Source of the DNA: a virus
Length of the DNA stretch: 55,554 bases
Reading direction: 5' to 3' (one strand)
Virus record (IMG/VR): IMGVR_UViG_3300045988_021851
Location: 1 to 55,554 of that record
Shown: in pieces, positions 1 through 55,554 of the stretch
How the letters are laid out: every line of letters starts with the position of its first letter
Numbering within the stretch: the stretch's first letter is position 1
Notes under the pieces: model-generated
The model's input: the letters and a program-made list of their open reading frames with translations, nothing else
What the model was told of the DNA's origin: nothing
Databases searched by the model: none
Made by a program: the position numbers and the translations under genes

Positions 1-77
1 CACAGCCTTGATTGCATCATCCTTTTTCTTTGGCTTTCTCAATCGTTCTTTAACTTCATTGCCGATGCAGTCTTGGC
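1..77. repeat. terminal overlap: bases 1-77 are identical to 55478-55554, so the contig closes on itself (unique length 55477 bp)
   Basis: Direct comparison of the first and last 77 bases (cacagccttgattgcatc...gatgcagtcttggc); a - strand ORF is continuous across the junction. Confidence 0.95.
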
Positions 78-246
78 AATCAAACTTATTTTCATCTATC
101 GTCATAAACAACCTACCGCATTTCGGGCATATTCTTGTATACACAGTTCTTCCAGCCTTTTTAAAATTTCTAAACTGCGCAAATCTTTTGGCGCATTTTG
201 GTCTACAGTATTTTTGATCTGGTCGCTTCGGCTCAAATTCAGCCAT
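1..246 (-). CDS. small zinc-ribbon protein, 5' portion (ORF leaves the left edge and continues at 55477..55397; 108 aa in total)
   Basis: ATG at 246 (MAEFEPKRPDQKYCRPKCAKRF..CPKCG..CQDC); frame stays open through the overlap and ends TGA at 55397-55399. Confidence 0.6.
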   Translation of the reverse strand, partial: MAEFEPKRPDQKYCRPKCAKRFAQFRNFKKAGRTVYTRICPKCGRLFMTIDENKFDCQDCIGNEVKERLRKPKKKDDAIKAV

Positions 247-402
247 ACAGTATTCACATAATTTCAATTTTTACCTCCAATCTTTTGTAAGGGCGGCACG
301 GTAAGCGCACCGCCAAAACATGGCTTTCAATAAAGTTTGTGATAACTATTCGCCAAACAAGACAGTTTCTTTTAGGCTTTCGCCAAAGGTGTTTCAACCT
401 AA

Positions 403-606
403 TTATTCCTCGATTACTTCAAGTTCGCGCTCGCTTAAAGCGCTGAACTCGCTTAATCCATAACTGCTAAGTGCTTTTCCAGGAGAATATGCCGATTCTT
501 TTGCGCAATATGGCACATCATTGGTTTCTAATGCAATAACGATTTCTCCCGGTTTAAAAAACCCATAATCATCACTAATAACTCTGCACTTTGTTCCTTT
601 TTTCAT
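403..606 (-). CDS. hypothetical protein (67 aa)
   Basis: ORF track 403..630; AAAGGAG 8 nt before the ATG at 606 favours the internal start MKKGTKCRV. Confidence 0.55.
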   Translation of the reverse strand: MKKGTKCRVISDDYGFFKPGEIVIALETNDVPYCAKESAYSPGKALSSYGLSEFSALSERELEVIEE

Positions 607-617
607 GCTTTCTCCTT

Positions 618-1360
618 TCAGAACGGGCAAAGGTTCATATCAACCTCTAACCCTTTTTCTGCAACATAAACATTTGCTGCATATTCAATTGCTTCTTTCG
701 TTCGTTGTAGGAATAACGCGGGATCTCCGCTTGTGTCCGATAAGTGTATTAAAACGACATTTCGTAAAGCTGGGTTGTCGTTCGTCTGAATAAATTTAAG
801 TGCCGTATCAAGGCTCATGTGGCCTCGCAAACGGTGCTCGTAATTTGGCTCATTCCGGTCTACCAAGTCCATGCTATAATTGGCTTCAACCATGATATGT
901 TCAATGTTCAGCTTTGAAAAATTGTACTTGCAATATTCCAAGTCGGTCAAGAATAACAGCTTGCCCATTTCCTCATGCTTGATTAAATAGCCGTAGCACT
1001 CAATTTCTGTGTCATGCGGTACATTGAATGGTGTAACCGTAAAACTGCCGATTTGCCGTGCTGTGCGCGGTTGAATGGCTATTGTACGCTCTCCTGTAAT
1101 GGTTTCAAGTGCTGTCTGTGTTTCAAATGCCGTGTAAACCGGAATGCCGGATTTCATGAAATCTTTTATGTATCGCGCATGGTCTCCTAACCATGCTCAT
1201 GTGAGACGATACATCCTGCAACATCAGAAATACGCCAATCAATCATTTTCTTAAAATCAAGAAATTTCACACCTGCTTCGATGGCAAGAATCTCACCACT
1301 GCTGCTGATTAAAGCGTAACTGTTGCCTGCTGATGATGAACCGCAACATCTCATGAACAT
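618..1360 (-). pseudogene. metallo-beta-lactamase-fold hydrolase/nuclease gene split by a frameshift inside the HxHxDH motif
   Basis: ATG 1360 (RBS GTGAGGTGG) gives 57 codons ending ..IVSHEHG then TAG at 1187-1189. The rest (GDHARYIKDFMKSGIP.. to 618) is in the -1 frame. Removing 5 nt (GGTTA) would restore HEHGDH. Confidence 0.7.
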
Positions 1361-1377
1361 TAAACCACCTCACTTTC

Positions 1378-1560
1378 TTAATACAAATACTGTAGAATCG
1401 GGTATAAAAACTGACCGAATATTATAAGAATCCACATAACTGGGATAAATACATCACTTTCCCAAACTTCCTCTTGCTTAATTTTCTTGTAAATATGAAA
1501 TCCAATCACCCAAACAAGCCAAGGAATATATGCTATTAGTCCGAATAATACTTTTCCCAT
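1378..1560 (-). CDS. small membrane protein (60 aa)
   Basis: ORF track; two hydrophobic stretches (LFGLIAYIPWLVWVIGF, VFIPVMWILIIFGQFLY). Confidence 0.5.
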   Translation of the reverse strand: MGKVLFGLIAYIPWLVWVIGFHIYKKIKQEEVWESDVFIPVMWILIIFGQFLYPILQYLY

Positions 1561-1563
1561 ACC

Positions 1564-1893
1564 CTACTCCAATTCTTCCTCTGTCGGGAACTGAAAATAT
1601 TCTGATGTAGCTTTCTCAAACATTTCTTTACTTAACGCTTGGGTAAATTCCGTGAAGTGTTCTGAATTGGCAATATGATGATAAAATTCATTATTTTCAT
1701 ACGCAATTCTAAGCATTTCCATAGCCTTTTTTGCTTTTTCTTTTGTGGAATAATCTGCAACATCTACTGAATCATCATATCCACATATCTGCATTCTCAC
1801 ATAAACGCGCCCATTTATACATCCTGCATATAAAGAAACCGAACTGCTATCATACGGAAAATCCTTTGTTCCATCCTGCGATATAACTCTCAT
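1564..1893 (-). CDS. hypothetical protein (109 aa)
   Basis: ORF track; GGAGGAG immediately upstream of the ATG at 1893; tightly packed in the - strand operon. Confidence 0.6.
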   Translation of the reverse strand: MRVISQDGTKDFPYDSSSVSLYAGCINGRVYVRMQICGYDDSVDVADYSTKEKAKKAMEMLRIAYENNEFYHHIANSEHFTEFTQALSKEMFEKATSEYFQFPTEEELE

Positions 1894-1902
1894 AGACTCC
1901 TC

Positions 1903-2115
1903 CTATCTGAAAAACAAAAACCAAATAAGTGCCACGAACGAATCAATGAGTGCTGCGATAAACACGATTACAAGAACAACCCTGCCAAAAGTGACCTTGT
2001 AAGGAACACCGAGAGAATGACGTATTTCTTCTTCTAAACTAATGCCGGAAACAACAAACTTTCCTATAACGAAAAACAACACCCATAACAAAATTGCTAA
2101 TTTTACAAAAATCAT
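1903..2115 (-). CDS. small membrane protein (70 aa)
   Basis: ORF track; two long hydrophobic segments. Confidence 0.5.
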   Translation of the reverse strand: MIFVKLAILLWVLFFVIGKFVVSGISLEEEIRHSLGVPYKVTFGRVVLVIVFIAALIDSFVALIWFLFFR

Positions 2116-2129
2116 TCTTCATATCCTCC

Positions 2130-3194
2130 CTAATCTTTCATAAAATCCGGCAAATTCTCGTCATTCTCTGCCGATTCAACAACTTCCGCTTCGACTGCTG
2201 CGCTTTCAACTTCTTTTGCTTCCGCATCTACAACAAAATCCTCTGAATTGGCGTTCTCGGCAATTTCTTCCTGCGTCTGCTGATATGTTTCATCCATCTG
2301 TATAAGTGACTGTGTAGCCATAGCGTTAAGGTCTTTCGGGTGTTTCTTGATTGCATTATTACGCATCTTGCGAATAATCATAGCTTCGGAAGTTTCTCTC
2401 CACGCCGCGCTCATATAAGGTCTTGCCGCTTCACAAGCAAGCATTTCTTCCAATGTCTTGCATCCGAGAAGTGCACTGATAATCTCGTCCTTTTTAGCCT
2501 TAATTTCAGCCTTTTGCTTGTCGGTTGCCTTGCGCTTATTCTCGCAAATTCCAAACGTTTCATTCAAAAGATTGTTGCGCACATGAGCCAAAAGGTTTCC
2601 TTTTACACCTTCTCGCTCGGCAATCATATATTCAATCTTTCCGCCGTCCATCTCGACCGGATAAACAACGCGAATGACTTTCTGTGACAATCCCTTTTCT
2701 TCCCATTCCGGTGGTGTAATCTCAACGCCTTTATGTTTCGGGTATGAAAATTCATCTCCTTCTTTCACAAGCCATACCGGATAGACTTTTTTAACGCCAA
2801 CGCCGAAGTTGCGAAGAAGTGCATCGTTTCCGTCTCCCTCGATTCCCATCTCAACCTCTTTATACCAATTTCCATTGGCATCCTGCTTATTTCTTAACTG
2901 GAAATAACACTCTCTCGGTACTGCATTTGCATTAAGTTTAAGGCTGGAAACCTGCCCGATAACCTGCCGCAAATTAGAACCATTCAGATTTTCCATAGCT
3001 GCCTTATTTGATGTAACAAGGTTGTAAATCGCACTCATTGATGCCATAACGCACTGTTTTGAATAATCATCAAATACAAGACCATGTTCCTCGAAATCTC
3101 GCTCCATAAGTCCGATGTACTGGTTTGCGTAGAACGAAAGCCTTGTATTCATTTCCTGCTTAACTGCTACTTCCTGTTTCTTTGCTTCTGCCAT
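2130..3194 (-). CDS. putative single-strand annealing protein (RecT-like by size and context)
   Basis: 354-aa ORF between an SbcC-like ATPase and an MBL-fold gene, near an SSB-like gene; acidic C-terminal tail. Family assignment could not be verified without a search. Confidence 0.45.
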   Translation of the reverse strand: MAEAKKQEVAVKQEMNTRLSFYANQYIGLMERDFEEHGLVFDDYSKQCVMASMSAIYNLVTSNKAAMENLNGSNLRQVIGQVSSLKLNANAVPRECYFQLRNKQDANGNWYKEVEMGIEGDGNDALLRNFGVGVKKVYPVWLVKEGDEFSYPKHKGVEITPPEWEEKGLSQKVIRVVYPVEMDGGKIEYMIAEREGVKGNLLAHVRNNLLNETFGICENKRKATDKQKAEIKAKKDEIISALLGCKTLEEMLACEAARPYMSAAWRETSEAMIIRKMRNNAIKKHPKDLNAMATQSLIQMDETYQQTQEEIAENANSEDFVVDAEAKEVESAAVEAEVVESAENDENLPDFMKD

Positions 3195-3234
3195 AATTAT
3201 TTATTCCTCGCTTTCTCCGGCATCTACCGGCTCT

Positions 3235-3456
3235 TCATACTTTTTCACAACAACATTGTCCATTGTCAATCAGCAAAAGAAATTCATGCTTATCCGTTTT
3301 GACTTTGTACCCATCATAAGATGCACCGCCCATTAAACAGCTCATTATCTGCATGATGCCAAGCCTAGACCCATTGCTACCATTTAACGAACCGGTATTT
3401 TCTAAAGATACATTCGTTATTTCTTCGATGCTTAAAATTTTCCCTAACGTTTCCAT
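3235..3456 (-). CDS. hypothetical protein (73 aa)
   Basis: ORF track; adjacent to the upstream ATPase gene (its stop is at 3458). Confidence 0.5.
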   Translation of the reverse strand: METLGKILSIEEITNVSLENTGSLNGSNGSRLGIMQIMSCLMGGASYDGYKVKTDKHEFLLLIDNGQCCCEKV

Positions 3457-3457
3457 C

Positions 3458-5443
3458 CTACACGCCCTCCACTTTCAACTGCTTGTCCTCTGAAACACTC
3501 AAAAGAATTAACTGTGCATCCATATCCGGCACATTAAACTCATTCAGCGATTCCGCATTATCAACAAAAATCGGTACGCTCACGCCATATAACTCACTAA
3601 GAGAACGGATAATATCAAGTCCGGCTACGATTCTGTGACCGCTGTTTAAAGTCGAATACGGAACACCATTTACAGTACACTCACAGCAATCTTTCATGCC
3701 GCCATTTAATTGCATTTCGAAGAGTTTGAAATTAACTGTCTTAAAATGGCTATTGATAGATTCAGAAACCTTATTAAGTTTGAAACGAATGAACTCTTCC
3801 AGTAAGTAAAGCATCTGTTCTTGGTCTGCAACTTTCTGCCCGATTTCTTTCTGCTCGTCACGAAGCGTTTCGATACGATCATCAATCATAACGTTGTTAG
3901 CCGCCTGCGCGATAACCTTATTTACTTCGTCAAGCTGACTCTTCAATTTTTCCTTATCAGCTTTTGCGTAATCAGTCACCTTATCTGCGCCCTTGGATTC
4001 TAGCTCTGCAATATCAGCACACAATTCATCCCGTTTAGCCTTTAACTTTGCATATTCTACGTTCTGCATAAAATAATCAGCACAAGAAGGAATCTTAGGA
4101 ATCTGTTCATCAAATCCTTTGATAATGTCAATTTCTTCCGCTTCATTAAGTTTCAAGGTGTTAATTTTGTTTTCCAATTCTTTGTTATTCTTTGTCAGAT
4201 CCTTAATCATTTCAGCGCACGCATTTCCATCATCAACAATCATGGCAAGTGTTTTCGCGTGTTCTTCATTAAATATTTCGATTGCATCTGCCTTTCTCTG
4301 CGAAAAATCGGCTCTTAAAGACTCTATTTTATCTTCCGGCAATCTTTGTCCGCATAACGAACAAACCGTTGTAGATTCGTCAAATACCCACTTGGAATCA
4401 TCAAATTTCTTCACTACTTCCTCGTTGTACTTTTTTACAAGGTCAGCTTTCTTAAGAGTCTGTTCAGAAATTGATTTCTTATTGCTTTCAATGGAATCCT
4501 GCGCTTTTCTGATTGATGAACGAACATCCTCTAACTTCCGTTCGTGGTCGTATTTTTGGTTCTCAATCTCGCGTTTCTTGCTTGAAAGCTCGTTATTCAT
4601 GGTCTGCGCGATAGCTGACATTTCAAACTGACAATGCATTTCTTCGCTGCGCATTTCATCAATCCGCGCATCAGATTTCCCAATTAAATCTTCAAGTGCT
4701 TCAATCTTTCTCTCTAAATCGGCTTTTAACAACTCCTGTTCTGCAACATCAACGTCAACCTTGGATTTCTCGGCTTCATCAATACGCACCGGGATTTCAG
4801 CCTGTTTCTTCTTCCATTCGGATAACGCTTTGGAAAACTTGGCACGAATATCATCTGTGGATGGCGCTTTTTCCAATTCCGCAATCAGTGGCGCATACTT
4901 GACATCTGTCTGCGCAAGTTCCACATCTGAAACCTCTTTCGTAAGTTTCATCAGAATATCGCGCTGATCTTTCCATTTCAGAGAAGAAAAATACTGCGGA
5001 TTTGTCAGCATCTTAAACATTTCCTCGCCCTGCCCCAAACCGGAAATATAAGCCTTAAATTCAGCTTCACTCTTCGGATAACCGTCAATCTCATAAGAAT
5101 TTGGGTTCCCCTGCAATGATACCGTATTAGTTCCGCGCTTCTTAACCCAATTCTGCTTCTGAACCTTGGAAAGTTCCACTTCCTTACCATCTACATCCAA
5201 AACTGCTACAACCTTGATTTCTACATTATCAATTCTGTTTCCGTCCTTATCCAATGGTCTGACATTGAATTTTTCCTCTCCGGCACTGTTCTTGTTAAAA
5301 AGTAACCATGTGAACGCATCAAAAATTGTGGTCTTGCCTGCTGCATTCTGTCCTTTAATACTTGTCTTATTGGAGAAATTCACATCAAGGCTCTTAATAC
5401 CTTTGAAATTCTCCATATGTAACGATTTTAAAATCATTCGCAT
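3458..5443 (-). CDS. SbcC/Rad50-like AAA ATPase (recombination/repair)
   Basis: Walker A GQNAAGKTT near the N-terminus, long coiled-coil middle with a CSLCGQ CxxC hook-like motif, Walker B-like IFVDNAESL at the C-terminus. Confidence 0.75.
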   Translation of the reverse strand: MRMILKSLHMENFKGIKSLDVNFSNKTSIKGQNAAGKTTIFDAFTWLLFNKNSAGEEKFNVRPLDKDGNRIDNVEIKVVAVLDVDGKEVELSKVQKQNWVKKRGTNTVSLQGNPNSYEIDGYPKSEAEFKAYISGLGQGEEMFKMLTNPQYFSSLKWKDQRDILMKLTKEVSDVELAQTDVKYAPLIAELEKAPSTDDIRAKFSKALSEWKKKQAEIPVRIDEAEKSKVDVDVAEQELLKADLERKIEALEDLIGKSDARIDEMRSEEMHCQFEMSAIAQTMNNELSSKKREIENQKYDHERKLEDVRSSIRKAQDSIESNKKSISEQTLKKADLVKKYNEEVVKKFDDSKWVFDESTTVCSLCGQRLPEDKIESLRADFSQRKADAIEIFNEEHAKTLAMIVDDGNACAEMIKDLTKNNKELENKINTLKLNEAEEIDIIKGFDEQIPKIPSCADYFMQNVEYAKLKAKRDELCADIAELESKGADKVTDYAKADKEKLKSQLDEVNKVIAQAANNVMIDDRIETLRDEQKEIGQKVADQEQMLYLLEEFIRFKLNKVSESINSHFKTVNFKLFEMQLNGGMKDCCECTVNGVPYSTLNSGHRIVAGLDIIRSLSELYGVSVPIFVDNAESLNEFNVPDMDAQLILLSVSEDKQLKVEGV

Positions 5444-5685
5444 TTTTGTCTCACCCTTTCTTTAAATTCTCTTCTCAGTCTATCGAAATGCTTTTCGTTC
5501 TCCGTGTATCCGCTCAAAGTTTCGATTGTCAGCATATCTGTTGTATCCTGTTTGCATCCGCGCAATCTGATATTATCTTCATGTTCTTTTGTAATGTATC
5601 CGTGTAACATGTTGATATGTAACTTGCACTCAATCAGTTCTTCATACTCTTCTTTTGGAACATAAACATAATTTTCTTCCCCCAT
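5434..5685 (-). CDS. hypothetical protein (83 aa)
   Basis: ORF track; overlaps the downstream ATPase start by 10 nt (coupled). Confidence 0.55.
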   Translation of the reverse strand: MGEENYVYVPKEEYEELIECKLHINMLHGYITKEHEDNIRLRGCKQDTTDMLTIETLSGYTENEKHFDRLRREFKERVRQKCE

Positions 5686-5686
5686 G

Positions 5687-6268
5687 TTACACCCCCACGA
5701 TTCCTTTTATTGATAACTCATATGTAACTTTTTCCACAACGTGACCATCTTTACACGTTTTCTTATATCTCCGGCTCTGCAATCTACCGTATGTGCTTAC
5801 CTTATCGCCTAAAGCAAGTGAGTCAGTATATTCTGCACACTTTCCCCATGTGATACAGGTGATCAAATCCTCTTTTCCGTTTTCTCTTATGTTTTTGAGT
5901 TTCACATCACAGATTTTACGACCAAGTGGCGTTTCTCTAAGTTGCTTTTCCTCGATAATTCCATCAAGGCTTACTTCGTTCAAAGGTACATCATCTTTGG
6001 GTTTGATTGCATCAGCCATAACATATGTAAGAATGGCTTCTCCAGATCCGGTTTTTACGTGCCGGGTAATTATCTTTCCCTCGACACATACCGTTCCGCT
6101 AATTCCCGTATCGCTGATTTTTTCATCGAAAAGTACCGGAAGTATATCTGCAACACCGCTTCTTCTTTCAACTCCGATGAAAAATTTATAAAAAATCTTA
6201 CCGCTTGATTTATGGCTTTCCCTTGGTGCTGATACAACATCGCCTATCAGTGTTATTCTGTTCTCCAT
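5687..6268 (-). CDS. putative ssDNA-binding protein (OB-fold, SSB-like)
   Basis: Start MENRITLIGDV with RBS GGAGAGGAG. SSB-like N-terminus and position in the recombination module. The upstream extension to 6394 has no RBS. Confidence 0.45.
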   Translation of the reverse strand: MENRITLIGDVVSAPRESHKSSGKIFYKFFIGVERRSGVADILPVLFDEKISDTGISGTVCVEGKIITRHVKTGSGEAILTYVMADAIKPKDDVPLNEVSLDGIIEEKQLRETPLGRKICDVKLKNIRENGKEDLITCITWGKCAEYTDSLALGDKVSTYGRLQSRRYKKTCKDGHVVEKVTYELSIKGIVGV

Positions 6269-6409
6269 TGCTTCTCCTCTCCATTTCTCTGTCAAGAACC
6301 TTTTCAAAATTTTCTTTATCATTCTGTTTCTTTCGTTTCCCTGCCAAAAGTTCAGCAAGCATACGCTTTTCTTTCGTGGAACATCTCGTGCCACTTATAT
6401 ACACAACGC

Positions 6410-6640
6410 CTACCATTCATCCTCTCTCATTCTGCGTTTTCTCTTGATTCGCTTGTCAAGTTCGGCTCTCTTCCTGTCTACTTCCGACCAGTAATACATG
6501 ATTGCAGCAATTACTGCCCCTACTACGAATTTAATAGCCGACATATTCCCGGACGCGCCCTCACTATCCATATAGCACGCGGCAACTAAGGAATATTCCA
6601 TTGCGACCGCACCTATGATGAATTGGATTACTTTTTTCAT
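6410..6640 (-). CDS. small membrane protein (76 aa)
   Basis: ORF track; two hydrophobic segments followed by a basic C-terminal tail (KRIKRKRRMRE). Confidence 0.5.
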   Translation of the reverse strand: MKKVIQFIIGAVAMEYSLVAACYMDSEGASGNMSAIKFVVGAVIAAIMYYWSEVDRKRAELDKRIKRKRRMREDEW

Positions 6641-6667
6641 TCATGCCCCTTTCTGCCACTTTATAAT

Positions 6668-6943
6668 TTAGTACCAGTCAGAAACAAACGTTCCGAGTAA
6701 CGGACATACAACAACATCTATAAAACGCACGGAACCATCTTCCATGGAATATGTAAAAGCCATTGCAGGTGTGTAAGTCGAATCTCCTGTCTGTATCTGT
6801 GCATCTCTTACAGAGACTCCATATGTTGTTTCCTCGTCAACGAAAATGCTTGAAAAACTTTCCGCAGAGTCAACCTTTGCCAAATAGTTGTCACCGCTAC
6901 GAATTACCCTTGAATTAACTTTCTGAAATTCAAAATTGCTCAT
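6668..6943 (-). CDS. hypothetical protein (91 aa)
   Basis: Internal start MSNFEFQKV with AAAGGAGA RBS; TAA of the upstream small ORF lies 1 nt before the ATG. Confidence 0.55.
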   Translation of the reverse strand: MSNFEFQKVNSRVIRSGDNYLAKVDSAESFSSIFVDEETTYGVSVRDAQIQTGDSTYTPAMAFTYSMEDGSVRFIDVVVCPLLGTFVSDWY

Positions 6944-6944
6944 T

Positions 6945-7106
6945 TTAATTCTCCTTTCCATTATGTGTTTCGTTTTCCTCGCCCTGCTCACTATGTTTCG
7001 AAGCAGAACTCTCAACCATTCCAAGAACATATCCTTTCTGAAAATCTGTCATATTCGGAATGGCATCACGAAGTTTTTCGACAACGCGCTTTTCCTTTTC
7101 ACTCAT
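6945..7106 (-). CDS. hypothetical small protein (53 aa), first RBS-preceded gene of the leftward early operon
   Basis: My own translation: MSEKEKRVVEKLRDAIPNMTDFQKGYVLGMVESSASKHSEQGEENETHNGKEN; AGGAAG before the ATG at 7106; below the ORF-track size cutoff. Confidence 0.5.
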   Translation of the reverse strand: MSEKEKRVVEKLRDAIPNMTDFQKGYVLGMVESSASKHSEQGEENETHNGKEN

Positions 7107-7123
7107 TGAATTCACTTCCTTTC

Positions 7124-7132
7124 CATGATATA
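7124..7132 (+). promoter_or_regulatory. extended -10 promoter element (TGaTATAAT) for the + strand gene 7162..7524
   Basis: tgatataat read at 7124-7132, about 30 nt upstream of the AAGGAGA RBS and ATG at 7162. Confidence 0.5.
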
Positions 7133-7161
7133 ATTCCTTAAAAACTTAAGGAGATTTCCAT

Positions 7162-7524
7162 ATGTGCTACATACCTACTCGTCCACAATTGGATGATTTT
7201 TTCAACAAATCCGTCACAAACATCGAAATGCCTAGATACAAAGATGGCAAATCCCCGATTGAAATGTTGGAAGCTCAAACCACTTTTATTGAGCAAACAA
7301 GCAAAGAACTTCACGATATTGCCGACTCTGCAAAGTTGCAAGCTGATTCAGCTAAAGAGATTGCTGAAAGTTCCAAAACGCAAGCTGATGTTGCATTAAA
7401 AACATCAAGCAAAGCGGATATTAAAGGTTGGATTTCTGTGGTTCTTTCTATCATATGTGCTTTAATGGAATTTGCTGTACATCATTCAGAAATAATTGAT
7501 TTTGTCAAAGCTTTGGCAAAATAA
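7162..7524 (+). CDS. accessory protein with C-terminal transmembrane helix (120 aa)
   Basis: AAGGAGA RBS 7 nt before the ATG; repeat-like DSAKLQADSAKEIAESSKTQAD; hydrophobic WISVVLSIICALMEFAV; own promoter and terminator; opposite strand to its neighbours. Confidence 0.65.
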   Translation: MCYIPTRPQLDDFFNKSVTNIEMPRYKDGKSPIEMLEAQTTFIEQTSKELHDIADSAKLQADSAKEIAESSKTQADVALKTSSKADIKGWISVVLSIICALMEFAVHHSEIIDFVKALAK

Positions 7525-7575
7525 AATGGCAAAAAATCTGAAACAGCAAAGTAAATGCTGAAAGTACTAATGCAG

Positions 7576-7597
7576 CATCTGAAACAGATGGTTTTTT
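7576..7597 (+). terminator. rho-independent terminator of gene 7162..7524
   Basis: CATCTG-aaa-CAGATG hairpin followed by GTTTTTT. Confidence 0.6.
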
Positions 7598-7616
7598 CAC
7601 TTTTGTTTCTCCTTTC

Positions 7617-7687
7617 TTGTACTTTGTACATTCTTATAATAGTACGCCGTACAATCTTTGTCAATAGTTATTTTTGTACATTGTACA
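7617..7687. repeat. operator-like TTGTAC(A) boxes around the leftward promoter
   Basis: TTGTACTTTGTACA at 7617-7630, GTACAA (inverted) at 7649-7654, TTGTACATTGTACA at 7674-7687. Confidence 0.6.
7636..7664 (-). promoter_or_regulatory. leftward (early/lytic) promoter TTGACA-17-TATTAT
   Basis: - strand: TTGACA (7664-7659), 17-nt spacer, TATTAT (7641-7636). Confidence 0.6.
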
Positions 7688-7697
7688 ATTTTTGTCG

Positions 7698-7726
7698 TTG
7701 ACATTTGCGATTGTGACTTGTATAAT
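7698..7726 (+). promoter_or_regulatory. consensus promoter TTGACA-17-TATAAT for the repressor gene
   Basis: TTGACA at 7698-7703, 17-nt spacer, TATAAT at 7721-7726, followed by GAAAGGAGG and the ATG at 7749. Confidence 0.75.
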
Positions 7727-7748
7727 CAAGTTGAAAGGAGGTGTTAAT

Positions 7749-8120
7749 ATGAAGGAGCGCCTAAAGGAGATAAGAAAAAGCAATCCTAATGGGAAAACTC
7801 AGGAAACATTTGCAAATTACTTGGAAATATCAAAAGAAAACATTTCTAGCTACGAATCTGGAAGAAGGAATCCATCAGATGCATTTATTAAACTTGTATG
7901 TGAGAAATGCAACGTTAATGAAGATTGGCTTCGCACCGGAAACGGAGAAATGTTTATGCCGGAAACAAAAGATGAGCAAATTTCAAAAATGCTTGCAGAT
8001 GTTATGAAATCAGAAGACGGAAATTTTAAAAAGAAATTGATTTCTGCTCTAGCGCAGCTAGATAAAGATGGCTGGGATAAACTAGAAGAATTTGTTGATA
8101 TGATTTCAGAGAAGAAATAA
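7749..8120 (+). CDS. XRE-family HTH repressor (CI-like)
   Basis: MKERLKEIRKSNPNGKTQETFANYLEISKENISSYESGRRNP = classic XRE helix-turn-helix; divergent from the early operon. Confidence 0.8.
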   Translation: MKERLKEIRKSNPNGKTQETFANYLEISKENISSYESGRRNPSDAFIKLVCEKCNVNEDWLRTGNGEMFMPETKDEQISKMLADVMKSEDGNFKKKLISALAQLDKDGWDKLEEFVDMISEKK

Positions 8121-8124
8121 AAAT

Positions 8125-8166
8125 AAGCCAAGGGCAATGCGCAAACCCTTGGCTTTCTTCTTATTT
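8125..8166. terminator. bidirectional rho-independent terminator
   Basis: AAGCCAAGGG / CCCTTGGCTT 10-bp stem, 11-nt loop, T-rich tail; lies between convergent genes. Confidence 0.7.
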
Positions 8167-8277
8167 TAACAGTTCTTTTACAAATACGTATATGGCTCGA
8201 AGCCATCTAGTATTGTCGCATTTTTCAATCAATTCAATGATTTTGCTTTTGTAATACTCGTTTTCGTTGTTATCCAT
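8161..8277 (-). CDS. hypothetical small protein (38 aa)
   Basis: My own translation MDNNENEYYKSKIIELIEKCDNTRWLRAIYVFVKELLK; GGGTGGGAG RBS. Confidence 0.35.
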   Translation of the reverse strand: MDNNENEYYKSKIIELIEKCDNTRWLRAIYVFVKELLK

Positions 8278-8484
8278 TGCTCCCACCCTTTCGATTCAAA
8301 TGATAACTAACCTCGACAATTATTGTAGAACATACGTTCTGTATAGTCAATCCCCAATTATGGGCGGAGCCATGCCAAACCCCACCCATGCCAGAACTTG
8401 AAGTGTCCTTTCGGACAAGTCCATAGTATCACTGTAATATGCATGATTTCAACATTTTTCGGTCGCAAGTTTCGACAGAAAATG

Positions 8485-8610
8485 TCATTGCAGAGAAGCG
8501 GAAAGCTGTTTCTCAATCTCTTCTTGCACTTTTGCGCGCCAACGCATCGGCACTTCATCAATCGTCATTTTCTTATCTACAAGAATACGTCTCACGTAGA
8601 ATTTAACCAT
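8485..8610 (-). CDS. XkdX-like small tail-module protein (41 aa)
   Basis: MVKFYVRRILVDKKMTIDEVPMRWRAKVQEEIEKQLSASLQ; TAATG overlap with the upstream gene. Size and position after the tail fibres are typical of XkdX-type proteins. Confidence 0.45.
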   Translation of the reverse strand: MVKFYVRRILVDKKMTIDEVPMRWRAKVQEEIEKQLSASLQ

Positions 8611-8990
8611 TATGCTTCACCTCCTGCTACCATATCTGCAAGATCCTGAATTGCTCCGGCGTTTACTTCATGCCCTGCTTTCAGTTCATCAATTGCTTTT
8701 TCCATCTCAGTCTTAGTCCTCAAGCTGACCGTTACGGTGTACGTACCATCTTCAGCGCCATCCTTGCTCTTATTTGGCATATATGAGAATCCCTCGCACT
8801 TAAGATCATCATACTCGCCGGAGATCTGATCGTTGTGTTTAAATGCGACCTTTGATATATTCTCCGATGAAAAGGCATCTGTGATTGTCTTGATTCCGTC
8901 AAAATCTTTCGACTGAATCTGAATATTGCCGAGACTCGCTCCTTCGGCGATCTCGAACTCTGTTTTGTTTTTCAAAATAATTTTGTCCAT
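8610..8990 (-). CDS. hypothetical tail-module protein (126 aa)
   Basis: ORF track; follows the tail fibre genes; GAAAGGAATAAAAATT before the ATG. Confidence 0.55.
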   Translation of the reverse strand: MDKIILKNKTEFEIAEGASLGNIQIQSKDFDGIKTITDAFSSENISKVAFKHNDQISGEYDDLKCEGFSYMPNKSKDGAEDGTYTVTVSLRTKTEMEKAIDELKAGHEVNAGAIQDLADMVAGGEA

Positions 8991-9035
8991 AATTTTTATT
9001 CCTTTCTATGTGTAAATTTACGAGTTACTAAACTT

Positions 9036-9054
9036 ATTTAAACGGCAGTTTAAA
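9036..9054. repeat. inverted repeat, left copy (ATTTAAACGGCAGTTTAAA): candidate recombination site
   Basis: Exact reverse complement of 9868-9886; internal dyad TTTAAAC-GGCA-GTTTAAA. Confidence 0.9.
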
Positions 9055-9367
9055 AAATGATTTGCTCAAGACAAACCACATAGGCAAAGATGATGTCACC
9101 GCGTTTTCAAATTTTTACATGAATCAAAAAAGTACATTTTTGGTGATAGAAAGTACCGGAAACAATACATTAAATAAGGAAATCTTTGGTTTTGATGACG
9201 ATAATTTCAATAATGGCTTCGGGTGTGTCATTTTGTCCGTGAAAATGTCTGTGTGGAGAGGCTTTGCGATTGCAATACCTATTAGCGGTTGGGGACGTAA
9301 TTGCTATATTGGACAAATAAGTGGAGGCGACGGAGCTTTCTTATGGTCAAAAGTATCATTGACATAA
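9038..9367 (+). other. promoterless, RBS-less alternative tail-fibre C-terminal cassette (silent in this orientation)
   Basis: The + frame reads LNGSL-KNDLLKTNHIGKDD.. from inside the repeat to a TAA at 9365-9367. It has the same LNGSL codons and frame as the repeat copy inside gene 9495..10352. Confidence 0.7.
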
Positions 9368-9494
9368 ATCAATCCACGAATCAAGAACATATCCATTAGT
9401 TGTCTGATGTAATCTGGGTTTACAGGTAGTCTAATATTAGCCACGATCAATTTATTTGCGTTTGAATTTGATATTATCCACCAAAGTTATAATT

Positions 9495-10352
9495 TTAAAG
9501 AAGTTTTAAAGCCCAAATTTCATAAGTAATAGTTATTGTAGCACTTGTATAACATAAAAAATAAAGCTCAATAGGCGCATCAATCGTTGCTACAAAAACA
9601 TTAGTTACAGATCTTGTTACACCTGTTTCACCTGCTGTTATCGTACTAACAGGCATATTGACGTTTTTTTCATAAAAAATAAATGATTGTTCTTTTGTGT
9701 CTATAGAAGTGTCTATATACACATCACTATTACAAACTGCATGAGCTTTAAGCCCTAATATATATTTCCCGGGTTGTAGCGTTATAAAGTTGTCACTTGC
9801 CACCCATTTATTTATAACAGATGGAGTTAAGGTGTGTGGACTAGACCATATTATATCGCGGTTATTATTTAAACTGCCGTTTAAATCACTTATCTGCTTT
9901 GCAAGCGTACCATCCAGATTCGGATTTGCCTGCCGCGCATCAAGTGCAAATCCGTTCTCTGTTGTTACCTGATTGTTTACGATACTTTCCGGTTGCAGTG
10001 CGCTTCCGATTTTATCCTTTAGGGCATCTGCCAACTTTATGACGTTTTTCGCTTCATCTAATGTAATTGTGGTTCCATCCAAGTTAATGCTAAGCGTTCC
10101 ACTCTCATCTACGCTCATGCTTTTTCCGTCCGGCTTTACAACTCCGGCATCCTCTGTTGTTGCAATCGCACTAGCACCGCCCACGATAGACTTAGACCAG
10201 TATTCCGTATTACTCGTTGCCGTTCCTGCCGGCACATCTTTTTTTGCAAAATACAATGTGTTATTATGAGTTACTGCATCCAATCTCTTATATGTAGCAT
10301 CTGCGCTCCAATCGCCCTTTGGCACAATTGCTACTCTTCCTGCTATAGCCAT
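9495..10352 (-). CDS. tail fibre / receptor-binding protein (285 aa) containing the right inverted repeat
   Basis: ORF track; follows other fibre genes; residues 157-161 (LNGSL) are encoded by the repeat at 9868-9886. Confidence 0.65.
   Translation of the reverse strand: MAIAGRVAIVPKGDWSADATYKRLDAVTHNNTLYFAKKDVPAGTATSNTEYWSKSIVGGASAIATTEDAGVVKPDGKSMSVDESGTLSINLDGTTITLDEAKNVIKLADALKDKIGSALQPESIVNNQVTTENGFALDARQANPNLDGTLAKQISDLNGSLNNNRDIIWSSPHTLTPSVINKWVASDNFITLQPGKYILGLKAHAVCNSDVYIDTSIDTKEQSFIFYEKNVNMPVSTITAGETGVTRSVTNVFVATIDAPIELYFLCYTSATITITYEIWALKLL
9868..9886. repeat. inverted repeat, right copy (TTTAAACTGCCGTTTAAAT)
   Basis: Exact reverse complement of 9036-9054, located inside the tail fibre ORF. 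Confidence 0.9.
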
Positions 10353-11084
10353 TTAAGCCACCTCCCAATTCAAATTCCCGTCATTGTCAACGACAAAGTT
10401 ATATGCCGCATTGTCCGTGTAAATCAACTCCCCATCCTCATTCACATCAAATTCTGTCATTGTGAGTTTCTTGTTAATCTCGTCTTCGATTCCCTGCACC
10501 CGGTCTGCGCTGTCCTTGGCATCTATGGCAGATTTTGCCGCCTTGGTTTCGGACGTTCCTGCGCTTTTGGCAGATGCTACCGCCTTGGCAGATTCCACTT
10601 TAATATCTGCAAGATAATCCGGGCGCAGATGCTTTTCTTGGATACTTCCCTCTTTCACGATTGCGGACACCTTACCGTCGCTGCCGATTGCAAATGCGAT
10701 TGTATCAGAATCCAAGAACTCATATTCTGTAATCAATGTGGATAAATCTACATTCTGCGTTGTACCATCATCTAGCGTTATCACAAGTTGCTGTGCCTGC
10801 GGGTTGTACTTGAAGTTGACAGCCAACTTTTCCAATTTGGTATCAATGACCGCCTTGGAACCATTCATTTTAACAACTGTCAGAGTTCCGTTGGATTCAT
10901 CCCACAGAATTTCTTTCACAAGCTCATTTGCCTTTGTCAAATCAACCTTAGACGCATCCATAGCAACCACACGATCATCCAGATTGTCAATTGCCAAGTC
11001 CATCTTGTTAAGATTAGATTCATTTACCGCTGTTTTTTCGCTGGGAAGATTCTCCCAGTTGATACGGTTATATATTTTCTGCAT
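10353..11084 (-). CDS. tail fibre/baseplate upper protein-like structural protein
   Basis: N-terminus YNRINWENLPSEKTAVNESNLNKMDLAIDNLDDR resembles fibre/BppU-type N-termini; its stop abuts the next fibre gene. Confidence 0.55.
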   Translation of the reverse strand: MQKIYNRINWENLPSEKTAVNESNLNKMDLAIDNLDDRVVAMDASKVDLTKANELVKEILWDESNGTLTVVKMNGSKAVIDTKLEKLAVNFKYNPQAQQLVITLDDGTTQNVDLSTLITEYEFLDSDTIAFAIGSDGKVSAIVKEGSIQEKHLRPDYLADIKVESAKAVASAKSAGTSETKAAKSAIDAKDSADRVQGIEDEINKKLTMTEFDVNEDGELIYTDNAAYNFVVDNDGNLNWEVA

Positions 11085-13335
11085 GGCTCACACTCCTTTC
11101 TAACGCTGATAATCTTTGTTCAAAATCACTACATCTGTTCTGCAGTTTCTGTATCATGGCAGTGTTAAGCGCAATAAACTCTTGATAGCACAATGTATAC
11201 ATATCATTTGCTCCACCATTCTGCTTTAAGAAATTTTCCCATTCCTCATTAGATTCAAAATCTTTTTCGGAGAATACCGCATGTTCCAGTCCGTAAAACT
11301 CATTTTCAGATATGTCACAATCCATCATTGCCTGTTCGATATCCTGTGCAACAAATCCTATGTGCATTTTCTCATCATTTTCTATGAGCCGATATTCCAT
11401 CGGTTGCAACAACTCAAAAAATCTTTCAAACCGATCATCCTCTAATAGCTTTCGGAAATCTTTTTTCTTTCTACGGTCAGATGTTGTTTTCCAACCGCCA
11501 GAAGAATATCCTCCAGCAAATGGATTTGGGGTTGTTCCACAGTACACGGAACTAGAACTTGGAATTAGATTTCCGTTGTTGGAAATTTGTACATAATCAC
11601 TTATTCCGACCCCTTTTAAATAATATGCAGTTGATGCCATGATACACTGTCTTGCACTTTCCGCAGTCGTTGCCGAATCTGCAGTCGTTGCATGATCTGC
11701 TGTGCTAGCATGGTCACCTATTGGTGCACCGTCTTGGTCTTTTACGGAGCCTAGGTCGATAACCATGTTTTGAAGCATCGGTCTGCCTTTTCCATCAAGA
11801 CCAATAATTGTAAGGTCATCACCAAACGCCGTAGAAAGAAAGTTCAGAGAATCAATGATTGTTACTTTTCCATTTCCATCAAGCCTGAAATTATTGCTTT
11901 CGATTATGAGTCTGTTTCCACGAAGCATAATCTGGTCTGCGCTGGCATTGATCATAGAAATAACTTGGTCGTTCTCATCTCTTCCAAGTTTCAATTCCAG
12001 TGATGCGTCTAATTGCCCTTCCGCTTTTTGTGCACGATTGACTTCTGCGGCAATGCTATTTGTGGTCTGCTCAAACTTGGTATTTGTCTGTTCCTCTAAA
12101 TCCTCGTATGTGGATTGAAGATGATCTGCGTTCCTCTCTAACTTTCCGGTACGCCTTTCCACACTTTCAATCGTATCTCTGATAGAATTAACCTTTACAG
12201 AGTGTGTCTGCGTGCCCTGTGCCGAGATTGAATCTCTCTTGCTTTGCACTCCGGTTAGGGTGCGTTGCAAAAGATACGTTTCAACGATTTCTCTCGTGGT
12301 GTTGAACCGGATTGGTTCGCCAAGTGTCAGACATGGATTGCCGACACAAGTGCAACTTTTGATCGGTGTGTATGCCGCCTGTTTCATAATCGGCAATAGG
12401 TTATTTGCAATCTGCTCCAGCTCCGCTCCGGTCTTATCTGATACAAGAAAGTTTCCTGTAATCGAATAGTTGTTCCCGGCAGTTCCAACAATAGCACCGG
12501 CATTATCTTCGCTTGTCTTGATTTCTAGCTGCGTGATTGCCTTACTTTGGAAGTCCTCATAATCAAACGTGATATAGTGTCCGGTCATGGACTCCGTGTT
12601 TGCATCAGACGGAAATAAATTGTCTGACGGAAATAAATTGTCTGCCGGATAAAGCGCACTTGTGATTGCTTTAAGAAAGACATACTCAAACTTGCCATTC
12701 CGGTTGATATTGCCAAAGCATCCGTTAATCTCACAGATTGCCGTTACAACGGTTTTTCCACTGATAGAGGACTCTTCTGTGACCGCACTTGAATCGTCCG
12801 TCTGTGTGGCTACAATCGTCTTATTTACCGTCATGGAATCATTGACAAGGCTTGTTTCAACTTGCGCAATTCCAAGATGTGCAAAGAAGCTATCGCGGAA
12901 CTGCTTAAGCGTCATTGGAAAGCTAAGTCCTGCATACCAAGCCTTTACATCCGTATTGATAATGTCGTACATAGCGTCATATGCCGTAATCTGCCGTTTT
13001 GTCCGGTCAGCCGTAGGAACATCGGATGCCACCTTAAAAATTCCGTATGGCATCGGATTTTGGCTATCTCCGTCAATCGTTTCTTCAATAGAGATTGTCT
13101 TTCCGATAATGTTTCCTGCGGTGTTTCTTGCCGTGAATTTTACACAATTCGCTTCGCACGCTCCAAACTTTAATTCAGACTCCGAACAAAGACTTTCTTC
13201 AAGTGCAAACGTACCGATTTCAAGCATCGAATTGTCTATTTTCTGATTCGTTCCAACAACAGATATAACCATCTGCTTGTCTGTCGAGGAATCCCAATAC
13301 TTTTCTTTCAAACTGCTATTTATCATATACACCAC
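11068..13335 (-). CDS. tail-tip/tail-associated protein with C-terminal intramolecular chaperone (peptidase S74-like) domain
   Basis: C-terminal SDRRKKKDF..MEYRLIENDEKMHIGFVAQDIEQAM..CYQEFIALNTAMIQKLQ matches the auto-cleaving chaperone pattern of fibre/spike proteins. Confidence 0.7.
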   Translation of the reverse strand: MVYMINSSLKEKYWDSSTDKQMVISVVGTNQKIDNSMLEIGTFALEESLCSESELKFGACEANCVKFTARNTAGNIIGKTISIEETIDGDSQNPMPYGIFKVASDVPTADRTKRQITAYDAMYDIINTDVKAWYAGLSFPMTLKQFRDSFFAHLGIAQVETSLVNDSMTVNKTIVATQTDDSSAVTEESSISGKTVVTAICEINGCFGNINRNGKFEYVFLKAITSALYPADNLFPSDNLFPSDANTESMTGHYITFDYEDFQSKAITQLEIKTSEDNAGAIVGTAGNNYSITGNFLVSDKTGAELEQIANNLLPIMKQAAYTPIKSCTCVGNPCLTLGEPIRFNTTREIVETYLLQRTLTGVQSKRDSISAQGTQTHSVKVNSIRDTIESVERRTGKLERNADHLQSTYEDLEEQTNTKFEQTTNSIAAEVNRAQKAEGQLDASLELKLGRDENDQVISMINASADQIMLRGNRLIIESNNFRLDGNGKVTIIDSLNFLSTAFGDDLTIIGLDGKGRPMLQNMVIDLGSVKDQDGAPIGDHASTADHATTADSATTAESARQCIMASTAYYLKGVGISDYVQISNNGNLIPSSSSVYCGTTPNPFAGGYSSGGWKTTSDRRKKKDFRKLLEDDRFERFFELLQPMEYRLIENDEKMHIGFVAQDIEQAMMDCDISENEFYGLEHAVFSEKDFESNEEWENFLKQNGGANDMYTLCYQEFIALNTAMIQKLQNRCSDFEQRLSALERSVSHAENI
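12605..12652. repeat. 18-bp tandem repeat (about 2.6 copies) inside the tail protein gene
   Basis: cagacggaaataaattgt / ctgacggaaataaattgt / ctgccggataaag; encodes ADNLFPSDNLFPSDANT. Confidence 0.85.
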
Positions 13336-13732
13336 CTACAAACGAAAATTTTATTGGGTCATACTTAATCTTCCCATTCGCCACAGAATAGAACGTAGGC
13401 TGAATATCAGCGATATATCCGTACTGTGTCACATACCCGCGTTTCTCCGGCACATATGCCGTGATATAACCGCCACGCTCCTTTGCCTTGGTATAGTTCT
13501 TTTCGATGTTTTTCCAAAAATCATCAAACTGCTTTTCGGTCAGCATGGCTTTAGTTTCAAACTCGACCTTTAAGGCTTTCAGTTCCACGGCATCACGATG
13601 CTCATATCCGTTTTCATCCGTCCAAGGGTCTTTGTCCTGCATGTTTACATAGGAACTAAACGTGTCCTGCTTTATTAAACTGTTCGGTATGGTATAATTA
13701 CCAAACTTTACTAAATATCCGCCATATCCCAT
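13316..13732 (-). CDS. putative distal-tail/baseplate component (138 aa; called from position only)
   Basis: ORF track; immediately upstream of and overlapping the tail-tip gene. Confidence 0.35.
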   Translation of the reverse strand: MGYGGYLVKFGNYTIPNSLIKQDTFSSYVNMQDKDPWTDENGYEHRDAVELKALKVEFETKAMLTEKQFDDFWKNIEKNYTKAKERGGYITAYVPEKRGYVTQYGYIADIQPTFYSVANGKIKYDPIKFSFVGGVYDK

Positions 13733-13802
13733 CGTTTACCTCCTAAAATGGGTATAAAAATAGCACCTACCGTTTGGTAGATGCTATCTATTTGATTAAA
13801 TT

Positions 13803-14663
13803 TTAAGCTACTACTGATTCCCATTCAGATTTCAGCTTTTCTACATCGTTTTCAAAAAGTTTGCAAGCGATTTCGTACAACTGCGGAATCATTCCCATTT
13901 CCCTGTCGATATAATCCATCTTGTTTCTTACTTTCGGTTTGAGTGTGCACCCTTCCATCCTTGATTTAAGGTTGCAGTGATATTTCCTTTCAAATTCTCC
14001 ATAAAGCAACGAATAGCGTTCTTGATACTTTCCATCAGCACCAAAACGAACAATCTGCGTTATCCGCTGTCTCTTAGTCGCCAAGTCAATATCATCAACG
14101 AGTCCGATAATAACATCTTCCTTATGGATGATTTCTTTCTTCTGCCTTTTAATGGTTTCGTTCTGCTCTCTAACAGTTTTTAATGTCTGTGAAAATATCA
14201 GCTTAGTGTTTTCATCTGCATATGGCAGGTAAGTGGAAATAAATAATTCATCATTATTGACATATCCACCTGTTTTACGGATTGTAGGGAGAACCTCGGA
14301 TGTTACCCAACGTTTGAACTTATGAAGTTTTTCTTTTCTTTCGTTTATAAGGGCGTCGTTTTGTGACACACCCTTTGCTTTTTGAGGTTGCATCTGAAAA
14401 AGCAAGGAATACAAACCGCTTTCATTAACAATCGTCATTTTTTGTTTTCCACCTGGAGTATCAATTTGTGACACACCCTTATCAGAATCATCAATATTTG
14501 AAAGGCTTCTTCTGTAATTCGTATCTCCGAATACTTCGCATATATCCTTTCCAACAAACCATGGTTCATCATCTACCATTACCATTCTGATCTGTCCGAA
14601 TATTGGATTCTCAAATACCTCAATGCCATTTTGAATCTTAAGCATAAGTTGTGATTTTTTCAT
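13803..14663 (-). CDS. Bro-N domain antirepressor-like protein
   Basis: FENPIFGQIRMVMVDDEPWFVGKDICEVFGDTNYRRSL..ESGLYSLLFQ..RWVTSEVLPTIRKTGGY = BRO-N/ANT-type pattern; GGAGGTA RBS. Confidence 0.7.
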   Translation of the reverse strand: MKKSQLMLKIQNGIEVFENPIFGQIRMVMVDDEPWFVGKDICEVFGDTNYRRSLSNIDDSDKGVSQIDTPGGKQKMTIVNESGLYSLLFQMQPQKAKGVSQNDALINERKEKLHKFKRWVTSEVLPTIRKTGGYVNNDELFISTYLPYADENTKLIFSQTLKTVREQNETIKRQKKEIIHKEDVIIGLVDDIDLATKRQRITQIVRFGADGKYQERYSLLYGEFERKYHCNLKSRMEGCTLKPKVRNKMDYIDREMGMIPQLYEIACKLFENDVEKLKSEWESVVA

Positions 14664-14692
14664 TCGTGTCTACCTCCATACATTTTTATCTG

Positions 14693-14737
14693 AATAAAAA
14701 AGAGGAAACCGCTTGTGAAATCACATTGGTTTCCTCT
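14693..14737 (-). terminator. terminator-like hairpin in the 5' leader of the Bro-type gene
   Basis: - strand AGAGGAAACC / GGTTTCCTCT 10-bp stem followed by TTTTTTATT, ending about 20 nt before the RBS. Confidence 0.6.
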
Positions 14738-14840
14738 TTCGTACAGTATGGCGTTCGAGTAAGTAATCCGCATCTTCACGGATAAGGTTGTTTCCTTAGT
14801 AATAAGGATAGACTATTTTTGATTTTGTGTCAATCCGATT

Positions 14841-14873
14841 TTGGAATTAAAATAAGCCGTGTTTCCACGGCTT
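14841..14873 (-). terminator. rho-independent terminator after gene 14886..16160
   Basis: AAGCCGTG / CACGGCTT 8-bp stem followed by TATTTTAATT on the - strand. Confidence 0.6.
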
Positions 14874-14885
14874 AAATTGTATTGA

Positions 14886-16160
14886 CTAATTCATTTTTTC
14901 GAAAGTTCCATAACTATCATCACCAACTTTAACATATTTCAAATCGTATGAAAACGAATCAATATCTGTTACAACAAATTGTACAGTCCATTTCGTCCTC
15001 ACAGTTGCACCATATCCATTCGTGGCGTCAACATAACTCTGCACGGCAATCAGTTTTCCGTCTTTCTGCATTGCCACATCATCTGAGTTAAATACATATG
15101 ACGGAAATTTTGCTCCCCTAGGATTCAACAATGATTCTTTTACGATTTCCTGAGCCATTATATAATAACTACTTCCCTCGTTTTGATCTATTGTGGTATC
15201 TTCAAGCTTTTTTGCGGTCAATTTAACTTTTCCATCTTCGTAAAATACATAATCAGATTCTGGTATGAAAATACGGTAAACCTTATCACTAGCCGTGATA
15301 GCTACATCATATCCATCGGCATCAATGTAATACATATCTGCACCATTTGCTTTCTTTTCATACGCTATTTTTTTAAAACCTATTTTCTTTTTCAAAATGT
15401 TGTAGGCTTTTACAGCAACTTTCTCGTCAAGACCATCTTTCATCAAGGAAGTGACTGTTTTGTTATGTTTTTTGGGCGATTTCTTTTCTTTTGAATTTTC
15501 AGTTTTTGTCGATTTCTCCGATTTTGCCTTTTCTTTATCCTCAAGTTTTTTGTTGGGCTTTTTCTCCATGCTTTCTACTACCTGCGATGCTTCTGTTTCA
15601 GTTTGAGATTCAATTTGTGTATCCGCGACCGAATCGCTCTCATTACTGCCTATTGTTCCAAAGAAAATAAAAACTATTGTCCATACAATGCATACAAGTA
15701 TGGCGAATATAGACCATTTATGTTGTTTCTCTTTCTTCCCGGAGCACAAATCTACAATCGCAAGAATTAAGCCAACATAGCACATACATCCAAAAATGGA
15801 AAATATAGCCGCAATGATGCTTATGACAGAATTCTTCTTATCCGTGTTCCCAAATTCTTCAAAAACCCTTGTAAAATTATTTCGGAAACCGCCATCTTCA
15901 ATAGGACTTCCGCATTTACAGCAATAATCCGCATCTGCCTTATTTTCTGCACCGCACGATTCACAAATAACCGTGTTTTTGTTATTTTCCATGAAACTTT
16001 CCTTTTGAACAGTTTCAATTTCTTTGTTTTCCGGCTGTAAATAATCAGACCTTTCACCTTTCTCTTTCAAGTAATTTTTGATCGGAAAGCCACAATTTAC
16101 GCACATTTCAGCTTTATCAGAAATTTCTTTTCCACATTCCGGACATTTAATCAATCCCAT
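14886..16160 (-). CDS. zinc-ribbon membrane protein (424 aa), accessory gene inside the tail module
   Basis: Start MGLIKCPECGKEIS with AAGGGGGA RBS; two CxxC..CxxC ribbons; two TM segments; K/E-rich linker; C-terminal globular domain. Confidence 0.65.
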   Translation of the reverse strand: MGLIKCPECGKEISDKAEMCVNCGFPIKNYLKEKGERSDYLQPENKEIETVQKESFMENNKNTVICESCGAENKADADYCCKCGSPIEDGGFRNNFTRVFEEFGNTDKKNSVISIIAAIFSIFGCMCYVGLILAIVDLCSGKKEKQHKWSIFAILVCIVWTIVFIFFGTIGSNESDSVADTQIESQTETEASQVVESMEKKPNKKLEDKEKAKSEKSTKTENSKEKKSPKKHNKTVTSLMKDGLDEKVAVKAYNILKKKIGFKKIAYEKKANGADMYYIDADGYDVAITASDKVYRIFIPESDYVFYEDGKVKLTAKKLEDTTIDQNEGSSYYIMAQEIVKESLLNPRGAKFPSYVFNSDDVAMQKDGKLIAVQSYVDATNGYGATVRTKWTVQFVVTDIDSFSYDLKYVKVGDDSYGTFEKMN

Positions 16161-16223
16161 AACATTTCCCCCTTTGCCTGTAATACATATCAATATATCA
16201 CAAAACAAAAGGGGTGTCTATGT

Positions 16224-19200
16224 TTATACCGGAAATGGTGACATTCCGGTACGATTAAAATACTCTTGTGCGCTTTGGCGTGTGCTATCAAAGATAACTT
16301 TTCCGTCAAGTGAAATCTGAATCGGTCGATTATTTCCTCCACCCATTTTCACAAGTGGCTGAATAACTTCCTTTACAGCCTGTGCGACTCCGTAAGAAAC
16401 AGACGATACAATCTGGTCGTTATTCATTACTGCAGTATGACCGCCAAGCGTACCGACAAGTTCCGGACCCGCTTCTCTTGCAACGAACATCTGTCCCATG
16501 TTTGGCAATCCACCGACTGCGTATTTCTTAATCGGCTTCCAACTTCCACCGGAAAATACACCGCCATCGGCTTTTTTTGTTGCAGAACCTTTTGTTTTTA
16601 CATTTACGGTTTTTCCTCTAAAGAATGTCGATACACTAGACCAGAGGTTCTTCAAAGCATTTGAAGCAAATGAAATGCCTATTTTTAATGTTCTTCCTGC
16701 ATTGATAACTTTTTCTTTCCACTCGTCACTTACATCTTTCCACCATGTTCCACCGGCTCTCTTGACGTTTACAGTAAATCTCTTTACCTCTTTTCCTACC
16801 GTAGTGCTTTCCCACCATTTTTTAACATTAGACCACCATTCACCGGATTTATTTTTAACGCCTGTAGTAAATTCTTTTACCTTACCGACTTTCTCTGCCC
16901 AATATTTCTTAGTGTTACTCCACCACTTAGATGCATCATTCTGGACTGCGGTTGTAAATTTCTTAACTTGTCCAACTTTTTGACCCCAATATTTCTTAGT
17001 GTTACTCCACCATTCTTTAGCGGAGTCTTTTACATCTGTAGTAAATTCTTTTACCTTACCGACTTTTTTAGACCAGTATTCCTTGGTATTCTCCCACCAT
17101 TCTTTAGCATTATCTTTTACCCTAGCTTTAAAATCTGCATATTTATTTTTTATCTTATCCCAATCAGACTTTAATTTCTTCCATAATTCAGATGCTGTTG
17201 TCTTTATTTTAGCTTGGAATTCAAGCGTTTTGTGGGATTTTACACTGTTTGCATCATATGGGTTTGCGGCATTTTTTATTTTTTCCGTTTTTTCCGAATA
17301 CTTACTATTGGAATTATACGGATTAGCAGAATTTGCATTTGCACGCTTTTTCGCTTTTTCTTCATAATTTTCAACATCTTTATCCGAAATCGCCCTTCCG
17401 TTATTATATGGATTAGCCTTGTTATCTCTGGCAGTTTTTTTTCTTCCCTCGACCCATCCGTATTTTTTAATATTGTCTATCCATTCTTTAAAGTCCTTAG
17501 AAAACTGCACTGCGACTGTAATTGTGGCTGCAATTACAAAACCTGTTGCAAGGGTTCCGGCTATGCCACCTCCCAACTTTACCAAACTTAGTTTTTTTGT
17601 TATCGCTTTACTTAATTTCTTATCAAGATTCTTTGTTATAGCACTCTTTATTAACTTATAGAAGTTTTTCCCAAGTCTGCTAAATGCTCTCGCCCCAATT
17701 ATCGTTGCTATGGCACTCGGTGATAAATTCGTAAGAAAAGTTTTTAGTCCATTGAAAATATCTTTCCAACTCAAATCATCAAAGAATCCTCGGACAAACT
17801 TCCAAAAACCATCAACCCATCCGTTGATAGCTTCTGCGCACTGTTTCCACTTGAATTTCTTGAAAAAACGATTAAATCCATGCGCCACATTCTTGCCAAA
17901 TGTTTCAAACTTAAATTTATCCGTAAATCCTTTTGATGCGAATATTGCAGTATTCAACGCTCCTGCAATCACATCAGCAGTTGCGGTAAATACACTATTT
18001 CCCTTTTTATCTTCTGAAAACAAACCATTAAGAAACTCTGCGAGTCCTGTTCCAAATCCGGACGCTTTAGCATATATTTTATCCCATTCAATGCCACCAA
18101 CGGCTTTTACAAGGGCTTTTCTTATTTCAATCCCAAGTCCTTCAAGGTCTTTTATGTTGCTTACGAAATCCTTGTAAATAGTGTCTGTCTTAACCAGTTT
18201 TCCGATATCTCCACCACCGGAACCACCAGCGCCTGAACTAGAGCCGGAACCTTTGTTTCCAGAACCGGAACCCTTGTCTTTACTCTGTTTTGAAATAACC
18301 TTTAATTCATCAAATGCACGAGTTGCCTGTTGGATTTCCTTTTTTGCTTTCTTGGCATTCTTTGCGATACCGCCTGTGTTTTTCCCTGCGTTTCCTGCGG
18401 CATTACTTAAATCGTCCATGCCGTCAGATGCGCTTCCAATATCATCAGCAAGGCCGCTGATCCCTGCTCCTTTGCTTGCTTCATATCTCCATCCAAAGAT
18501 TGAACCTAAAGCATTTGTTACCATTTCCGCAAAGGAAATCACCTTTTGCAGAACTGCATTGAGTACCTTGATAAACGGCTTAAATGCATTGATTAAACCA
18601 CCACCAACAACCGCTCCAAGTGCTTTGAAATTCTCTCTAAGCATGGTTATCTGGTTATGCCAACTATCTTGCGTCCTCTTGAAGTCCTCGGTTATATTGG
18701 TTGTATGCGCAAGCACATACTGATAACGCAACATGGCTTTTTGAGCCTGCGTCATTGAGGAAATGTTTGCATCAAGTCCTTGTTTTAATGCCCATTCCTT
18801 TAATGTTGCCTGTGTCAAGTCGATACCATAACGCCGCATAGGTGCCGTAGTACCGGAAAATACAGATTGCAGACTCTTGGCAATATCTTCTTGACTCACA
18901 TCATAGAATGAAGCCATATCTCCGGCTAATTCTGTCAACCGGATAGACATTTTTGCCATTTTCCCCTGTGGAATATCAAGGGCAGTTCCCATGGCTTGGA
19001 AACGGCTTGCAAACTGTTTCGCGGACAATTCGGACATACCAAATTTTTCAATTGATGTTTTTGCGAAATTGTTAATTAGGCTTTCATACTGCCCGAATGT
19101 CTGCCTTACAACGTTCTCAACCTCTGTCAGTGAGGATGATATGTCAATAGCATCTCCAAGTAGCCTAAATCCTCGGAATAGAGTCCAATACGTTGCATAT

Positions 19201-19832
19201 ACTTTTCCGATTGCAGACGCAAGGGAGAACGACTTCTTAGTAACCGCAGAAGCACCGGAACTAAATCCGCTAAATGAGCTTGTGATGCTTTTTGCCGCTG
19301 TTCCTGCCGCTCCACCGGTACGCGATAATTTTGCCAATGCATTTGTCATGTCGATAATATTCCGGCTTACGCTAGGGGCTTTCGACAGTTCAGACATAAG
19401 CTGTCGCATTGCCGTAGCAAGTTTCGGAATATTTTCAATCGCCTTGGTGGAACTCTGGTAGCCAAGCTGTTTGATTGCAGATGCAAGTTCGGTCAGACCC
19501 TTAACAGATGCTGACATTCCAGAAAGCCCTTTTACCGCATTGGAAATCTGACGCATAGAACCAGCCGCGGCATTAATCTGTTTGCTGTTGATAGAGCCTA
19601 ATTTGCTCACATTTCTTGCAACCGCAGAAAAAGTCCGTGTGTCAATTCCACGCATTGCCGTCATTGCCCCTGCAAGTCGGTTTACCCCGGTGGAAAGGCT
19701 ATTCAAATTCCCGGTACTAAGTCCGGAAAGTGCGGAAGATAATCTCCCAAGCCTTGTCACAAGCGCATCTATCTGACCGCTTGCCTGTTGTGCCTGTGCT
19801 TGGATTTTTATTTCAAGAGACTCTAATTCCAT
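16224..19832 (-). CDS. tail tape measure protein (1202 aa)
   Basis: Longest ORF, after the chaperone pair. About five tandem 29-aa repeats with a W-W motif (KEWWxNTKxYW..KVGxVKxFTT) at about 16715-17150; Gly/Ser-rich stretch. Confidence 0.85.
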   Translation of the reverse strand: MELESLEIKIQAQAQQASGQIDALVTRLGRLSSALSGLSTGNLNSLSTGVNRLAGAMTAMRGIDTRTFSAVARNVSKLGSINSKQINAAAGSMRQISNAVKGLSGMSASVKGLTELASAIKQLGYQSSTKAIENIPKLATAMRQLMSELSKAPSVSRNIIDMTNALAKLSRTGGAAGTAAKSITSSFSGFSSGASAVTKKSFSLASAIGKVYATYWTLFRGFRLLGDAIDISSSLTEVENVVRQTFGQYESLINNFAKTSIEKFGMSELSAKQFASRFQAMGTALDIPQGKMAKMSIRLTELAGDMASFYDVSQEDIAKSLQSVFSGTTAPMRRYGIDLTQATLKEWALKQGLDANISSMTQAQKAMLRYQYVLAHTTNITEDFKRTQDSWHNQITMLRENFKALGAVVGGGLINAFKPFIKVLNAVLQKVISFAEMVTNALGSIFGWRYEASKGAGISGLADDIGSASDGMDDLSNAAGNAGKNTGGIAKNAKKAKKEIQQATRAFDELKVISKQSKDKGSGSGNKGSGSSSGAGGSGGGDIGKLVKTDTIYKDFVSNIKDLEGLGIEIRKALVKAVGGIEWDKIYAKASGFGTGLAEFLNGLFSEDKKGNSVFTATADVIAGALNTAIFASKGFTDKFKFETFGKNVAHGFNRFFKKFKWKQCAEAINGWVDGFWKFVRGFFDDLSWKDIFNGLKTFLTNLSPSAIATIIGARAFSRLGKNFYKLIKSAITKNLDKKLSKAITKKLSLVKLGGGIAGTLATGFVIAATITVAVQFSKDFKEWIDNIKKYGWVEGRKKTARDNKANPYNNGRAISDKDVENYEEKAKKRANANSANPYNSNSKYSEKTEKIKNAANPYDANSVKSHKTLEFQAKIKTTASELWKKLKSDWDKIKNKYADFKARVKDNAKEWWENTKEYWSKKVGKVKEFTTDVKDSAKEWWSNTKKYWGQKVGQVKKFTTAVQNDASKWWSNTKKYWAEKVGKVKEFTTGVKNKSGEWWSNVKKWWESTTVGKEVKRFTVNVKRAGGTWWKDVSDEWKEKVINAGRTLKIGISFASNALKNLWSSVSTFFRGKTVNVKTKGSATKKADGGVFSGGSWKPIKKYAVGGLPNMGQMFVAREAGPELVGTLGGHTAVMNNDQIVSSVSYGVAQAVKEVIQPLVKMGGGNNRPIQISLDGKVIFDSTRQSAQEYFNRTGMSPFPV

Positions 19833-19893
19833 TTATCCACCAACTTTCTACATAAGAAAAAGACGGTAAGATTTGACCCTTACCGCCCTTGAA

Positions 19894-20583
19894 TTACTTT
19901 TTCAGTTTTCCCTTTTTCAGAAGAGAAAGCATCTTTGAATTTTCCTCTGATGTAAACTTAAAATTGGAAAATCCGTTCTTTTTTGCGATTTCCGCACGAT
20001 GTTCTTTCGACACATCATCTTCCCCAACCGCTTTTAACGCTTCTACGATTGAGTTTGAGTTTCCCTTATACTTCGGATAATACTTGGCTTTGCATTTCTT
20101 TGCTCCGCTTACAACAATAACTGTATGACCTTTTGTGCGTGTCACAAGAATATCTCCGTTGCGAAGAACGAACCCGACATGATAAGAACCCATATCATCG
20201 AACAGACCGGATTTCAAAATTACCGGTCGTTCATTGGATGTATTGAAATCTCCCACATCCTTACCGGATGCATAGATAATACAGGCACGTACAAGGGAAG
20301 AACAATCGCATTCCGTCTTGACTTTTGTGTTGATTCCATGCTTAATGACTCCGTAGCGTTCCGATTGGTCATAGCCGATATTTTTGTTATCAGATGCAAT
20401 CTTCATAGCTTCGGCTAACTTCTCCGCAACCCTATCGTCCTTCGCTCTTAGCACGTACCATCCCTTAGAATGGTTATAGAACTTCTGCATCGAAACTTCT
20501 TGTCCGGTCTGGTCTCCGGCTTTCCCACCAGAATAACAGTTGCCGTGTTCATCATGCCTAGCACTTCCAATAATTACTGCCAT
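19894..20583 (-). CDS. peptidoglycan hydrolase (Cys/His amidase-peptidase type, Amidase_5/NlpC-P60-like) with C-terminal wall-binding-like domain
   Basis: IGYDQSERYG..ECDCSSLVRACI..GDILVTRTKGHTVIV catalytic Cys/His pattern; C-terminal SIVEALKAVG..IAKKNGFSNFKFTSEENSKMLSLLKKGKLKK. Confidence 0.6.
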   Translation of the reverse strand: MAVIIGSARHDEHGNCYSGGKAGDQTGQEVSMQKFYNHSKGWYVLRAKDDRVAEKLAEAMKIASDNKNIGYDQSERYGVIKHGINTKVKTECDCSSLVRACIIYASGKDVGDFNTSNERPVILKSGLFDDMGSYHVGFVLRNGDILVTRTKGHTVIVVSGAKKCKAKYYPKYKGNSNSIVEALKAVGEDDVSKEHRAEIAKKNGFSNFKFTSEENSKMLSLLKKGKLKK

Positions 20584-20599
20584 AGCAATACCTCTTTTC

Positions 20600-21064
20600 T
20601 TAAACTATCTTTGGTTTTGGTAAATGTGATTGTCTTGATTTAGCCGCCCATTCTTCTTCTGCCTTAAGCATTTCTCGTATCTCTGCATCGGGATCGTCCG
20701 TATTCTGCTTTTCGATAGAATCATAGCAAGTTTCTTTCACGTACTTGCTATTACCCTTTCCGAATGTCGCGTCTATTGCGGTCACGAGTGCTGACGTTGC
20801 GTATCTGCCAAACCACATATACATTTCCATGTCGCGTTGTTTCCATTCTGCCTTATATGCATCCACATAAGGCTTAAGCAACTCTGGATTCATCATATCT
20901 ATATCATCAACGGAAAATCCGTATCCTTTCGTTACCACAAGGTAAAACGGACGGATTTCCGCAACGTAATATTCCCATGTTAGTTCTTGTTGGCTGTCTT
21001 GGATGGAGTTTTCTTTGCCGGCGTTCGATTCTTCTTCTCCGTCTCCATCATTTGCGCTAAAAAA
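20600..21064 (-). CDS. -1 frame extension giving the GT-like chaperone fusion
   Basis: The -1 frame is open from the slippery site (21064) through the G stop to 20600; there is no RBS-preceded start for the 20600..20938 ORF. Confidence 0.6.
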   Translation of the reverse strand, partial: FFSANDGDGEEESNAGKENSIQDSQQELTWEYYVAEIRPFYLVVTKGYGFSVDDIDMMNPELLKPYVDAYKAEWKQRDMEMYMWFGRYATSALVTAIDATFGKGNSKYVKETCYDSIEKQNTDDPDAEIREMLKAEEEWAAKSRQSHLPKPKIV

Positions 21065-21402
21065 CTGTTTGACTCCAACTCGGACTCTAACTCATTAAAC
21101 AAGTCAAGGCAGTTGATTTCGCCATTGTCAATCTTTTCGGAAAGCATATCAAGCACCTTCTGGAACTGCTCGTCATATCCTTCCCCTGTTTCGTAGTCAT
21201 ATCCAAACTCGTCCTTATGGCTTACTTGCAGTCCTACAAGAAGCATCTTAGGAAGTGTTTCAAGTAACAGTTTCTCTACAGACTCTAAGCTTCCGTCCTG
21301 CTCACTTACCGACTCTGATACATCTTTGATAAGATGTGACTTTAATGTTGGCTTAAAACCAAATTTGATTGAATATTCGCTATTTCCTAACTTAACTTTC
21401 AT
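20980..21402 (-). CDS. tail assembly chaperone (G-like, zero-frame product)
   Basis: 140-aa acidic ORF between the major tail and tape measure genes; contains the slippery heptamer near its 3' end. Confidence 0.65.
   Translation of the reverse strand: MKVKLGNSEYSIKFGFKPTLKSHLIKDVSESVSEQDGSLESVEKLLLETLPKMLLVGLQVSHKDEFGYDYETGEGYDEQFQKVLDMLSEKIDNGEINCLDLFNELESELESNSFLAQMMETEKKNRTPAKKTPSKTANKN
21058..21064 (-). promoter_or_regulatory. programmed -1 ribosomal frameshift slippery heptamer T TTT TTA
   Basis: In the zero frame agT TTT TTA (S-F-L of ..NSFLAQMM..); X XXY YYZ pattern. Confidence 0.6.
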
Positions 21403-21545
21403 GTTTTACCTTGCCTTTCTGCCCTATATTGGCAAGGGGCAGTGTTGCCACCGCCCCATTGTTGCTTATCTTATTGCTTCAAGTTCTGCTATCGACCGTT
21501 CATCCTCGCCTACCGGTGCGGTCGATTGCTCGTCCGATAGGCTTT

Positions 21546-22031
21546 TTACCCCACCACTGTTACAGTGAATGTTCCATTGTTGTTATCAACGACAGTCAGC
21601 TTATCTGTAACAAGCTCTGATGCTGTACTTGGAATAACTGTTACCGTCATTTCAAGGATTTCATCGTTTCCACCTACATCGTTAGGTGTGGCTGTTGCAG
21701 TTCCTACATATGCGTACTTCGCTACACCGCCAATACCGTCCGTTCCATACAGATGGATAATATCAAGTTTTTTATCTCCATATCCATCCACTTTTGAAAG
21801 ATATTCTTTTTCAAGGTTTCCTGTGATTTCTCTTGAATCAGAAGTCTTAATTCCTTTTTCAAAAGTCTGCTGATCATCTTCCATTGTGGTTGACTCAACC
21901 GTGTTTGGTGGTGATGCAGGGCTTGGAACTGACTTAGCCGCAACCAAAAGATTATATGTTCCTGCAAAGTCAGCCTGTTTTTCCGTGTGCTCTTTTACAA
22001 TGACACGTGTTCTATAGCTTGTTGATGCCAT
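21546..22031 (-). CDS. major tail protein (161 aa; called from position)
   Basis: ORF track; directly upstream of the chaperone pair and tape measure gene. Confidence 0.6.
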   Translation of the reverse strand: MASTSYRTRVIVKEHTEKQADFAGTYNLLVAAKSVPSPASPPNTVESTTMEDDQQTFEKGIKTSDSREITGNLEKEYLSKVDGYGDKKLDIIHLYGTDGIGGVAKYAYVGTATATPNDVGGNDEILEMTVTVIPSTASELVTDKLTVVDNNNGTFTVTVVG

Positions 22032-22051
22032 ATTTTCTACTTCCTTTCTGC

Positions 22052-22462
22052 TTATAGCTGATCTAAATGCTCAACGTTTCCAATTACGCGAGTTGCGCGG
22101 AATGTAACCGTTCGCACTTGCTTGGAAATTGTTGAGATTACATTTGATACCTCAAACATTTGTTGTTTAAAAAAAGACACCGCATATGCTGCGATGTCCT
22201 TAGTTGCTTTTCTCGAACCTTTGTTTGTAATTGTAATCTGAAATGTTGGGCGAATTGCGTTGATTGTCTTTGCTTCATTCGTTCGTCCGGCTTCTGTACC
22301 ACCGATTTGTCTGACTAAAAGTGTCGGGAATGTTGCGGTACCGCCCGATTCTTCATCTTGCGTCACCTTAATTCCTCTTACCTTGCTTTCCATGTATGAT
22401 TTCAAAAGGGAACATAAGGTATCTTCAAAATCAAGTGCCCAACTGTTTAACTCATTTTCCAC
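22052..22462 (-). CDS. tail completion/terminator-like protein
   Basis: GTG start 6 nt after GGGAGG; position between the gp10-like gene and the major tail gene. Confidence 0.4.
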   Translation of the reverse strand: MENELNSWALDFEDTLCSLLKSYMESKVRGIKVTQDEESGGTATFPTLLVRQIGGTEAGRTNEAKTINAIRPTFQITITNKGSRKATKDIAAYAVSFFKQQMFEVSNVISTISKQVRTVTFRATRVIGNVEHLDQL

Positions 22463-22994
22463 CGAATACCTCCCTTGCAATCTTTACATACTGTTGAATA
22501 ATCTGTTGTTCCGCATTGTACATAGGCATTGTGGCTTTGATACCGTGGGTATAACGCCATGTTTCGGTCTTATCGTCCCAATAGTACCAACCATCTTCAA
22601 AAGCGTGTATTTGCCCCGGATATGTGCCGACACCGAATCCAAGTTCCGGTGCTTTTGGGTTCTCTTTGGAGTTATAAAAAATACCGGCTCCAAACTCTAC
22701 TGCCAATAAAGTGTAGAACGGCTCTCTATCTTCTGACGTTACCGTTTTTCCGGTTGCAATCAGAATCGCATTCGAGGTCATTAACTGCGGTGCTTTATCA
22801 ACCCTTACCGTTATCGTGTTCCCTATTGGAGATTTCGATATTTGTTTTATTGCCACCGTCTGGCCTTCCTGTGCAAGCCTAGAAACAAGTAAATCGCATT
22901 TAGCCTGTAAACTATCGCGGTACTGTTCTAATTTCTTTATAGCGTCTTGTATGGACTTAGTGGATAGTGTCATTGAAATAGGTTTCTTTTTCAT
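22452..22994 (-). CDS. HK97 gp10-like tail component
   Basis: 180-aa ORF; LLAVEFGAGI core and head-to-tail joining position resemble the gp10 family. Confidence 0.45.
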   Translation of the reverse strand: MKKKPISMTLSTKSIQDAIKKLEQYRDSLQAKCDLLVSRLAQEGQTVAIKQISKSPIGNTITVRVDKAPQLMTSNAILIATGKTVTSEDREPFYTLLAVEFGAGIFYNSKENPKAPELGFGVGTYPGQIHAFEDGWYYWDDKTETWRYTHGIKATMPMYNAEQQIIQQYVKIAREVFGGK

Positions 22995-23002
22995 ACAATC
23001 AC

Positions 23003-23461
23003 CTACTTAATATTCTTTCGAAGAAGAAATAAATCCGTGGTCAGTCCTTCATCAGCAACGCCTTTTACGATGTAATCTGCGGTTTCTGAATCCACAAGTC
23101 CATCATCAGTGCGTCCTACTTCCGAACGTTTCCACACAACGTCACCGGCTTTCAGTGGTAAATATCCTTTATCCGTGACAAGCTGACAGTATGATGTGCT
23201 ATCATCAATTCCAAATTCTTTCACAAGGGCTTCTGACAACTTATTGCTGATATTTGCTTGGAATGTCTTAGGTTCTGAAAACCCTTCAACTTCCTCGCCT
23301 TTTGGAATCTTGTTGCCTTCGGAATCTAAATAAGGTACAAAGTTCCCATCGGAATCCTTGTACCCTTCATAGACAATATCTCCATTTTCGTCAGTTTGTG
23401 GGATGAATACCCTCTGACCGCCTTGCGAATACTTCATTTTCTGCTTGTTAATGTCAAGCAT
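23003..23461 (-). CDS. head-tail adaptor/head closure-like protein
   Basis: Start MLDINKQ with GGAGGAAAA RBS; called from position only. Confidence 0.35.
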   Translation of the reverse strand: MLDINKQKMKYSQGGQRVFIPQTDENGDIVYEGYKDSDGNFVPYLDSEGNKIPKGEEVEGFSEPKTFQANISNKLSEALVKEFGIDDSTSYCQLVTDKGYLPLKAGDVVWKRSEVGRTDDGLVDSETADYIVKGVADEGLTTDLFLLRKNIK

Positions 23462-23657
23462 TGGTGTTTTCCTCCGGGATTCCGGCAACACTTGTCAGAA
23501 GTGATAACACTCCGGCAAGGACTGATGCAGAAAGAACATATTTCCAATCCACCGCACCCATAAATGCCGCCGTTCCAATTCCAGCAACTGCCGCCTGCGC
23601 AACAGTCTTGATTGCTCGGATTCCGGCTTTCTTAGTCCAATCTTTCCAATTTCTCAT
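23454..23657 (-). CDS. holin-like protein (r1t/LL-H-like pattern)
   Basis: KKAGIRAIKTVAQAAVAGIGTAAFMGAVDWKYVLSASVLAGVLSLLTSVAGIPE: two TM helices with the R.IKT.AQ motif seen in this holin class. Confidence 0.55.
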   Translation of the reverse strand: MRNWKDWTKKAGIRAIKTVAQAAVAGIGTAAFMGAVDWKYVLSASVLAGVLSLLTSVAGIPEENTNA

Positions 23658-23961
23658 GGCTTTTATCTCCTTTCCCTATATGAATTTCTTCAATCTCATG
23701 TTTCATTTTCGTAACCATTCCATTTCCACCTAACGCATGGTACGCATCATACATCTCACAGAAGTTCTGATAGGCATATGACGGTATTTCTCCGATTCTG
23801 GTGTACTTTGCATGGTATTCAATAAGTTGGACGCGCAAAAGGAGCATTGTTCCTTTACTGTTTGCATCCCTACTTTTCTTTTGCTGTTTAAGAAGCCAAA
23901 CTATATATCCAAGCACTATCGGAAGTGCCACAAGATAAGTTTGAATCAAAATACTTTTCAT
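23632..23961 (-). CDS. membrane protein (N-terminal TM), possible holin partner
   Basis: Start MKSILIQTYLVALPIVLGYIVWLL with AAAGGAGA RBS; overlaps the holin-like gene. Confidence 0.45.
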   Translation of the reverse strand: MKSILIQTYLVALPIVLGYIVWLLKQQKKSRDANSKGTMLLLRVQLIEYHAKYTRIGEIPSYAYQNFCEMYDAYHALGGNGMVTKMKHEIEEIHIGKGDKSHEKLERLD

Positions 23962-24061
23962 TTGAATCTCCTTTTGACGCACTGCCCACCACCGCTTAAT
24001 GTGCGCCGCCTGCAACCATTTTACCGGCATCGGAAATATGGTCACGCACAATCTTCTTTAA

Positions 24062-24442
24062 TTACATTGCTTTTACAAACGGAAACACTCCAACAAAAAG
24101 GCTTTCACGGTCTTTCCATGTCCGGCTCACACCGTTTTCTGAGAAACTTGCCATGTACGCTTCTCCTGCCTGCGACCGGTCGTACACTGCCAAATTGACC
24201 ATAATGTTTTCATAGTTCTTAACATCACTGTCAATCTGGTCTTTCGTGTATGTGTCCGGGTAGTTCCGCCTGCTGATAATCTCTTTTTTTGCCTGCTCTA
24301 AAAGCTGTTCAATCAAAGGGTTACATTCTTTTTCATCAAACACAACTTTATCGGACTTCTCCCCGGTCGCTTCGTCCTCTACTTCTTCTATATGAAATTG
24401 TTTTAAACGAATCTTTACCTGTTCGACAAGCGTGTATGACAT
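24062..24442 (-). CDS. head-tail connector (gp6-like) protein
   Basis: Start MSYTLVEQVKIRL; position right after the capsid genes; size about 126 aa. Confidence 0.45.
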   Translation of the reverse strand: MSYTLVEQVKIRLKQFHIEEVEDEATGEKSDKVVFDEKECNPLIEQLLEQAKKEIISRRNYPDTYTKDQIDSDVKNYENIMVNLAVYDRSQAGEAYMASFSENGVSRTWKDRESLFVGVFPFVKAM

Positions 24443-24452
24443 AAGCGATCTC

Positions 24453-24680
24453 CTACAGATTAAATTTTGCAATCAGAATTTCTTTCAGTTCCGCACCGCT
24501 TGTCGCTTGTGCATTTTCAATTCCCTGCTCCGCGGCAAGTTTTTGCAAGTCTGCGGTACTCATTCTGTTAATTTCGGTCTTTGTATACCCAACGGAAGAT
24601 ACCGGAGAATTACTCTCCGGCACTTCTTCTCCTGCGTTATACCATTTACCATTATGAATCACTATATATGGATATTTCAT
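24453..24680 (-). CDS. hypothetical protein with HeH/Rho-N-like C-terminal motif
   Basis: MSTADLQKLAAEQGIENAQATSGAELKEILIAKF resembles SAP/HeH DNA-binding motifs. Confidence 0.4.
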   Translation of the reverse strand: MKYPYIVIHNGKWYNAGEEVPESNSPVSSVGYTKTEINRMSTADLQKLAAEQGIENAQATSGAELKEILIAKFNL

Positions 24681-24691
24681 AGTTGCACCCC

Positions 24692-25765
24692 CTACTCTTC
24701 GCTATGAACCTCATATACAAATGTGCTATCCATATTTTCATACGATGGAAGTACAACCTCGGATGCAAATGTTGACATCTTCATAGGTGGTCCATACTCT
24801 GTCTTTGTAGCGACTGTAATACCTACACCATATGTTGTTACATCAACATCAGCTATCTGTCTTGCAGTTCTTTCTTCCGGTGTAGTGCCAAACCAAGTGC
24901 TACCAAGGCTGCCTTCCGGAAGAAGTGTAACCTTGTTATCTGGGTAGAAGTACTGCTCCTTGCCATCATCATCAATGTACATCTTATCGTAAAGTACGAT
25001 AGTGAGCTTTGTTCTCTTCTGCGCTACTGAAACAACAGTATCATCATCAACCTCAATGGTTGCTGTAAGGTTCTGTGCAAGGATTGAGTTTCTTATCTGC
25101 TCATTATCAAGCAAATACTGGAATGTATTGCTGTTCATAAGTGCATATTTAGCAATCTTGCCCTTTTTCTTTAATTCCTTTCTTCCATTGTTAAGGTCTG
25201 TAAGTGGCTTTGAATTAGCTGTATCGCTCCACATGCTTGTGCCGGACAGCTTTACATAATGGTCTTTTGCGTATGAGCCGTCTTTGTCATAATCATAGGC
25301 ATACTGAACGCCATCACTCACGATAGCAATTACGGGGTGTCCTGCATTTGTTGCAAGAAGTGACATTCTCATTCTTTCTGGTACAACTTCTGCACCGCTT
25401 ACAAGGTTATTTGTATCGTCATACACACTTGATAAAGCACTTGCAAGGTATGGGTCGTCAGCAGACTGAATACGCTCAATTTCAAGCATTTCCTCTTCGC
25501 CTACTGTCATTCCCTCACGGAAAAATGCCATTTGCGTTTTTTCCTTGCTTAATCCGCCTCTAGCTCTAAGAGTTGGAATTGTGTCAAAGTTGGATGGTGC
25601 AAGTGATACTGGAAGTCCTTTATGTGTTTTAATCCAACTTAAATCAAGTCCCTGCTTCTTTCTTTCAGGAAACCACTGTAAACCAAGATAAGGTATCTGA
25701 TTACTAGCGTTTTCTGTTGCCGATAATGCAATAGACTTACTGTCTAATACTTCATTAATTAACAT
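24692..25765 (-). CDS. major capsid protein (lambda gpE-like family)
   Basis: 357-aa ORF after the scaffold and decoration genes; the N-terminal region resembles E-type capsid proteins. Confidence 0.7.
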   Translation of the reverse strand: MLINEVLDSKSIALSATENASNQIPYLGLQWFPERKKQGLDLSWIKTHKGLPVSLAPSNFDTIPTLRARGGLSKEKTQMAFFREGMTVGEEEMLEIERIQSADDPYLASALSSVYDDTNNLVSGAEVVPERMRMSLLATNAGHPVIAIVSDGVQYAYDYDKDGSYAKDHYVKLSGTSMWSDTANSKPLTDLNNGRKELKKKGKIAKYALMNSNTFQYLLDNEQIRNSILAQNLTATIEVDDDTVVSVAQKRTKLTIVLYDKMYIDDDGKEQYFYPDNKVTLLPEGSLGSTWFGTTPEERTARQIADVDVTTYGVGITVATKTEYGPPMKMSTFASEVVLPSYENMDSTFVYEVHSEE

Positions 25766-25782
25766 CTGTTTACCTCCTGTTA

Positions 25783-26136
25783 TTATTCAAATACAATCAT
25801 TGGAAGAGCTGTCTTAACCGCTGCGTCATATGTAACGCCAGAATGTGCTTCTGCTACCTTTGTATTAAGATATGCTTTTTTAAGCAATACTCCCTGTGGT
25901 CTGTCCTCTGTTACATCGAACCTTAAAATGCCTACTACTGTGGCTGTATTGTCAGCCTTTCCGGTTGCTCCGATTGGTGTACCTGCCTTGACAATTCTCT
26001 TGCCCTGTGCGTTTTTAGTTGTCACGCCGTCAAAATCAAGTGTTAATGGGATTGCTTCGTTAGGCTCTCTCTTTAAAATTTGAACATCTCCTGCGTATGA
26101 AGTCTTTTCATACTGCATATTCATTTCCTTTGCCAT
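25783..26136 (-). CDS. head decoration-like protein
   Basis: 117-aa ORF between the scaffold and major capsid genes. Confidence 0.4.
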   Translation of the reverse strand: MAKEMNMQYEKTSYAGDVQILKREPNEAIPLTLDFDGVTTKNAQGKRIVKAGTPIGATGKADNTATVVGILRFDVTEDRPQGVLLKKAYLNTKVAEAHSGVTYDAAVKTALPMIVFE

Positions 26137-26152
26137 TTCTTACCTCCTGTTA

Positions 26153-26707
26153 TTACTGAATGTAATGTGATAAAACGTCATTGTTCTTAGGTGCGTTAGA
26201 TATAAGGCTTTCTGCTATCTTTTCAGCGTTTGTCTTATTGTCTGCACCGCTTTTATTACTGCCGCCACCCGGAATATCCTGATGTTTTGCAATCTCCTGT
26301 TCCTTAGCCTGTGCCGCAGCTGTTTCTTTTTCGGACATAATCTTGCCAAGTTCGGTGTAATCAAGGCTTCCATCATCTTTAACAACCGTCTTTGCCTGTT
26401 CAGCAGTAATCTTAAAATTAGTCATAGCTGCTTCCCTCTGGTCTCTGATAGCGTTAGATTTCTGTAAATCTGCTATCTGCTGATTAGCTGTATCTAATGC
26501 CTTATTTGCCTTTTCAAGCTCCGACATATTACCAGCCTGTATTTCATCAAGCTGCTTCTGTAAGCCATCTGCTGTGTCAGCCTTAGCCTTGTACTGCTTT
26601 GCCTTGTTTTTCTCGGTAGCAACTTCTGAATTGTTCTGATTAAGAAGATTTGTAATCTGTTCATCTGTTGCTTCTGGAAAAAGTTTTAATACATCTTCTC
26701 TTGTCAT
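26153..26707 (-). CDS. scaffolding protein
   Basis: Start MTREDVLKLF with GGAGGT RBS; helical, charged, Q/K/E-rich; between the portal and capsid genes. Confidence 0.6.
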   Translation of the reverse strand: MTREDVLKLFPEATDEQITNLLNQNNSEVATEKNKAKQYKAKADTADGLQKQLDEIQAGNMSELEKANKALDTANQQIADLQKSNAIRDQREAAMTNFKITAEQAKTVVKDDGSLDYTELGKIMSEKETAAAQAKEQEIAKHQDIPGGGSNKSGADNKTNAEKIAESLISNAPKNNDVLSHYIQ

Positions 26708-26815
26708 AATTACCTCCGTTAAACACACGCTTTTGTTACCGCAGGTCGCTCCTGCTGTGTTCTTCTGCTATTTACCGCATAGCTGCAAAATGTATAAAAT
26801 AAAAGCAGCTACCGA

Positions 26816-28252
26816 TTATTCGATAACCGCCTTATTTTGCTGATTATTATTAAGTTGATTAACTATCTCTTGTGCTTTTTGTTCTTGTGCTTCCACATCA
26901 TCAATAGTCTTGTATATATTATCAAGATATGGTTTTGATAAAAGGAATGTCTTTTCTGCATCTCCCCATAAACCAACTGTCTTAATTGCTATAAGTGGAT
27001 GTATGCCACTTTGAAGCAACACTGTAAGTGTCTGTGCTTTAGTGTACATATTGTCCTGCGGACTGTGATTTATTTGTACATCAAAATCTCTAACCGATAG
27101 TTTTAAGTCTTCTCCTGCAAGTCTTAGAATATTAAGAATTACTACCGCTAACCGCTTTTCGCACGATTTAACAATAGGGTCTTTCAGTTTTGCTCTTGTC
27201 TTAGAGAAATCCCATCCGTTTCTTAACTCGACCGCTCCTTGCGTATCTCCGCCTGTGTTGCCCTGTTTGTTTGGTATAGCCAATATAGATAATGTGTTAT
27301 CCCACAAATCTTCTTTAGCAACTTGACATTGTGTCTGATTAAGCTCTTGTGTCATAATTTCGACATCCGACTTATTGTCCTTATTGATGGACTTAACTGT
27401 AAGAGCGTGGTTCATTTTCATTTTTGCAAATGTTTCTTCATCAACTTCGCAATTTACAAACTTAACCCAGTATTCAACAAATTGCTGTATACTATCCATT
27501 CTGTTAGACTGCATATTGTTAATAGCATCAAGCATGCCTACAACAAGCTCAATATCGGATATTCTTTCGTGATTATTAGGAAACTCAACGATAGGGATTT
27601 CACCATATGTATGTAGTTTTGCTTCAACTACTTTGCTGTCAACAATTCTAAAAGACATAGTGTCGGAAAATGCCATCTTATACCAGTTTTCATCCTCATC
27701 TTTAAGTTCTTGCACAACAAGCATAGGTTCTTCTGTGCTTTCATTGTAAACAACGTAAGTATTCATTGGTGTAGGTGCTACAATTCTAAACGGCACATCA
27801 CCATTTTTAGGTTGAACCGCCTTAAAGGATGTTCCTGTTGCCGATTGCCATTCTCCAGCCTTAATGTCTTTTTCTTGTTTATTGGCATCTGCCATAAAAT
27901 CATTAAGCGCATCGACAGCTTTATTGATAGTTTCATCATCTTTGCGGCTTATAAACTGAATCGGTTCGCCATATGTCTGTCCTACTTTGAATTGAACAAT
28001 TTCATATGCGTGGTTTTCTACAATCTTATTTGTAATATCCTCGTTAGTTAGCTTATGTCTATATAATATTGGTTGGTCGCCTTTGTAATAATCCCACAGA
28101 TACTTAATAACGGGCTTATTCCAGTTGAATATTCCAATTGTACTTCCAATAACCTTAACAACATTGTTAGCAGTTATTGTATCTACATTCGTGTATGCAA
28201 TTTTTCTACCATAACAGCCTCTGACAAGGTCATGAAAATACTGTGTATTCAT
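26816..28252 (-). CDS. portal protein (SPP1 gp6-like)
   Basis: 478 aa; YYKGDQPILYRHKLTNEDITNKIVENHAYEIVQFKVGQTYGEPIQF matches the conserved portal N-terminal block. Confidence 0.8.
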   Translation of the reverse strand: MNTQYFHDLVRGCYGRKIAYTNVDTITANNVVKVIGSTIGIFNWNKPVIKYLWDYYKGDQPILYRHKLTNEDITNKIVENHAYEIVQFKVGQTYGEPIQFISRKDDETINKAVDALNDFMADANKQEKDIKAGEWQSATGTSFKAVQPKNGDVPFRIVAPTPMNTYVVYNESTEEPMLVVQELKDEDENWYKMAFSDTMSFRIVDSKVVEAKLHTYGEIPIVEFPNNHERISDIELVVGMLDAINNMQSNRMDSIQQFVEYWVKFVNCEVDEETFAKMKMNHALTVKSINKDNKSDVEIMTQELNQTQCQVAKEDLWDNTLSILAIPNKQGNTGGDTQGAVELRNGWDFSKTRAKLKDPIVKSCEKRLAVVILNILRLAGEDLKLSVRDFDVQINHSPQDNMYTKAQTLTVLLQSGIHPLIAIKTVGLWGDAEKTFLLSKPYLDNIYKTIDDVEAQEQKAQEIVNQLNNNQQNKAVIE

Positions 28253-28440
28253 ATAAATAAAACTCCACTACTGCAAGCGCGTTTTGGTATCGGCTTTGTT
28301 TCAATTTTGCCTGTTGCCACGCGATAAATCACAATATGATTGCATTTTTTACATTTACACGGATGGTCTATCGTAGATCTCCCATCATAATGTCCGGCAA
28401 TTCTTCCACAATCCGGGCAATATATAGTTACTTTTTTCAT
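28249..28440 (-). CDS. zinc-ribbon protein (63 aa)
   Basis: MKKVTIYCPDCGRIAG..CKCKKCNH; ATGA overlap with the portal start. Confidence 0.55.
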   Translation of the reverse strand: MKKVTIYCPDCGRIAGHYDGRSTIDHPCKCKKCNHIVIYRVATGKIETKPIPKRACSSGVLFI

Positions 28441-28461
28441 AGCAACCTCTTTCTTGTAAAT

Positions 28462-28493
28462 AAAAAACACTGCCGTTTCTGACAGTGCTTTTT
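28462..28493. terminator. hairpin with flanking A/T runs (bidirectional terminator-like) in the leader of the portal operon
   Basis: aaaaaaCACTGcc-gtttct-gaCAGTGcttttt. Confidence 0.45.
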
Positions 28494-28600
28494 ACGTGTT
28501 ATATGCTTTTGGGGGTTGTAGGAATTTGTTTTTCTACTCTTTTAGTATATCATGCAAGTTTTAGGAAATGTTGTGAAAGAGTGTGAACTATTGTGTACTT

Positions 28601-29035
28601 TTATGCACTCTTTTCAGAGTAAAGTTGTCCATAACGTCTTTCAAACTCCTGCAATGCTCTTTTCCTAAGTTTCATAATGTTCCTGTAGGAATATTTCATC
28701 TCAACGGAAATCAAGTTCCAATCTTTTCCATTGACATAATGTGATGAAAGCACGATATATACATCTGTATTATCCATGCTGTCAATTTGCGATATGATAA
28801 TCCGTCTTTTATCAACCAATTCATCTACAAGTTTCTGAACCTCATTCTGTAAATCAACAATCTTCGATACCGCGCTCCCCATTTTATCGGGATTGCCGGA
28901 TGATTGCACATCCACTTCTTTCGGAGATATGGATATAGAAGTTGCCATATCGGATAGCCTCTTGATTTCTTCCAGCTTATTTGCAATCGCATGGTCAATT
29001 CTGCTTATCTGTGAAAGATATTTGTCTGTTGTCAT
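28601..29035 (-). CDS. sigma-region-4-like/phage transcriptional regulator (DUF1492-like pattern)
   Basis: YLSQISRIDHAI..KLEEIKRL...YIVLSSHYVNGKDWNLISVEMKYSYRNIMKLRKRALQEFE: coiled N-terminal part plus C-terminal HTH. Confidence 0.45.
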   Translation of the reverse strand: MTTDKYLSQISRIDHAIANKLEEIKRLSDMATSISISPKEVDVQSSGNPDKMGSAVSKIVDLQNEVQKLVDELVDKRRIIISQIDSMDNTDVYIVLSSHYVNGKDWNLISVEMKYSYRNIMKLRKRALQEFERRYGQLYSEKSA

Positions 29036-29038
29036 ATC

Positions 29039-30787
29039 CTAATACCTCCTAAATGGGTTTACTGCCGCTTCTACCTTTGCCTGTGTTCCGCTTCGCATCT
29101 CGTTCTCAAACAAAGCAACTGAATCCGGTGCATCATCATGCTTTACTTTTCCACTTCTTGTCATGGTTGTAAGTTCTTTCATAAACTTATAATATTGGCT
29201 TTGCCTGTCCATTTTCTTGAAATCGCGGAAATAATAATCACGAATGATATTATCTCTTGCGTTTTCCATTCGAGTTATTTTGTTTGAACAATTAAACTTG
29301 AACCGTGCGCTACATCTTCCGCCTTGATTTTTTACAATGTCCATTACATCTCGACCAAAATATTCTCCGGCACTGTTACTCTCGAATGTAACCGTCTTTA
29401 CGTTGTGCTTAATAAGCATATTTGCACATTCTGGCTTGGTAAACTGTGTTCCGGCATTATCAAACACTACATCTACGATATAAACCTCGTTGCCGTACAC
29501 ATATCCAATCGGCATTGAGCAACTATCTTCTCCCTTATCCGCACTGTCACAAGCCGCCATAATTGCATCTGGTTCTCGGTCAACAGGAAGTTCCTCAAAA
29601 TAATTAAGCTCATTCTCCGCAAACATTCGCCCTTTTGCTTCAAATGGTTCTTGTTGGAACTCTGCCGCCCACGTTTCTTCCGAAACAAGTTTTCTTTCCT
29701 TTTGGTAGTAACCGGTTGTGAATATCTTCCGCAATCCCTTTTTATCTTTTCGATAAATCTCCCAATTGCTTTCATCTGTGATCGGGTCAAGTGCCGGAAT
29801 CGCAACTTCTTTCCATCGCCATTCCAATTCATCAGCTTTATTTTGTAAAGCCGTAATCGGGTCATACAGGCTGTATTTCGTTCCCTGTATGATAATAGGT
29901 GTTCCCTCTAATCGTCTACCAAGAACATCATCTGTTACTTTCTCGCAAAGGAACTCCAATCTATCTCTATTTCGTGCTTCCTCATGGTTTTTAACGCAGT
30001 CATCAATATAGACAAGCACATTTGCTTCGGTACATCCTACGATTGCACCATCAATAGGTCTACAGGTAAATGTTGGGAAAATATTTTTGCTCTTAAGGTC
30101 GATTGATAGATTTTCAGCACTTTTATAGTCCTTTTCGCCTATCTTTGTTGCTTCCGGGAAAACACTTAAGAATCTATTGTACGTGCTTTCGGTTTCAAAA
30201 CCTTGCAATAAACCGCCATAAAATCGCTTAACAAGTCCTTCGCCTTTTCCGACACCAAATATACTTCCGTCCGGGTCGCGTCCACCCATCATCTGCGCCA
30301 ATTTCAGACCGCCTGTTGTTTTTCCGGTTCTTTTCGGTTGAGATACAGACAAAAAATCCAATTTTCCATCGTAAATCTCCTGGTATGCTCCAACTACGGG
30401 TTGTAGCACTTTTCTTCTTGGGAAATAAAATCTTTTCCACGGATCCTTTTCGTCAATTTCAATGTAATAAAAAAAGCTGTCCACAAGATAGGCTGCTTCA
30501 TACATCAAAACATCGTAGAATTGTTGAAGTACCTTGTATGTCGTATCATGTTCCCCGGCATACACTTCTAAGTCTGCAACTCTTCCACCTGTATATTGCT
30601 TGACATAGCTTGCTATAAGTTGTTTCGCCCTTGCGGATATTTTCAATCCATAATCAACGTCATGCTCTGTCCTTAAGGCAACCGCTACGGCTTGTATGTA
30701 TGCGTCTATTACCTGTTCATCAACGCCTTTTCTCTGTATGTAGTTTTCATATCCATTTACTGCATTGATTAACTGCTTTGAAGCCAA
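29039..30787 (-). CDS. terL: terminase large subunit
   Basis: 582 aa; Walker A-like PKRTGKTTGG, VLVYIDD, C-terminal HDDAPDSVALFE nuclease-domain signature; TTG start 9 nt after GGAGGT. Confidence 0.85.
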   Translation of the reverse strand: MASKQLINAVNGYENYIQRKGVDEQVIDAYIQAVAVALRTEHDVDYGLKISARAKQLIASYVKQYTGGRVADLEVYAGEHDTTYKVLQQFYDVLMYEAAYLVDSFFYYIEIDEKDPWKRFYFPRRKVLQPVVGAYQEIYDGKLDFLSVSQPKRTGKTTGGLKLAQMMGGRDPDGSIFGVGKGEGLVKRFYGGLLQGFETESTYNRFLSVFPEATKIGEKDYKSAENLSIDLKSKNIFPTFTCRPIDGAIVGCTEANVLVYIDDCVKNHEEARNRDRLEFLCEKVTDDVLGRRLEGTPIIIQGTKYSLYDPITALQNKADELEWRWKEVAIPALDPITDESNWEIYRKDKKGLRKIFTTGYYQKERKLVSEETWAAEFQQEPFEAKGRMFAENELNYFEELPVDREPDAIMAACDSADKGEDSCSMPIGYVYGNEVYIVDVVFDNAGTQFTKPECANMLIKHNVKTVTFESNSAGEYFGRDVMDIVKNQGGRCSARFKFNCSNKITRMENARDNIIRDYYFRDFKKMDRQSQYYKFMKELTTMTRSGKVKHDDAPDSVALFENEMRSGTQAKVEAAVNPFRRY

Positions 30788-30818
30788 ATAAAAAGCACCT
30801 CCGCAAAAGCAGAAGTGC
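30786..30818 (-). terminator. terminator/attenuator hairpin that contains the terL Shine-Dalgarno sequence
   Basis: - strand GCACTTCTGC-tttt-GCGGAGGTGC (10 bp incl. 2 G.U) followed by TTTTTATTT, which includes the terL TTG start. Confidence 0.6.
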
Positions 30819-30883
30819 CTTGACCTCTGCCTATAACTGTTTTAGGGTAGCGACTAACTCCGTTTGTTAGCCGGTAATATCAC

Positions 30884-31165
30884 TTAATCAATATCTGCAA
30901 TGCTCTCTACAAAGCAGTTGTAGTAGATATATCTCTTGCCATTAAAGTCAAACTTGACATATCCACCATCGTTTGTACTAAGGTCAATTTTGCCTTTATA
31001 TGTTGCAAGTTCTTTACCATCTGCCGTATATATAGTAATGGTTCTCTGCATACCGCCATTTGCATCGCTTTTCATGTCTACCACAAATCTGTCCCACGAT
31101 GCACATCCGGTCATTCCTAAACACAATGTCAATCCTAATGCAATTGCTATAATTTTCTTCTTCAT
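30884..31165 (-). CDS. lipoprotein (93 aa)
   Basis: MKKKIIAIALGLTLCLGMTGC: signal peptide plus lipobox. Confidence 0.7.
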   Translation of the reverse strand: MKKKIIAIALGLTLCLGMTGCASWDRFVVDMKSDANGGMQRTITIYTADGKELATYKGKIDLSTNDGGYVKFDFNGKRYIYYNCFVESIADID

Positions 31166-31177
31166 AATCTTGCCTCC

Positions 31178-31426
31178 CTAAATTCTTGCAACTACGTGTT
31201 CTTTTGCAAATTCTTCTTTTTCCGGGTCGTAAATAACCGAACCGTTTTTGTCAGTCTTATTCTTATCAAATTTGCAAGAAATTTTTATGCATGGGTATCT
31301 CAATGGCGTGCATTCAGCATGGAAATCAATATTATACACTCCCTTTTGCCATTTCCCATTGGCATAAATCTTTGTGTAACCGCCTTTTCTAGTTTTGATT
31401 ATGATTTTTGAACGCGTTTTCTTCAT
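31178..31426 (-). CDS. hypothetical protein (82 aa)
   Basis: ATG (MKKTRSK) in an ATGA overlap with the upstream stop. Confidence 0.5.
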   Translation of the reverse strand: MKKTRSKIIIKTRKGGYTKIYANGKWQKGVYNIDFHAECTPLRYPCIKISCKFDKNKTDKNGSVIYDPEKEEFAKEHVVARI

Positions 31427-31638
31427 TTCCAATGCACCTTGAACCCTTTCTTCTTATACTCCCCTAAGGCTTTTTTAAGGCTCATATCGTCCTCATACTT
31501 TTCATTCAGCATAATCACCACATTTCCTTTTTCAATGCCGTATATGTTGCAATTTGCAAGTTTCTTAGCCGTTCCAAGGATAGCTTTTGCCTGCTTGCGG
31601 CTCATTTCATAGGTTTTGGTTCCCATATTAACAGTCAT
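31423..31638 (-). CDS. hypothetical protein (71 aa; alternative start at 31626)
   Basis: ORF track. Confidence 0.5.
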   Translation of the reverse strand: MTVNMGTKTYEMSRKQAKAILGTAKKLANCNIYGIEKGNVVIMLNEKYEDDMSLKKALGEYKKKGFKVHWK

Positions 31639-31870
31639 TTCTCATAAACCTCTCAAAATCCTTTCTGCATTTAGGGCATAATTCATAAGTTTTCTTAAGT
31701 TTTCCGCAAAATCTTGTTTTGTAAAGCTCGCACGAAATTTCATCTTCTGTAAATCTAGCTACCGGTTCTGAATATGTACCACACGGCACATATTGTAGCT
31801 GTTGTCTTGGCTTGAATTTTATTTCAGCACCGCACCTGTCGCAAGTGTGCCATTCTTTTTGATGTTTCAT
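31628..31870 (-). CDS. zinc-ribbon protein (80 aa)
   Basis: CDRCGAEI .. CPKCRKDF. Confidence 0.55.
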   Translation of the reverse strand: MKHQKEWHTCDRCGAEIKFKPRQQLQYVPCGTYSEPVARFTEDEISCELYKTRFCGKLKKTYELCPKCRKDFERFMRNDC

Positions 31871-32055
31871 TCTTTCACCAACTTTCTACCGCAGATAGGG
31901 CAAAAATTAATTTTTACGGCTCCTGCAACCTCTTTTCCATCGCTATTGTCGAAAATCATGTTATTTTCAGCTCCAAAAAGAACTAAATTTCCTTTACCAT
32001 CAATGATTTTCTTTTTATTACGACAAAAATCACACATTCTTACGCCCCCAATCAT
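31867..32055 (-). CDS. zinc-ribbon protein (62 aa)
   Basis: CDFCRNKK .. CPICGRKL. Confidence 0.5.
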   Translation of the reverse strand: MIGGVRMCDFCRNKKKIIDGKGNLVLFGAENNMIFDNSDGKEVAGAVKINFCPICGRKLVKE

Positions 32056-32115
32056 AGCAAAAATCGGAATCCTCGTGAGATCCCGCGTCTTTTATGTGTA
32101 ACAAATGTAATTGAA

Positions 32116-32243
32116 TTGATGTGGCGAGGATTTGAACCTCGCAGAAAAGATTTACTTTCTCATAATGTCCCTGAGAAATACCTTCTCTGTATTGCATTTT
32201 GCAATAGACATTTCATAGCGTTTACCCATTCCGCCACACATCA
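32116..32243 (-). ncRNA. 128-nt tRNA-like RNA with no recognisable anticodon stem-loop
   Basis: Hand fold: acceptor TGATGTG/CACATCA, D arm GCG-GAATGGGTAAA-CGC, variable hairpin AGAAAG/CTTTTCT, T arm GCGAGG-TTCAAAT-CCTCGC. The anticodon position is occupied by about 57 nt with two hairpins. Confidence 0.4.
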
Positions 32244-32265
32244 ACGCCCGACTTTTTCGAGCAAA

Positions 32266-32350
32266 CGCAGTGTGTAGGATTCGAACCTACAAGGCGAATA
32301 AACGCCCGACCGGATAGCAACCGGCTCCAATTCCATTATGGGAACACTGC
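32266..32350 (-). tRNA. tRNA-Ser (anticodon GCU), class II
   Basis: Hand fold: acceptor GCAGTGT/ACACTGC, D stem CCA/TGG, anticodon stem GCCGG/CCGGT with loop TTGCTAT, long variable arm GGCG/CGCC, T arm GTAGG-TTCGAAT-CCTAC. Confidence 0.8.
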
Positions 32351-32515
32351 AAATGGCAATATCCAATCACTCAAAGGTTAACCAAACGCATTAGGAAATT
32401 TTGATTGTATCGCCTAACTGCTTTTGTTGTACTTCCTACTCACAGTCTTTTTGTTGTGCGTTATCTTTTTTGATTTCCACTCTCACATTCCGAAGAACCG
32501 AAAGGCCTCCCGAAG

Positions 32516-32587
32516 TTGGGATTGCAGGAATCGAACCAGCGACAACCCGGATATAAGCCGTGTCTTCTACCACTGAATTAAATCCCA
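32516..32587 (-). tRNA. tRNA-Ile (anticodon UAU), with three stem mismatches
   Basis: Hand fold: acceptor TGGGATT/AATCCCA, loop CTTATAT, T arm GCTGG-TTCGATT-CCTGC; mismatches in the D, anticodon and T stems. Confidence 0.5.
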
Positions 32588-32593
32588 ATATAG

Positions 32594-32663
32594 TGATCGG
32601 TACGAGATTCGAACTCGTGTTACCACCATGAAAGGTGGTGTCTTACCGCTCGACTAACCGATC
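32594..32663 (-). tRNA. 70-nt tRNA with a non-canonical anticodon loop (6 or 8 nt, centre UCA)
   Basis: Acceptor GATCGGT/ACCGATC, D arm and T arm ACGAG-TTCGAAT-CTCGT are good. The anticodon arm ACCACC-TTTCAT-GGTGGT cannot form a 5-bp stem with a 7-nt loop. Confidence 0.45.
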
Positions 32664-32890
32664 ATAACCGCCACAAGACGGTTAGCAATATGTTTTACGT
32701 GCTATGCGTTACACGATCATGTGACGTGGGATAGATGCATGATAGAATACCACCGGACGGTCTCGCACCGTCCTTAACAGAATCGTCCTAGTGGCGAAAG
32801 GAGGAACCCAAATGCTTGAATCACTCAACCAAGGGTTCAAGTACATATGAAAAACATACGTGGTTACATGAAACGTCAGCATGCAACCAG

Positions 32891-32962
32891 TTAGGCTACC
32901 GGGATTCGAACCCGGGAATACAGGAATCAAAATCCTGTGCCTTACCACTTGGCGATAGCCCA
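32891..32962 (-). tRNA. tRNA-Gln (anticodon UUG)
   Basis: Acceptor TGGGCTA/TAGCCTA, TCGCCAAGTGGTAAGGCA D arm, stem CAGGA/TCCTG with loop TTTTGAT, T arm CCGGG-TTCGAAT-CCCGG. Confidence 0.85.
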
Positions 32963-33115
32963 TCATTTCCAAATGACCATAATATTCATTGCAAAGATCG
33001 CGTATGAAAGCAAATACCCCATTGCGTTTGAATTGTCTTTTTGTTTTACCTGTTCTCTCATAAGTCCCAGTATTACGAGGGCATCTGCCGCTGTTGCAAT
33101 AACTTTCAAAGCCAT
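32963..33115 (-). CDS. small membrane protein (50 aa)
   Basis: MALKVIATAADALVILGL..GYLLSYAIFAMNIMVIWK; GGGAG RBS; its stop abuts tRNA-Gln. Confidence 0.4.
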   Translation of the reverse strand: MALKVIATAADALVILGLMREQVKQKDNSNAMGYLLSYAIFAMNIMVIWK

Positions 33116-33116
33116 A

Positions 33117-33467
33117 TCAATATCTCCCATCCTCAAAGCTGTGTTCCTGTTTGAATCGTTCCATTTCATTTACGCTCATACCGAAGATCCCGGCAGATGA
33201 ATCAGAGTCCGTATGTTCGAAATACTCGCCCTGCTGCGGAAACATAAACCGGAACATGGCATAATTCGCAACATCACACAGATATTCAAGGTTCCCGGTC
33301 TCTTCAAACTTGGCAAGATTCATTTTCAAACTTTCGATTGCATCCACATTCCCGTTTGCAAAATTCATTCTTGCCGGTCCGTATTTGTAATACGACTGTT
33401 CAATCAGACCTTTGCGCTTTTCATCAAAAGCTGTGGAATACTCGGTTTTCATCAATGTTTCATTCAT
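33117..33467 (-). CDS. hypothetical protein (116 aa)
   Basis: Start MNETLMK in an ATGA overlap with the upstream small ORF. Confidence 0.55.
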   Translation of the reverse strand: MNETLMKTEYSTAFDEKRKGLIEQSYYKYGPARMNFANGNVDAIESLKMNLAKFEETGNLEYLCDVANYAMFRFMFPQQGEYFEHTDSDSSAGIFGMSVNEMERFKQEHSFEDGRY

Positions 33468-33625
33468 TTCAGTTTTCCCTGTTTCTGTTTCCAAAAATCG
33501 CATGAATGGATGTATTCTACTAAATCAGCGGCATAATCGCTTTCGCCGTTTGAACAAACATAACCGTTTGTCTTGACACATAAGCCATATTTGTAGGTGC
33601 CGCAACAACTATTGGTATCTAACAT
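33464..33625 (-). CDS. Cys-rich small protein (53 aa)
   Basis: My own translation MLDTNSCCGTYKYGLCVKTNGYVCSNGESDYAADLVEYIHSCDFWKQKQGKLK; GGAGAA RBS. Confidence 0.45.
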   Translation of the reverse strand: MLDTNSCCGTYKYGLCVKTNGYVCSNGESDYAADLVEYIHSCDFWKQKQGKLK

Positions 33626-33635
33626 ATTCGTTCTC

Positions 33636-33794
33636 CTATCTAGCCTTGTATCGCTTTTCTAACCCGCATTTCCTGCAGCGACACACTTTTATGCTATTAA
33701 ATAACTTATTGCCATCCATGATGTCTGTATTGAACAAAAGCTCCCAATCATGCTTACAGAGGTATGAACGAATATACTCAATCAATGTCCTCAT
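33636..33794 (-). CDS. small CxH..CxxC protein (52 aa, DUF1660-like pattern)
   Basis: My own translation MRTLIEYIRSYLCKHDWELLF..VCRCRKCGLEKRYKAR; AAGAGG RBS. Confidence 0.45.
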   Translation of the reverse strand: MRTLIEYIRSYLCKHDWELLFNTDIMDGNKLFNSIKVCRCRKCGLEKRYKAR

Positions 33795-33878
33795 AGTGCT
33801 TGACCTCTTTTTGTTTTTAAAAAATTTTTTGGAAATGTAGTTGCGATTCGCAACGTGAAAGTGAATTGTTATAAATTT

Positions 33879-33906
33879 ATTATAGCCTATTTACGGTGAA
33901 AGTCAA
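33879..33906 (-). promoter_or_regulatory. promoter TTGACT-16-TATAAT driving the small-gene/tRNA block
   Basis: - strand TTGACT (33906-33901), 16-nt spacer, TATAAT (33884-33879). Confidence 0.6.
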
Positions 33907-34095
33907 TGGGTGCTGTAAGCGACTTTTTATTTTTTGAGGTATTTAAGGGACTTAGTAGCCGCCCGGTGGTCTTTCTGCCAGACCCCCTCCCCATCCTTTT
34001 TCTGCAAACATGGAAATCTAAAATATTTTCCGTTTCGTTTTGTTGTCATTGTGTGAAAATCAAATTGTTTTAATACAATTCATGTCATACCCTTG

Positions 34096-34142
34096 CAACT
34101 ATTCGCAAAACCTAACTTTTCCGAATAGTTGACGAATAGTTG
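34096..34142. repeat. three copies of the 10-mer CAACTATTCG (one inverted relative to two tandem copies 11 bp apart)
   Basis: CAACTATTCG at 34096-34105; CGAATAGTTG at 34122-34131 and 34133-34142. Confidence 0.85.
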
Positions 34143-34200
34143 AAACGCTACAACCCTTGGTATTACTGCATTTGTGAATTGTAGAATAACCACGCACAAT

Positions 34201-34875
34201 TTAAACCGTATTATTTGCCACTGCATCCGTGAATTGTGTGTCGATTACGTGCAATTCTTGGCTCTTTTTCTCGTCCAATCTTGGCAGCTCCTGCGCTGTG
34301 ATTGCCTTGCGTTGCGTGGCATTATCTCCAATTCCCGGCTGATTCATGCCGAATTCGTTATTTCCTACGAACATAGTGCCTACGGGACTATTGGAGTCAT
34401 ATGCACGATCTAGTATACAATCCTTACGAGATCGCTGTAATTTTTGCCACATCTTGAAAGTCAGCGAACTTGGTTCATCACTAGCCCATATATCCATTGT
34501 GTTCGTTGGTATATTACAAAAATAACTAAATGCCACTGTACTTACCAACTTGCTATACACATTGGAGATATATATATAATAATCACAAAGTTTATATAAT
34601 ACCTCTCTATCATACCTGTTACAATTAGTTGGTATAGTTGCATTACCAAGAGGTTTCAAACTCTTGTCTTTAAGTACCGATGTATCCGGGAATAAATGCA
34701 TACCAACATACTGCATTACGGCTTTCCATTGTCTCTGTCCAGCCTTTAACAAATCTTCGATGTGAAATTCTATACAAGCGTTGTCTATTAAATCTTGTAC
34801 AGTTGATGTGTATATCTGTACTGTACCTAGATCCACTATAAGCCTTGTAATATCTACATTCTCTACATCCTGCAT
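34201..34875 (-). CDS. terS: terminase small subunit (putative)
   Basis: Start MQDVENV with GGAGGTG RBS. Central ..LCDYYIYISNVYSKLVSTVAFSYFCNIPTNTMDIWA and C-terminal NSPVGTMFVGNNEFGMN resemble the HTH and FLLKNxxG blocks of small terminases. Confidence 0.55.
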   Translation of the reverse strand: MQDVENVDITRLIVDLGTVQIYTSTVQDLIDNACIEFHIEDLLKAGQRQWKAVMQYVGMHLFPDTSVLKDKSLKPLGNATIPTNCNRYDREVLYKLCDYYIYISNVYSKLVSTVAFSYFCNIPTNTMDIWASDEPSSLTFKMWQKLQRSRKDCILDRAYDSNSPVGTMFVGNNEFGMNQPGIGDNATQRKAITAQELPRLDEKKSQELHVIDTQFTDAVANNTV

Positions 34876-35095
34876 ATATTCACACCTCCAATCCGTTTTA
34901 TTTCTCTGCTTTTGGTATACACTATTTCCGTGTTTAAAGTCAACCCCCAATTTTTTAAGGTGGTATTATATACTTACGCCGCGCGCGTGCGCGGATATAC
35001 ACTTACTATAAACCTATAGGCTTTATATACAGTGTATTATTATTAATTTAAAAGATTAAGAAAAAGAGAGAGAAAGAGAAACATAGTTCTGAAAA

Positions 35096-35146
35096 AGCGA
35101 CGTCAGACGATTGTGTCGCCTTATGTCAGACGATTGTCAGACGATT
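35096..35146. repeat. iteron cluster GTCAGACGATT(G) x3, followed by an AT-rich stretch: candidate replication origin
   Basis: Copies at 35102-35113, 35125-35136 and 35136-35146 (the last two 11 bp apart). The 17-mer AGCGACGTCAGACGATT (35096-35112) recurs at 54366-54382. Confidence 0.55.
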
Positions 35147-35314
35147 TTTTGTAAAAACTGATACTATTCTATCATTTTTGGACTTGTCAAAGACCTAATG
35201 AACCTAGCCTTGTTTATAAAAATTTAATAAAATCATTATAGATAATTTATGAATTATTTTTGAACTTTTGGAAAATCGAAAGACGCGCCCGGAAACGTTG
35301 TTAGAAATACACTC

Positions 35315-35343
35315 TTGACATTTGATCTCGCCAGGCGTACTAT
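35315..35343 (+). promoter_or_regulatory. promoter TTGACA-17-TACTAT with no downstream + strand ORF
   Basis: TTGACA at 35315-35320, 17-nt spacer, TACTAT at 35338-35343. It shares the box TCTTGAC(A/T)TTTGATCT with the promoter at 37216. Confidence 0.6.
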
Positions 35344-35346
35344 ATA

Positions 35347-35527
35347 GGCAAGTCACACGGCATGGATGCTTGCCGATGTGGTGCCGCCAGCGATCCCGGC
35401 GACCACGGATTGAAACAATAGTCTTTTTAGTAAAAGCAAAACATTTAATTTATGTTTTTGTGTCGCGTGCAGTGGATGCTCTGCGCGTGGTATCTGGAGC
35501 AATTCCCCAAGATACAAGGATTGAAAT
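35347..35527 (+). ncRNA. two tandem structured units, each ending in a type I-C CRISPR repeat-like hairpin plus GGATTGAAAC/T handle (solitary repeat units; candidate RNA anti-CRISPR)
   Basis: Repeat-like 1 at 35378-35416: GTGGTGCCGCCAGCGATCCCGGCGACCACGGATTGAAAC. Repeat-like 2 at 35487-35527: GTGGTATCTGGAGCAATTCCCCAAGATACAAGGATTGAAAT. Stems differ but pairing is kept. Confidence 0.5.
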
Positions 35528-35566
35528 AATTATATTCTCAGTGATGAAAATGAGTGGGTCAGATTC

Positions 35567-36307
35567 TTAATCTTTCCCACTCGATTTCTTTTCTCTGTTT
35601 TTGATATTTTTCTTTGCATTCGGATATGTTTCCGCATACCATTCCAGAAAGTTGCCAAACATTTTTTCTTCTGCTTCCTCTCTTACTTTTATCGCTTCTT
35701 CTTTTTCCCGGAAACTCCCTAAATTATAATGTTTTCCCATAAACTCGATCTGCGCTATCCATCTGCTCTTGTTTGCATCCCAATGCACACCCTTATGCCC
35801 GGACTTATTGTTTTTTGGAATTTTTGCGGTTAAATTATTTACATTTGTTCCGGCAATGCAATAATTATCTACTATTTTTTTGCCGTAAATCTTCCCATTT
35901 TTTGAACTATTTTCCCTGCCAAGGCACCCACAGCTTGCCACGCCTCCGTTTTTTAAAGAGCCGGCAGATACTTTTTTAAACTTTCCGCAGTCGCACCGAC
36001 ATAGCCATATAACAGAGCCGTTGTGCGGATCGCGTTCGCTAGTTGCCTTTATTACTTCCAACCGCCCAAATCTTTCTTTCGCTAAATCCTTTTGTTTAAA
36101 TTGTGTCTTTGCCATTAAACATCCGCATCCCTTGCGGTGCGGATCGTCAAGTTGATCTTTGCGAATCCATTTAATTTTTTTGCAATAAGGGCATTCTACT
36201 TGTAAAAAAGATCGTCTGTTTTCCCTTTTGCAATCCAAAACTTTAAAGCCTTTGTAAGTTGTCCCGACAAGATCTTCCGCTTTTGTATATTTTCGTTTTT
36301 CTCCCAT
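35567..36307 (-). CDS. AP2-domain DNA-binding protein with N-terminal Cys-cluster repeats
   Basis: GVHWDANKSRWIAQIEFMGKHYNLGSFREKEEAIKVREEAE = AP2 pattern; ECPYCKK..GCGC and CRCDCGK..CGCL; start MGEKRKY with GGAGAAACC RBS. Confidence 0.6.
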   Translation of the reverse strand: MGEKRKYTKAEDLVGTTYKGFKVLDCKRENRRSFLQVECPYCKKIKWIRKDQLDDPHRKGCGCLMAKTQFKQKDLAKERFGRLEVIKATSERDPHNGSVIWLCRCDCGKFKKVSAGSLKNGGVASCGCLGRENSSKNGKIYGKKIVDNYCIAGTNVNNLTAKIPKNNKSGHKGVHWDANKSRWIAQIEFMGKHYNLGSFREKEEAIKVREEAEEKMFGNFLEWYAETYPNAKKNIKNREKKSSGKD

Positions 36308-36390
36308 GGTTTCTCCGAATATAAAAAGATGTGCAAAACCGCTATTATACGATTTTACACATCCTATGTTACTGTTTATCATATTTAATT

Positions 36391-36621
36391 TTAGTACAGT
36401 TCTACAACTTTTACAACCGTATTTATTAAGTTTTCCTCGTCTTTGTCTACAATTTCAAACCCAGCTATAACAGGTGCGCCATATTCGTTGTTCCCTACGC
36501 ACACGCAGCCGGAATCGAGAAGTTCTTCTTCGTCTCCGTCATCAACCTGCCACAAGTCAGCGAATCTGATTTCTTCTCCAACCTCTAAAGTTTTTCCGTT
36601 AAACATTTTGCATTCTTTCAT
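36391..36621 (-). CDS. small acidic hypothetical protein (76 aa)
   Basis: ORF track. Confidence 0.5.
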   Translation of the reverse strand: MKECKMFNGKTLEVGEEIRFADLWQVDDGDEEELLDSGCVCVGNNEYGAPVIAGFEIVDKDEENLINTVVKVVELY

Positions 36622-36647
36622 TTTTCTTTCCTCTCTTTCTATGTATA

Positions 36648-36848
36648 CTACATTCTTCCTTTCTGATAGTAATTTATCCCATTTATTTCAACTTCCTCAA
36701 ATCCGGAAAAATCGCATAGTTGATAACTTGTATATGTGTCACATTCTTTCACCTTATAACCTTTACTTTCTGCGTATTCATCCGCCATGCTCTTAACTTC
36801 AAAAACTGCTACAACGTTGCCGATTCCATTTAATACTTCGTATGTCAT
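36648..36848 (-). CDS. hypothetical protein (66 aa)
   Basis: Internal start MTYEVLNG with GGAGGG RBS. Confidence 0.5.
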   Translation of the reverse strand: MTYEVLNGIGNVVAVFEVKSMADEYAESKGYKVKECDTYTSYQLCDFSGFEEVEINGINYYQKGRM

Positions 36849-36874
36849 TATATAATCCCTCCTATGTGCTTTGC

Positions 36875-37162
36875 TTATGCGTTCTTTCCTGCTCTGTAGC
36901 ACTCATGGAATGCATCTGTGAGCCTTCCAAGCTGTTCCGGTGTAAGTTCTTCTTTCAGATCGTCCGGAACCCATTTGTAAGACTGCCGGAAAGTTTCGCC
37001 ATACTTTCCGACCTTTGATGCTTTTTCGACCTGATCCAGCTTGTACATCTGACCAAGTTCTTCAGTTGTAATCAATCCGGTTTTTACGGCTTTTCTTCCC
37101 TCTCTTGTTAAGATGCTCATTGCATCCTGTTTCTTTACTACCCCTATTCCGTTAATTTTCAT
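36875..37162 (-). CDS. hypothetical protein (95 aa)
   Basis: ORF track; AAAGGAGAAAC RBS. Confidence 0.55.
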   Translation of the reverse strand: MKINGIGVVKKQDAMSILTREGRKAVKTGLITTEELGQMYKLDQVEKASKVGKYGETFRQSYKWVPDDLKEELTPEQLGRLTDAFHECYRAGKNA

Positions 37163-37215
37163 ATCTCGTTTCTCCTTTCTTGTATGGTTAATATAAATGT
37201 TGTCAAAATATTTTC

Positions 37216-37329
37216 TTGACTTTTGATCTATTATATGTTATTCTTAGCCACGTAAGTTATGGAAGATTAGGTTTAGTACCTATTCAAATTTACGTGACTG
37301 TTGCCGGTGGATTATCCACCGGCATTTTT
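37216..37329 (+). ncRNA. candidate small RNA: promoter TTGACT-17-TATTCT plus about 80-nt structured RNA plus + strand terminator
   Basis: No + strand ORF. CACGTAA..TTACGTG long-range stem; GCCGGTGG-attat-CCACCGGC followed by ATTTTT (T-run only on the + strand). Confidence 0.35.
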
Positions 37330-37708
37330 AATATTTGTATTTGCCGGTTTTATCAAAATCTGATTCCCCGATTTCAACGATGCCGTTTTCGGTTTCTCTC
37401 ATAAATTTTTGATAATATGCTTCCCCATTCCGGGAGCATATTAATTCGTATAACTCCTTATCGGATAACTCTTTTCCATCCAGAAAATCATCCACTTTCC
37501 CATAATCAAGATCGCCGCTCTCGTCTTGGAAATCAGCATCATCAAATGATTTCCCACACTTTTCTAAAAGTGCCGTGTCATAAAGTGGAAAATCTGGATC
37601 GCTAATTATTCCCCTTTCGTCCAGTTCATCAAAAAGCTCCTTGAAGCTTTCCGCTTCCTGCTCATATTCCACAAGTCCGTTCACGCTTGTTGCTTTCCAT
37701 TTAATCAT
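37328..37708 (-). CDS. strongly acidic protein (126 aa)
   Basis: Roughly 30% Asp+Glu by eye (DELDERGIISDPDF, DDADFQDESGDLDYGKVDDFLDGKELSDKE); GAAAGGAGAA RBS; driven by the duplicated consensus promoter. Confidence 0.6.
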   Translation of the reverse strand: MIKWKATSVNGLVEYEQEAESFKELFDELDERGIISDPDFPLYDTALLEKCGKSFDDADFQDESGDLDYGKVDDFLDGKELSDKELYELICSRNGEAYYQKFMRETENGIVEIGESDFDKTGKYKY

Positions 37709-37747
37709 GTTCTCTTCTCCTTTCGGTGCTCTATTTCTTTGATCTGA

Positions 37748-37799
37748 TTACATTATATATAGTTAGTGCTTAATTGTCAATACTTAATTAGTGCTTAAT
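37748..37799. repeat. 52-bp direct repeat copy 1, carrying a - strand consensus promoter and two TTAGTGCTTAATT boxes
   Basis: Identical to 38019-38070; - strand TTGACA (37780-37775)-17-TATAAT (37757-37752). Confidence 0.9.
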
Positions 37800-37802
37800 T
37801 TA

Positions 37803-37994
37803 TTATTTTTTCATTCTATCCATTTTATCGAGTTCCGCGAGAATCAATTCTCTAGCAAATGCGCTTGTCTTTAGTCCGTATGAGTTGATTCTTTCAATCG
37901 TTCCAAGCGGTAATATAATGTTTATTCTGTCTTTGTTGATCATACATTTCTTTACCGCTTGTCTGTTCTTTTCTGCTTTTGTGTTTTCGTCCAT
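37803..37994 (-). CDS. ribbon-helix-helix (CopG/Arc-like) regulator (63 aa)
   Basis: KDRINIILPLGTIERINSYG..SAFARELILAELDKM: beta-strand followed by two helices; GGAGGTG RBS; flanked by repeated operator boxes. Confidence 0.5.
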   Translation of the reverse strand: MDENTKAEKNRQAVKKCMINKDRINIILPLGTIERINSYGLKTSAFARELILAELDKMDRMKK

Positions 37995-38018
37995 CTTTCT
38001 GCACCTCCGTATTTTTTC

Positions 38019-38070
38019 TTACATTATATATAGTTAGTGCTTAATTGTCAATACTTAATTAGTGCTTAAT
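38019..38070. repeat. 52-bp direct repeat copy 2 (promoter of the RHH gene); two further boxes at 38097-38109 and 38132-38144
   Basis: Identical to 37748-37799; - strand TTGACA (38051-38046)-17-TATAAT (38028-38023); six TTAGTGCTTAAT(T) boxes in total. Confidence 0.9.
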
Positions 38071-38193
38071 AATAATGCACAATTTCTAATATAATATTAG
38101 TGCTTAATTTTGTATGTTTTGCCTATATACATTAGTGCTTAATTTCTGTATAATACAAGTATCAAATGAAGCACAGAAAGAGAGGAAAACAAC

Positions 38194-38583
38194 ATGAGAA
38201 AATTTAAAATTGAAAACAACAAAATCTATAGCACTTCTACACTTTGTGAAAAAACTGATATTTTTGAAATCGTGGAAAAAATCCCGGTTGGCTTTTTCGT
38301 CTGGAATATCGGCGAAAACATGGGAACACATGAGTATATTCCGGTTTGCGAAGATTTACACCCAGAAGACAAAGACAATTACGAGATTAACACGGCAACA
38401 CTTAAAGCCGTAAAAGTTACACCGGACGAATGGGAAAAACTTGATAAAGCGGCATCTTGGGGAGTTGGAAACCTTAAGCAAGCAGAAAAAGCATTAAAAA
38501 GCAAGCGTAAAGGCTATACAGCAGACAGAAAAAGAGCCGCCGCAAAACTCACAATTGAAATTTTCCGCAGAATTTGCGAATAG
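38194..38583 (+). CDS. hypothetical protein (129 aa)
   Basis: ORF track; AGAGAGGAAA RBS; downstream of the operator boxes. Confidence 0.6.
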   Translation: MRKFKIENNKIYSTSTLCEKTDIFEIVEKIPVGFFVWNIGENMGTHEYIPVCEDLHPEDKDNYEINTATLKAVKVTPDEWEKLDKAASWGVGNLKQAEKALKSKRKGYTADRKRAAAKLTIEIFRRICE

Positions 38584-38667
38584 TCGAAACCGCCATACGG
38601 CGGTCTGTAGGAACTGCCCCACCTACACCGATGAGACAGGGCGCACAATGAAAGGATGGTTGATTAT

Positions 38668-38943
38668 ATGACAAAAGCAGAATTGTTGAAAGAGTTTGAC
38701 AAGCTGGAAAAAGAAAAAGGGGTACGCATTGAGGGAATTTATTGCAATAGCAAGAAAAGCACCATAGAAAACGCTATAGAATGCCTAAAATGCCCGGATG
38801 AACTTTTAAACAAGTATTTAACCGTTGTAAGCCTCAAATACCCAAATAGCGGGCGCGTGATTACTGAAAACGGAGATTTTAAGCGGCACAGCCACAACAG
38901 ATTGTATGTATTTAATACGGCGCGCATGATTTTAGCAAATTAA
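38668..38943 (+). CDS. hypothetical protein (91 aa)
   Basis: Start MTKAELLKEF after AAAGGATGG. Confidence 0.55.
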   Translation: MTKAELLKEFDKLEKEKGVRIEGIYCNSKKSTIENAIECLKCPDELLNKYLTVVSLKYPNSGRVITENGDFKRHSHNRLYVFNTARMILAN

Positions 38944-39028
38944 GCAAGGCTGGCTTTTCCGGGGTTCGATTCCCCGGCCTGCTTTTACCGGAATGACCGG
39001 AAAAATTCAAAAACGGAGGAAAACAACC

Positions 39029-39358
39029 ATGAAGAACAAAATTTTAGCTATTGTATTAACAGCCGTAACACTTGCAAACCTTGCACCGGCAACAGCCAAC
39101 GCGAAAACTGCACATACCTACAAAGTGCGCGGAACCGTCCGCAATTTTAGTTATACCTATACCTACGAGGACGGCGAAAGACTGACTGGGAAAGGATTTG
39201 ACATTTATACCGCAGATGGGAACATCTGGGAAATGTCCGACACGGACACAGACTTGCGCTTTAAGAATCGGCAGAAGGTTGTTGTTAAAATTAACGACAA
39301 CGGCACACCAAAAGACAAAACCGATGATTTTATTGTGGCAGTCAAAAAAGTAAAATAG
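39029..39358 (+). CDS. secreted protein (109 aa, signal peptide)
   Basis: MKNKILAIVLTAVTLANLAPATANA; CGGAGGAAAA RBS. Confidence 0.6.
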   Translation: MKNKILAIVLTAVTLANLAPATANAKTAHTYKVRGTVRNFSYTYTYEDGERLTGKGFDIYTADGNIWEMSDTDTDLRFKNRQKVVVKINDNGTPKDKTDDFIVAVKKVK

Positions 39359-39502
39359 ATTTTAGGGCGGTACTCTCCCGCCCCTTTCCGCGTGCCTGGT
39401 GGCGTTGTGAGCCGATTCGATTCCGGCGGCGTGGATTCCGTGAGAACTGGTTCTCACGCGCACATTGACAAATAAGCACAATCTAAGGAGATGTAAAAGC
39501 CT

Positions 39503-39670
39503 ATGATCTATGATATTAAAGCGAGCCTTAACGGGCAGACTGTGCGCCGGGTAGCGTATGGAGATTTGCAAGTGTGGCTGATCGTAAATCAATTATCGCG
39601 CGACGGATGCGAAAATATATGCATGAGTGAGCGCGGAATGTCTGGAGGTGGGAAAGATGGGAAAATATGA
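39503..39670 (+). CDS. hypothetical small protein (55 aa)
   Basis: My own translation MIYDIKASLNGQTVRRVAYGDLQVWLIVNQLSRDGCENICMSERGMSGGGKDGKI; AAGGAGA lies 11 nt upstream. Confidence 0.3.
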   Translation: MIYDIKASLNGQTVRRVAYGDLQVWLIVNQLSRDGCENICMSERGMSGGGKDGKI

Positions 39671-39902
39671 ATATATCGGAAAAAAGGAAATCATGCGCCG
39701 GGTGGCCGACCTTGGTTATCTGGAAATATCCGGCAAAATGTGCGGCTATTCCAAGTTTGAGGGCGTGGAATGGGTGGAATCTGCAAAAATCAAAATAACC
39801 GTCCAGCGCGGCGGTGATTGGTTACAGATCGCGCAAAAGCTAAAAAGCATAACACACACTTACAGCCGGTACGATGGGAAATGCTATCTTGACAAGTGGT
39901 AA
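39657..39902 (+). CDS. hypothetical protein (81 aa)
   Basis: Start MGKYEYIGKK after GGAGGTGGG. Confidence 0.5.
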   Translation: MGKYEYIGKKEIMRRVADLGYLEISGKMCGYSKFEGVEWVESAKIKITVQRGGDWLQIAQKLKSITHTYSRYDGKCYLDKW

Positions 39903-40183
39903 AAAGCGGTCTATGCTAGACTATAACTATAGCCGGGCAAGCGTCTTTTGGCGTTTGCCTGTGACCGGCAATATTATCAAATATCATCAGTGCATTATCT
40001 ATATATAACATAATATATGGTGTATTTGTGTTATTTACGGAATATCGCAGATAATTGCACGTTTGTTACACGTTTTTGAGAATACGTGAAAATGGAATCT
40101 TGACCCCCAAAACGCTACCCCAGGGGGGTACAAAAAAATTACGAAATATTTTTTTGGGGGCGCGGAAAAAATATTCTTTCATC

Positions 40184-40210
40184 AAAAACCCGCCAGTTAG
40201 GCGGGTTTTC
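40184..40210. terminator. bidirectional rho-independent terminator
   Basis: aaaaaCCCGCC-agtta-GGCGGGtttt. Confidence 0.7.
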
Positions 40211-40408
40211 TTATTTCTTCTCTTTCATTACAATTTCTAAATCAAGCCCCAATGCATCCGCAATCTGCCGCATTTCCTTTTCTGAAAAGTTGTCACGCTT
40301 CATTTTTGCTGATAGGTTCTGTTGAGTTGTTCCTATCTTTGTGGCTAACTCTTTAGCTGTCATTTCTTTTTCAACCAATGTTAATCTTAATAATTTGGTA
40401 AACATCAT
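40211..40408 (-). CDS. XRE-family HTH regulator (65 aa)
   Basis: MTAKELATKIGTTQQNLSAKMKRDNFSEKEMRQIADALG. Confidence 0.7.
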   Translation of the reverse strand: MMFTKLLRLTLVEKEMTAKELATKIGTTQQNLSAKMKRDNFSEKEMRQIADALGLDLEIVMKEKK

Positions 40409-40470
40409 ACGCCTCCTTTCTTATACAAGAAACAGAATACAACAAATAAAACAATAAATCAACTAAAATA

Positions 40471-40502
40471 TTGTTGACAACAAATAAACGGTTGTTTATA
40501 AT
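40471..40502 (+). promoter_or_regulatory. consensus promoter TTGACA-17-TATAAT overlapped by the palindrome TTGTTGaCAACAA
   Basis: TTGACA at 40474-40479, TATAAT at 40497-40502; palindrome at 40471-40483; further GTTGTT boxes downstream. Confidence 0.7.
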
Positions 40503-40560
40503 ACAACTATGAGGTTGTTCAAAACAAACATAATGTTGTTTTTCAGAAAGGAGAATAAGC

Positions 40561-41229
40561 ATGAACCAAATAGAACAAACCATCACTACTTTAGAGATTG
40601 CAGAAATGATGGGAATGCGTCACGACAGAGTTTTAAGAAAATTGGAAGGACAGGATGTAAGGGGCAAACATACCGAAGGAATCATTGAAATTTTGACTCA
40701 CCACAATTTAGGTGCGAGTGATTATTTCATTCCATCTACCTACAAAGATGAATCCGGAAAAGAAAACAAGTGCTACAAAGTAACCAAGTTAGGATGTGAT
40801 TTTCTTGCGAACAAATTCAACGGAGAAAAAGGCATCGTATTTACTGCCCGATACGTGAAACGTTTTACCGACATGGAGAAAGCCATAAAGAAACCACAGG
40901 CGGCATTGCCGAAAAATGATGACCTATTTGCAGATTGTTACATTTCAAAACAGCAATTGGACGCATCACGCGGAGCGTGGTTCAGAAAAAATAATTGGAA
41001 ATTAAAAATTATCATGGAACAGTTTGGGTGGACGAGAAAATTTTTATATCACAAGATTCTCGTGGAGCTATCTGACATTTACGACTTAGAACTTGAAGAA
41101 AAGTTCTATGTGCAGAGGTTTGGCTATAGACCAGAGTACAAATTGGATTTGTTGGATGGCAGTAAAAGCCTTGCCAGACTTGCGACAGGATATATCAACT
41201 ATTTATTAACAGAAGAAGGAGACTACTAA
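40561..41229 (+). CDS. Rha-family phage regulatory protein
   Basis: ITTLEIAEMMGMRHDRVLRKLE and ..CYKVTKLGCDFLANKF resemble the Rha N-terminal domain. Confidence 0.6.
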   Translation: MNQIEQTITTLEIAEMMGMRHDRVLRKLEGQDVRGKHTEGIIEILTHHNLGASDYFIPSTYKDESGKENKCYKVTKLGCDFLANKFNGEKGIVFTARYVKRFTDMEKAIKKPQAALPKNDDLFADCYISKQQLDASRGAWFRKNNWKLKIIMEQFGWTRKFLYHKILVELSDIYDLELEEKFYVQRFGYRPEYKLDLLDGSKSLARLATGYINYLLTEEGDY

Positions 41230-41230
41230 A

Positions 41231-41470
41231 ATGGATGAATTTATTAAAATTGTATGTTCAAGTCAGCTTGACAATGAAACCGGAAATGCTTTTGTTGAAT
41301 ACTTTTCTCCCTTAACAGAGAAACTAAAAGGGGTATTAAGTGAAAATTTATATTCAGAGTTCGAGGAACTGCTTTTTAGTTGCTGTGCAAAGAATAATGA
41401 TTTTTACATGACGGAAGGTGCGAAGCTCGCTATAGAAATAATGAAAGGTTCTTACATTCCGAAAGTCTGA
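41231..41470 (+). CDS. hypothetical protein (79 aa)
   Basis: ORF track; starts 1 nt after the upstream stop. Confidence 0.55.
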   Translation: MDEFIKIVCSSQLDNETGNAFVEYFSPLTEKLKGVLSENLYSEFEELLFSCCAKNNDFYMTEGAKLAIEIMKGSYIPKV

Positions 41471-41476
41471 CACAAA

Positions 41477-41510
41477 TCCGGCGGCGATTCAAACCGCCGG
41501 ATTTATTTTT
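41477..41510. terminator. strong rho-independent terminator
   Basis: TCCGGCGG-cgattcaaa-CCGCCGGA followed by TTTATTTTT. Confidence 0.8.
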
Positions 41511-41655
41511 GCCCTAGCGCAACGATGTTTTCTTTCGTAAAAATCAAAGACCGCGCCGCATAGTCACTTTTGCTCAACTCTTCTATCAGCCTTTCCCTAG
41601 TCATTTCCGGATTTGTCCGGCGCACATACTGTAAGAGTTCTGAAATTTTATCCAT
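41503..41655 (-). CDS. hypothetical small protein (50 aa)
   Basis: My own translation MDKISELLQYVRRTNPEMTRERLIEELSKSDYAARSLIFTKENIVALGQK; TAATG overlap with the upstream gene. Confidence 0.4.
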   Translation of the reverse strand: MDKISELLQYVRRTNPEMTRERLIEELSKSDYAARSLIFTKENIVALGQK

Positions 41656-41981
41656 TATGCAACCTCCATAAGTTCAATCAATAGTCTGTCTGCAATTTCA
41701 AATACTTCTCTTCCGTATGTAGCCAAGAAGTCTGCTACAATTTCCTCTGTATCAATATCCATGTATACATTATACGAAAGACAGAACGCATGACATAATT
41801 CGTGACATAACACGCGATCAAGGAATTTTCCGCGTAGATCATCCGCAAGATATATCGTTTGCGTATCCCTGTCGGTCATGCCTACTGTCCTACTACCATC
41901 ACTTCTCTGTAGCATATCGCTGCAACGCGATACTTTGACCAAATTCCACATTTCATTGTTTATCGTGAACAAATTTACCAC
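41655..41981 (-). CDS. HExxH zinc metallopeptidase-like protein (SprT/ImmA-IrrE-like)
   Basis: ..IYLADDLRGKFLDRVLCHELCHAF: HELCH motif preceded by the typical hydrophobic helix. Confidence 0.5.
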   Translation of the reverse strand: MVNLFTINNEMWNLVKVSRCSDMLQRSDGSRTVGMTDRDTQTIYLADDLRGKFLDRVLCHELCHAFCLSYNVYMDIDTEEIVADFLATYGREVFEIADRLLIELMEVA

Positions 41982-42014
41982 CTCGCAAACAAAGAGGGCA
42001 AAATGCCCTCTCTA

Positions 42015-42695
42015 TTACATTTTAGTGACAAGAGTAGTCAGCTTTGTCTTGGTCAACTGTTTCTCTTCCGGGGACATACCGGAAAACAGCTCTGTCACAT
42101 CTTCTGAAAGAGATTTCATGTACTTTTCAAGCTCTTTCATCTTTGCGTCCTTATCTTCCGGCGAATTTCCGTTATGCATTTCCTTTGTCTCCATGTAACT
42201 TCTCCGACTCATACCGGCTCTGCCCTCTCTTGCATCGTGAGTACCGGTACTCATGCCGTTATTTCCGCTCATAGGCTCTGAATAATACATCTTTCCCATA
42301 CTCATTCGGTCAAGGTCTCTCATTCGGTCGTATTCCGGCATTCTCTCCCATTCGTGGTAATCTTCCGGCATCTGGTGATAATATGGTGGTTCTACATATC
42401 CTCTGCGTGTTCCACGCCCTTTCGGCGCGAATCTTCCGTTTGAGTACCGGTACTCATTGTAGTATCTTCTTTCCGGATAGTCCCCAAATTCTTCCACCAT
42501 GCGCATAATTTCTTCATCTTCAGACTTTTTCATGGCTTCAACAATGTTGTAGTCTTTGTCAAAGCATACGATATTCTTTGCAATCTCCGTCCAATCCTTG
42601 AGATCATCAAGGTTTTGACCTTCAAAATTCTCGATTCCAATGCCGTCAACGTGGGCTTTCACGCAATCCATAATCTGTTTCGCAAATTTATGCAT
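42015..42695 (-). CDS. hypothetical protein (226 aa), Y/R/M/E-rich central low-complexity region
   Basis: ORF track. Confidence 0.55.
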   Translation of the reverse strand: MHKFAKQIMDCVKAHVDGIGIENFEGQNLDDLKDWTEIAKNIVCFDKDYNIVEAMKKSEDEEIMRMVEEFGDYPERRYYNEYRYSNGRFAPKGRGTRRGYVEPPYYHQMPEDYHEWERMPEYDRMRDLDRMSMGKMYYSEPMSGNNGMSTGTHDAREGRAGMSRRSYMETKEMHNGNSPEDKDAKMKELEKYMKSLSEDVTELFSGMSPEEKQLTKTKLTTLVTKM

Positions 42696-42699
42696 AATA

Positions 42700-43119
42700 T
42701 CAAGCCTCCCTTACTGCAATCAAGTTACTATTCTGTACCTCTATAGCCTGTGTAGATGTATTCTGCACGGCTACGGTACTGCAACAACCGCAAGGCACAT
42801 CAACGTATGCCTGCGCTGATACATTAAATAAATTCTCAACTGCGGCTGGCGTTACAATCATCTTTGTTGACTGCAAAGGCTCTCCGTCAACAGCGATTGC
42901 AAGCGAAATCTCTCCAACTGTGCCGCCTGTCGGGATCTGAATGTTTCCGGAATACGATACCAAAAATCTTGCTTTGCACTGATTTGTGATACCTCTTAAC
43001 TTGATAATTCCACTTCCCTGTCTGTGTACGATACATTTTGTTCCGTTTACTGCTGTTTCTGTGAATGCAACATCTTCTCCAGCGGCAACGGTTTGTAATG
43101 CAATTCCTGTTACTTCCAT
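42700..43119 (-). CDS. hypothetical beta-rich protein (139 aa); pattern reminiscent of C1q/TNF-like (BclA C-terminal type) domains
   Basis: Start MEVTGIALQ with AGAGAGG RBS; alternating beta-strand pattern, CGCC near the C-terminus. The family call is only an impression. Confidence 0.3.
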   Translation of the reverse strand: MEVTGIALQTVAAGEDVAFTETAVNGTKCIVHRQGSGIIKLRGITNQCKARFLVSYSGNIQIPTGGTVGEISLAIAVDGEPLQSTKMIVTPAAVENLFNVSAQAYVDVPCGCCSTVAVQNTSTQAIEVQNSNLIAVREA

Positions 43120-43240
43120 TATTTTTACCTCTCTTCCATAAAATAAGGGCAAACATTACAGTCTGCCCTTTGATTGTAAGTAATACTGCATAGCAGACAT
43201 GATCGAGTTAAACTCAATTAAGATACTCAATTATTCAGTT

Positions 43241-44002
43241 TTAGCATCCGCAACCGGTGTTGCATCCGCATCCATATGCATAAGCATTTGGGTTAGGTAC
43301 GACATATGCCGGGATAGCAGACGGATTTACTGCATTGATAATCTGCTGTGTCTGAGCTGCCATCTGAGTTGTAAGTAATGCACTCTGACGATCCTGTGAA
43401 GCTGCTCTGCGAAGGTCGCTATTTTCTGCCTGTAAGGAAGAAATTTTCTCATTGCAGAGATAATCAAGAATAGCGCGCGTTCCTGCGTTCTGACTGTCGA
43501 TAATGTCTCTCGTGTTGCTGTTCATGGTATTCTGCAACGCGCAAGTGTTAGTTGCCATGTTGTAGTTTACGCCTTGGATAGCTTCTCTTGTTTCGCAGCA
43601 ACAGTTAGCAAGCTGTGACTGTAATGCGTTTGTATTCTGCATATTAGCGACTGTATCAGCATTGATAGCCTGCTGAATGCCAAATCCGGTCTGCAAAATG
43701 TTTGTGTTGATGCCATTCATGCCGTTTTGAACTGCATAGAATCCGTCGCAAATTCCGTTTGTAATGCCGTCAAGTTTTGACACAACTGCTTGGTTGTCGA
43801 ATCCGCGCTGAATTTCGCTTCCGACACCACCATTCATTCCGTTTCCTCCGAATCCGTTACCGAATCCGCCCCATCCAAAGATGGCAAAGATAACGATGAT
43901 GAACCATAACCATGATCCTTCTGCGCCCCATCCGTTGTTATTTCCGTTTCCGTCAATGTTCGCAACAAGCGGAACAGATGCACAATTACCTGTGTTAAAC
44001 AT
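43241..44002 (-). CDS. Gly/Asn/Gln-rich membrane-anchored protein (253 aa) ending in GCGCNTGCGC
   Basis: Start MFNTGN after GGAGGTAAA; TM WLWFIIVIFAIFGW; GFGNGFGGNGMNGG; CCC and CGC motifs. Confidence 0.55.
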   Translation of the reverse strand: MFNTGNCASVPLVANIDGNGNNNGWGAEGSWLWFIIVIFAIFGWGGFGNGFGGNGMNGGVGSEIQRGFDNQAVVSKLDGITNGICDGFYAVQNGMNGINTNILQTGFGIQQAINADTVANMQNTNALQSQLANCCCETREAIQGVNYNMATNTCALQNTMNSNTRDIIDSQNAGTRAILDYLCNEKISSLQAENSDLRRAASQDRQSALLTTQMAAQTQQIINAVNPSAIPAYVVPNPNAYAYGCGCNTGCGC

Positions 44003-44056
44003 AGAATTTACCTCCATAATTCATTTTTTATATACATAATCTTGCAAGAATTAGTA

Positions 44057-44284
44057 TCACATTCCTAATTGGCTTTTAAACGACTCAAAAGCCTTATCTG
44101 CGTCAATCCCCTTTTCTTTGCACAAATTCCTAGCCATCTGCTCGATGCCCTTGGAATCTCCCTTTTGTGCCATCTGCATAGCGTTTCTAGCCATAGGGTT
44201 GCTCATTACGCTGTTATTCCCCATCATTTGTTGTAAAAACTGCTGTGGGTTTCTCATACCCTGTAACATCTGCATAGGATTCAT
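44057..44284 (-). CDS. Met/Gln/Asn-rich small protein (75 aa)
   Basis: ORF track. Confidence 0.5.
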   Translation of the reverse strand: MNPMQMLQGMRNPQQFLQQMMGNNSVMSNPMARNAMQMAQKGDSKGIEQMARNLCKEKGIDADKAFESFKSQLGM

Positions 44285-44760
44285 TAAGACTCACTCTCCT
44301 TTTGTGTTCGTGAAGATTTTCTTTGCGTTTGCGAAGATAACTTATCTTCCAACTCTTCCATCTTTCCAAACAAACAATCTAATTTGTCAGTAATAGCCTT
44401 TGTCGCATCGTCAGACAGCCCTATTTCAATTCTTTTATCATCGCTTGAAGAATCTGCCATCTGCTCATTAAAAGGCTTGTAAACGGTCTTTCTGATTGTT
44501 CCGTTGGCATCCCATTGTTTTGCTACGATTGCGCTCATGTCTTGCATCGGGAAAAACGCAACGCTTCCATCCATAGGTACATCATTCGCCATGATTGCTG
44601 ATTCCGACTGCACTACCTTTCCTTGGATACCAAGAAACTGCGGTTGCATCTGCGGAATCTGTGGCTCTGGCTGTTGAAATCTCTGCATTGGGTTGTACTG
44701 ATATGCGGCATAGCTTGGGTTTGGGTTAAATGTCATATTCTGATTTTGCATCTGATACAT
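44284..44760 (-). CDS. Gln/Pro/Met-rich N-terminus protein (158 aa)
   Basis: ORF track; GGAGGAAG RBS. Confidence 0.55.
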   Translation of the reverse strand: MYQMQNQNMTFNPNPSYAAYQYNPMQRFQQPEPQIPQMQPQFLGIQGKVVQSESAIMANDVPMDGSVAFFPMQDMSAIVAKQWDANGTIRKTVYKPFNEQMADSSSDDKRIEIGLSDDATKAITDKLDCLFGKMEELEDKLSSQTQRKSSRTQKESES

Positions 44761-44879
44761 TCTCTTCCTCCAATACTTCCTTGATTGCGTGAATCATAGC
44801 TGACTGATACACGAGCGGAACCTTTGACACATCTTCTCTCGTTAAGATTTTTTCAAGAATTTCATCTGTAAATAACATT
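44727..44879 (-). CDS. hypothetical small protein (50 aa)
   Basis: My own translation MLFTDEILEKILTREDVSKVPLVYQSAMIHAIKEVLEEENVSDAKSEYDI; GGAGGG RBS. Confidence 0.4.
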
Positions 44880-45044
44880 CCGCATCCCTCCTATGCTTAT
44901 ATTTTTGCATAAAAAAATACGGTTCTTCCGCAAAAAATAAGCAGAAAAACCGCATAAAAAAGAACGCCCAAAGCGTTCCAAGTCTACCATTTTCAGAAAG
45001 AATCTAAAGCACTTGTGCAGACTCCTTTCTTTTGTGTTCAGTTT

Positions 45045-45206
45045 TTGAGTACCATTTTGAGTACCAAAGTTTTTTAAGACGCCGCAAACACAGTGTTTAT
45101 GCGACTTTTAAAACAGTCCGTACGGGAATCGAACCCTAAAGTAATTGCCTTGAAATGGCTTAAAATAGCAATTCTTTCAATTTTTCTTTGAGTACCTTTG
45201 AGTACC
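45045..45206. other. attP-like region: tRNA 3'-end-like core flanked by two pairs of TTGAGTACC arm-type repeats
   Basis: TTGAGTACC at 45045, 45057, 45188 and 45198. Core at 45114-45136 reads (rc) GGGTTCGATTCCCGTACGGACTG = T-loop plus acceptor 3' strand. Lies directly downstream of int. Confidence 0.6.
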
Positions 45207-45212
45207 AGAGAC

Positions 45213-46409
45213 TCATAATGCTTCGATTAAGTCAAGTTCCTGTCTCTTTTCCTCAATTCCGGTACGGTCAAAATAATAATGATCTTTTGTGCAACTAATG
45301 TCTGTATGCCCCATAGTATCAAGAATTGTGGACTCTTTCACTTTTCCGTCAAGAAGAATGCTTCCGTATGTCTTTCGTATTTTGTGCGGAGATTTCACTT
45401 TCATTCGCAGTTCATGTTCGCAGATATACCGCAAACGTTCACGAAAGTTGTAGGATTTCAACCGTTCTCCATCTCTCTCGAATAGATATTCCCCAAAGGG
45501 ATTTCTCTTTCGTACTTCATCAAGAATCCATTTGTACTTATCCGGCAATATAGCAAATCGCAATCCGGCTTCTGATTTTGGAAAATCTTTAACATCATAG
45601 CGAAAACCATCATCATCCCGGTAACGTGTCTCTGTAGAATTGATTGCAACCGTGTAGTTTTCAACGTCTTTCCGCTTCAATGCCGACAATTCCCCGACAC
45701 GTACCCCTGTCTTAAACATGAATAGCAATCCAAGGTTTACTATATCCAAGTGATTCCTTAAGTACATCTCCATGCGTTCCTTTTCATCCGGCATATATAC
45801 TTGGTCTTTTGCCTGCCGAACTACGTGCTTAAATGCTTTTGGCGATATATCCATATCTTTCAGCGTGTATGTAATTGAAAACTTAACATACTTCTTCCGC
45901 TTGGCATACTTAAAGATTCCATAAATCAGCGTCCGAAAGTTCGAGAATGCCTTGGAAGTCATGTCGAAATCATGGATGCTGTTTCGTATGAACGTTTCAA
46001 GGTCGCATTCGTCTATCCTTTTGATTCTCTTATCCTTAATTCCATCAAAGTATCTCTGAAAGTCCATTAAGTATCTGTCATAGGTTGCCCTGCTTATCTC
46101 TTCAAGTTCTAGCTTTTGTGAAATCCAACGGTTGAAGATTTCCGCTACTGTAGGGTCGTCTTCCCTTTCTTTCCAATAATCAATAATCTTCTGCTCGACC
46201 GCTTCTCTGCGCTTTGCCTTGATTTTACGTCTGCCCTTTACTTCATCCGGCAGATATGAGTACCAGTTCTCATCCTTTCCTTGATAGATTTTATAAGGGT
46301 TTTTGTTGAGTAATTTTTCTCTCTTTTGCATAGTGACTTGTTTCTGCACAAGTGCTATGTCGAGAATACCACTATCAACGGCATATTTCAACAGTTCTTT
46401 TTCATCCAA
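45213..46409 (-). CDS. int: tyrosine recombinase / integrase
   Basis: TGVRVGEL (Arg), HKIRKTYGS (HxxR), LGHTDISCTKDHYY (His..Tyr). Confidence 0.85.
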   Translation of the reverse strand: MDEKELLKYAVDSGILDIALVQKQVTMQKREKLLNKNPYKIYQGKDENWYSYLPDEVKGRRKIKAKRREAVEQKIIDYWKEREDDPTVAEIFNRWISQKLELEEISRATYDRYLMDFQRYFDGIKDKRIKRIDECDLETFIRNSIHDFDMTSKAFSNFRTLIYGIFKYAKRKKYVKFSITYTLKDMDISPKAFKHVVRQAKDQVYMPDEKERMEMYLRNHLDIVNLGLLFMFKTGVRVGELSALKRKDVENYTVAINSTETRYRDDDGFRYDVKDFPKSEAGLRFAILPDKYKWILDEVRKRNPFGEYLFERDGERLKSYNFRERLRYICEHELRMKVKSPHKIRKTYGSILLDGKVKESTILDTMGHTDISCTKDHYYFDRTGIEEKRQELDLIEAL

Positions 46410-46615
46410 TCAAATACCCCCGTTCTTTCTATTTTATCTTTTATATCTCTCACTCTGTACTCGATCGTTCTTAGTGATAGATTTTCTTTTGTGGATATTT
46501 GCTTTTGTGAAAAACCACGGCAAAGAAGAGAGAAAATCCTCTCCTCTTCTTCCGTGAAATTGGCATTTTCTTTGATTTGTTCAAGTTCTGGCTTAATGAA
46601 TTTTGTAAACTTCAT
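46388..46615 (-). CDS. sigma-70 region 4 / LuxR-type HTH protein (75 aa)
   Basis: FTEEEERIFSLLCRGFSQKQISTKENLSLRTIEYRVRDIKDKI. Confidence 0.6.
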   Translation of the reverse strand: MKFTKFIKPELEQIKENANFTEEEERIFSLLCRGFSQKQISTKENLSLRTIEYRVRDIKDKIERTGVFDWMKKNC

Positions 46616-46631
46616 AAGCCTGCTCCTTATT

Positions 46632-47825
46632 TTATTGGTTGATATTTAAGTTTTTAAACATAGCACACATAACATCTACGACAATACTGTTTCCAAATTG
46701 CTTATACAACTGCGTATTACTGTTTACTGATGCCATTTTGTCAATATCTTCATCAGATACACCCATCAGCCGTCCGTCCTCTCTCGGTGTCAGTTTTCGG
46801 ATGCTATGTTGTAATTTCACACTTTCATACGATTTTCGTATTGTTGGTTCTGCTATTTTGGGTACATTGTAATGACCAGATGTAAGTGTAAGTGCAATTC
46901 CGTCTGTGTAAACAACTTTTCCGTCCTGTGATGAATTTATTCTTCCAGCAACTTTTATAAGACAATCAGAACCATCTTTGTAATATCTGGCTTTTATTGT
47001 AGGCGATATGTCATCAACATCTTTAACCACTGCATGAAAATTATTTCCTTTCTCTTTCTGCTTTTTTGCATGTTTCGCAAATCCTTTCAATGCCTTATCA
47101 CTTACATAGAATTTGTCATCAACTACCCCTTCTAGATAATCGCGTATTCTTTTTGTAAGTGGTATAGGCTGTGGAAAATCATATGAGTAATTGCCAAGGA
47201 ACGAAAACATAAAGCACCTGTTTCTGTTTTGTGCCACTCCATAATTTTTAGCATTCAAATCTTGCCAGTAATTCACATATCCCAAACTTTCAAGGAAATC
47301 TAGCCATTTCCTAAAGTCAGGCATATTGTTTTGGCTATGTACTTGTGGCACGTTCTCCATGAACAAAATCTGTGGTAATTCTCCGTTACTATCTCTAATT
47401 TCTGTTAGTATTCTCTCAACTTCCCACAACAGACCGCTTCTTGTACCACTTCCCTTAGACATTCCAGCTTGTTTCCCGGCAACTGATAAATCCGTGCAAG
47501 GAAACGAGTAAGTAAGTAGGTAAGTAAAGGTTTCTGTGCTGCAAATATTCAAATCTTCTGCATGAACCTTTGTTATGTCCATTGTGGGGAAATCCGTACC
47601 ATGTACTGCGTTATAGCTTGCAATAGCGTACTTATCAAACTCAACAACTCTGTAATGTTCAAACTTAGCACCTATTCTCTTTAATGCCATTGCCTGACTG
47701 CCGTAGCCGGCGAAAAGTTCTATTAAGCGAATAGGCTTTGTTATGCTGATTGGTTCTCTTGTGAAGTCAAATATGCTCATTTGATTATCACAAGAATAAT
47801 TTTCAAAATTCATAAAATCTACCAA
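46632..47825 (-). CDS. dcm: DNA (cytosine-5)-methyltransferase
   Basis: Motif I IELFAGYGS, motif IV SFPCTDLS, motif VI FMENVPQ, motif VIII QNRNRCF, motif X GNSIVV. Confidence 0.9.
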   Translation of the reverse strand: MVDFMNFENYSCDNQMSIFDFTREPISITKPIRLIELFAGYGSQAMALKRIGAKFEHYRVVEFDKYAIASYNAVHGTDFPTMDITKVHAEDLNICSTETFTYLLTYSFPCTDLSVAGKQAGMSKGSGTRSGLLWEVERILTEIRDSNGELPQILFMENVPQVHSQNNMPDFRKWLDFLESLGYVNYWQDLNAKNYGVAQNRNRCFMFSFLGNYSYDFPQPIPLTKRIRDYLEGVVDDKFYVSDKALKGFAKHAKKQKEKGNNFHAVVKDVDDISPTIKARYYKDGSDCLIKVAGRINSSQDGKVVYTDGIALTLTSGHYNVPKIAEPTIRKSYESVKLQHSIRKLTPREDGRLMGVSDEDIDKMASVNSNTQLYKQFGNSIVVDVMCAMFKNLNINQ

Positions 47826-47878
47826 AAGGAAACCTCGGTTTTATGTGCGCACAACCTCTTCCTTTCTGATAATTTTAG

Positions 47879-48154
47879 TTAGTTATCTTCTTTTCTCTTA
47901 AAATCCTCACAAGACACAGCAAGCAAGCAACCTACACAGTTAATGGCAATAAGCCCACTATTGTTCTTATACCTGTAAGAATTTTTGCAAACATTACAAA
48001 AATCTTTTCCAACGTTTGCCTTGCAACTTGTCTTTTTATCTTCAAGCTTCTTCCCGATACTCTCGTTTATCCTTTTGAGTTCCTCGACCTTTTTCTGCAA
48101 TTCCTCAAAATCTTCAATGAGTTTGTTGTATTTCTTCTTACTTAAAATCTTCAC
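47879..48154 (-). CDS. coiled-coil/Cys-rich protein (91 aa)
   Basis: ORF track. Confidence 0.5.
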   Translation of the reverse strand: MKILSKKKYNKLIEDFEELQKKVEELKRINESIGKKLEDKKTSCKANVGKDFCNVCKNSYRYKNNSGLIAINCVGCLLAVSCEDFKRKEDN

Positions 48155-48341
48155 TCTGTTTCGCTCCTTTCAACTGTTCTGCTATCTGCTTTACTTGTCT
48201 TATGGCATTTTCCCAAGTTGCGCCCTCGGTTGGTAATCCGCTTGACATAGCCATCCCGGAAAAACGCTCAGTGATGTTAGCAGTCAAATCGTCAACAGCT
48301 TTGTCATAACTATCAATATTAGACTTTCGATATTTAAACAC
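48138..48341 (-). CDS. hypothetical protein; only a GTG start without a convincing RBS (possible gene remnant)
   Basis: ORF track; the frame is open upstream to a TAG but has no ATG. Confidence 0.3.
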   Translation of the reverse strand: MFKYRKSNIDSYDKAVDDLTANITERFSGMAMSSGLPTEGATWENAIRQVKQIAEQLKGAKQSEDFK

Positions 48342-48462
48342 CTCATTGTTCAGAGCTTCTTTGCCCCAATCTCCGCTATCAAACCATTCAACGGCCTTAA
48401 ATACAGGACTAAGCGCTTCAAAAAGTGTTTCTATTCGTATACTTGCCGACTTGATATACTAA

Positions 48463-48597
48463 ACTAATCTTTAGCCACATCTTCAAAACCTGCACTGTTC
48501 AATCTGTCAACCATATCTTGCAATGTTTCTACTGACGAACCATTCATAAGCTCGTCAACATCTTTGCAATACAAATAATTCCAACTACCACCGCTCA
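48463..48597 (-). CDS. hypothetical small protein (44 aa)
   Basis: My own translation MSGGSWNYLYCKDVDELMNGSSVETLQDMVDRLNSAGFEDVAKD. Confidence 0.3.
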
Positions 48598-48665
48598 TTC
48601 ACTTTCACCGACTTTCAATAAATCCATAAACCTTTAAGTTGCAACCTCTGTTTACCGAGGATTCG

Positions 48666-48926
48666 TTATTCCTTTCTTTCTTTTAAAATTTCATCCAAGT
48701 AGGCATTAAATCCTGCTCTGAACATTCTTTCTCCGTGTTCTCCAACTCTGCGTTCTTTCTTCTCCGGCAGTTCCCTGAGCGGACACCAATCTGGCTTCTC
48801 TCCGTCTGGCAAAAGTTTTCCTGTCGCACAGCACAGATATTCGTCATCATTCTCTGCCTCATAGCACAATGTACATTTCTGGCACACCTGTTCCGGCATA
48901 TCCATAACCAATACTGCTTTAGACAT
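48666..48926 (-). CDS. Cys-rich protein (86 aa)
   Basis: ORF track; CQKCTLC..CC..C. Confidence 0.55.
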   Translation of the reverse strand: MSKAVLVMDMPEQVCQKCTLCYEAENDDEYLCCATGKLLPDGEKPDWCPLRELPEKKERRVGEHGERMFRAGFNAYLDEILKERKE

Positions 48927-48929
48927 TTC

Positions 48930-49652
48930 TCACACTCCTTCCGGTTTTTCACGCCGCTCAAATTCGATAACCCAAACCCACGGATTTGCATCCCAACCGT
49001 AGCGGTCAAGGTCGGATTTTTTGATGGTGGAGTTCCAAAGTTTTTCCCATTCCATCATCACTTCATCACATTGACTGCACTGTTCTTCTGTCCCATAACA
49101 GCACTGCGAACCGCTTTCTCCGTATGTATTAAGACAATCCCAACAATCAGGATAAGCTCCCTCTTTTATCACATCAACCGGCTTCATCTCCTGCAACCGC
49201 CCCACTCTCACATCTGTTACCTTAAGCCAGATACGTGCGGCCTCTTTCGGCATGTATATGGACGGATGGTATATCAGTTTTGATGATTCATTAAATGTAG
49301 GCAAGTCTGCCAGCTTATCATCAGCCCTGTAAATATATGTTCCATCTTCATATCCTTCGCCATATGTTTCTCTCACGTACAGTATATCGTCCGTGTGATA
49401 TGGCGGATTCCATCGTTTGCTTAATTCCTCATCCTTTATATTTTCCGGAAGCTTATATTCTTCGCCCCAAAGTTTGTGTGCTCCCCTGTTTGGATATGTC
49501 CATTTCCCTATACAATCATTGTGGCTTCCTGCGTATGTATAACATAATCTTGTTTTTGGTTGTGGCTTTACAACTCTCCTAGTACAACCTTCTCTTCCGT
49601 CCAGAATTGCCCTGACCATCTCCGTATTAAGTAAAATCGGTTTAATTGCCAT
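48930..49652 (-). CDS. ASCH-like domain protein (240 aa)
   Basis: KPILLNTEMVRAILDGREGCTRRV..ILYVRE..HPSIYMPKEAARIWLKVTDVRVGRLQEM..WVWVIEFE. Confidence 0.5.
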   Translation of the reverse strand: MAIKPILLNTEMVRAILDGREGCTRRVVKPQPKTRLCYTYAGSHNDCIGKWTYPNRGAHKLWGEEYKLPENIKDEELSKRWNPPYHTDDILYVRETYGEGYEDGTYIYRADDKLADLPTFNESSKLIYHPSIYMPKEAARIWLKVTDVRVGRLQEMKPVDVIKEGAYPDCWDCLNTYGESGSQCCYGTEEQCSQCDEVMMEWEKLWNSTIKKSDLDRYGWDANPWVWVIEFERREKPEGV

Positions 49653-49656
49653 TTAC

Positions 49657-49806
49657 TCACCTCCATCTAAAATGAAATACTGCAAAATGAATCTGAATGT
49701 TGAAATTTTTATCAATCATTTCATGCTGTGTGCTTATCCTAATTGTAGGGAGAATATATACATCTTGCATATCAACCATAAAGTCAAATCTGTCAAAATT
49801 AACCAT
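49657..49806 (-). CDS. hypothetical small protein (49 aa)
   Basis: My own translation MVNFDRFDFMVDMQDVYILPTIRISTQHEMIDKNFNIQIHFAVFHFRWR. Confidence 0.25.
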   Translation of the reverse strand: MVNFDRFDFMVDMQDVYILPTIRISTQHEMIDKNFNIQIHFAVFHFRWR

Positions 49807-50056
49807 CTACTCCACCGCCTTCCACGATTTTAATTGCGTCTGCAAGCTCCACTACTGGCATTGTTCCAAGTCTTTCTGCTTCATCTGCATTGCTGTATTC
49901 TTCCAACTGTTCCACAACCTTGTCCGGGTCATAGGCGGTCGGCTGCGCATCTATCACGCTCGCCAATGTTGCCAAACTTACTCTCCTAAAATCATCATCA
50001 GATTTACTCGCACGCATGCAATATTCTTTTAGTGCATCTGCATCAATCAGTCCCAT
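49799..50056 (-). CDS. hypothetical protein (85 aa)
   Basis: ORF track. Confidence 0.55.
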   Translation of the reverse strand: MGLIDADALKEYCMRASKSDDDFRRVSLATLASVIDAQPTAYDPDKVVEQLEEYSNADEAERLGTMPVVELADAIKIVEGGGVDG

Positions 50057-50214
50057 CGTTTTTTATCTCCTTTTTTCAAATAATCAAAAATCTCATGTCC
50101 AATCATTGCTACAACTGACAGAACGCAAAAAAGATTGACTCCAAATTTTGTTAGAATATCTAACCTAATGGCTATAAGTATTAGTAGAAAGAAATTTATG
50201 TACAATTGAAACAT
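50047..50214 (-). CDS. small membrane protein (55 aa)
   Basis: My own translation MFQLYINFFLLILIAIRLDILTKFGVNLFCVLSVVAMIGHEIFDYLKKGDKKRWD; TGATG overlap. Confidence 0.4.
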   Translation of the reverse strand: MFQLYINFFLLILIAIRLDILTKFGVNLFCVLSVVAMIGHEIFDYLKKGDKKRWD

Positions 50215-50591
50215 CATTCTTCATCACTCCAATCAAATTTACAACCGCACTTACTACAGTAATTTGGCGCATTGTTGTTATTCATTATTCCTATGTCGTG
50301 ACTGACTTTGATTGTGTTTCCACATTCACAATGGAATACAGAAAGAGTATCGCTAAGGTTATGACTAAATATAGGCTTCTTCGCCGTCTGCTTAACCGCC
50401 GCCGCCCGACATTCTTCTGGCGTGCCGATTGCGCGGTACTTCTGAACCTCTTCCAGTGCCTTAATCGCTAATCTAGCAGCTTTCGCAACTCTGCATTCCC
50501 CATATTCACAATTAAACGGGCTGTATGTGCCTTGTGAGCATTCATAACAACTATCTTTCTTTAATATCTTAATTGCTTCATTCTCCGTCAT
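50214..50591 (-). CDS. Cys-rich protein (125 aa)
   Basis: ORF track; several CxxC/CxC clusters. Confidence 0.55.
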   Translation of the reverse strand: MTENEAIKILKKDSCYECSQGTYSPFNCEYGECRVAKAARLAIKALEEVQKYRAIGTPEECRAAAVKQTAKKPIFSHNLSDTLSVFHCECGNTIKVSHDIGIMNNNNAPNYCSKCGCKFDWSDEE

Positions 50592-50593
50592 GC

Positions 50594-51055
50594 CTACACC
50601 TCCAACAATTCCGGATTGTCAAAGATGTTGCCGATAACCTCTACTGTGTTTACCGAATCATCCTCATCATTAAAATTCCAATAGATTTCCCACAATGATA
50701 TATAATTATCATTTTCGCAAACATATAAACGATTATCGCAACCGGTTATTGGCTTAATATTTGCTTCTATTCCATTCCAATCTATAGGTGTTTTATATGC
50801 AATGCCAAAACTGCCACATTCAAATACGACAGTCCCTTTATGCCCTAAGAAGTCAACAATATCATTCTCCCAGATCAGTTTGCCGTTCTTGTCTTTTAAG
50901 CCTGTGCATTGGCAGATTGTATCTGGTCTTACTTCATATGCAAATGGTGAGCCTGCATTGTTTATATACCATTTATTATCTTTGCAACGTAAAAATCCTA
51001 TAGTCCAATATCCATTACCGGTTTTTGCCTTGAATAAGTATCTATCTTCCATCAT
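50594..51055 (-). CDS. YopX-like protein
   Basis: ..CTGLKDKNGKLIWENDIV.. and C-terminal EVIGNIFDNPELLE, characteristic of YopX-type proteins. Confidence 0.6.
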   Translation of the reverse strand: MMEDRYLFKAKTGNGYWTIGFLRCKDNKWYINNAGSPFAYEVRPDTICQCTGLKDKNGKLIWENDIVDFLGHKGTVVFECGSFGIAYKTPIDWNGIEANIKPITGCDNRLYVCENDNYISLWEIYWNFNDEDDSVNTVEVIGNIFDNPELLEV

Positions 51056-51167
51056 TTTTCCTTTCGTTCATCTTTTTCAGTTCTTCGCTGATATCTTTTA
51101 GGTCGCAATCAATATTAACCAGCCGACCCCATATAAATAAGGTTGATAATGCAAGCAAAACTCCCAT
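51042..51167 (-). CDS. hypothetical small protein (41 aa)
   Basis: My own translation MGVLLALSTLFIWGRLVNIDCDLKDISEELKKMNERKNDGR. Confidence 0.25.
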   Translation of the reverse strand: MGVLLALSTLFIWGRLVNIDCDLKDISEELKKMNERKNDGR

Positions 51168-51169
51168 TT

Positions 51170-51565
51170 CTACACATCCTCTCTTTCTGCTAGCTTTGCC
51201 ATTTCCCAATCGATTATATTGTCACTCCCGTATGCACTCCAAGATGTTGCTCCGTATCCCCATGCGTACACTATTCCGTTCTCGTATTTTGCAAAATATC
51301 TTTTTTTCCACGCATTTTTTTCACTATTTCTTACTAAAATCGGCGTATCGACTGCAACCTTACTCCAATCAACAGGTGGCTCGATATATTCGCTGTTCGC
51401 CCATTTCAGTATTTTTTCATTACAATCTGAATAACCGAAATCACAATCTTTGCAAAGAAGATTGTCACAAAAAGTCATTTTCCCGTTGCGAACTGCAATT
51501 TTATCTCCCTTACACGCAATATCTAAAATTTCTTTTGCGTATTTCTCTCTGTTCAGCATATTCAC
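51170..51565 (-). CDS. hypothetical protein (131 aa)
   Basis: ORF track. Confidence 0.55.
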   Translation of the reverse strand: MNMLNREKYAKEILDIACKGDKIAVRNGKMTFCDNLLCKDCDFGYSDCNEKILKWANSEYIEPPVDWSKVAVDTPILVRNSEKNAWKKRYFAKYENGIVYAWGYGATSWSAYGSDNIIDWEMAKLAEREDV

Positions 51566-52161
51566 ACCTCCAAATCACATACAAACTTAATCTCATCAGC
51601 TAACGTTTCAGCTATCATAGGAACCGTCAACTGAAACTGCTTATAATTAGCTAACGTATCAATATAATCAATAGACTTGTCCGTGAACTGCTGTAACTGC
51701 TTCACAGACAGCTTAAATTCCTTTTTCAGAATCGTAAGCGTGAGTGCAAAATAGTTAAACAATGACGCGCTGGAAAGTCTGTAGGCTTCTCGCTCGATGC
51801 AGAATCCTTTCTTTGCGTACAAGATCATAAGCTGTCTTTGCGGCACACTTCTCACTTTCTCTTGAACGTCAATTTCATATTTCTGTTTCATCATTGCGGA
51901 TAAATCTCTCCCATTCTCACCACCGGCAGACGCGACATCTAAATACTGTTTCAATAATTTCTGCAATCGCACAATGCGTTTCTGCCCGAATCCGAATTTG
52001 TCGTGCAGGATAATATAGCCGATCACGACGAACTCTTTGTATGATCTTGTGATAACCGCATCAGAATTTCGCTTTTCGAAGCTATTTCTGCCAATAATCT
52101 TCGTGTCCTGCTTTGTAAAAAACAGATTTTTATTACTTTTTCTCTTTAATGCATTGCTCAT
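51562..52161 (-). CDS. hypothetical protein (199 aa)
   Basis: Start MSNALKRK in an ATGA overlap with the upstream stop. Confidence 0.55.
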   Translation of the reverse strand: MSNALKRKSNKNLFFTKQDTKIIGRNSFEKRNSDAVITRSYKEFVVIGYIILHDKFGFGQKRIVRLQKLLKQYLDVASAGGENGRDLSAMMKQKYEIDVQEKVRSVPQRQLMILYAKKGFCIEREAYRLSSASLFNYFALTLTILKKEFKLSVKQLQQFTDKSIDYIDTLANYKQFQLTVPMIAETLADEIKFVCDLEV

Positions 52162-52430
52162 ACCTGCGAATACCTCCGATTCAGATTTTCCCACTGCTTG
52201 TACGTCTTTTTCGTAAATGGGTAAATTTTTGATTTCCGAAAGACTCTTTCGCACCGATCGTCAAGTATTTGAGCATACCAGTTTTTGTATGTTTTATCTT
52301 TGGAGTTTGCAACTTGACCGATTTGAATATGTCTTGGCAACCCGATCACCATTCTTACCTCGTTGCTTTTCACCCGGTTGTATACTTGCCCTGTTTTGAG
52401 ATTAACAATCTCATACAATCTTTGTTCCGA
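52158..52430 (-). CDS. hypothetical protein (90 aa)
   Basis: Start MSEQRLYEIV after GAAAGGG. Confidence 0.5.
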   Translation of the reverse strand, partial: SEQRLYEIVNLKTGQVYNRVKSNEVRMVIGLPRHIQIGQVANSKDKTYKNWYAQILDDRCERVFRKSKIYPFTKKTYKQWENLNRRYSQV

Positions 52431-52668
52431 CATTTTTACCCTTTCTGTATGTAATTTCCAACCATGCAAAATGACTTAATACAAGCTGTCTTGCACGTTC
52501 CTCGATTTCCATACCTTTGTACTTGTTTATCAGTTTTTCTCCGGCTTTCATCACTTCCTGCCACCATGCATCGTCATTATCAGGCGCGTAGTAGTCTTGG
52601 ATAAACTTCCAATAATCCATGAATACTTGCCATTCTTCCGAACCTTTTTCGATTTTTGCACTTGCCAT
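52411..52668 (-). CDS. hypothetical protein (85 aa)
   Basis: ORF track. Confidence 0.55.
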   Translation of the reverse strand: MASAKIEKGSEEWQVFMDYWKFIQDYYAPDNDDAWWQEVMKAGEKLINKYKGMEIEERARQLVLSHFAWLEITYRKGKNVGTKIV

Positions 52669-52677
52669 ATCGCACCT

Positions 52678-54000
52678 CTAAAATGGGCAATTGCCATTGT
52701 ATGGCTTGAATCCGTCCCCACGTTCTTTCTTTTTTATTTCCGCAACAACATCATCAAATGGCTTGTCGATTTCAACAAACTTCATGTGATCTCCGTCAAA
52801 TTCCATTGCTTCACGCATTGTCATTCCCTGTCTGTTCTTCTCGATTTTTACGCCCTTGGCTCCCTTGTCATTGTCTGACAGATTCCACAGCATAATTATG
52901 TTTGACGCATCCTGTTCGATTGCCCCGGATTCCCTCAACTCTGCCATGGTAGGCTCTTTTGTTTCTCTGCTTTCGGAAGCTCTTGTTATCTGTGAAAGTG
53001 CTATCACATGTGTATTTAAGTCTCTTGCAACCGATTTTAAACCTCTTGAAATTGATGCTACTTCTTCATTTCTTCCGGAATATCTGTTATCCGGCATAAG
53101 CAATTGCAGATAGTCAACAACGATAACATCAAAGCTTTGGTGTATGCATTCTGACTTTATCTCTCTCGGAGATACAGTCCCGGATGCAATCCATAATTGA
53201 TAATTACTCATTTCTTCATTTGCTTGGTTAAATTTTTCCTGTTCATCACCAAGAAACGCTTTTGCCCTTCTGATTCTCGTTAAGCCGATTTCCGCAAGCC
53301 TTGAAATAAATCGCTCATACACCTGTTTATCGATCATCTCCAAGTTGAAATATGCGACTTTAAGTCCTTTTTTTGCCATATTCCCAATAATCTGCGTTGT
53401 GAGTGCTGATTTTCCAACTGCCGGTCTTGCGGCAATTACTGTTACGTCACCGCGTTCAAGATCTCCAAGTGCATCATCAAGTTGCGATAACCCGATTTTT
53501 ATACCACCCTCTCCAACACTTTCGTTGAAATATTTGTCTTTATTCTCAGCTGCAATCTGCTTCATTGGTTTTAGCTTTACTTCTTTTCCCTCTTGCAAAT
53601 GTTCAAGTCTTGTAAGAAGATCGCTGATTGTATCATCAATGTCGCATGGTTTTAAACTGGATTTCTGGTACATTTCCCGAACCATTCTCGCCTTGTATTC
53701 TTTCGCAACCGCATCGGCATAACTTTTAACCATAGTTGAAGTGATTGTTCCCGAAATACAGGATTTCATCAATTCGCTAATCTGCTCCTGTGTGTATTTG
53801 TGATTTTCAAGCGCCATTGATAACGACATTGGGTCAATGCTTTCATTTCGGTCATACATGGCAAGCATTTCTTTGTATGTGTCCTGTGCAAAATCCGAAC
53901 TAAACATTTCCGGCTTCAGCGTTCGCCAGATGCTATTTAGCACATCATTGTCAATCAATATGCACCCTATTACTCCGAATTCTGCTTCTGTCAACTGCAA
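52678..54000 (-). CDS. dnaB: replicative DNA helicase (DnaB family)
   Basis: Walker A ARPAVGKSAL, Walker B VIVVDYLQL, LSQITR, LRESGAIEQDA. Confidence 0.9.
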   Translation of the reverse strand: MQLTEAEFGVIGCILIDNDVLNSIWRTLKPEMFSSDFAQDTYKEMLAMYDRNESIDPMSLSMALENHKYTQEQISELMKSCISGTITSTMVKSYADAVAKEYKARMVREMYQKSSLKPCDIDDTISDLLTRLEHLQEGKEVKLKPMKQIAAENKDKYFNESVGEGGIKIGLSQLDDALGDLERGDVTVIAARPAVGKSALTTQIIGNMAKKGLKVAYFNLEMIDKQVYERFISRLAEIGLTRIRRAKAFLGDEQEKFNQANEEMSNYQLWIASGTVSPREIKSECIHQSFDVIVVDYLQLLMPDNRYSGRNEEVASISRGLKSVARDLNTHVIALSQITRASESRETKEPTMAELRESGAIEQDASNIIMLWNLSDNDKGAKGVKIEKNRQGMTMREAMEFDGDHMKFVEIDKPFDDVVAEIKKKERGDGFKPYNGNCPF

Positions 54001-54794
54001 TCACCTCGTTTCTCCGCAATCTGCAGCCAATAATCGCAATCATTTTTCAACCAATCAACATATTTGGGGATGTACCGAAAATCCGTATCGTCTGGGTTCT
54101 TTTCTTGATAGTCACTCAAATATGCTTCTGTGGCTTTGTATAACAGCCGTGCAATGTCCGGTTGGTTCTCTTCGATAACTTCTAGCACTTTATCCATCCA
54201 AGCTGTTTTAGAGGTACTGTACGCTGTTTTCTTGGGGTATATATCAAAAGTCTTTTTCCAAGCATCGTCAAAATCAAATGGCTCTTTAGAATCGGTCGAC
54301 AGCGAATTTTCTTTTATATTTTCTTTCTCTTTATCTTCTTCTTTTTCTTCTTCTTTATCTGAAACAGCGACGTCAGACGATTTATCGGGCGATTTTTGCT
54401 CAATTAGGTTCTTCTGCTTCTTTCTTCGGTTCTGCTGATATAGCCTGTCACGTTCCTTTTTCTTCTCATAAGCGTCAAGCGTTTGATGCTTATTCCAATT
54501 AGGAATCGTTATCACATTGTCAACGACCTCAATCATCCCAAATTCTTCAAATGTCTTAAGCGCAAGCCTTACCGTGTTCAAATCTCTGCGGAAAATGGTG
54601 GCAAGCATTTCATCCGTGAACGGTAACTTGTTGCTCATCATAAACACACCGTTGTTATTCTGTTTTCCGGCAAGAATAAGAAGTTTGAACCAAATCGTAA
54701 TGATGCTATCCGCACTCGGCATACTCTCAATCAGCAGAATCTTTTCATCGTCAAAAACATCTGTCGTGATTTTAATCCACTTGACTTCTGCCAT
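53991..54794 (-). CDS. phage replisome organiser (N-terminal domain type)
   Basis: MAEVKWIKITTDVFDDEKILLIESMPSADSIITIWFKLLILAGKQNNNG..; acidic/Lys-rich linker containing the iteron box. Confidence 0.65.
   Translation of the reverse strand: MAEVKWIKITTDVFDDEKILLIESMPSADSIITIWFKLLILAGKQNNNGVFMMSNKLPFTDEMLATIFRRDLNTVRLALKTFEEFGMIEVVDNVITIPNWNKHQTLDAYEKKKERDRLYQQNRRKKQKNLIEQKSPDKSSDVAVSDKEEEKEEDKEKENIKENSLSTDSKEPFDFDDAWKKTFDIYPKKTAYSTSKTAWMDKVLEVIEENQPDIARLLYKATEAYLSDYQEKNPDDTDFRYIPKYVDWLKNDCDYWLQIAEKRGDCS
54366..54382. repeat. 17-mer AGCGACGTCAGACGATT, second copy of the iteron box at 35096-35112
   Basis: Exact 17/17 match read in both places; lies in the low-complexity linker of the replisome-organiser gene. 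Confidence 0.9.
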
Positions 54795-55400
54795 TTAATC
54801 ACTCTCCTCATATGTATTTTCAGAAATCAAAGTCATAAACTTCTCATACTGTTTTTCAGAAACTTTGTTGCCCTGTTTCTCCGGCTTTAAACGGATTTCA
54901 AGGTGCTTTTCAGCGATATGCGATAATTCCTTGGCAAGACTCTTTTTGCCTTGCTTAATTCCGTCATAATAGCCTTTTGCCGGACGGTAATCATCAATCT
55001 TGGCTTTACCCTCTCCCTGTGAACCGCTTGTTTTATTGCGAAGCTGATAGCCATTATTTGCACAAAATTTGATATAATACTGCTCACGCTCATCAAGTTT
55101 ATCTATCGGACAGTGTACTGATGTTACATTCCATCCATACGGATTATCCTCTGAATACAGTCCGTGAGACTTCAAGCTAAGGTCTATGTGCTGATACCCA
55201 GAAAGGTGTTGCGACAATCTGGTTAAAATACGCTTTGCCTGCCCCACATAGGCATATCTAAACCCATTTTCATCCTGCCTTGTCAAAATATAAATTCCGC
55301 TTGATTCATCAAGCCTTGGATTCAATGCAAGCCATTTCTGCTTGTTTTTAGCTTCGATGGCTTTTGCCTGTCTAAATTTCTTATAATCCAACTCATTCAC
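54795..55400 (-). CDS. GIY-YIG family nuclease
   Basis: SGIYILTRQDENGFRYAYVGQAKRILTRLSQH .. EREQYYIKF .. NGYQLRN; GTG start overlapping the upstream TGA. Confidence 0.7.
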   Translation of the reverse strand: MNELDYKKFRQAKAIEAKNKQKWLALNPRLDESSGIYILTRQDENGFRYAYVGQAKRILTRLSQHLSGYQHIDLSLKSHGLYSEDNPYGWNVTSVHCPIDKLDEREQYYIKFCANNGYQLRNKTSGSQGEGKAKIDDYRPAKGYYDGIKQGKKSLAKELSHIAEKHLEIRLKPEKQGNKVSEKQYEKFMTLISENTYEESD

Positions 55401-55554
55401 TTCCTCCCCAATGGCTCCATGCTCATTTGAGCCACAAACTTTCCGTAACTCATGCCAGAAGCGCGCGCCATATGATTCACAGCCTTGATTGCATCATCCT
55501 TTTTCTTTGGCTTTCTCAATCGTTCTTTAACTTCATTGCCGATGCAGTCTTGGC
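55397..55554 (-). CDS. 3' portion of the junction-spanning zinc-ribbon ORF (see 1..246)
   Basis: ..AIKAVNHMARASGMSYGKFVAQMSMEPLGRK, then TGA at 55397-55399. Confidence 0.6.
   Translation of the reverse strand, partial: QDCIGNEVKERLRKPKKKDDAIKAVNHMARASGMSYGKFVAQMSMEPLGRK
55478..55554. repeat. terminal overlap, second copy of bases 1-77
   Basis: Exact identity with 1-77. Confidence 0.95.

Follow-up and report, generated by a model that had tools for sequence, protein, structure and literature searches.

The window, as we call the whole 55,554-nt stretch of viral DNA analyzed here (IMG/VR virus record IMGVR_UViG_3300045988_021851), carries a tail-fibre tip switch in which two short inverted sites bracket an expressed and a silent version of the fibre C-terminus. 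The system belongs to the known class of tip switches that includes Mu G, P1 C, Min and bifidophage Rin. By sequence comparison it departs from these in that its own enzyme is absent, and it is in another lineage, of larger phages, that these sites are accompanied by a gene for a dedicated enzyme. Genome comparisons show inversion of the tip segment within the phage family, and show the sites to serve as crossover points. On balance we think it probable that the locus is an orphan two-cassette derivative of the shufflon of the larger lineage, and that it would be inverted in trans by the family of Xer-like recombinases found there.

Organization of the tip switch

A terminal overlap of 77 nt marks the window as a complete circular genome; the features discussed here are listed in Table 1. 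The fibre gene (9495..10352, leftwards transcribed) encodes 285 residues, and the two copies of the 19-nt repeat, which are exact inverted copies as the initial annotation had reported, have arms that stretch to 28 nt at 89% identity. The right copy lies inside the fibre gene and encodes LNGSL (residues 157–161), and the left copy heads a promoterless C-terminal cassette in the same codon phase and is 45 nt upstream of where the 126-aa gene starts. Each variable cassette is preceded by a short conserved crossover site fused to constant N-terminal coding sequence, as in Rin-like systems.

Table 1. Features of the window at the tip switch and the integrase locus
Feature	Coordinates	Strand	Remarks
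126-aa gene next to the switch, on its downstream side	8610..8990	-	travels with the module
Left site (site 2)	9036..9054	+	ATTTAAACGGCAGTTTAAA; exact 19-nt inverted copy at 9868-9886
Invertible segment, 813 bp	9055..9867		silent tip, 127-nt spacer and expressed tip
Silent alternative tip C2, 104 aa + stop	9055..9367	+	without start codon; in frame with left site
Spacer between convergent cassettes	9368..9494		kept with the cassettes in L175, in flipped orientation
Expressed tip C1, 124 aa + stop	9495..9867	-	present 3' part of the fibre gene
Right site (site 1), within fibre gene	9867..9886	-	ATTTAAAC-GGCA-GTTTAAAT, perfect 8-4-8 dyad; encodes (D)LNGSL
Tail-fibre constant N-terminal part, 161 aa	9868..10352	-	weak PHROG tail-fibre match
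attP of the integrase	45040..45212	-	tRNA 3'-end-like core GGGTTCGATTCCCGTACGGACTG, ~45112-45137, between four TTGAGTACC arm-type repeats
Tyrosine integrase	45213..46409	-	Pfam Phage_integrase

The C2 frame is open on the plus strand from position 9032, reads TY-LNGSL-KNDLLKTNHIGKDD in the phase of the fibre gene, and ends at a stop codon at 9365–9367. It has neither an ATG nor a ribosome binding site, and promoter-like sites are not above shuffle expectation, in agreement with the initial annotation, which had seen no promoter, RBS or ATG for it. Inversion of 9055–9867 had been proposed to join the constant part to C2, and the computed inversion indeed predicts a 265-aa protein. The silent tip shows codon-level conservation, as the alternative tip that it was taken for should: dN/dS is 0.29 against its expressed homologue in L174 (0.36–0.46 for C1), and of 20000 shuffles only one gave a frame of 111 open codons.

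C1 and C2 resemble each other neither in sequence nor in predicted fold. The AF2 model of C1 (pLDDT 75.5) is a TNF-like jelly-roll resembling trimeric lectins and the carbohydrate-binding domain of a cyanophage fibre, whereas the best two fold matches of the C2 model (pLDDT 72) are phage baseplate and tailspike proteins, both weak. No reverse-transcriptase family, as a diversity-generating retroelement would have, is among the Pfam matches of the window.

The fibre N-terminal part has 3231 homologues. Its last 47 residues form a neck that is common to the invertase-bearing phage lineage described below, where the 931-aa fibres of L176–L192 end in a stretch 83–94% identical to residues 115–161; residues 1–114 are not common to those fibres. 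A homologue of the 126-aa gene follows site 2 in all loci of the family, with site 2 60–90 nt upstream, and the protein is 64% identical to its counterpart in the invertase-bearing lineage. It has no Pfam or PHROG matches and no recombinase motifs were seen in it, and we treat it as a putative fibre-associated protein.

The recombination sites

Both copies of the repeat are dyads, as had been noted, although the symmetry is 8-4-7 in the left copy and a perfect 8-4-8 in the right. The site is a dyad of about 15–20 bp, and its central dinucleotide would be a palindromic GC. With up to three mismatches to the 18-mer site core, 0.16 matches are expected in the window by chance, and the observed count was reached in none of 100 shuffles. 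No more than two sites were found in the window at this threshold, apart from one match at the level of chance at 1121–1138; it departs from the core at three positions and relatives do not share it, and we therefore rejected it as fortuitous.

The 15-nt site core, TTAAACGGCAGTTTA, is invariant at both sites across 63 related loci, synonymous positions included; in the constant region around it there is variation at third-codon positions, which within the core are fixed. Every fibre protein of the family diverges in sequence immediately past LNGSL. When viral contigs were scanned for the site with a preceding A or C, the matches were members of the same phage family only. The half-site ATTTAAAC may resemble the outer part of the XerD-binding arms in dif sites, which would favour a host Xer-type recombinase as the enzyme.

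Recombinase genes of the window

The tyrosine integrase is the sole recombinase found by Pfam in essentially all window ORFs of at least 70 aa. Resolvase and Recombinase domains are absent from these ORFs, tblastn searches of the window with Hin, Gin and gamma-delta resolvase gave nothing at E<1, and a similar search with the Xer-like shufflon recombinase described below gave nothing except the integrase, at 23% identity; nor is there a serine recombinase within 6 kb of the switch in 80 related loci. The initial annotation had recognized no invertase gene, and that absence gains weight from the completeness of the circular contig, in which no dedicated invertase was detected. An IS110-family transposase in L040, of a family that includes Piv-type invertases, was rejected as the invertase, being an insertion in a single locus. 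The phage also encodes a RecT-like annealing protein (2130–3194), an SSB and an SMC-like ATPase.

The integrase has homologues at 98–100% identity in 132 viral contigs, and a large share of these contigs stop shortly beyond the gene; its cluster has 1688 member sequences. Independent contigs terminate inside the attP core, and at about 11 prophage junctions the sequence changes to three different host flanks immediately after it. The core GGGTTCGATTCCCGTACGGACTG has no similarity to the inversion core TTAAACGGCAGTTTA. The enzyme is thus an ordinary tRNA-site integrase with an attP of its own, and for that reason unlikely to act as the invertase.

Inversion and exchange in related phages

About 63 of 80 related contigs have the same inverted site pair bracketing two convergent tip cassettes, and intact silent ORFs of 56–163 aa are present in about 65 loci. 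The tips fall into at least 41 clusters, 12 of which are seen both expressed and silent. In six locus pairs, including L068/L070, L023/L045, L037/L040 and L058/L062, the whole segment is the exact reverse complement of that in the partner; among segment pairs at 97% identity or more, these six inverted pairs compare with 32 in the same orientation. The L068 and L070 phages are near-isogenic, with flanks 100% and 99.96% identical (2 differences in 5.4 kb) and integrase loci 100% identical, and their segments are exactly inverted.

The segment is also exchanged as a unit. The window and L050 have 2 differences in the 813-nt segment and 10–36 per 100 nt outside it, and the edges of this island of identity are no more than 7 and 13 nt away from the sites, with an adjoining flank that is 88% identical and has longer homology. 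An island bounded by the two sites argues that the sites are the crossover points. The site requirement is nevertheless not absolute, since in L174, of a more distant lineage, the junction carries another repeat, of 13 nt.

The flipped form of the window phage, with its own N-terminus joined to C2, was not found in about 15 billion predicted proteins, in viral contigs or in metagenome contigs. A 38-mer spanning the site and C2 has three metagenome matches, with C2 silent in all, and C1 is the expressed tip in every assembly found with the C1/C2 pair on a window-type backbone. The C1-spacer-C2 segment of the window does occur flipped in L175, on another phage backbone; C2-type tips are expressed as parts of full fibres (P0001–P0008, L174), and C1-type tips occur as silent stand-alone ORFs (P0241–P0259, L003, L175). 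The initial annotation had proposed comparing related phages for both orientations, and these are present in the family (e.g. L068/L070) and for the cassette pair of the window (L175), but are unseen on the window backbone.

A larger phage lineage with the same sites

On contigs of larger phages, mostly 84–155 kb, the sites and tips of the window recur as a four-site shufflon; the 47-aa neck and the 126-aa gene are likewise common to these phages and the window. In this four-site architecture, cassette pairs move between the two loci. Adjoining the identical sites in L176–L192 is a gene for a 326-aa Xer-like tyrosine recombinase without an arm-binding domain, closest to XerA/XerC/XerD models; L180, where this gene is at 6001–6981, encodes in addition a separate integrase (8495–9808), different from that of the window. 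The recombinase gene is present in 16 viral contigs, intact in ten and interrupted in six, and that of L176 has two nonsense codons; in L200, a deletion joins a pseudo-site to site D, a further sign of the sites acting as crossover points. We infer from this adjacency that the Xer-like family is probably the enzyme acting on the window sites. The initial annotation had offered the integrase, a host invertase or something unrecognized as the enzyme; the integrase loses ground with its own tRNA-type attP, and the likely family is now the Xer-like one.

Host and published relatives

A genome-collection scan with the integrase gave no match, and one with the fibre N-terminus gave distant relatives only, in a Roseburia MAG (72% over 87 aa) and in Eubacteriales and Christensenellaceae MAGs, none of which has a comparable repeat. 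With only distant relatives recovered, the host is presumed to be one of the Lachnospiraceae, probably Roseburia or another member. Among annotated phages there is a weak match only, between the 243-aa gene that neighbours the fibre locus and Roseburia phage Jekyll, which has no switch at that place. The literature covers the Rin shufflon, tail-fibre inversion surveys and long-read surveys of phage structural variants, and in it we found nothing on this phage family.

Comparison with known switches

The tail-fibre inversion switches of coliphages are textbook systems in which the invertase is encoded beside the segment. Inversion of Mu G and P1 C alters host specificity; Gin and Cin are adjacent serine invertases that act on 26-bp sites, cross over at 2 bp and use a Fis-dependent enhancer, and there is a second gene (U/U') for each orientation. 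The window resembles them in its single segment, with inverted repeats in the tail-fibre gene and an in-frame swap of the fibre C-terminus, but it has no detectable serine recombinase, the enzyme associated with its relatives is a tyrosine recombinase, and its segment holds two tips only.

Switching of C-terminal tips on a constant N-terminus by a recombinase of the tyrosine type is reminiscent of the R64/IncI shufflon, in which the rci gene adjoins the pilV tips and the 19-bp sfx sites have one conserved arm; the four-site arrangement of the larger lineage is the multi-site version. In R64 the product is a plasmid pilus adhesin, however, and here it is a phage fibre, with a single segment and no recombinase in the window. 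The trans mode proposed for the window has a parallel in Mpi of Bacteroides fragilis and RecV of Clostridioides difficile, where one recombinase serves several dispersed invertible regions that have no enzyme of their own. In those cases enzyme and targets are on the same chromosome and mostly promoters are flipped, whereas the window target is on one phage and its candidate enzyme on another.

The Rin shufflon of Bifidobacterium prophages has an armless Xer-like tyrosine invertase by the cassettes and an arm-type integrase elsewhere (PMC6109161). It is likewise found in temperate phages of a Gram-positive gut bacterium, where short repeated crossover sites link a constant receptor-binding-protein N-terminus to alternative C-terminal cassettes, and the larger lineage (L177–L192) matches it in both enzymes, the armless Xer-like invertase adjoining its cassettes and the arm-type integrase being encoded elsewhere. 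The window differs in having no invertase gene at all, a single invertible segment with two cassettes, and a site that is a 15–20 bp dyad (TTAAACGGCAGTTTA) rather than the 11-bp asymmetric rix. The nearest precedent for the window is in other bifidophages, where a second inversion, of 500 bp and recombinase-less, led to the suggestion of a trans-acting enzyme (Mavrich et al. 2018, PMC6109161).

Discussion

The constant 161-aa part of the fibre, ending in a site, is followed by the expressed C1 and then by the convergent, promoterless C2 with its inverted site, and we propose that site-specific recombination between the sites inverts 9055–9867, joining C2 in frame and silencing C1. As C2 would then be joined to the constant part, progeny virions would have a different receptor-binding tip. 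The invertase would be supplied in trans by the Xer-like family, for example from a co-resident prophage; the same sites are also used for swapping whole segments between phages. The window phage itself may well still be switching, and the position, diversity and fold of the tips suggest that they set host range, as the initial annotation had it. A more specific version, plausible enough to put forward tentatively, is that the phage has outsourced its invertase to an unrelated larger co-lysogenic phage, with TTAAACGGCAGTTTA shared for both flipping and cassette trading and a common pool of more than 40 tips.

The locus might instead be a fossil, its sites and silent cassette inherited from an ancestor with an invertase or acquired by exchange, with no inversion now, and the tip diversity and mixed orientations of its relatives might reflect occasional horizontal replacement of whole segments, either way round, and not continued switching. 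This accords with a complete genome without an invertase gene, with C1 always being the expressed member of the pair on the window backbone, with segment-wide identity islands that indicate frequent horizontal exchange, and with the recurrent loss of the recombinase in the larger lineage, where decay in several contigs (L176, six of 16 viral loci, L200) means that loss may simply leave fossils. We regard it as unlikely: in about 65 loci without an invertase the silent cassettes have kept their reading frames under purifying selection, neither site shows any variation in the 15-nt core even at synonymous positions, import from a diverged donor is hard to invoke for the near-isogenic and yet inverted L068 and L070, and horizontal exchange precisely at the sites would itself require a site-specific activity. 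That the window integrase doubles as the invertase is far less credible. It is the sole recombinase of the genome and is conserved across the family, but its attP is a classical one, a tRNA 3'-end core with four arm-type repeats and prophage junctions exactly there; this core is unlike TTAAACGGCAGTTTA, the lineage with the same sites pairs a different integrase with a dedicated armless recombinase, and the integrase is only distantly similar to that recombinase (23% identity).

A recombinase encoded by the host, either a chromosomal Xer-type enzyme or a 'master' invertase comparable to Mpi or RecV, would account for a phage without an invertase and for the closeness of the larger lineage's cis-encoded enzyme to XerA/XerC/XerD models, and a trans-supplied invertase has been proposed for the recombinase-less bifidophage inversion (Mavrich et al. 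2018, PMC6109161). It is nonetheless improbable, as the presence of a dedicated enzyme in the larger lineage itself speaks against the host supplying the activity; the two genome-collection scans gave distant relatives only, and the A/C-preceded site is confined in viral contigs to the same phage family. Homologous recombination at the short repeats, by host RecA or the phage RecT-like protein (2130–3194) and with no site-specific enzyme, is the explanation we find hardest to sustain. An identity tract of just 13–21 nt, exchange edges at the sites despite longer identical stretches in the 88%-identical constant region, a dyad-symmetric core that is invariant across diverged phages, and a dedicated recombinase adjoining the same sites in another lineage all count against it, although the phage does encode a RecT-like protein, an SMC-like ATPase and an SSB, the corresponding junction of L174 is made with another 13-nt repeat, and homologous and site-specific recombination would give identical products.

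Returning to inversion in trans by the Xer-like family, we note that the temperate phages with this switch are a very abundant family in the human gut, with more than 3000 homologues of the fibre N-terminus. Annotation that seeks an adjacent invertase will miss enzyme-less switches such as this one, and host-range prediction from a single assembly sees just one of the two tips. If this reading holds, these phages would have a large tip repertoire of at least 41 types, and the sites would be natural points of recombinase-mediated cassette exchange, accounting for the sharpness of mosaic boundaries in receptor-binding genes. If the enzyme is indeed supplied in trans, which hosts a phage can infect would depend on the other prophage in the cell, a phage-phage dependency.

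Genome organization

The first 77 nt of the window are present again exactly at its end, indicating that it is a complete circular phage genome from a closed assembly and that 55,477 of its bases are unique; the related contig L088 spans the circular junction. The G+C content is 39.8%. Nearly all of the genes are on the - strand: terminase, SPP1-type portal and capsid genes, a 1202-aa ORF in the tape measure position, a 755-aa protein bearing a Peptidase_S74 chaperone domain, a 243-aa protein, the fibre gene together with its switch, and a 126-aa gene. Behind these are an HTH repressor region and then the early genes, coding for an SSB, an SMC-like ATPase, a RecT-like protein, DnaB, a C5 methylase and, last, a tyrosine integrase. 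One of the four clustered tRNAs has a four-base anticodon call (ttca), and could be a suppressor tRNA, a frameshift tRNA or a quirk of the ARAGORN prediction. A 271-aa zinc-ribbon protein is encoded where genes of both strands mix, with the tRNA cluster on one side and an anti-repressor gene on the other. A weak AP2 match probably also belongs to this protein (matches in the pooled Pfam scan are not split by ORF); it looks like a DNA-binding protein of the homing-endonuclease type, with no obvious connection to the switch.

Coordinates of features in the window
Feature	Position	Strand	Remarks
Terminal repeat	1-77 = 55478-55554		exact
Left site (site 2), ATTTAAACGGCAGTTTAAA	9036-9054		exact reverse complement at 9868-9886
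Frame headed by left site	open from 9032, stop 9365-9367	+	LNGSL-KNDLLKTNHIG, same phase
Silent tip C2	9055-9367	+	
Fibre gene	9495..10352	-	285 aa; right site (site 1) encodes LNGSL, residues 157-161
Expressed tip C1	9495-9867	-	
Constant part N	9868-10352	-	161 aa
1202-aa ORF	16224-19832		tape measure position
tRNA cluster	32265-32962	-	Ser-GCT, Ile-TAT, Gln-TTG, ttca
Zinc-ribbon protein	35567-36382		271 aa
attP	45040-45212		tRNA 3'-end-like core GGGTTCGATTCCCGTACGGACTG, directly downstream of integrase gene
Tyrosine integrase	45213-46409	-	ends early-gene block
GerE/LuxR-type HTH protein	46388-46615		75 aa; overlaps integrase gene start

The tail fibre switch and its two tips

The sequence matches the initial annotation in its repeat positions, dyads, overlap with the LNGSL codons and same-phase + strand ORF. 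The repeat arms reach 28 nt at 89% complementarity when extended, and both copies are dyads, the one in the fibre gene a perfect 8-4-8 (ATTTAAAC-GGCA-GTTTAAAT) and the left one 8-4-7. Allowing up to three mismatches, a shuffled window is expected to contain the 18-nt core 0.16 times, and the observed count was not reached in any shuffle. The + strand C2 frame has no ATG or RBS, and its promoter-like matches are not above shuffle expectation. Inversion of 9055-9867 would exchange the 124-aa tip C1 for the 104-aa tip C2.

The codon-level conservation whose lack would have counted against this reading of the + strand ORF is present: compared with the expressed C2-type tip of L174, a locus of a more distant fibre lineage, C2 has a pS of 0.47, a pN of 0.19 and a dN/dS of 0.29, and a 111-codon open frame occurs in 1 in 20000 shuffles. 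By these measures the silent cassette is genuine coding DNA; copies of C1 have dN/dS values of 0.36-0.46. AlphaFold models of moderate confidence give the tips different folds, and they are thus unrelated domains, as expected of alternative receptor-binding modules that may set host range. In the structural comparison suggested earlier, C1 (pLDDT 75.5) is a TNF-like jelly roll similar to the trimeric lectins BC2L-C and PLTL and to a cyanophage fibre carbohydrate-binding domain; for C2 (pLDDT 72.4), an alpha/beta fold, the two best matches, a baseplate protein from a staphylococcal phage and the tailspike of an Acinetobacter phage, are both weak.

Inversion and exchange among related phages

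A protein search with the hypothetical N+C2 fusion gave 3231 homologues, eight of which (P0001-P0008) align across the entire fusion, showing that C2-type tips are expressed elsewhere; in all family members the sequence changes directly behind LNGSL. Site 1 and an inverted site 2, 300-1010 nt downstream, are present in 63 of 80 related viral loci, with weaker site copies in several others, and site 2 is always 60-90 nt ahead of the 126-aa gene homologue. The core TTAAACGGCAGTTTA is practically unchanged at both sites, while neighbouring third-codon positions in the constant region are free to vary. About 65 loci have an open frame of 56-163 codons behind site 2. Clustering the 133 tips by sequence gives 41 groups, 12 of which occupy both expressed and silent positions. 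Five loci have one cassette only (L010, L011, L019, L083 [site 2 at ~6985] and L080 [site 2 at 6766]), in which the inverted site comes directly behind the fibre stop codon and a silent tip is missing. If such a segment inverted, the fibre would be truncated and the switch would be of the on/off type instead of exchanging tips; alternatively, these loci are decay products.

In six locus pairs the whole segment is reverse-complemented, with 97.8-99.8% identity. The decisive pair is L068 and L070, in which 629 nt are inverted from site to site between flanks that are 100% identical upstream (716 nt) and 99.96% identical downstream (5407 nt), with identical integrase loci (1820 nt, 100%). The two orientations are unlikely to be assembly artefacts, assuming that the repeat (19-21 nt) is, as is probable, below the contig-assembly k-mer size. 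Inversion is real in this phage family, and the comparison of relatives suggested earlier found both orientations.

The window's own cassette pair is flipped relative to the 126-aa-type gene in L175, a different phage backbone where a C1 of 98% identity is found together with the spacer and the end of C2, but with the window backbone this pair has C1 expressed in every assembly found. The N+C2 junction was found neither in the protein search nor in the DNA of viral and metagenome contigs, and switching by this particular phage is therefore putative. C1-type tips are present in other assemblies as short stand-alone ORFs, i.e. silent copies, and in L003 a C1-type cassette adjoins the left outer flank.

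The sites also act as crossover points. The window and L050 differ at 10-17 positions per 100 nt upstream of site 1 and 9-36 downstream of site 2, with only 2 differences in the 813-nt segment; the closest flanking differences lie 7 nt from site 1 on its upstream side and 13 nt from site 2 on its downstream side. Many further pairs are alike (segments 97-100% identical, flanks 78-90%), and this confinement of identity indicates that whole segments have been exchanged exactly at the two sites between diverged phages.

The more distant L174 (encoding P0005) has an exact 13-nt inverted repeat, TAAACAATGATTT (6766-6778 and 7368-7380), at the same constant/variable junction, which reads LNNDF rather than LNGSL, with a silent tip in frame; the site sequence can therefore evolve. 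There is no recombinase within 10 kb of this switch. We note that L040 has an IS110-family transposase (431 aa; 10017-11312) about 3 kb downstream of its switch, absent from the window and every other locus.

The integrase and the search for an invertase

The attP core is surrounded by four TTGAGTACC arm-type repeats, arranged as two pairs. Two independent contigs with a 98%-identical integrase terminate inside GGGTTCGATTCCCGTACGGACTG, and in about 20 of 80 viral contigs with the integrase, similarity to the window stops exactly there, 11 of them running on into host DNA with at least three different host flanks. These junctions identify attP and show that the integrase puts the phage into a tRNA gene; judged from them, it is an ordinary tRNA-site integrase, and its core has no resemblance to the inversion site. 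The adjoining GerE/LuxR-type protein is conserved alongside the integrase in L088-L090 and could be an excisionase or regulator.

The absence of any other recognisable recombinase, reported initially, extends to the complete circle: no second recombinase family is present in any ORF of at least 70 aa, tblastn with Hin, Gin and gamma-delta resolvase gives nothing at E<1, and tblastn with the Xer-like recombinase described below finds only the integrase (23% identity, E=0.002).

A larger lineage with a Xer-like recombinase

L175 also encodes the first 111 residues of a tyrosine recombinase whose 90% cluster reaches 344 aa. The full 326-aa protein is found with a fixed architecture in L176 and in L177-L192, 16 viral contigs of mostly 84-155 kb. 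A long fibre gene (931 aa in L180, 947 aa in L176) carries site A and is followed by site B in inverted orientation. Next come a homologue of the 126-aa gene, 132 aa long and 64% identical, a 60-aa gene and then the recombinase, after which site C and an inverted site D enclose two convergent silent cassettes. In most of these loci sites C and D are exact matches to the 16-nt core of the window. Phage_integrase and SAM-like domains are present in the recombinase, an arm-binding domain is not, and the protein matches XerA (7.6e-64), XerC (1.3e-53) and XerD (2.2e-50) models; the same phages encode an additional 437-aa arm-type integrase. Some contigs have at the depot (C-D) a cassette pair that others have at the expression locus (A-B), as in L177/L179 against L191 and L178 against L189, showing that this multi-site shufflon shuffles. 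The window and larger-lineage fibres share only the last 47 constant-part residues (83-94% identity), the tips and the downstream gene.

Decay of the invertase is frequent: the gene is intact in 10 of 16 viral loci and interrupted in six, and the L176 copy has two in-frame TAA codons (9944 and 10706; residues 44 and 298). In L200 (4230-4260, compared with L180 6240-6260 and 7748-7763) the recombinase gene is fused at an internal pseudo-site, ATTAAGCACACGTT, to the outer flank of site D, a deletion that takes out the catalytic part and the silent-cassette depot, so that invertase-less loci can be self-inflicted. Just downstream in L200 lies an IS605-type element (Y1_Tnp and OrfB). In many window-type loci the stretch that separates site 2 from the 126-aa gene is similar to the outer flank of site D, and together these features indicate recurrent enzyme loss with sites and cassettes kept.

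Source and activity of the switch

In its logic the switch follows Mu G and P1 C, and the enzyme class and organization of the larger lineage match the bifidophage Rin shufflon (PMC6109161). The authors of that study additionally describe a recombinase-less inversion, for which they propose an enzyme in trans; surveys place tail fibres among the usual targets of programmed inversion (PMC9881135). Our literature searches brought up no account of this phage family and none of an inter-phage dependency.

Homologous recombination is an unlikely rival: segments are exchanged at the sites although longer identical tracts are available in the adjoining constant region, which argues for site-specific recombination. 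The phage integrase, a host invertase and something unrecognised had all been considered as the enzyme; the integrase, with its own tRNA-type attP, is unlikely, and the leading candidate is now the Xer-like recombinase of another lineage, a host enzyme being less probable. The locus may alternatively, though less probably, be a fossil switch, and the failure to find the flipped state of the window phage speaks against continued activity; the near-isogenic inverted pair, the intact silent cassettes under selection and the invariant core favour continued activity in invertase-less phages.

We conclude that the locus is a minimal orphan member of the tyrosine-recombinase tail fibre shufflon family. 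Most probably the Xer-like recombinase family inverts it in trans, with the enzyme supplied, for example, by a co-resident larger prophage. Cassettes are also exchanged between phages at the same sites.

Follow-up and report, generated by a model that had tools for sequence, protein, structure and literature searches.

What is encoded by a GC-rich segment of a temperate phage genome that opens with a near-consensus promoter, closes with a hairpin and a T-tract and carries in between two related hairpin units, the tails of which resemble the 3' end of type I-C CRISPR repeats? The original prediction took this segment for an RNA anti-CRISPR composed of solitary repeat units. The analysis described here, which covered the entire stretch of 55,554 nucleotides (hereinafter, the window) and relatives of the locus in other mobile elements, supports that interpretation in part, and reveals an RNA family with an architecture of its own.

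The window represents a temperate phage in which an integrase, a terminase and tRNAs are present. Within this 55.5-kb sequence, the RNA segment forms a GC-rich island, as had been noticed (GC content of 0.53 versus 0.23-0.40 in the flanks), and the predicted promoter was confirmed (Table 1), with 8 nt separating the end of the -10 box from the G of the GUC that begins unit 1. The two related units are both real and are the only covariance-model matches in the whole window, but their starts lie 110 nt apart, not 109 nt as initially given. The closing hairpin with its T-tract also withstood scrutiny: it folds strongly, overlaps the stop codon of a minus-strand ORF and was missed by a simple terminator scan because the loop rule of that scan was too strict. 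The whole 262 nt are predicted to be structured (z = -3.5), and the minimum-energy fold of unit 1 consists of two hairpins. No plus-strand gene was found 3' of the units, the next genes being located on the minus strand. The claim that the promoter faces no plus-strand ORF was not literally correct, in that a mechanical 82-aa ORF with a TTG start overlaps the RNA locus; coding is nevertheless ruled out by indels and stem covariation, because in the relatives the units measure 63-67 nt, the linkers 30-56 nt and the stems covary. The locus is best explained as a gene for a small non-coding RNA, with a promoter, two structured units of ~65 nt and an intrinsic terminator, and the conservation of promoter and terminator suggests that it is transcribed.

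Table 1. Features of the RNA locus and of its neighbourhood, in window coordinates
Feature	Position	Strand	Basis and details
Sigma-70-type promoter	35315-35343	+	-35 TTGACA 35315-35320, 17-nt spacer, -10 TACTAT 35338-35343; 10/12 matches
Mechanical TTG ORF, 82 aa	35322-35570	+	
Unit 1, 65 nt	35352-35416	+	covariance-model match, 71 bits, E = 1.5e-17
Unit 1, hairpin 1 (arms)	35356-35362 and 35371-35378	+	
Unit 1, loop L1	35363-35370	+	UGGAUGCU; loop box TGGATGCT, coordinates read from the sequence
Unit 1, invariant GG	35380-35381	+	
Unit 1, hairpin 2	~35380-35404	+	
Unit 1, loop L2	35389-35396	+	AGCGAUCC
Unit 1, tail	35407-35416	+	GGATTGAAAC / GGAUUGAAAC
Linker, 45 nt ('pseudo-spacer')	35417-35461	+	sequence and fold
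Linker, A/U hairpin	35438-35458	+	AAAACAU 35438-35444 pairs with AUGUUUU 35452-35458
Unit 2, 66 nt	35462-35527	+	covariance-model match, 81.4 bits, E = 1.3e-20; 5' GUCGCG; CGCGUGG ends at 35490
Unit 2, loop L1	35473-35480	+	UGGAUGCU; loop box TGGATGCT, coordinates read from the sequence
Unit 2, hairpin 2	35490-35515	+	
Unit 2, loop L2	35498-35506	+	AGCAAUUCC
Unit 2, tail	35518-35527	+	GGATTGAAAT / GGAUUGAAAU
Trailer and intrinsic terminator	35528-35602	+	fold; 24 nt AAUUAUAUUCUCAGUGAUGAAAAU, then terminator hairpin, then U-rich tract
Terminator hairpin	35552-35582	+	GAGUGGG 35552-35558 pairs with CCCACUC 35576-35582
Minus-strand ORF	35567-36382	-	
Conserved 95-aa protein	36875-37162	-	syntenic with the RNA family; gene convergent towards the units
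Acidic AcrIIA15-like protein, 126 aa	37328-37708	-	phmmer match to 8jft_C, E = 8.6e-4

A covariance-model scan of related phages, suggested together with the original prediction, and further searches showed that well over a hundred independent loci share the two-hairpin architecture. The units are carried by gut phages, Lachnospiraceae-type prophages and conjugative elements encoding a relaxase and TraG. In a genome scan, the only genomes with true units were those of gut Clostridia (Dorea, Blautia, Ruminococcus, Ca. Limivivens and Ca. Cottocaccamicrobium), and it is to mobile elements of these bacteria that the family is confined. Neither GenBank phages nor PLSDB plasmids yielded a homologue of the locus in BLAST searches. 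One to three units make up a set, which is led by a promoter. In 52 distinct regions upstream of first units, where the end of the promoter was placed 4-10 nt before GUC, the promoter score averaged 8.8 out of 12 versus 6.3 at shifted control positions, and scores of at least 10 were obtained for 23 of the 52 regions versus 2 of 595 controls. From lineage to lineage, the sequence of the promoter varies, and in many of them its distance to GUC is fixed; at the other end, the layout of trailer and terminator 3' of the last unit is present in 59 distinct relatives. As for membership of another defined RNA family, which had been named at the outset as incompatible with the anti-CRISPR interpretation, Rfam offered no relevant match: at the gathering threshold, only tRNAs were recovered, and a search of positions 34900-35700 with E-values up to 10 returned four weak, unrelated matches only. 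The units constitute a large, well-supported RNA family absent from Rfam, and would do so even if the link to CRISPR failed.

Each unit comprises, in this order, GUC, hairpin 1 (loop UGGAUGCU), YGG, hairpin 2 (loop AGCRAUYCC) and the tail GGAUUGAAAY. The bare 10-mer tail occurs in the window at background frequency (15 matches with at most one mismatch versus 14.6 expected); taken alone it carries no meaning, which resides in the whole unit. The structure was assessed in an alignment of 81 distinct units (A3), with further units contributed by protein-first searches. In hairpin 1, 94% of cells are paired, double changes are observed in 7/7 pairs, and the covariation score of 0.748 (0.218 in shuffles) was reached by none of 500 shuffles. 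Hairpin 2 displays double changes in 6/6 pairs among 20 diverse units; the compensatory change initially perceived between the second stems of the two units is real and is upheld across the family, and the loop box assigned to the first hairpins is indeed present in both units, although the hairpin ranges were a few bases off. Among the unpaired positions, GUC is found in 80 of the 81 units, the GG 3' of hairpin 1 hardly varies and UUGAAA not at all. The invariance of loop 1 and of the tail is partly a product of unit finding, given that both belonged to the first search pattern; the protein-first sets lessen this bias without abolishing it, the detection model also containing loop 1 and the tail.

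The two loops of a unit are complementary to each other, with 91% of cells paired and a covariation score reached by 0 of 500 shuffles. One of these loop 1-loop 2 pairs is CG in 63 units, GC in 15, UA in 2 and UG in 1, with none unpaired; another is GC in 60, AU in 8 and UA in 2; and the covariation is repeated in the protein-first set (GC 27, UA 11). A contact between loop 1 of one unit and loop 2 of the next was considered and rejected, the compensatory pairs being always intra-unit (loci L025, L153 and L21x). Covariation between the loops did not figure in the original prediction. RNAalifold proposed that loop 2 also forms a pseudoknot with the tail, which is a possibility only: the complementarity amounts to 95.5%, yet the observed covariation is hardly above that of shuffles, 18-34 of 500 reaching it, and with a connector of 2 nt the pseudoknot is sterically doubtful.

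The single-stranded invariants GUC, YGG and GGAUUGAAAY coincide with those of the type I-C repeat and come in the same order. In Firmicutes, this repeat has a 7-bp stem and an 11-nt 3' overhang, and its recognition by Cas5c centres on U22-G23-G24 and the overhang, the loop not being read (PMC8524198); the YGG located 3' of hairpin 1 corresponds to this UGG, the main recognition element of Cas5c (PMC8524198). The documented I-C repeats of Lachnospiraceae read GTCGC...GCGTGGATTGAAAT (PMC4645204), as do canonical I-C repeats of gut viruses and Roseburia, and a repeat matching the unit ends is documented in Roseburia hominis (PMC4645204). The latter repeat (GTCGCTCCCTGTGAGGGGAGCGTGGATTGAAAT) shares with the unit the 5' GUCGC, a stem-loop, the UGG 3' of the stem and the GGAUUGAAAY end, but has a 7-bp stem, a 5-nt loop and a total length of 32-33 nt. 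Beyond GUC(GC), YGG and GGAUUGAAAY, the unit does not match the I-C repeat; the first base of its handle is C or A, not U, and canonical I-C repeats in one of the loci (L130) reach only ~15 bits with the unit model. The I-C-like tail perceived initially is real, and the link to type I-C is stronger than was then appreciated, considering the GUC(GC) start and the YGG. The units are not, however, solitary repeat units in the published sense, being 65 nt rather than 32-33 nt long and matching the repeat only in their single-stranded parts. Also, hairpin 1 had been regarded as accessory and hairpin 2 as the mimic, whereas the data suggest the reverse, or that both contribute: hairpin 1 with the UGG is repeat-like, and hairpin 2 is inserted. 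Rather than a plain solitary repeat, the unit resembles an I-C repeat that has been split in two by the insertion of a hairpin. The probable hosts are Dorea, Blautia, Ruminococcus and Lachnospiraceae represented by MAGs, and the connection of these hosts to I-C is drawn at the family level, from the literature, I-C systems occurring in Blautia (PMC11737165). In relatives without units, canonical I-C repeats were not found at the equivalent position.

The sequences between the units bear on whether the locus is an array. In the window, the linker opens with AAUAG, and the A/U hairpin at its end abuts unit 2. Across several unrelated linker families, 19 of 38 distinct linkers fall on a mode of 34±1 nt, which is the length of I-C spacers (33-34 nt; PMC8524198). 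A strict, Cas7-like 6-nt quantisation of linker length, suggested by the first sample (33-35, 39-40 and 44-46 nt only), was dropped when 60 more loci yielded linkers of 30, 49 and 56 nt, and the 34±1 mode alone was kept. Linker sequences are maintained within a phage lineage, with homologous linkers in relatives, and differ between lineages; the first 4-5 nt 3' of the handle are semi-conserved (AAUAG or AAUUA) across very different lineages; and a hairpin fills most of most linkers. In their conservation, semi-conserved start and hairpins, the linkers are unlike crRNA spacers. A genuine mini-CRISPR array, with which the phage would aim the host I-C system at competing mobile elements, could produce the observed succession of promoter, repeat-like unit, ~34-nt linker and repeat-like unit, and virus-borne mini-arrays are known (PMC10651486); this reading is nonetheless very improbable and is largely refuted because the linkers are conserved, the would-be spacers being homologous between unrelated phages, with a shared start motif and a hairpin-forming capacity. 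Canonical I-C arrays consist of identical repeat copies and variable, acquired spacers next to a leader or cas genes, whereas the units within one array here are diverged and 65 nt rather than 32-33 nt long, single-unit loci are common, and no Cas family match was obtained among the ORFs tested at 33-48 kb. The original prediction, too, had held that the architecture is not that of a normal array.

The same linkers and trailers might instead serve as guides, an explanation that we consider unlikely but that has to be weighed. According to this explanation, the units would be pseudo-repeats of a viral Cracr or crlRNA, with the handle and the linker or trailer guiding the host I-C Cascade to repress a partly matching host promoter, be it that of the cas operon, a toxin or another defence system. 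The layout of I-C crlRNAs is alike, with a Cas5c-cleaved hairpin, an 11-nt handle and ~37-39 nt ending in a 3' hairpin loop, and their adjacent motif is TTC or TTA (10.1101/2024.12.27.630466); in the units, the handle is followed either by ~24 nt and the terminator hairpin or by a linker of ~34 nt and the next GUC hairpin. Cracr arrays and host I-C crlRNAs share with the locus the pseudo-repeat hairpin, the 11-nt handle, the short pseudo-spacer and the 3' hairpin (10.1101/2024.10.29.618823; 10.1101/2024.12.27.630466). Like the locus, Cracrs come as stackable multi-unit arrays on phages and plasmids, I-C being among the targeted types, and viral crlRNA arrays with 2-3 pseudo-spacers, I-C included, have been described (10.1101/2024.10.29.618823). 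That the linkers and trailers are lineage-conserved and lineage-specific would also befit guides. Cracrs, however, are defined by a partial match of the pseudo-spacer (at least 9 bp beside a TTC or TTA motif) to a cas, toxin or defence promoter. Within the window, no other copy was found of the initial 21 nt of the linker (35417-35437, with 3 mismatches allowed) or of the 24-nt trailer, and self-targeting of the window by the pseudo-spacers was rejected on these grounds. Furthermore, linkers with semi-conserved first 4-5 nt and filled with hairpins would make for an odd seed region, conservation peaks in the unit loops and not in the pseudo-spacers, and the pseudo-repeats of the locus, unlike those of Cracrs, are twice the normal length and possess conserved kissing loops.

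Among published RNA anti-CRISPRs, Racrs such as RacrIC1 from a Bifidobacterium pseudocatenulatum prophage resemble the locus in being small RNAs of mobile elements, transcribed from their own promoter, with CRISPR-repeat features, remote from cas genes and near acr-like genes, and a type I-C Racr has been validated experimentally (PMC10651486). Published Racrs are single copies of 28-37 nt with at least ~90% identity to a real repeat over nearly the full length (PMC10651486), whereas the unit has 65 nt, an inserted second hairpin and loop-loop pairing, is found one to three times per set, with conserved linkers in between, and is linked to a specific 95-aa protein. The mobile-element context without a Cas match and the upstream promoter are those of a Racr; high identity to a known repeat over most of the unit length, as displayed by the published hits of 30-37 nt (about 90-100% identity and coverage), was not found. 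The loop motifs of the units are absent from the part of the supplementary tables of published solitary repeats that was searched. A precedent for elaborate structured RNA anti-CRISPRs is rAcrIIA1, reportedly a small phage RNA mimicking the whole crRNA-tracrRNA guide; what it mimics is a Cas9 guide, and its sequence and structure are unrelated to those of the units (10.64898/2026.06.03.729762).

The protein neighbourhood speaks to another question, namely, whether CRISPR is involved at all. In loci found via the conserved 95-aa protein alone, the units are located nearby on the opposite strand in 43 of 49 and 54 of 60 cases (~89%), and this pairing is also present in conjugative elements. The protein has no match in Pfam, PHROGs, PADLOC or the Protein Data Bank sequences and no fold match by Foldseek among solved and viral structures; some lineages carry it as a fusion with an XRE-type helix-turn-helix domain. 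Some anti-CRISPR proteins likewise carry helix-turn-helix fusions, and the 95-aa protein may be a partner of the RNA or an anti-CRISPR protein. That the structured RNA has a regulatory or partner role outside CRISPR, in which the kissing-loop RNA would work with the 95-aa protein or control neighbouring transcription and the I-C-like ends would be convergent or coincidental, seems a rather improbable alternative; it could take the form of an RNA-protein anti-defence pair directed against another system, a regulator acting through antisense or convergent transcription, or an addiction module. Such an RNA would be in keeping with the tight convergent synteny, the deep divergence and the occurrence in two kinds of mobile elements, as well as with the lack of matches of the protein to any known fold or family, and it would not share the difficulty that repeat mimicry leaves the loop-loop covariation and the invariant loops unexplained. 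By contrast, it would have to attribute to chance or convergence that GUC, YGG and GGAUUGAAAY all fit the I-C repeat, in order. Moreover, 1.3 kb and three inserted ORFs separate the RNA from the 95-aa gene in the window, so that 3' overlap or antisense action is not required; the protein is hydrophilic and helical, unlike a small membrane toxin; and toxin-antitoxin systems of type III and type I were rejected, the gene layout being wrong. Type III antitoxin RNAs (ToxI/CptI type) are near-identical short repeats in head-to-tail order with a toxin gene 3' of them on the same strand, whereas the units have diverged stems, linkers of 30-56 nt between them and no plus-strand gene on their 3' side.

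We give roughly an even chance to the reading that the locus is a I-C-directed RNA anti-CRISPR or crRNA mimic, more elaborate in form than the published RNA anti-CRISPRs. Each unit would derive from a I-C repeat, with the parts read by Cas5c and Cascade retained, that is, the GUC, the hairpin with YGG and the GGAUUGAAAY handle, and with a second hairpin, whose loop pairs with loop 1, inserted between YGG and the handle. Transcription would start at or beside GUC, and the RNA, expressed abundantly, would be taken up by the I-C machinery of the host instead of authentic pre-crRNA. One or both hairpins would be bound or cut by Cas5c at their base, and the handle, the ~34-nt linker and the next hairpin would form a crRNA-shaped decoy loading Cas5c, Cas7 and Cas8c, such that Cascade would be drained or mis-assembled and the phage or conjugative element protected. 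The second hairpin, the conserved loops and the loop-loop pairing are superfluous for simple repeat mimicry and therefore point to an extra or different constraint. We tentatively propose, as a possible if somewhat doubtful elaboration, a class of structured RNA anti-CRISPRs in which the loop of the hairpin inserted into a split I-C repeat kisses the repeat's own loop, yielding a compact 'super-repeat' that would trap or mis-process Cas5c/Cascade, possibly with the 95-aa partner; this class would have spread through many human-gut phages and Lachnospiraceae conjugative elements and been missed by repeat-similarity searches.

RNA anti-CRISPRs have so far reportedly been discovered via near-perfect repeat copies, and among the CRISPR types of human-gut Clostridia, I-C is a major one. 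If the family represents RNA anti-CRISPRs, mobile elements would also employ remodelled, highly structured repeat derivatives that are invisible to such searches and that would abound in the human gut, and RNA-based counter-defence would be much commoner and structurally more diverse than the catalogues show. The units provide a testable system that combines a defined 65-nt fold, covarying stems and loop-loop contact, two putative sites for Cas5c in each unit and a conserved protein encoded nearby. This system could reveal how Cas5c and Cascade assembly are subverted, supply I-C genome-editing tools with a compact inhibitor or scaffold and improve the annotation of hosts and anti-defence functions of gut phages and conjugative elements.

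Published RNA anti-CRISPRs cluster with acr genes, a type I-C example being known (PMC10651486), and the gene for the AcrIIA15-like protein lies 1.8 kb from the RNA locus. A shallow profile search with this 126-aa protein did not recover the sequence match to 8jft_C, but comparison of its AlphaFold model with the same structure by Foldseek yielded E = 4e-4, a probability of 1.0 and TM-scores of 0.55/0.61. The protein thus likely, if not certainly, resembles the Cas9-inhibiting C-terminal domain of AcrIIA15, and its gene probably marks the neighbourhood as an anti-CRISPR locus, as context for the RNA and not as a part of it.

Reading of positions 34900-36000 of the window recovered all of the elements on which the original prediction, promoter-driven tandem hairpins mimicking type I-C CRISPR repeats, had been based. 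The two related tandem units stand as described, with the qualification that their starts lie 110 nt apart and not 109 nt. The covariance model detects exactly two units in the window, in which the loop of the second hairpin is AGCGATCC or AGCAATTCC. Folding of the 262-nt plus-strand RNA beats 200 of 200 shuffles (z = -3.5), and GC content reaches its maximum at the locus (0.53 vs 0.23-0.40 in the flanks). The RNA gene is opposed in orientation to almost all protein genes of the window and stands back-to-back with a minus-strand promoter. The bare 10-mer tail, the 3' handle of the unit, occurs no more often in the window than expected (15 matches vs 14.6) and is therefore meaningful only as part of a whole unit. 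An 82-aa ORF called mechanically across the units was rejected as coding, its reading frame not being kept in relatives.

Features of the RNA locus and the adjoining genes in the window
Feature	Position	Strand	Basis or remark
Sigma-70-type promoter TTGACA-17-TACTAT	35315-35343	+	promoter scan
Unit 1	35352-35416	+	sequence reading, covariance model
Unit 2	35462-35527	+	sequence reading, covariance model
Hairpin 1 loop TGGATGCT	35363-35370 and 35473-35480	+	units 1 and 2
Tail GGATTGAAAC	35407-35416	+	unit 1
Tail GGATTGAAAT	35518-35527	+	unit 2
Strong hairpin and T-rich tract	hairpin 35552-35582	+	24 bases past unit 2 tail; sequence, fold
HNH/AP2 homing-endonuclease-like gene	35567-36382	-	between RNA locus and 95-aa gene operon
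95-aa ORF, conserved neighbour	36875-37162	-	IMG/VR protein searches
126-aa acidic ORF	37328-37708	-	two genes beyond 95-aa gene

Model-based alignment of 81 distinct units yielded a consensus consisting of GUC, hairpin 1 (7-10 bp, loop UGGAUGCU) and YGG, followed by hairpin 2 (6-9 bp, loop AGCRAU(U)CC) and (A/C)(C/A)GGAUUGAAAY. Hairpin 1 has paired bases in 94% of cells, double compensatory changes at 7/7 pairs and a covariation score of 0.748, compared with 0.218 in shuffles and reached by 0 of 500 of them. For hairpin 2, at least 15 unrelated stem sequences were found, all able to pair, and double changes affect 6/6 pairs (20 diverse units). A feature that the original prediction had missed is the complementarity of the two hairpin loops, GGAUGCU with AGC-R-AUCC, the seven pairs of which are formed in 91% of cells. 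Of the two covarying pairs, one is represented by CG 63, GC 15, UA 2 and UG 1, with 0 unpaired, and the other by GC 60, AU 8, UA 2 and GU 2; cells changed on both sides number 27, against 4.4 in shuffles (0/500 shuffles). The loop variants were first noticed in units found via the neighbouring protein, not via the loop pattern, and the covariation was repeated in a second protein-first set (GC 27, UA 11). Compensating bases always fall within one unit, never across neighbouring units, and the contact therefore joins the loops of one unit or those of two identical molecules. Because the connector between the hairpins is 0-3 nt, a full 7-bp intramolecular kiss requires bent stems; we prefer neither of the two arrangements. 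Loop 2 is also complementary to GGAUUG of the tail (95.5% of cells), with almost no covariation.

The single-stranded parts of the unit are those of a type I-C repeat. In gut viruses (PMC10651486) and Roseburia hominis (PMC4645204), canonical I-C repeats read GTCGC-stem-loop-GCGTGGATTGAAAT; in the Firmicutes repeat, the stem has 7 bp, the loop 5 nt and the 3' overhang 11 nt (PMC8524198). U22-G23-G24 and the 3' overhang are the main features by which Cas5c recognizes this RNA, rather than its loop or 5' overhang, and Cas5c afterwards holds the 11-nt handle in Cascade (PMC8524198). The units begin with GUC (80 of 81), carry a nearly invariant YGG directly 3' of hairpin 1 and end in GGAUUGAAAY, within which UUGAAA is invariant; the invariance of the tail and of loop 1 is partly circular, as both entered the first search pattern and the model, a circularity lessened, not removed, by the protein-first samples. 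Exactly these single-stranded elements of the repeat are retained, in the same order, and the simplest description is an I-C repeat that has received hairpin 2 as an insertion separating UGG from AUUGAAAY.

Some units stand alone and others form promoter-led sets of two or three. The 52 distinct regions upstream of the units have a sigma-70-type promoter whose end lies 4-10 nt ahead of GUC; its score is at least 10/12 in 23 of them, compared with 2 of 595 shifted control positions, and its sequence varies between lineages. In 59 distinct relatives, the last unit is followed by a short A/U-rich stretch, often by a small hairpin as well, and then by a strong terminator, a hairpin trailed by a U-tract. 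Of the 38 distinct inter-unit linkers, 19 measure 34±1 nt, the modal length; others cluster at 39-40 and 44-46 nt, and one each measures 30, 49 and 56 nt. Linkers start with a semi-conserved AAUAG, AAUUA or AUUAG and end in a small hairpin abutting the next GUC. A strict 6-nt quantization of linker lengths, apparent in the first sample, was lost with added data. In mature I-C crRNA, the 11-nt handle is followed by a spacer of 33-34 nt and this by a hairpin of 21 nt (PMC8524198), dimensions matched in a multi-unit transcript by handle, ~34-nt linker and next hairpin 1. Such dimensions might also be those of a true mini-array; the linkers are kept among related phages and hence are not acquired spacers, which largely excludes this explanation and makes it very improbable.

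Searches of the locus returned no relevant Rfam family and no BLAST match among GenBank phages or PLSDB plasmids. In IMG/VR, a pattern of loop 1 plus tail hit at least 118 stretches, and at least 58 loci among the matches listed are true homologues, each holding one or two units; a covariance model derived from an alignment of 40 distinct units found 98 units in 59 viral loci. Among 185,579 species genomes, true units were confined to gut Clostridia (Dorea, Blautia, Ruminococcus, Ca. Limivivens, Ca. Cottocaccamicrobium, 2 further Clostridia or Clostridiales genomes and a contig binned as Selenomonadaceae), as assigned from metagenome-assembled genomes, and all sit in phage-like contexts. The closest terminases to that of the window come from uncultured phages of human faeces and from Clostridium phages. 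The Selenomonadaceae contig (L153, 7 kb) carries five units at 1-960, split into one promoter-led set of 2 and another of 3, each closed by the same terminator type, an arrangement that shows a module capable of tandem duplication.

The proposed mode of action resembles that of viral RNA anti-CRISPRs (Racr) or crRNA-like regulatory RNAs (Cracr). Published solitary repeat units (Racr) are defined by near-full-length identity to a repeat, which our family lacks, and its motifs are absent from the accessible part of the supplementary tables of that study (PMC10651486); the family therefore lies outside the published set. That elaborate RNA mimics exist is illustrated by a phage RNA reported to mimic a whole Cas9 guide (10.64898/2026.06.03.729762).

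Genes around the locus are nearly all without annotation. The HNH/AP2 gene, whose stop codon overlaps the RNA terminator hairpin, adjoins the locus in some relatives and is missing there in many. IMG/VR searches with the 95-aa protein alone retrieved nearby units on the opposite strand in 43 of 49 loci, and a profile of its divergent homologues gave 218 candidate stretches, with units in 54 of the 60 new loci searched; in divergent loci (L210-L226), units lie immediately downstream of the gene. The pairing recurs in prophages of the carrier genomes named above and in integrative conjugative elements (L229-L232, ~8550-10500 in each) encoding a relaxase, TraG-type coupling protein, 2,565-aa SNF2-type helicase, resolvase and ImpB/YolD; here, one unit directly follows the 95-aa gene, three lie upstream of it, and a separate small helix-turn-helix gene precedes it. 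The protein is confidently modelled as all-helical (pLDDT 90.8) and matches no entry of the Protein Data Bank and none of a viral structure library. In some lineages (L025 2263-2782, L134, L173), an N-terminal XRE-type helix-turn-helix domain is fused to it (~140-190 aa), recalling anti-CRISPR proteins with their own repressor domain and fitting an ordinary transcription factor equally well. An RNA unrelated to CRISPR that acts with this protein is one of the two main alternatives, and an unlikely one.

Both the sequence (phmmer E = 8.6e-4, not reproduced in a shallow profile search) and the predicted structure (Foldseek E = 4e-4, probability 1.0, TM 0.55/0.61) of the 126-aa ORF are similar to those of the C-terminal domain of AcrIIA15, the part that inhibits Cas9; the ORF is a candidate anti-CRISPR against type II-A from a phage of gut Clostridia. 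Genes for an integrase, a C5 methylase and a Rha regulator are also present in the window, and no ORF among those tested between 33 and 48 kb had a match to a Cas family.

The best-supported reading, held with middling confidence, is that the locus encodes an I-C-directed RNA anti-CRISPR or crRNA mimic. The RNA would be strongly expressed, Cas5c would recognize it at one or both hairpin bases, and Cascade subunits would load onto a non-functional crRNA-shaped RNA. This reading draws on the repeat-like invariant elements, the confinement of the family to phages and conjugative elements, its own promoter and lack of cas genes, a modal linker length like that of spacers and the anti-CRISPR-like neighbourhood, as well as on published RNA anti-CRISPRs, which include I-C ones and are clustered with acr genes (PMC10651486). 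Carriers presumably possess I-C systems, judging from published work on their genera or families. An anti-CRISPR role does not explain the conserved second hairpin and the covarying loop-loop contact, which may block or redirect cleavage, or stabilize or dimerize the RNA. The other main alternative, a guide-type viral crlRNA (10.1101/2024.10.29.618823; 10.1101/2024.12.27.630466) that would reprogram the Cascade of the host into a repressor of cas or defence promoters, is equally unlikely.

Beside the RNA gene, three direct repeats of GTCAGACGATTGT (35102-35148, +) between the minus-strand promoter (35190->35161) and a 249-aa ORF (34201-34950) look like an operator, and a GC-rich near-palindrome, CGCCGCGCGCGTGCGCGG (34977-34996, +), lies in the AT-rich leader just upstream of this minus-strand ORF. 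At the place of the direct repeats, two relatives (L003 and L079) have repeated TGTTGCA motifs instead, suggesting a swappable regulator-operator module. Finally, the anticodon loop of one of four clustered phage tRNAs (32593-32663, -) is UUUCAUG, and its anticodon hence UCA, where ARAGORN gave an unusual 4-base 'ttca'; this tRNA may be an opal (UGA) suppressor, hinting at stop-codon recoding in this gut phage that, if true, could alter ORF calls elsewhere in the window.
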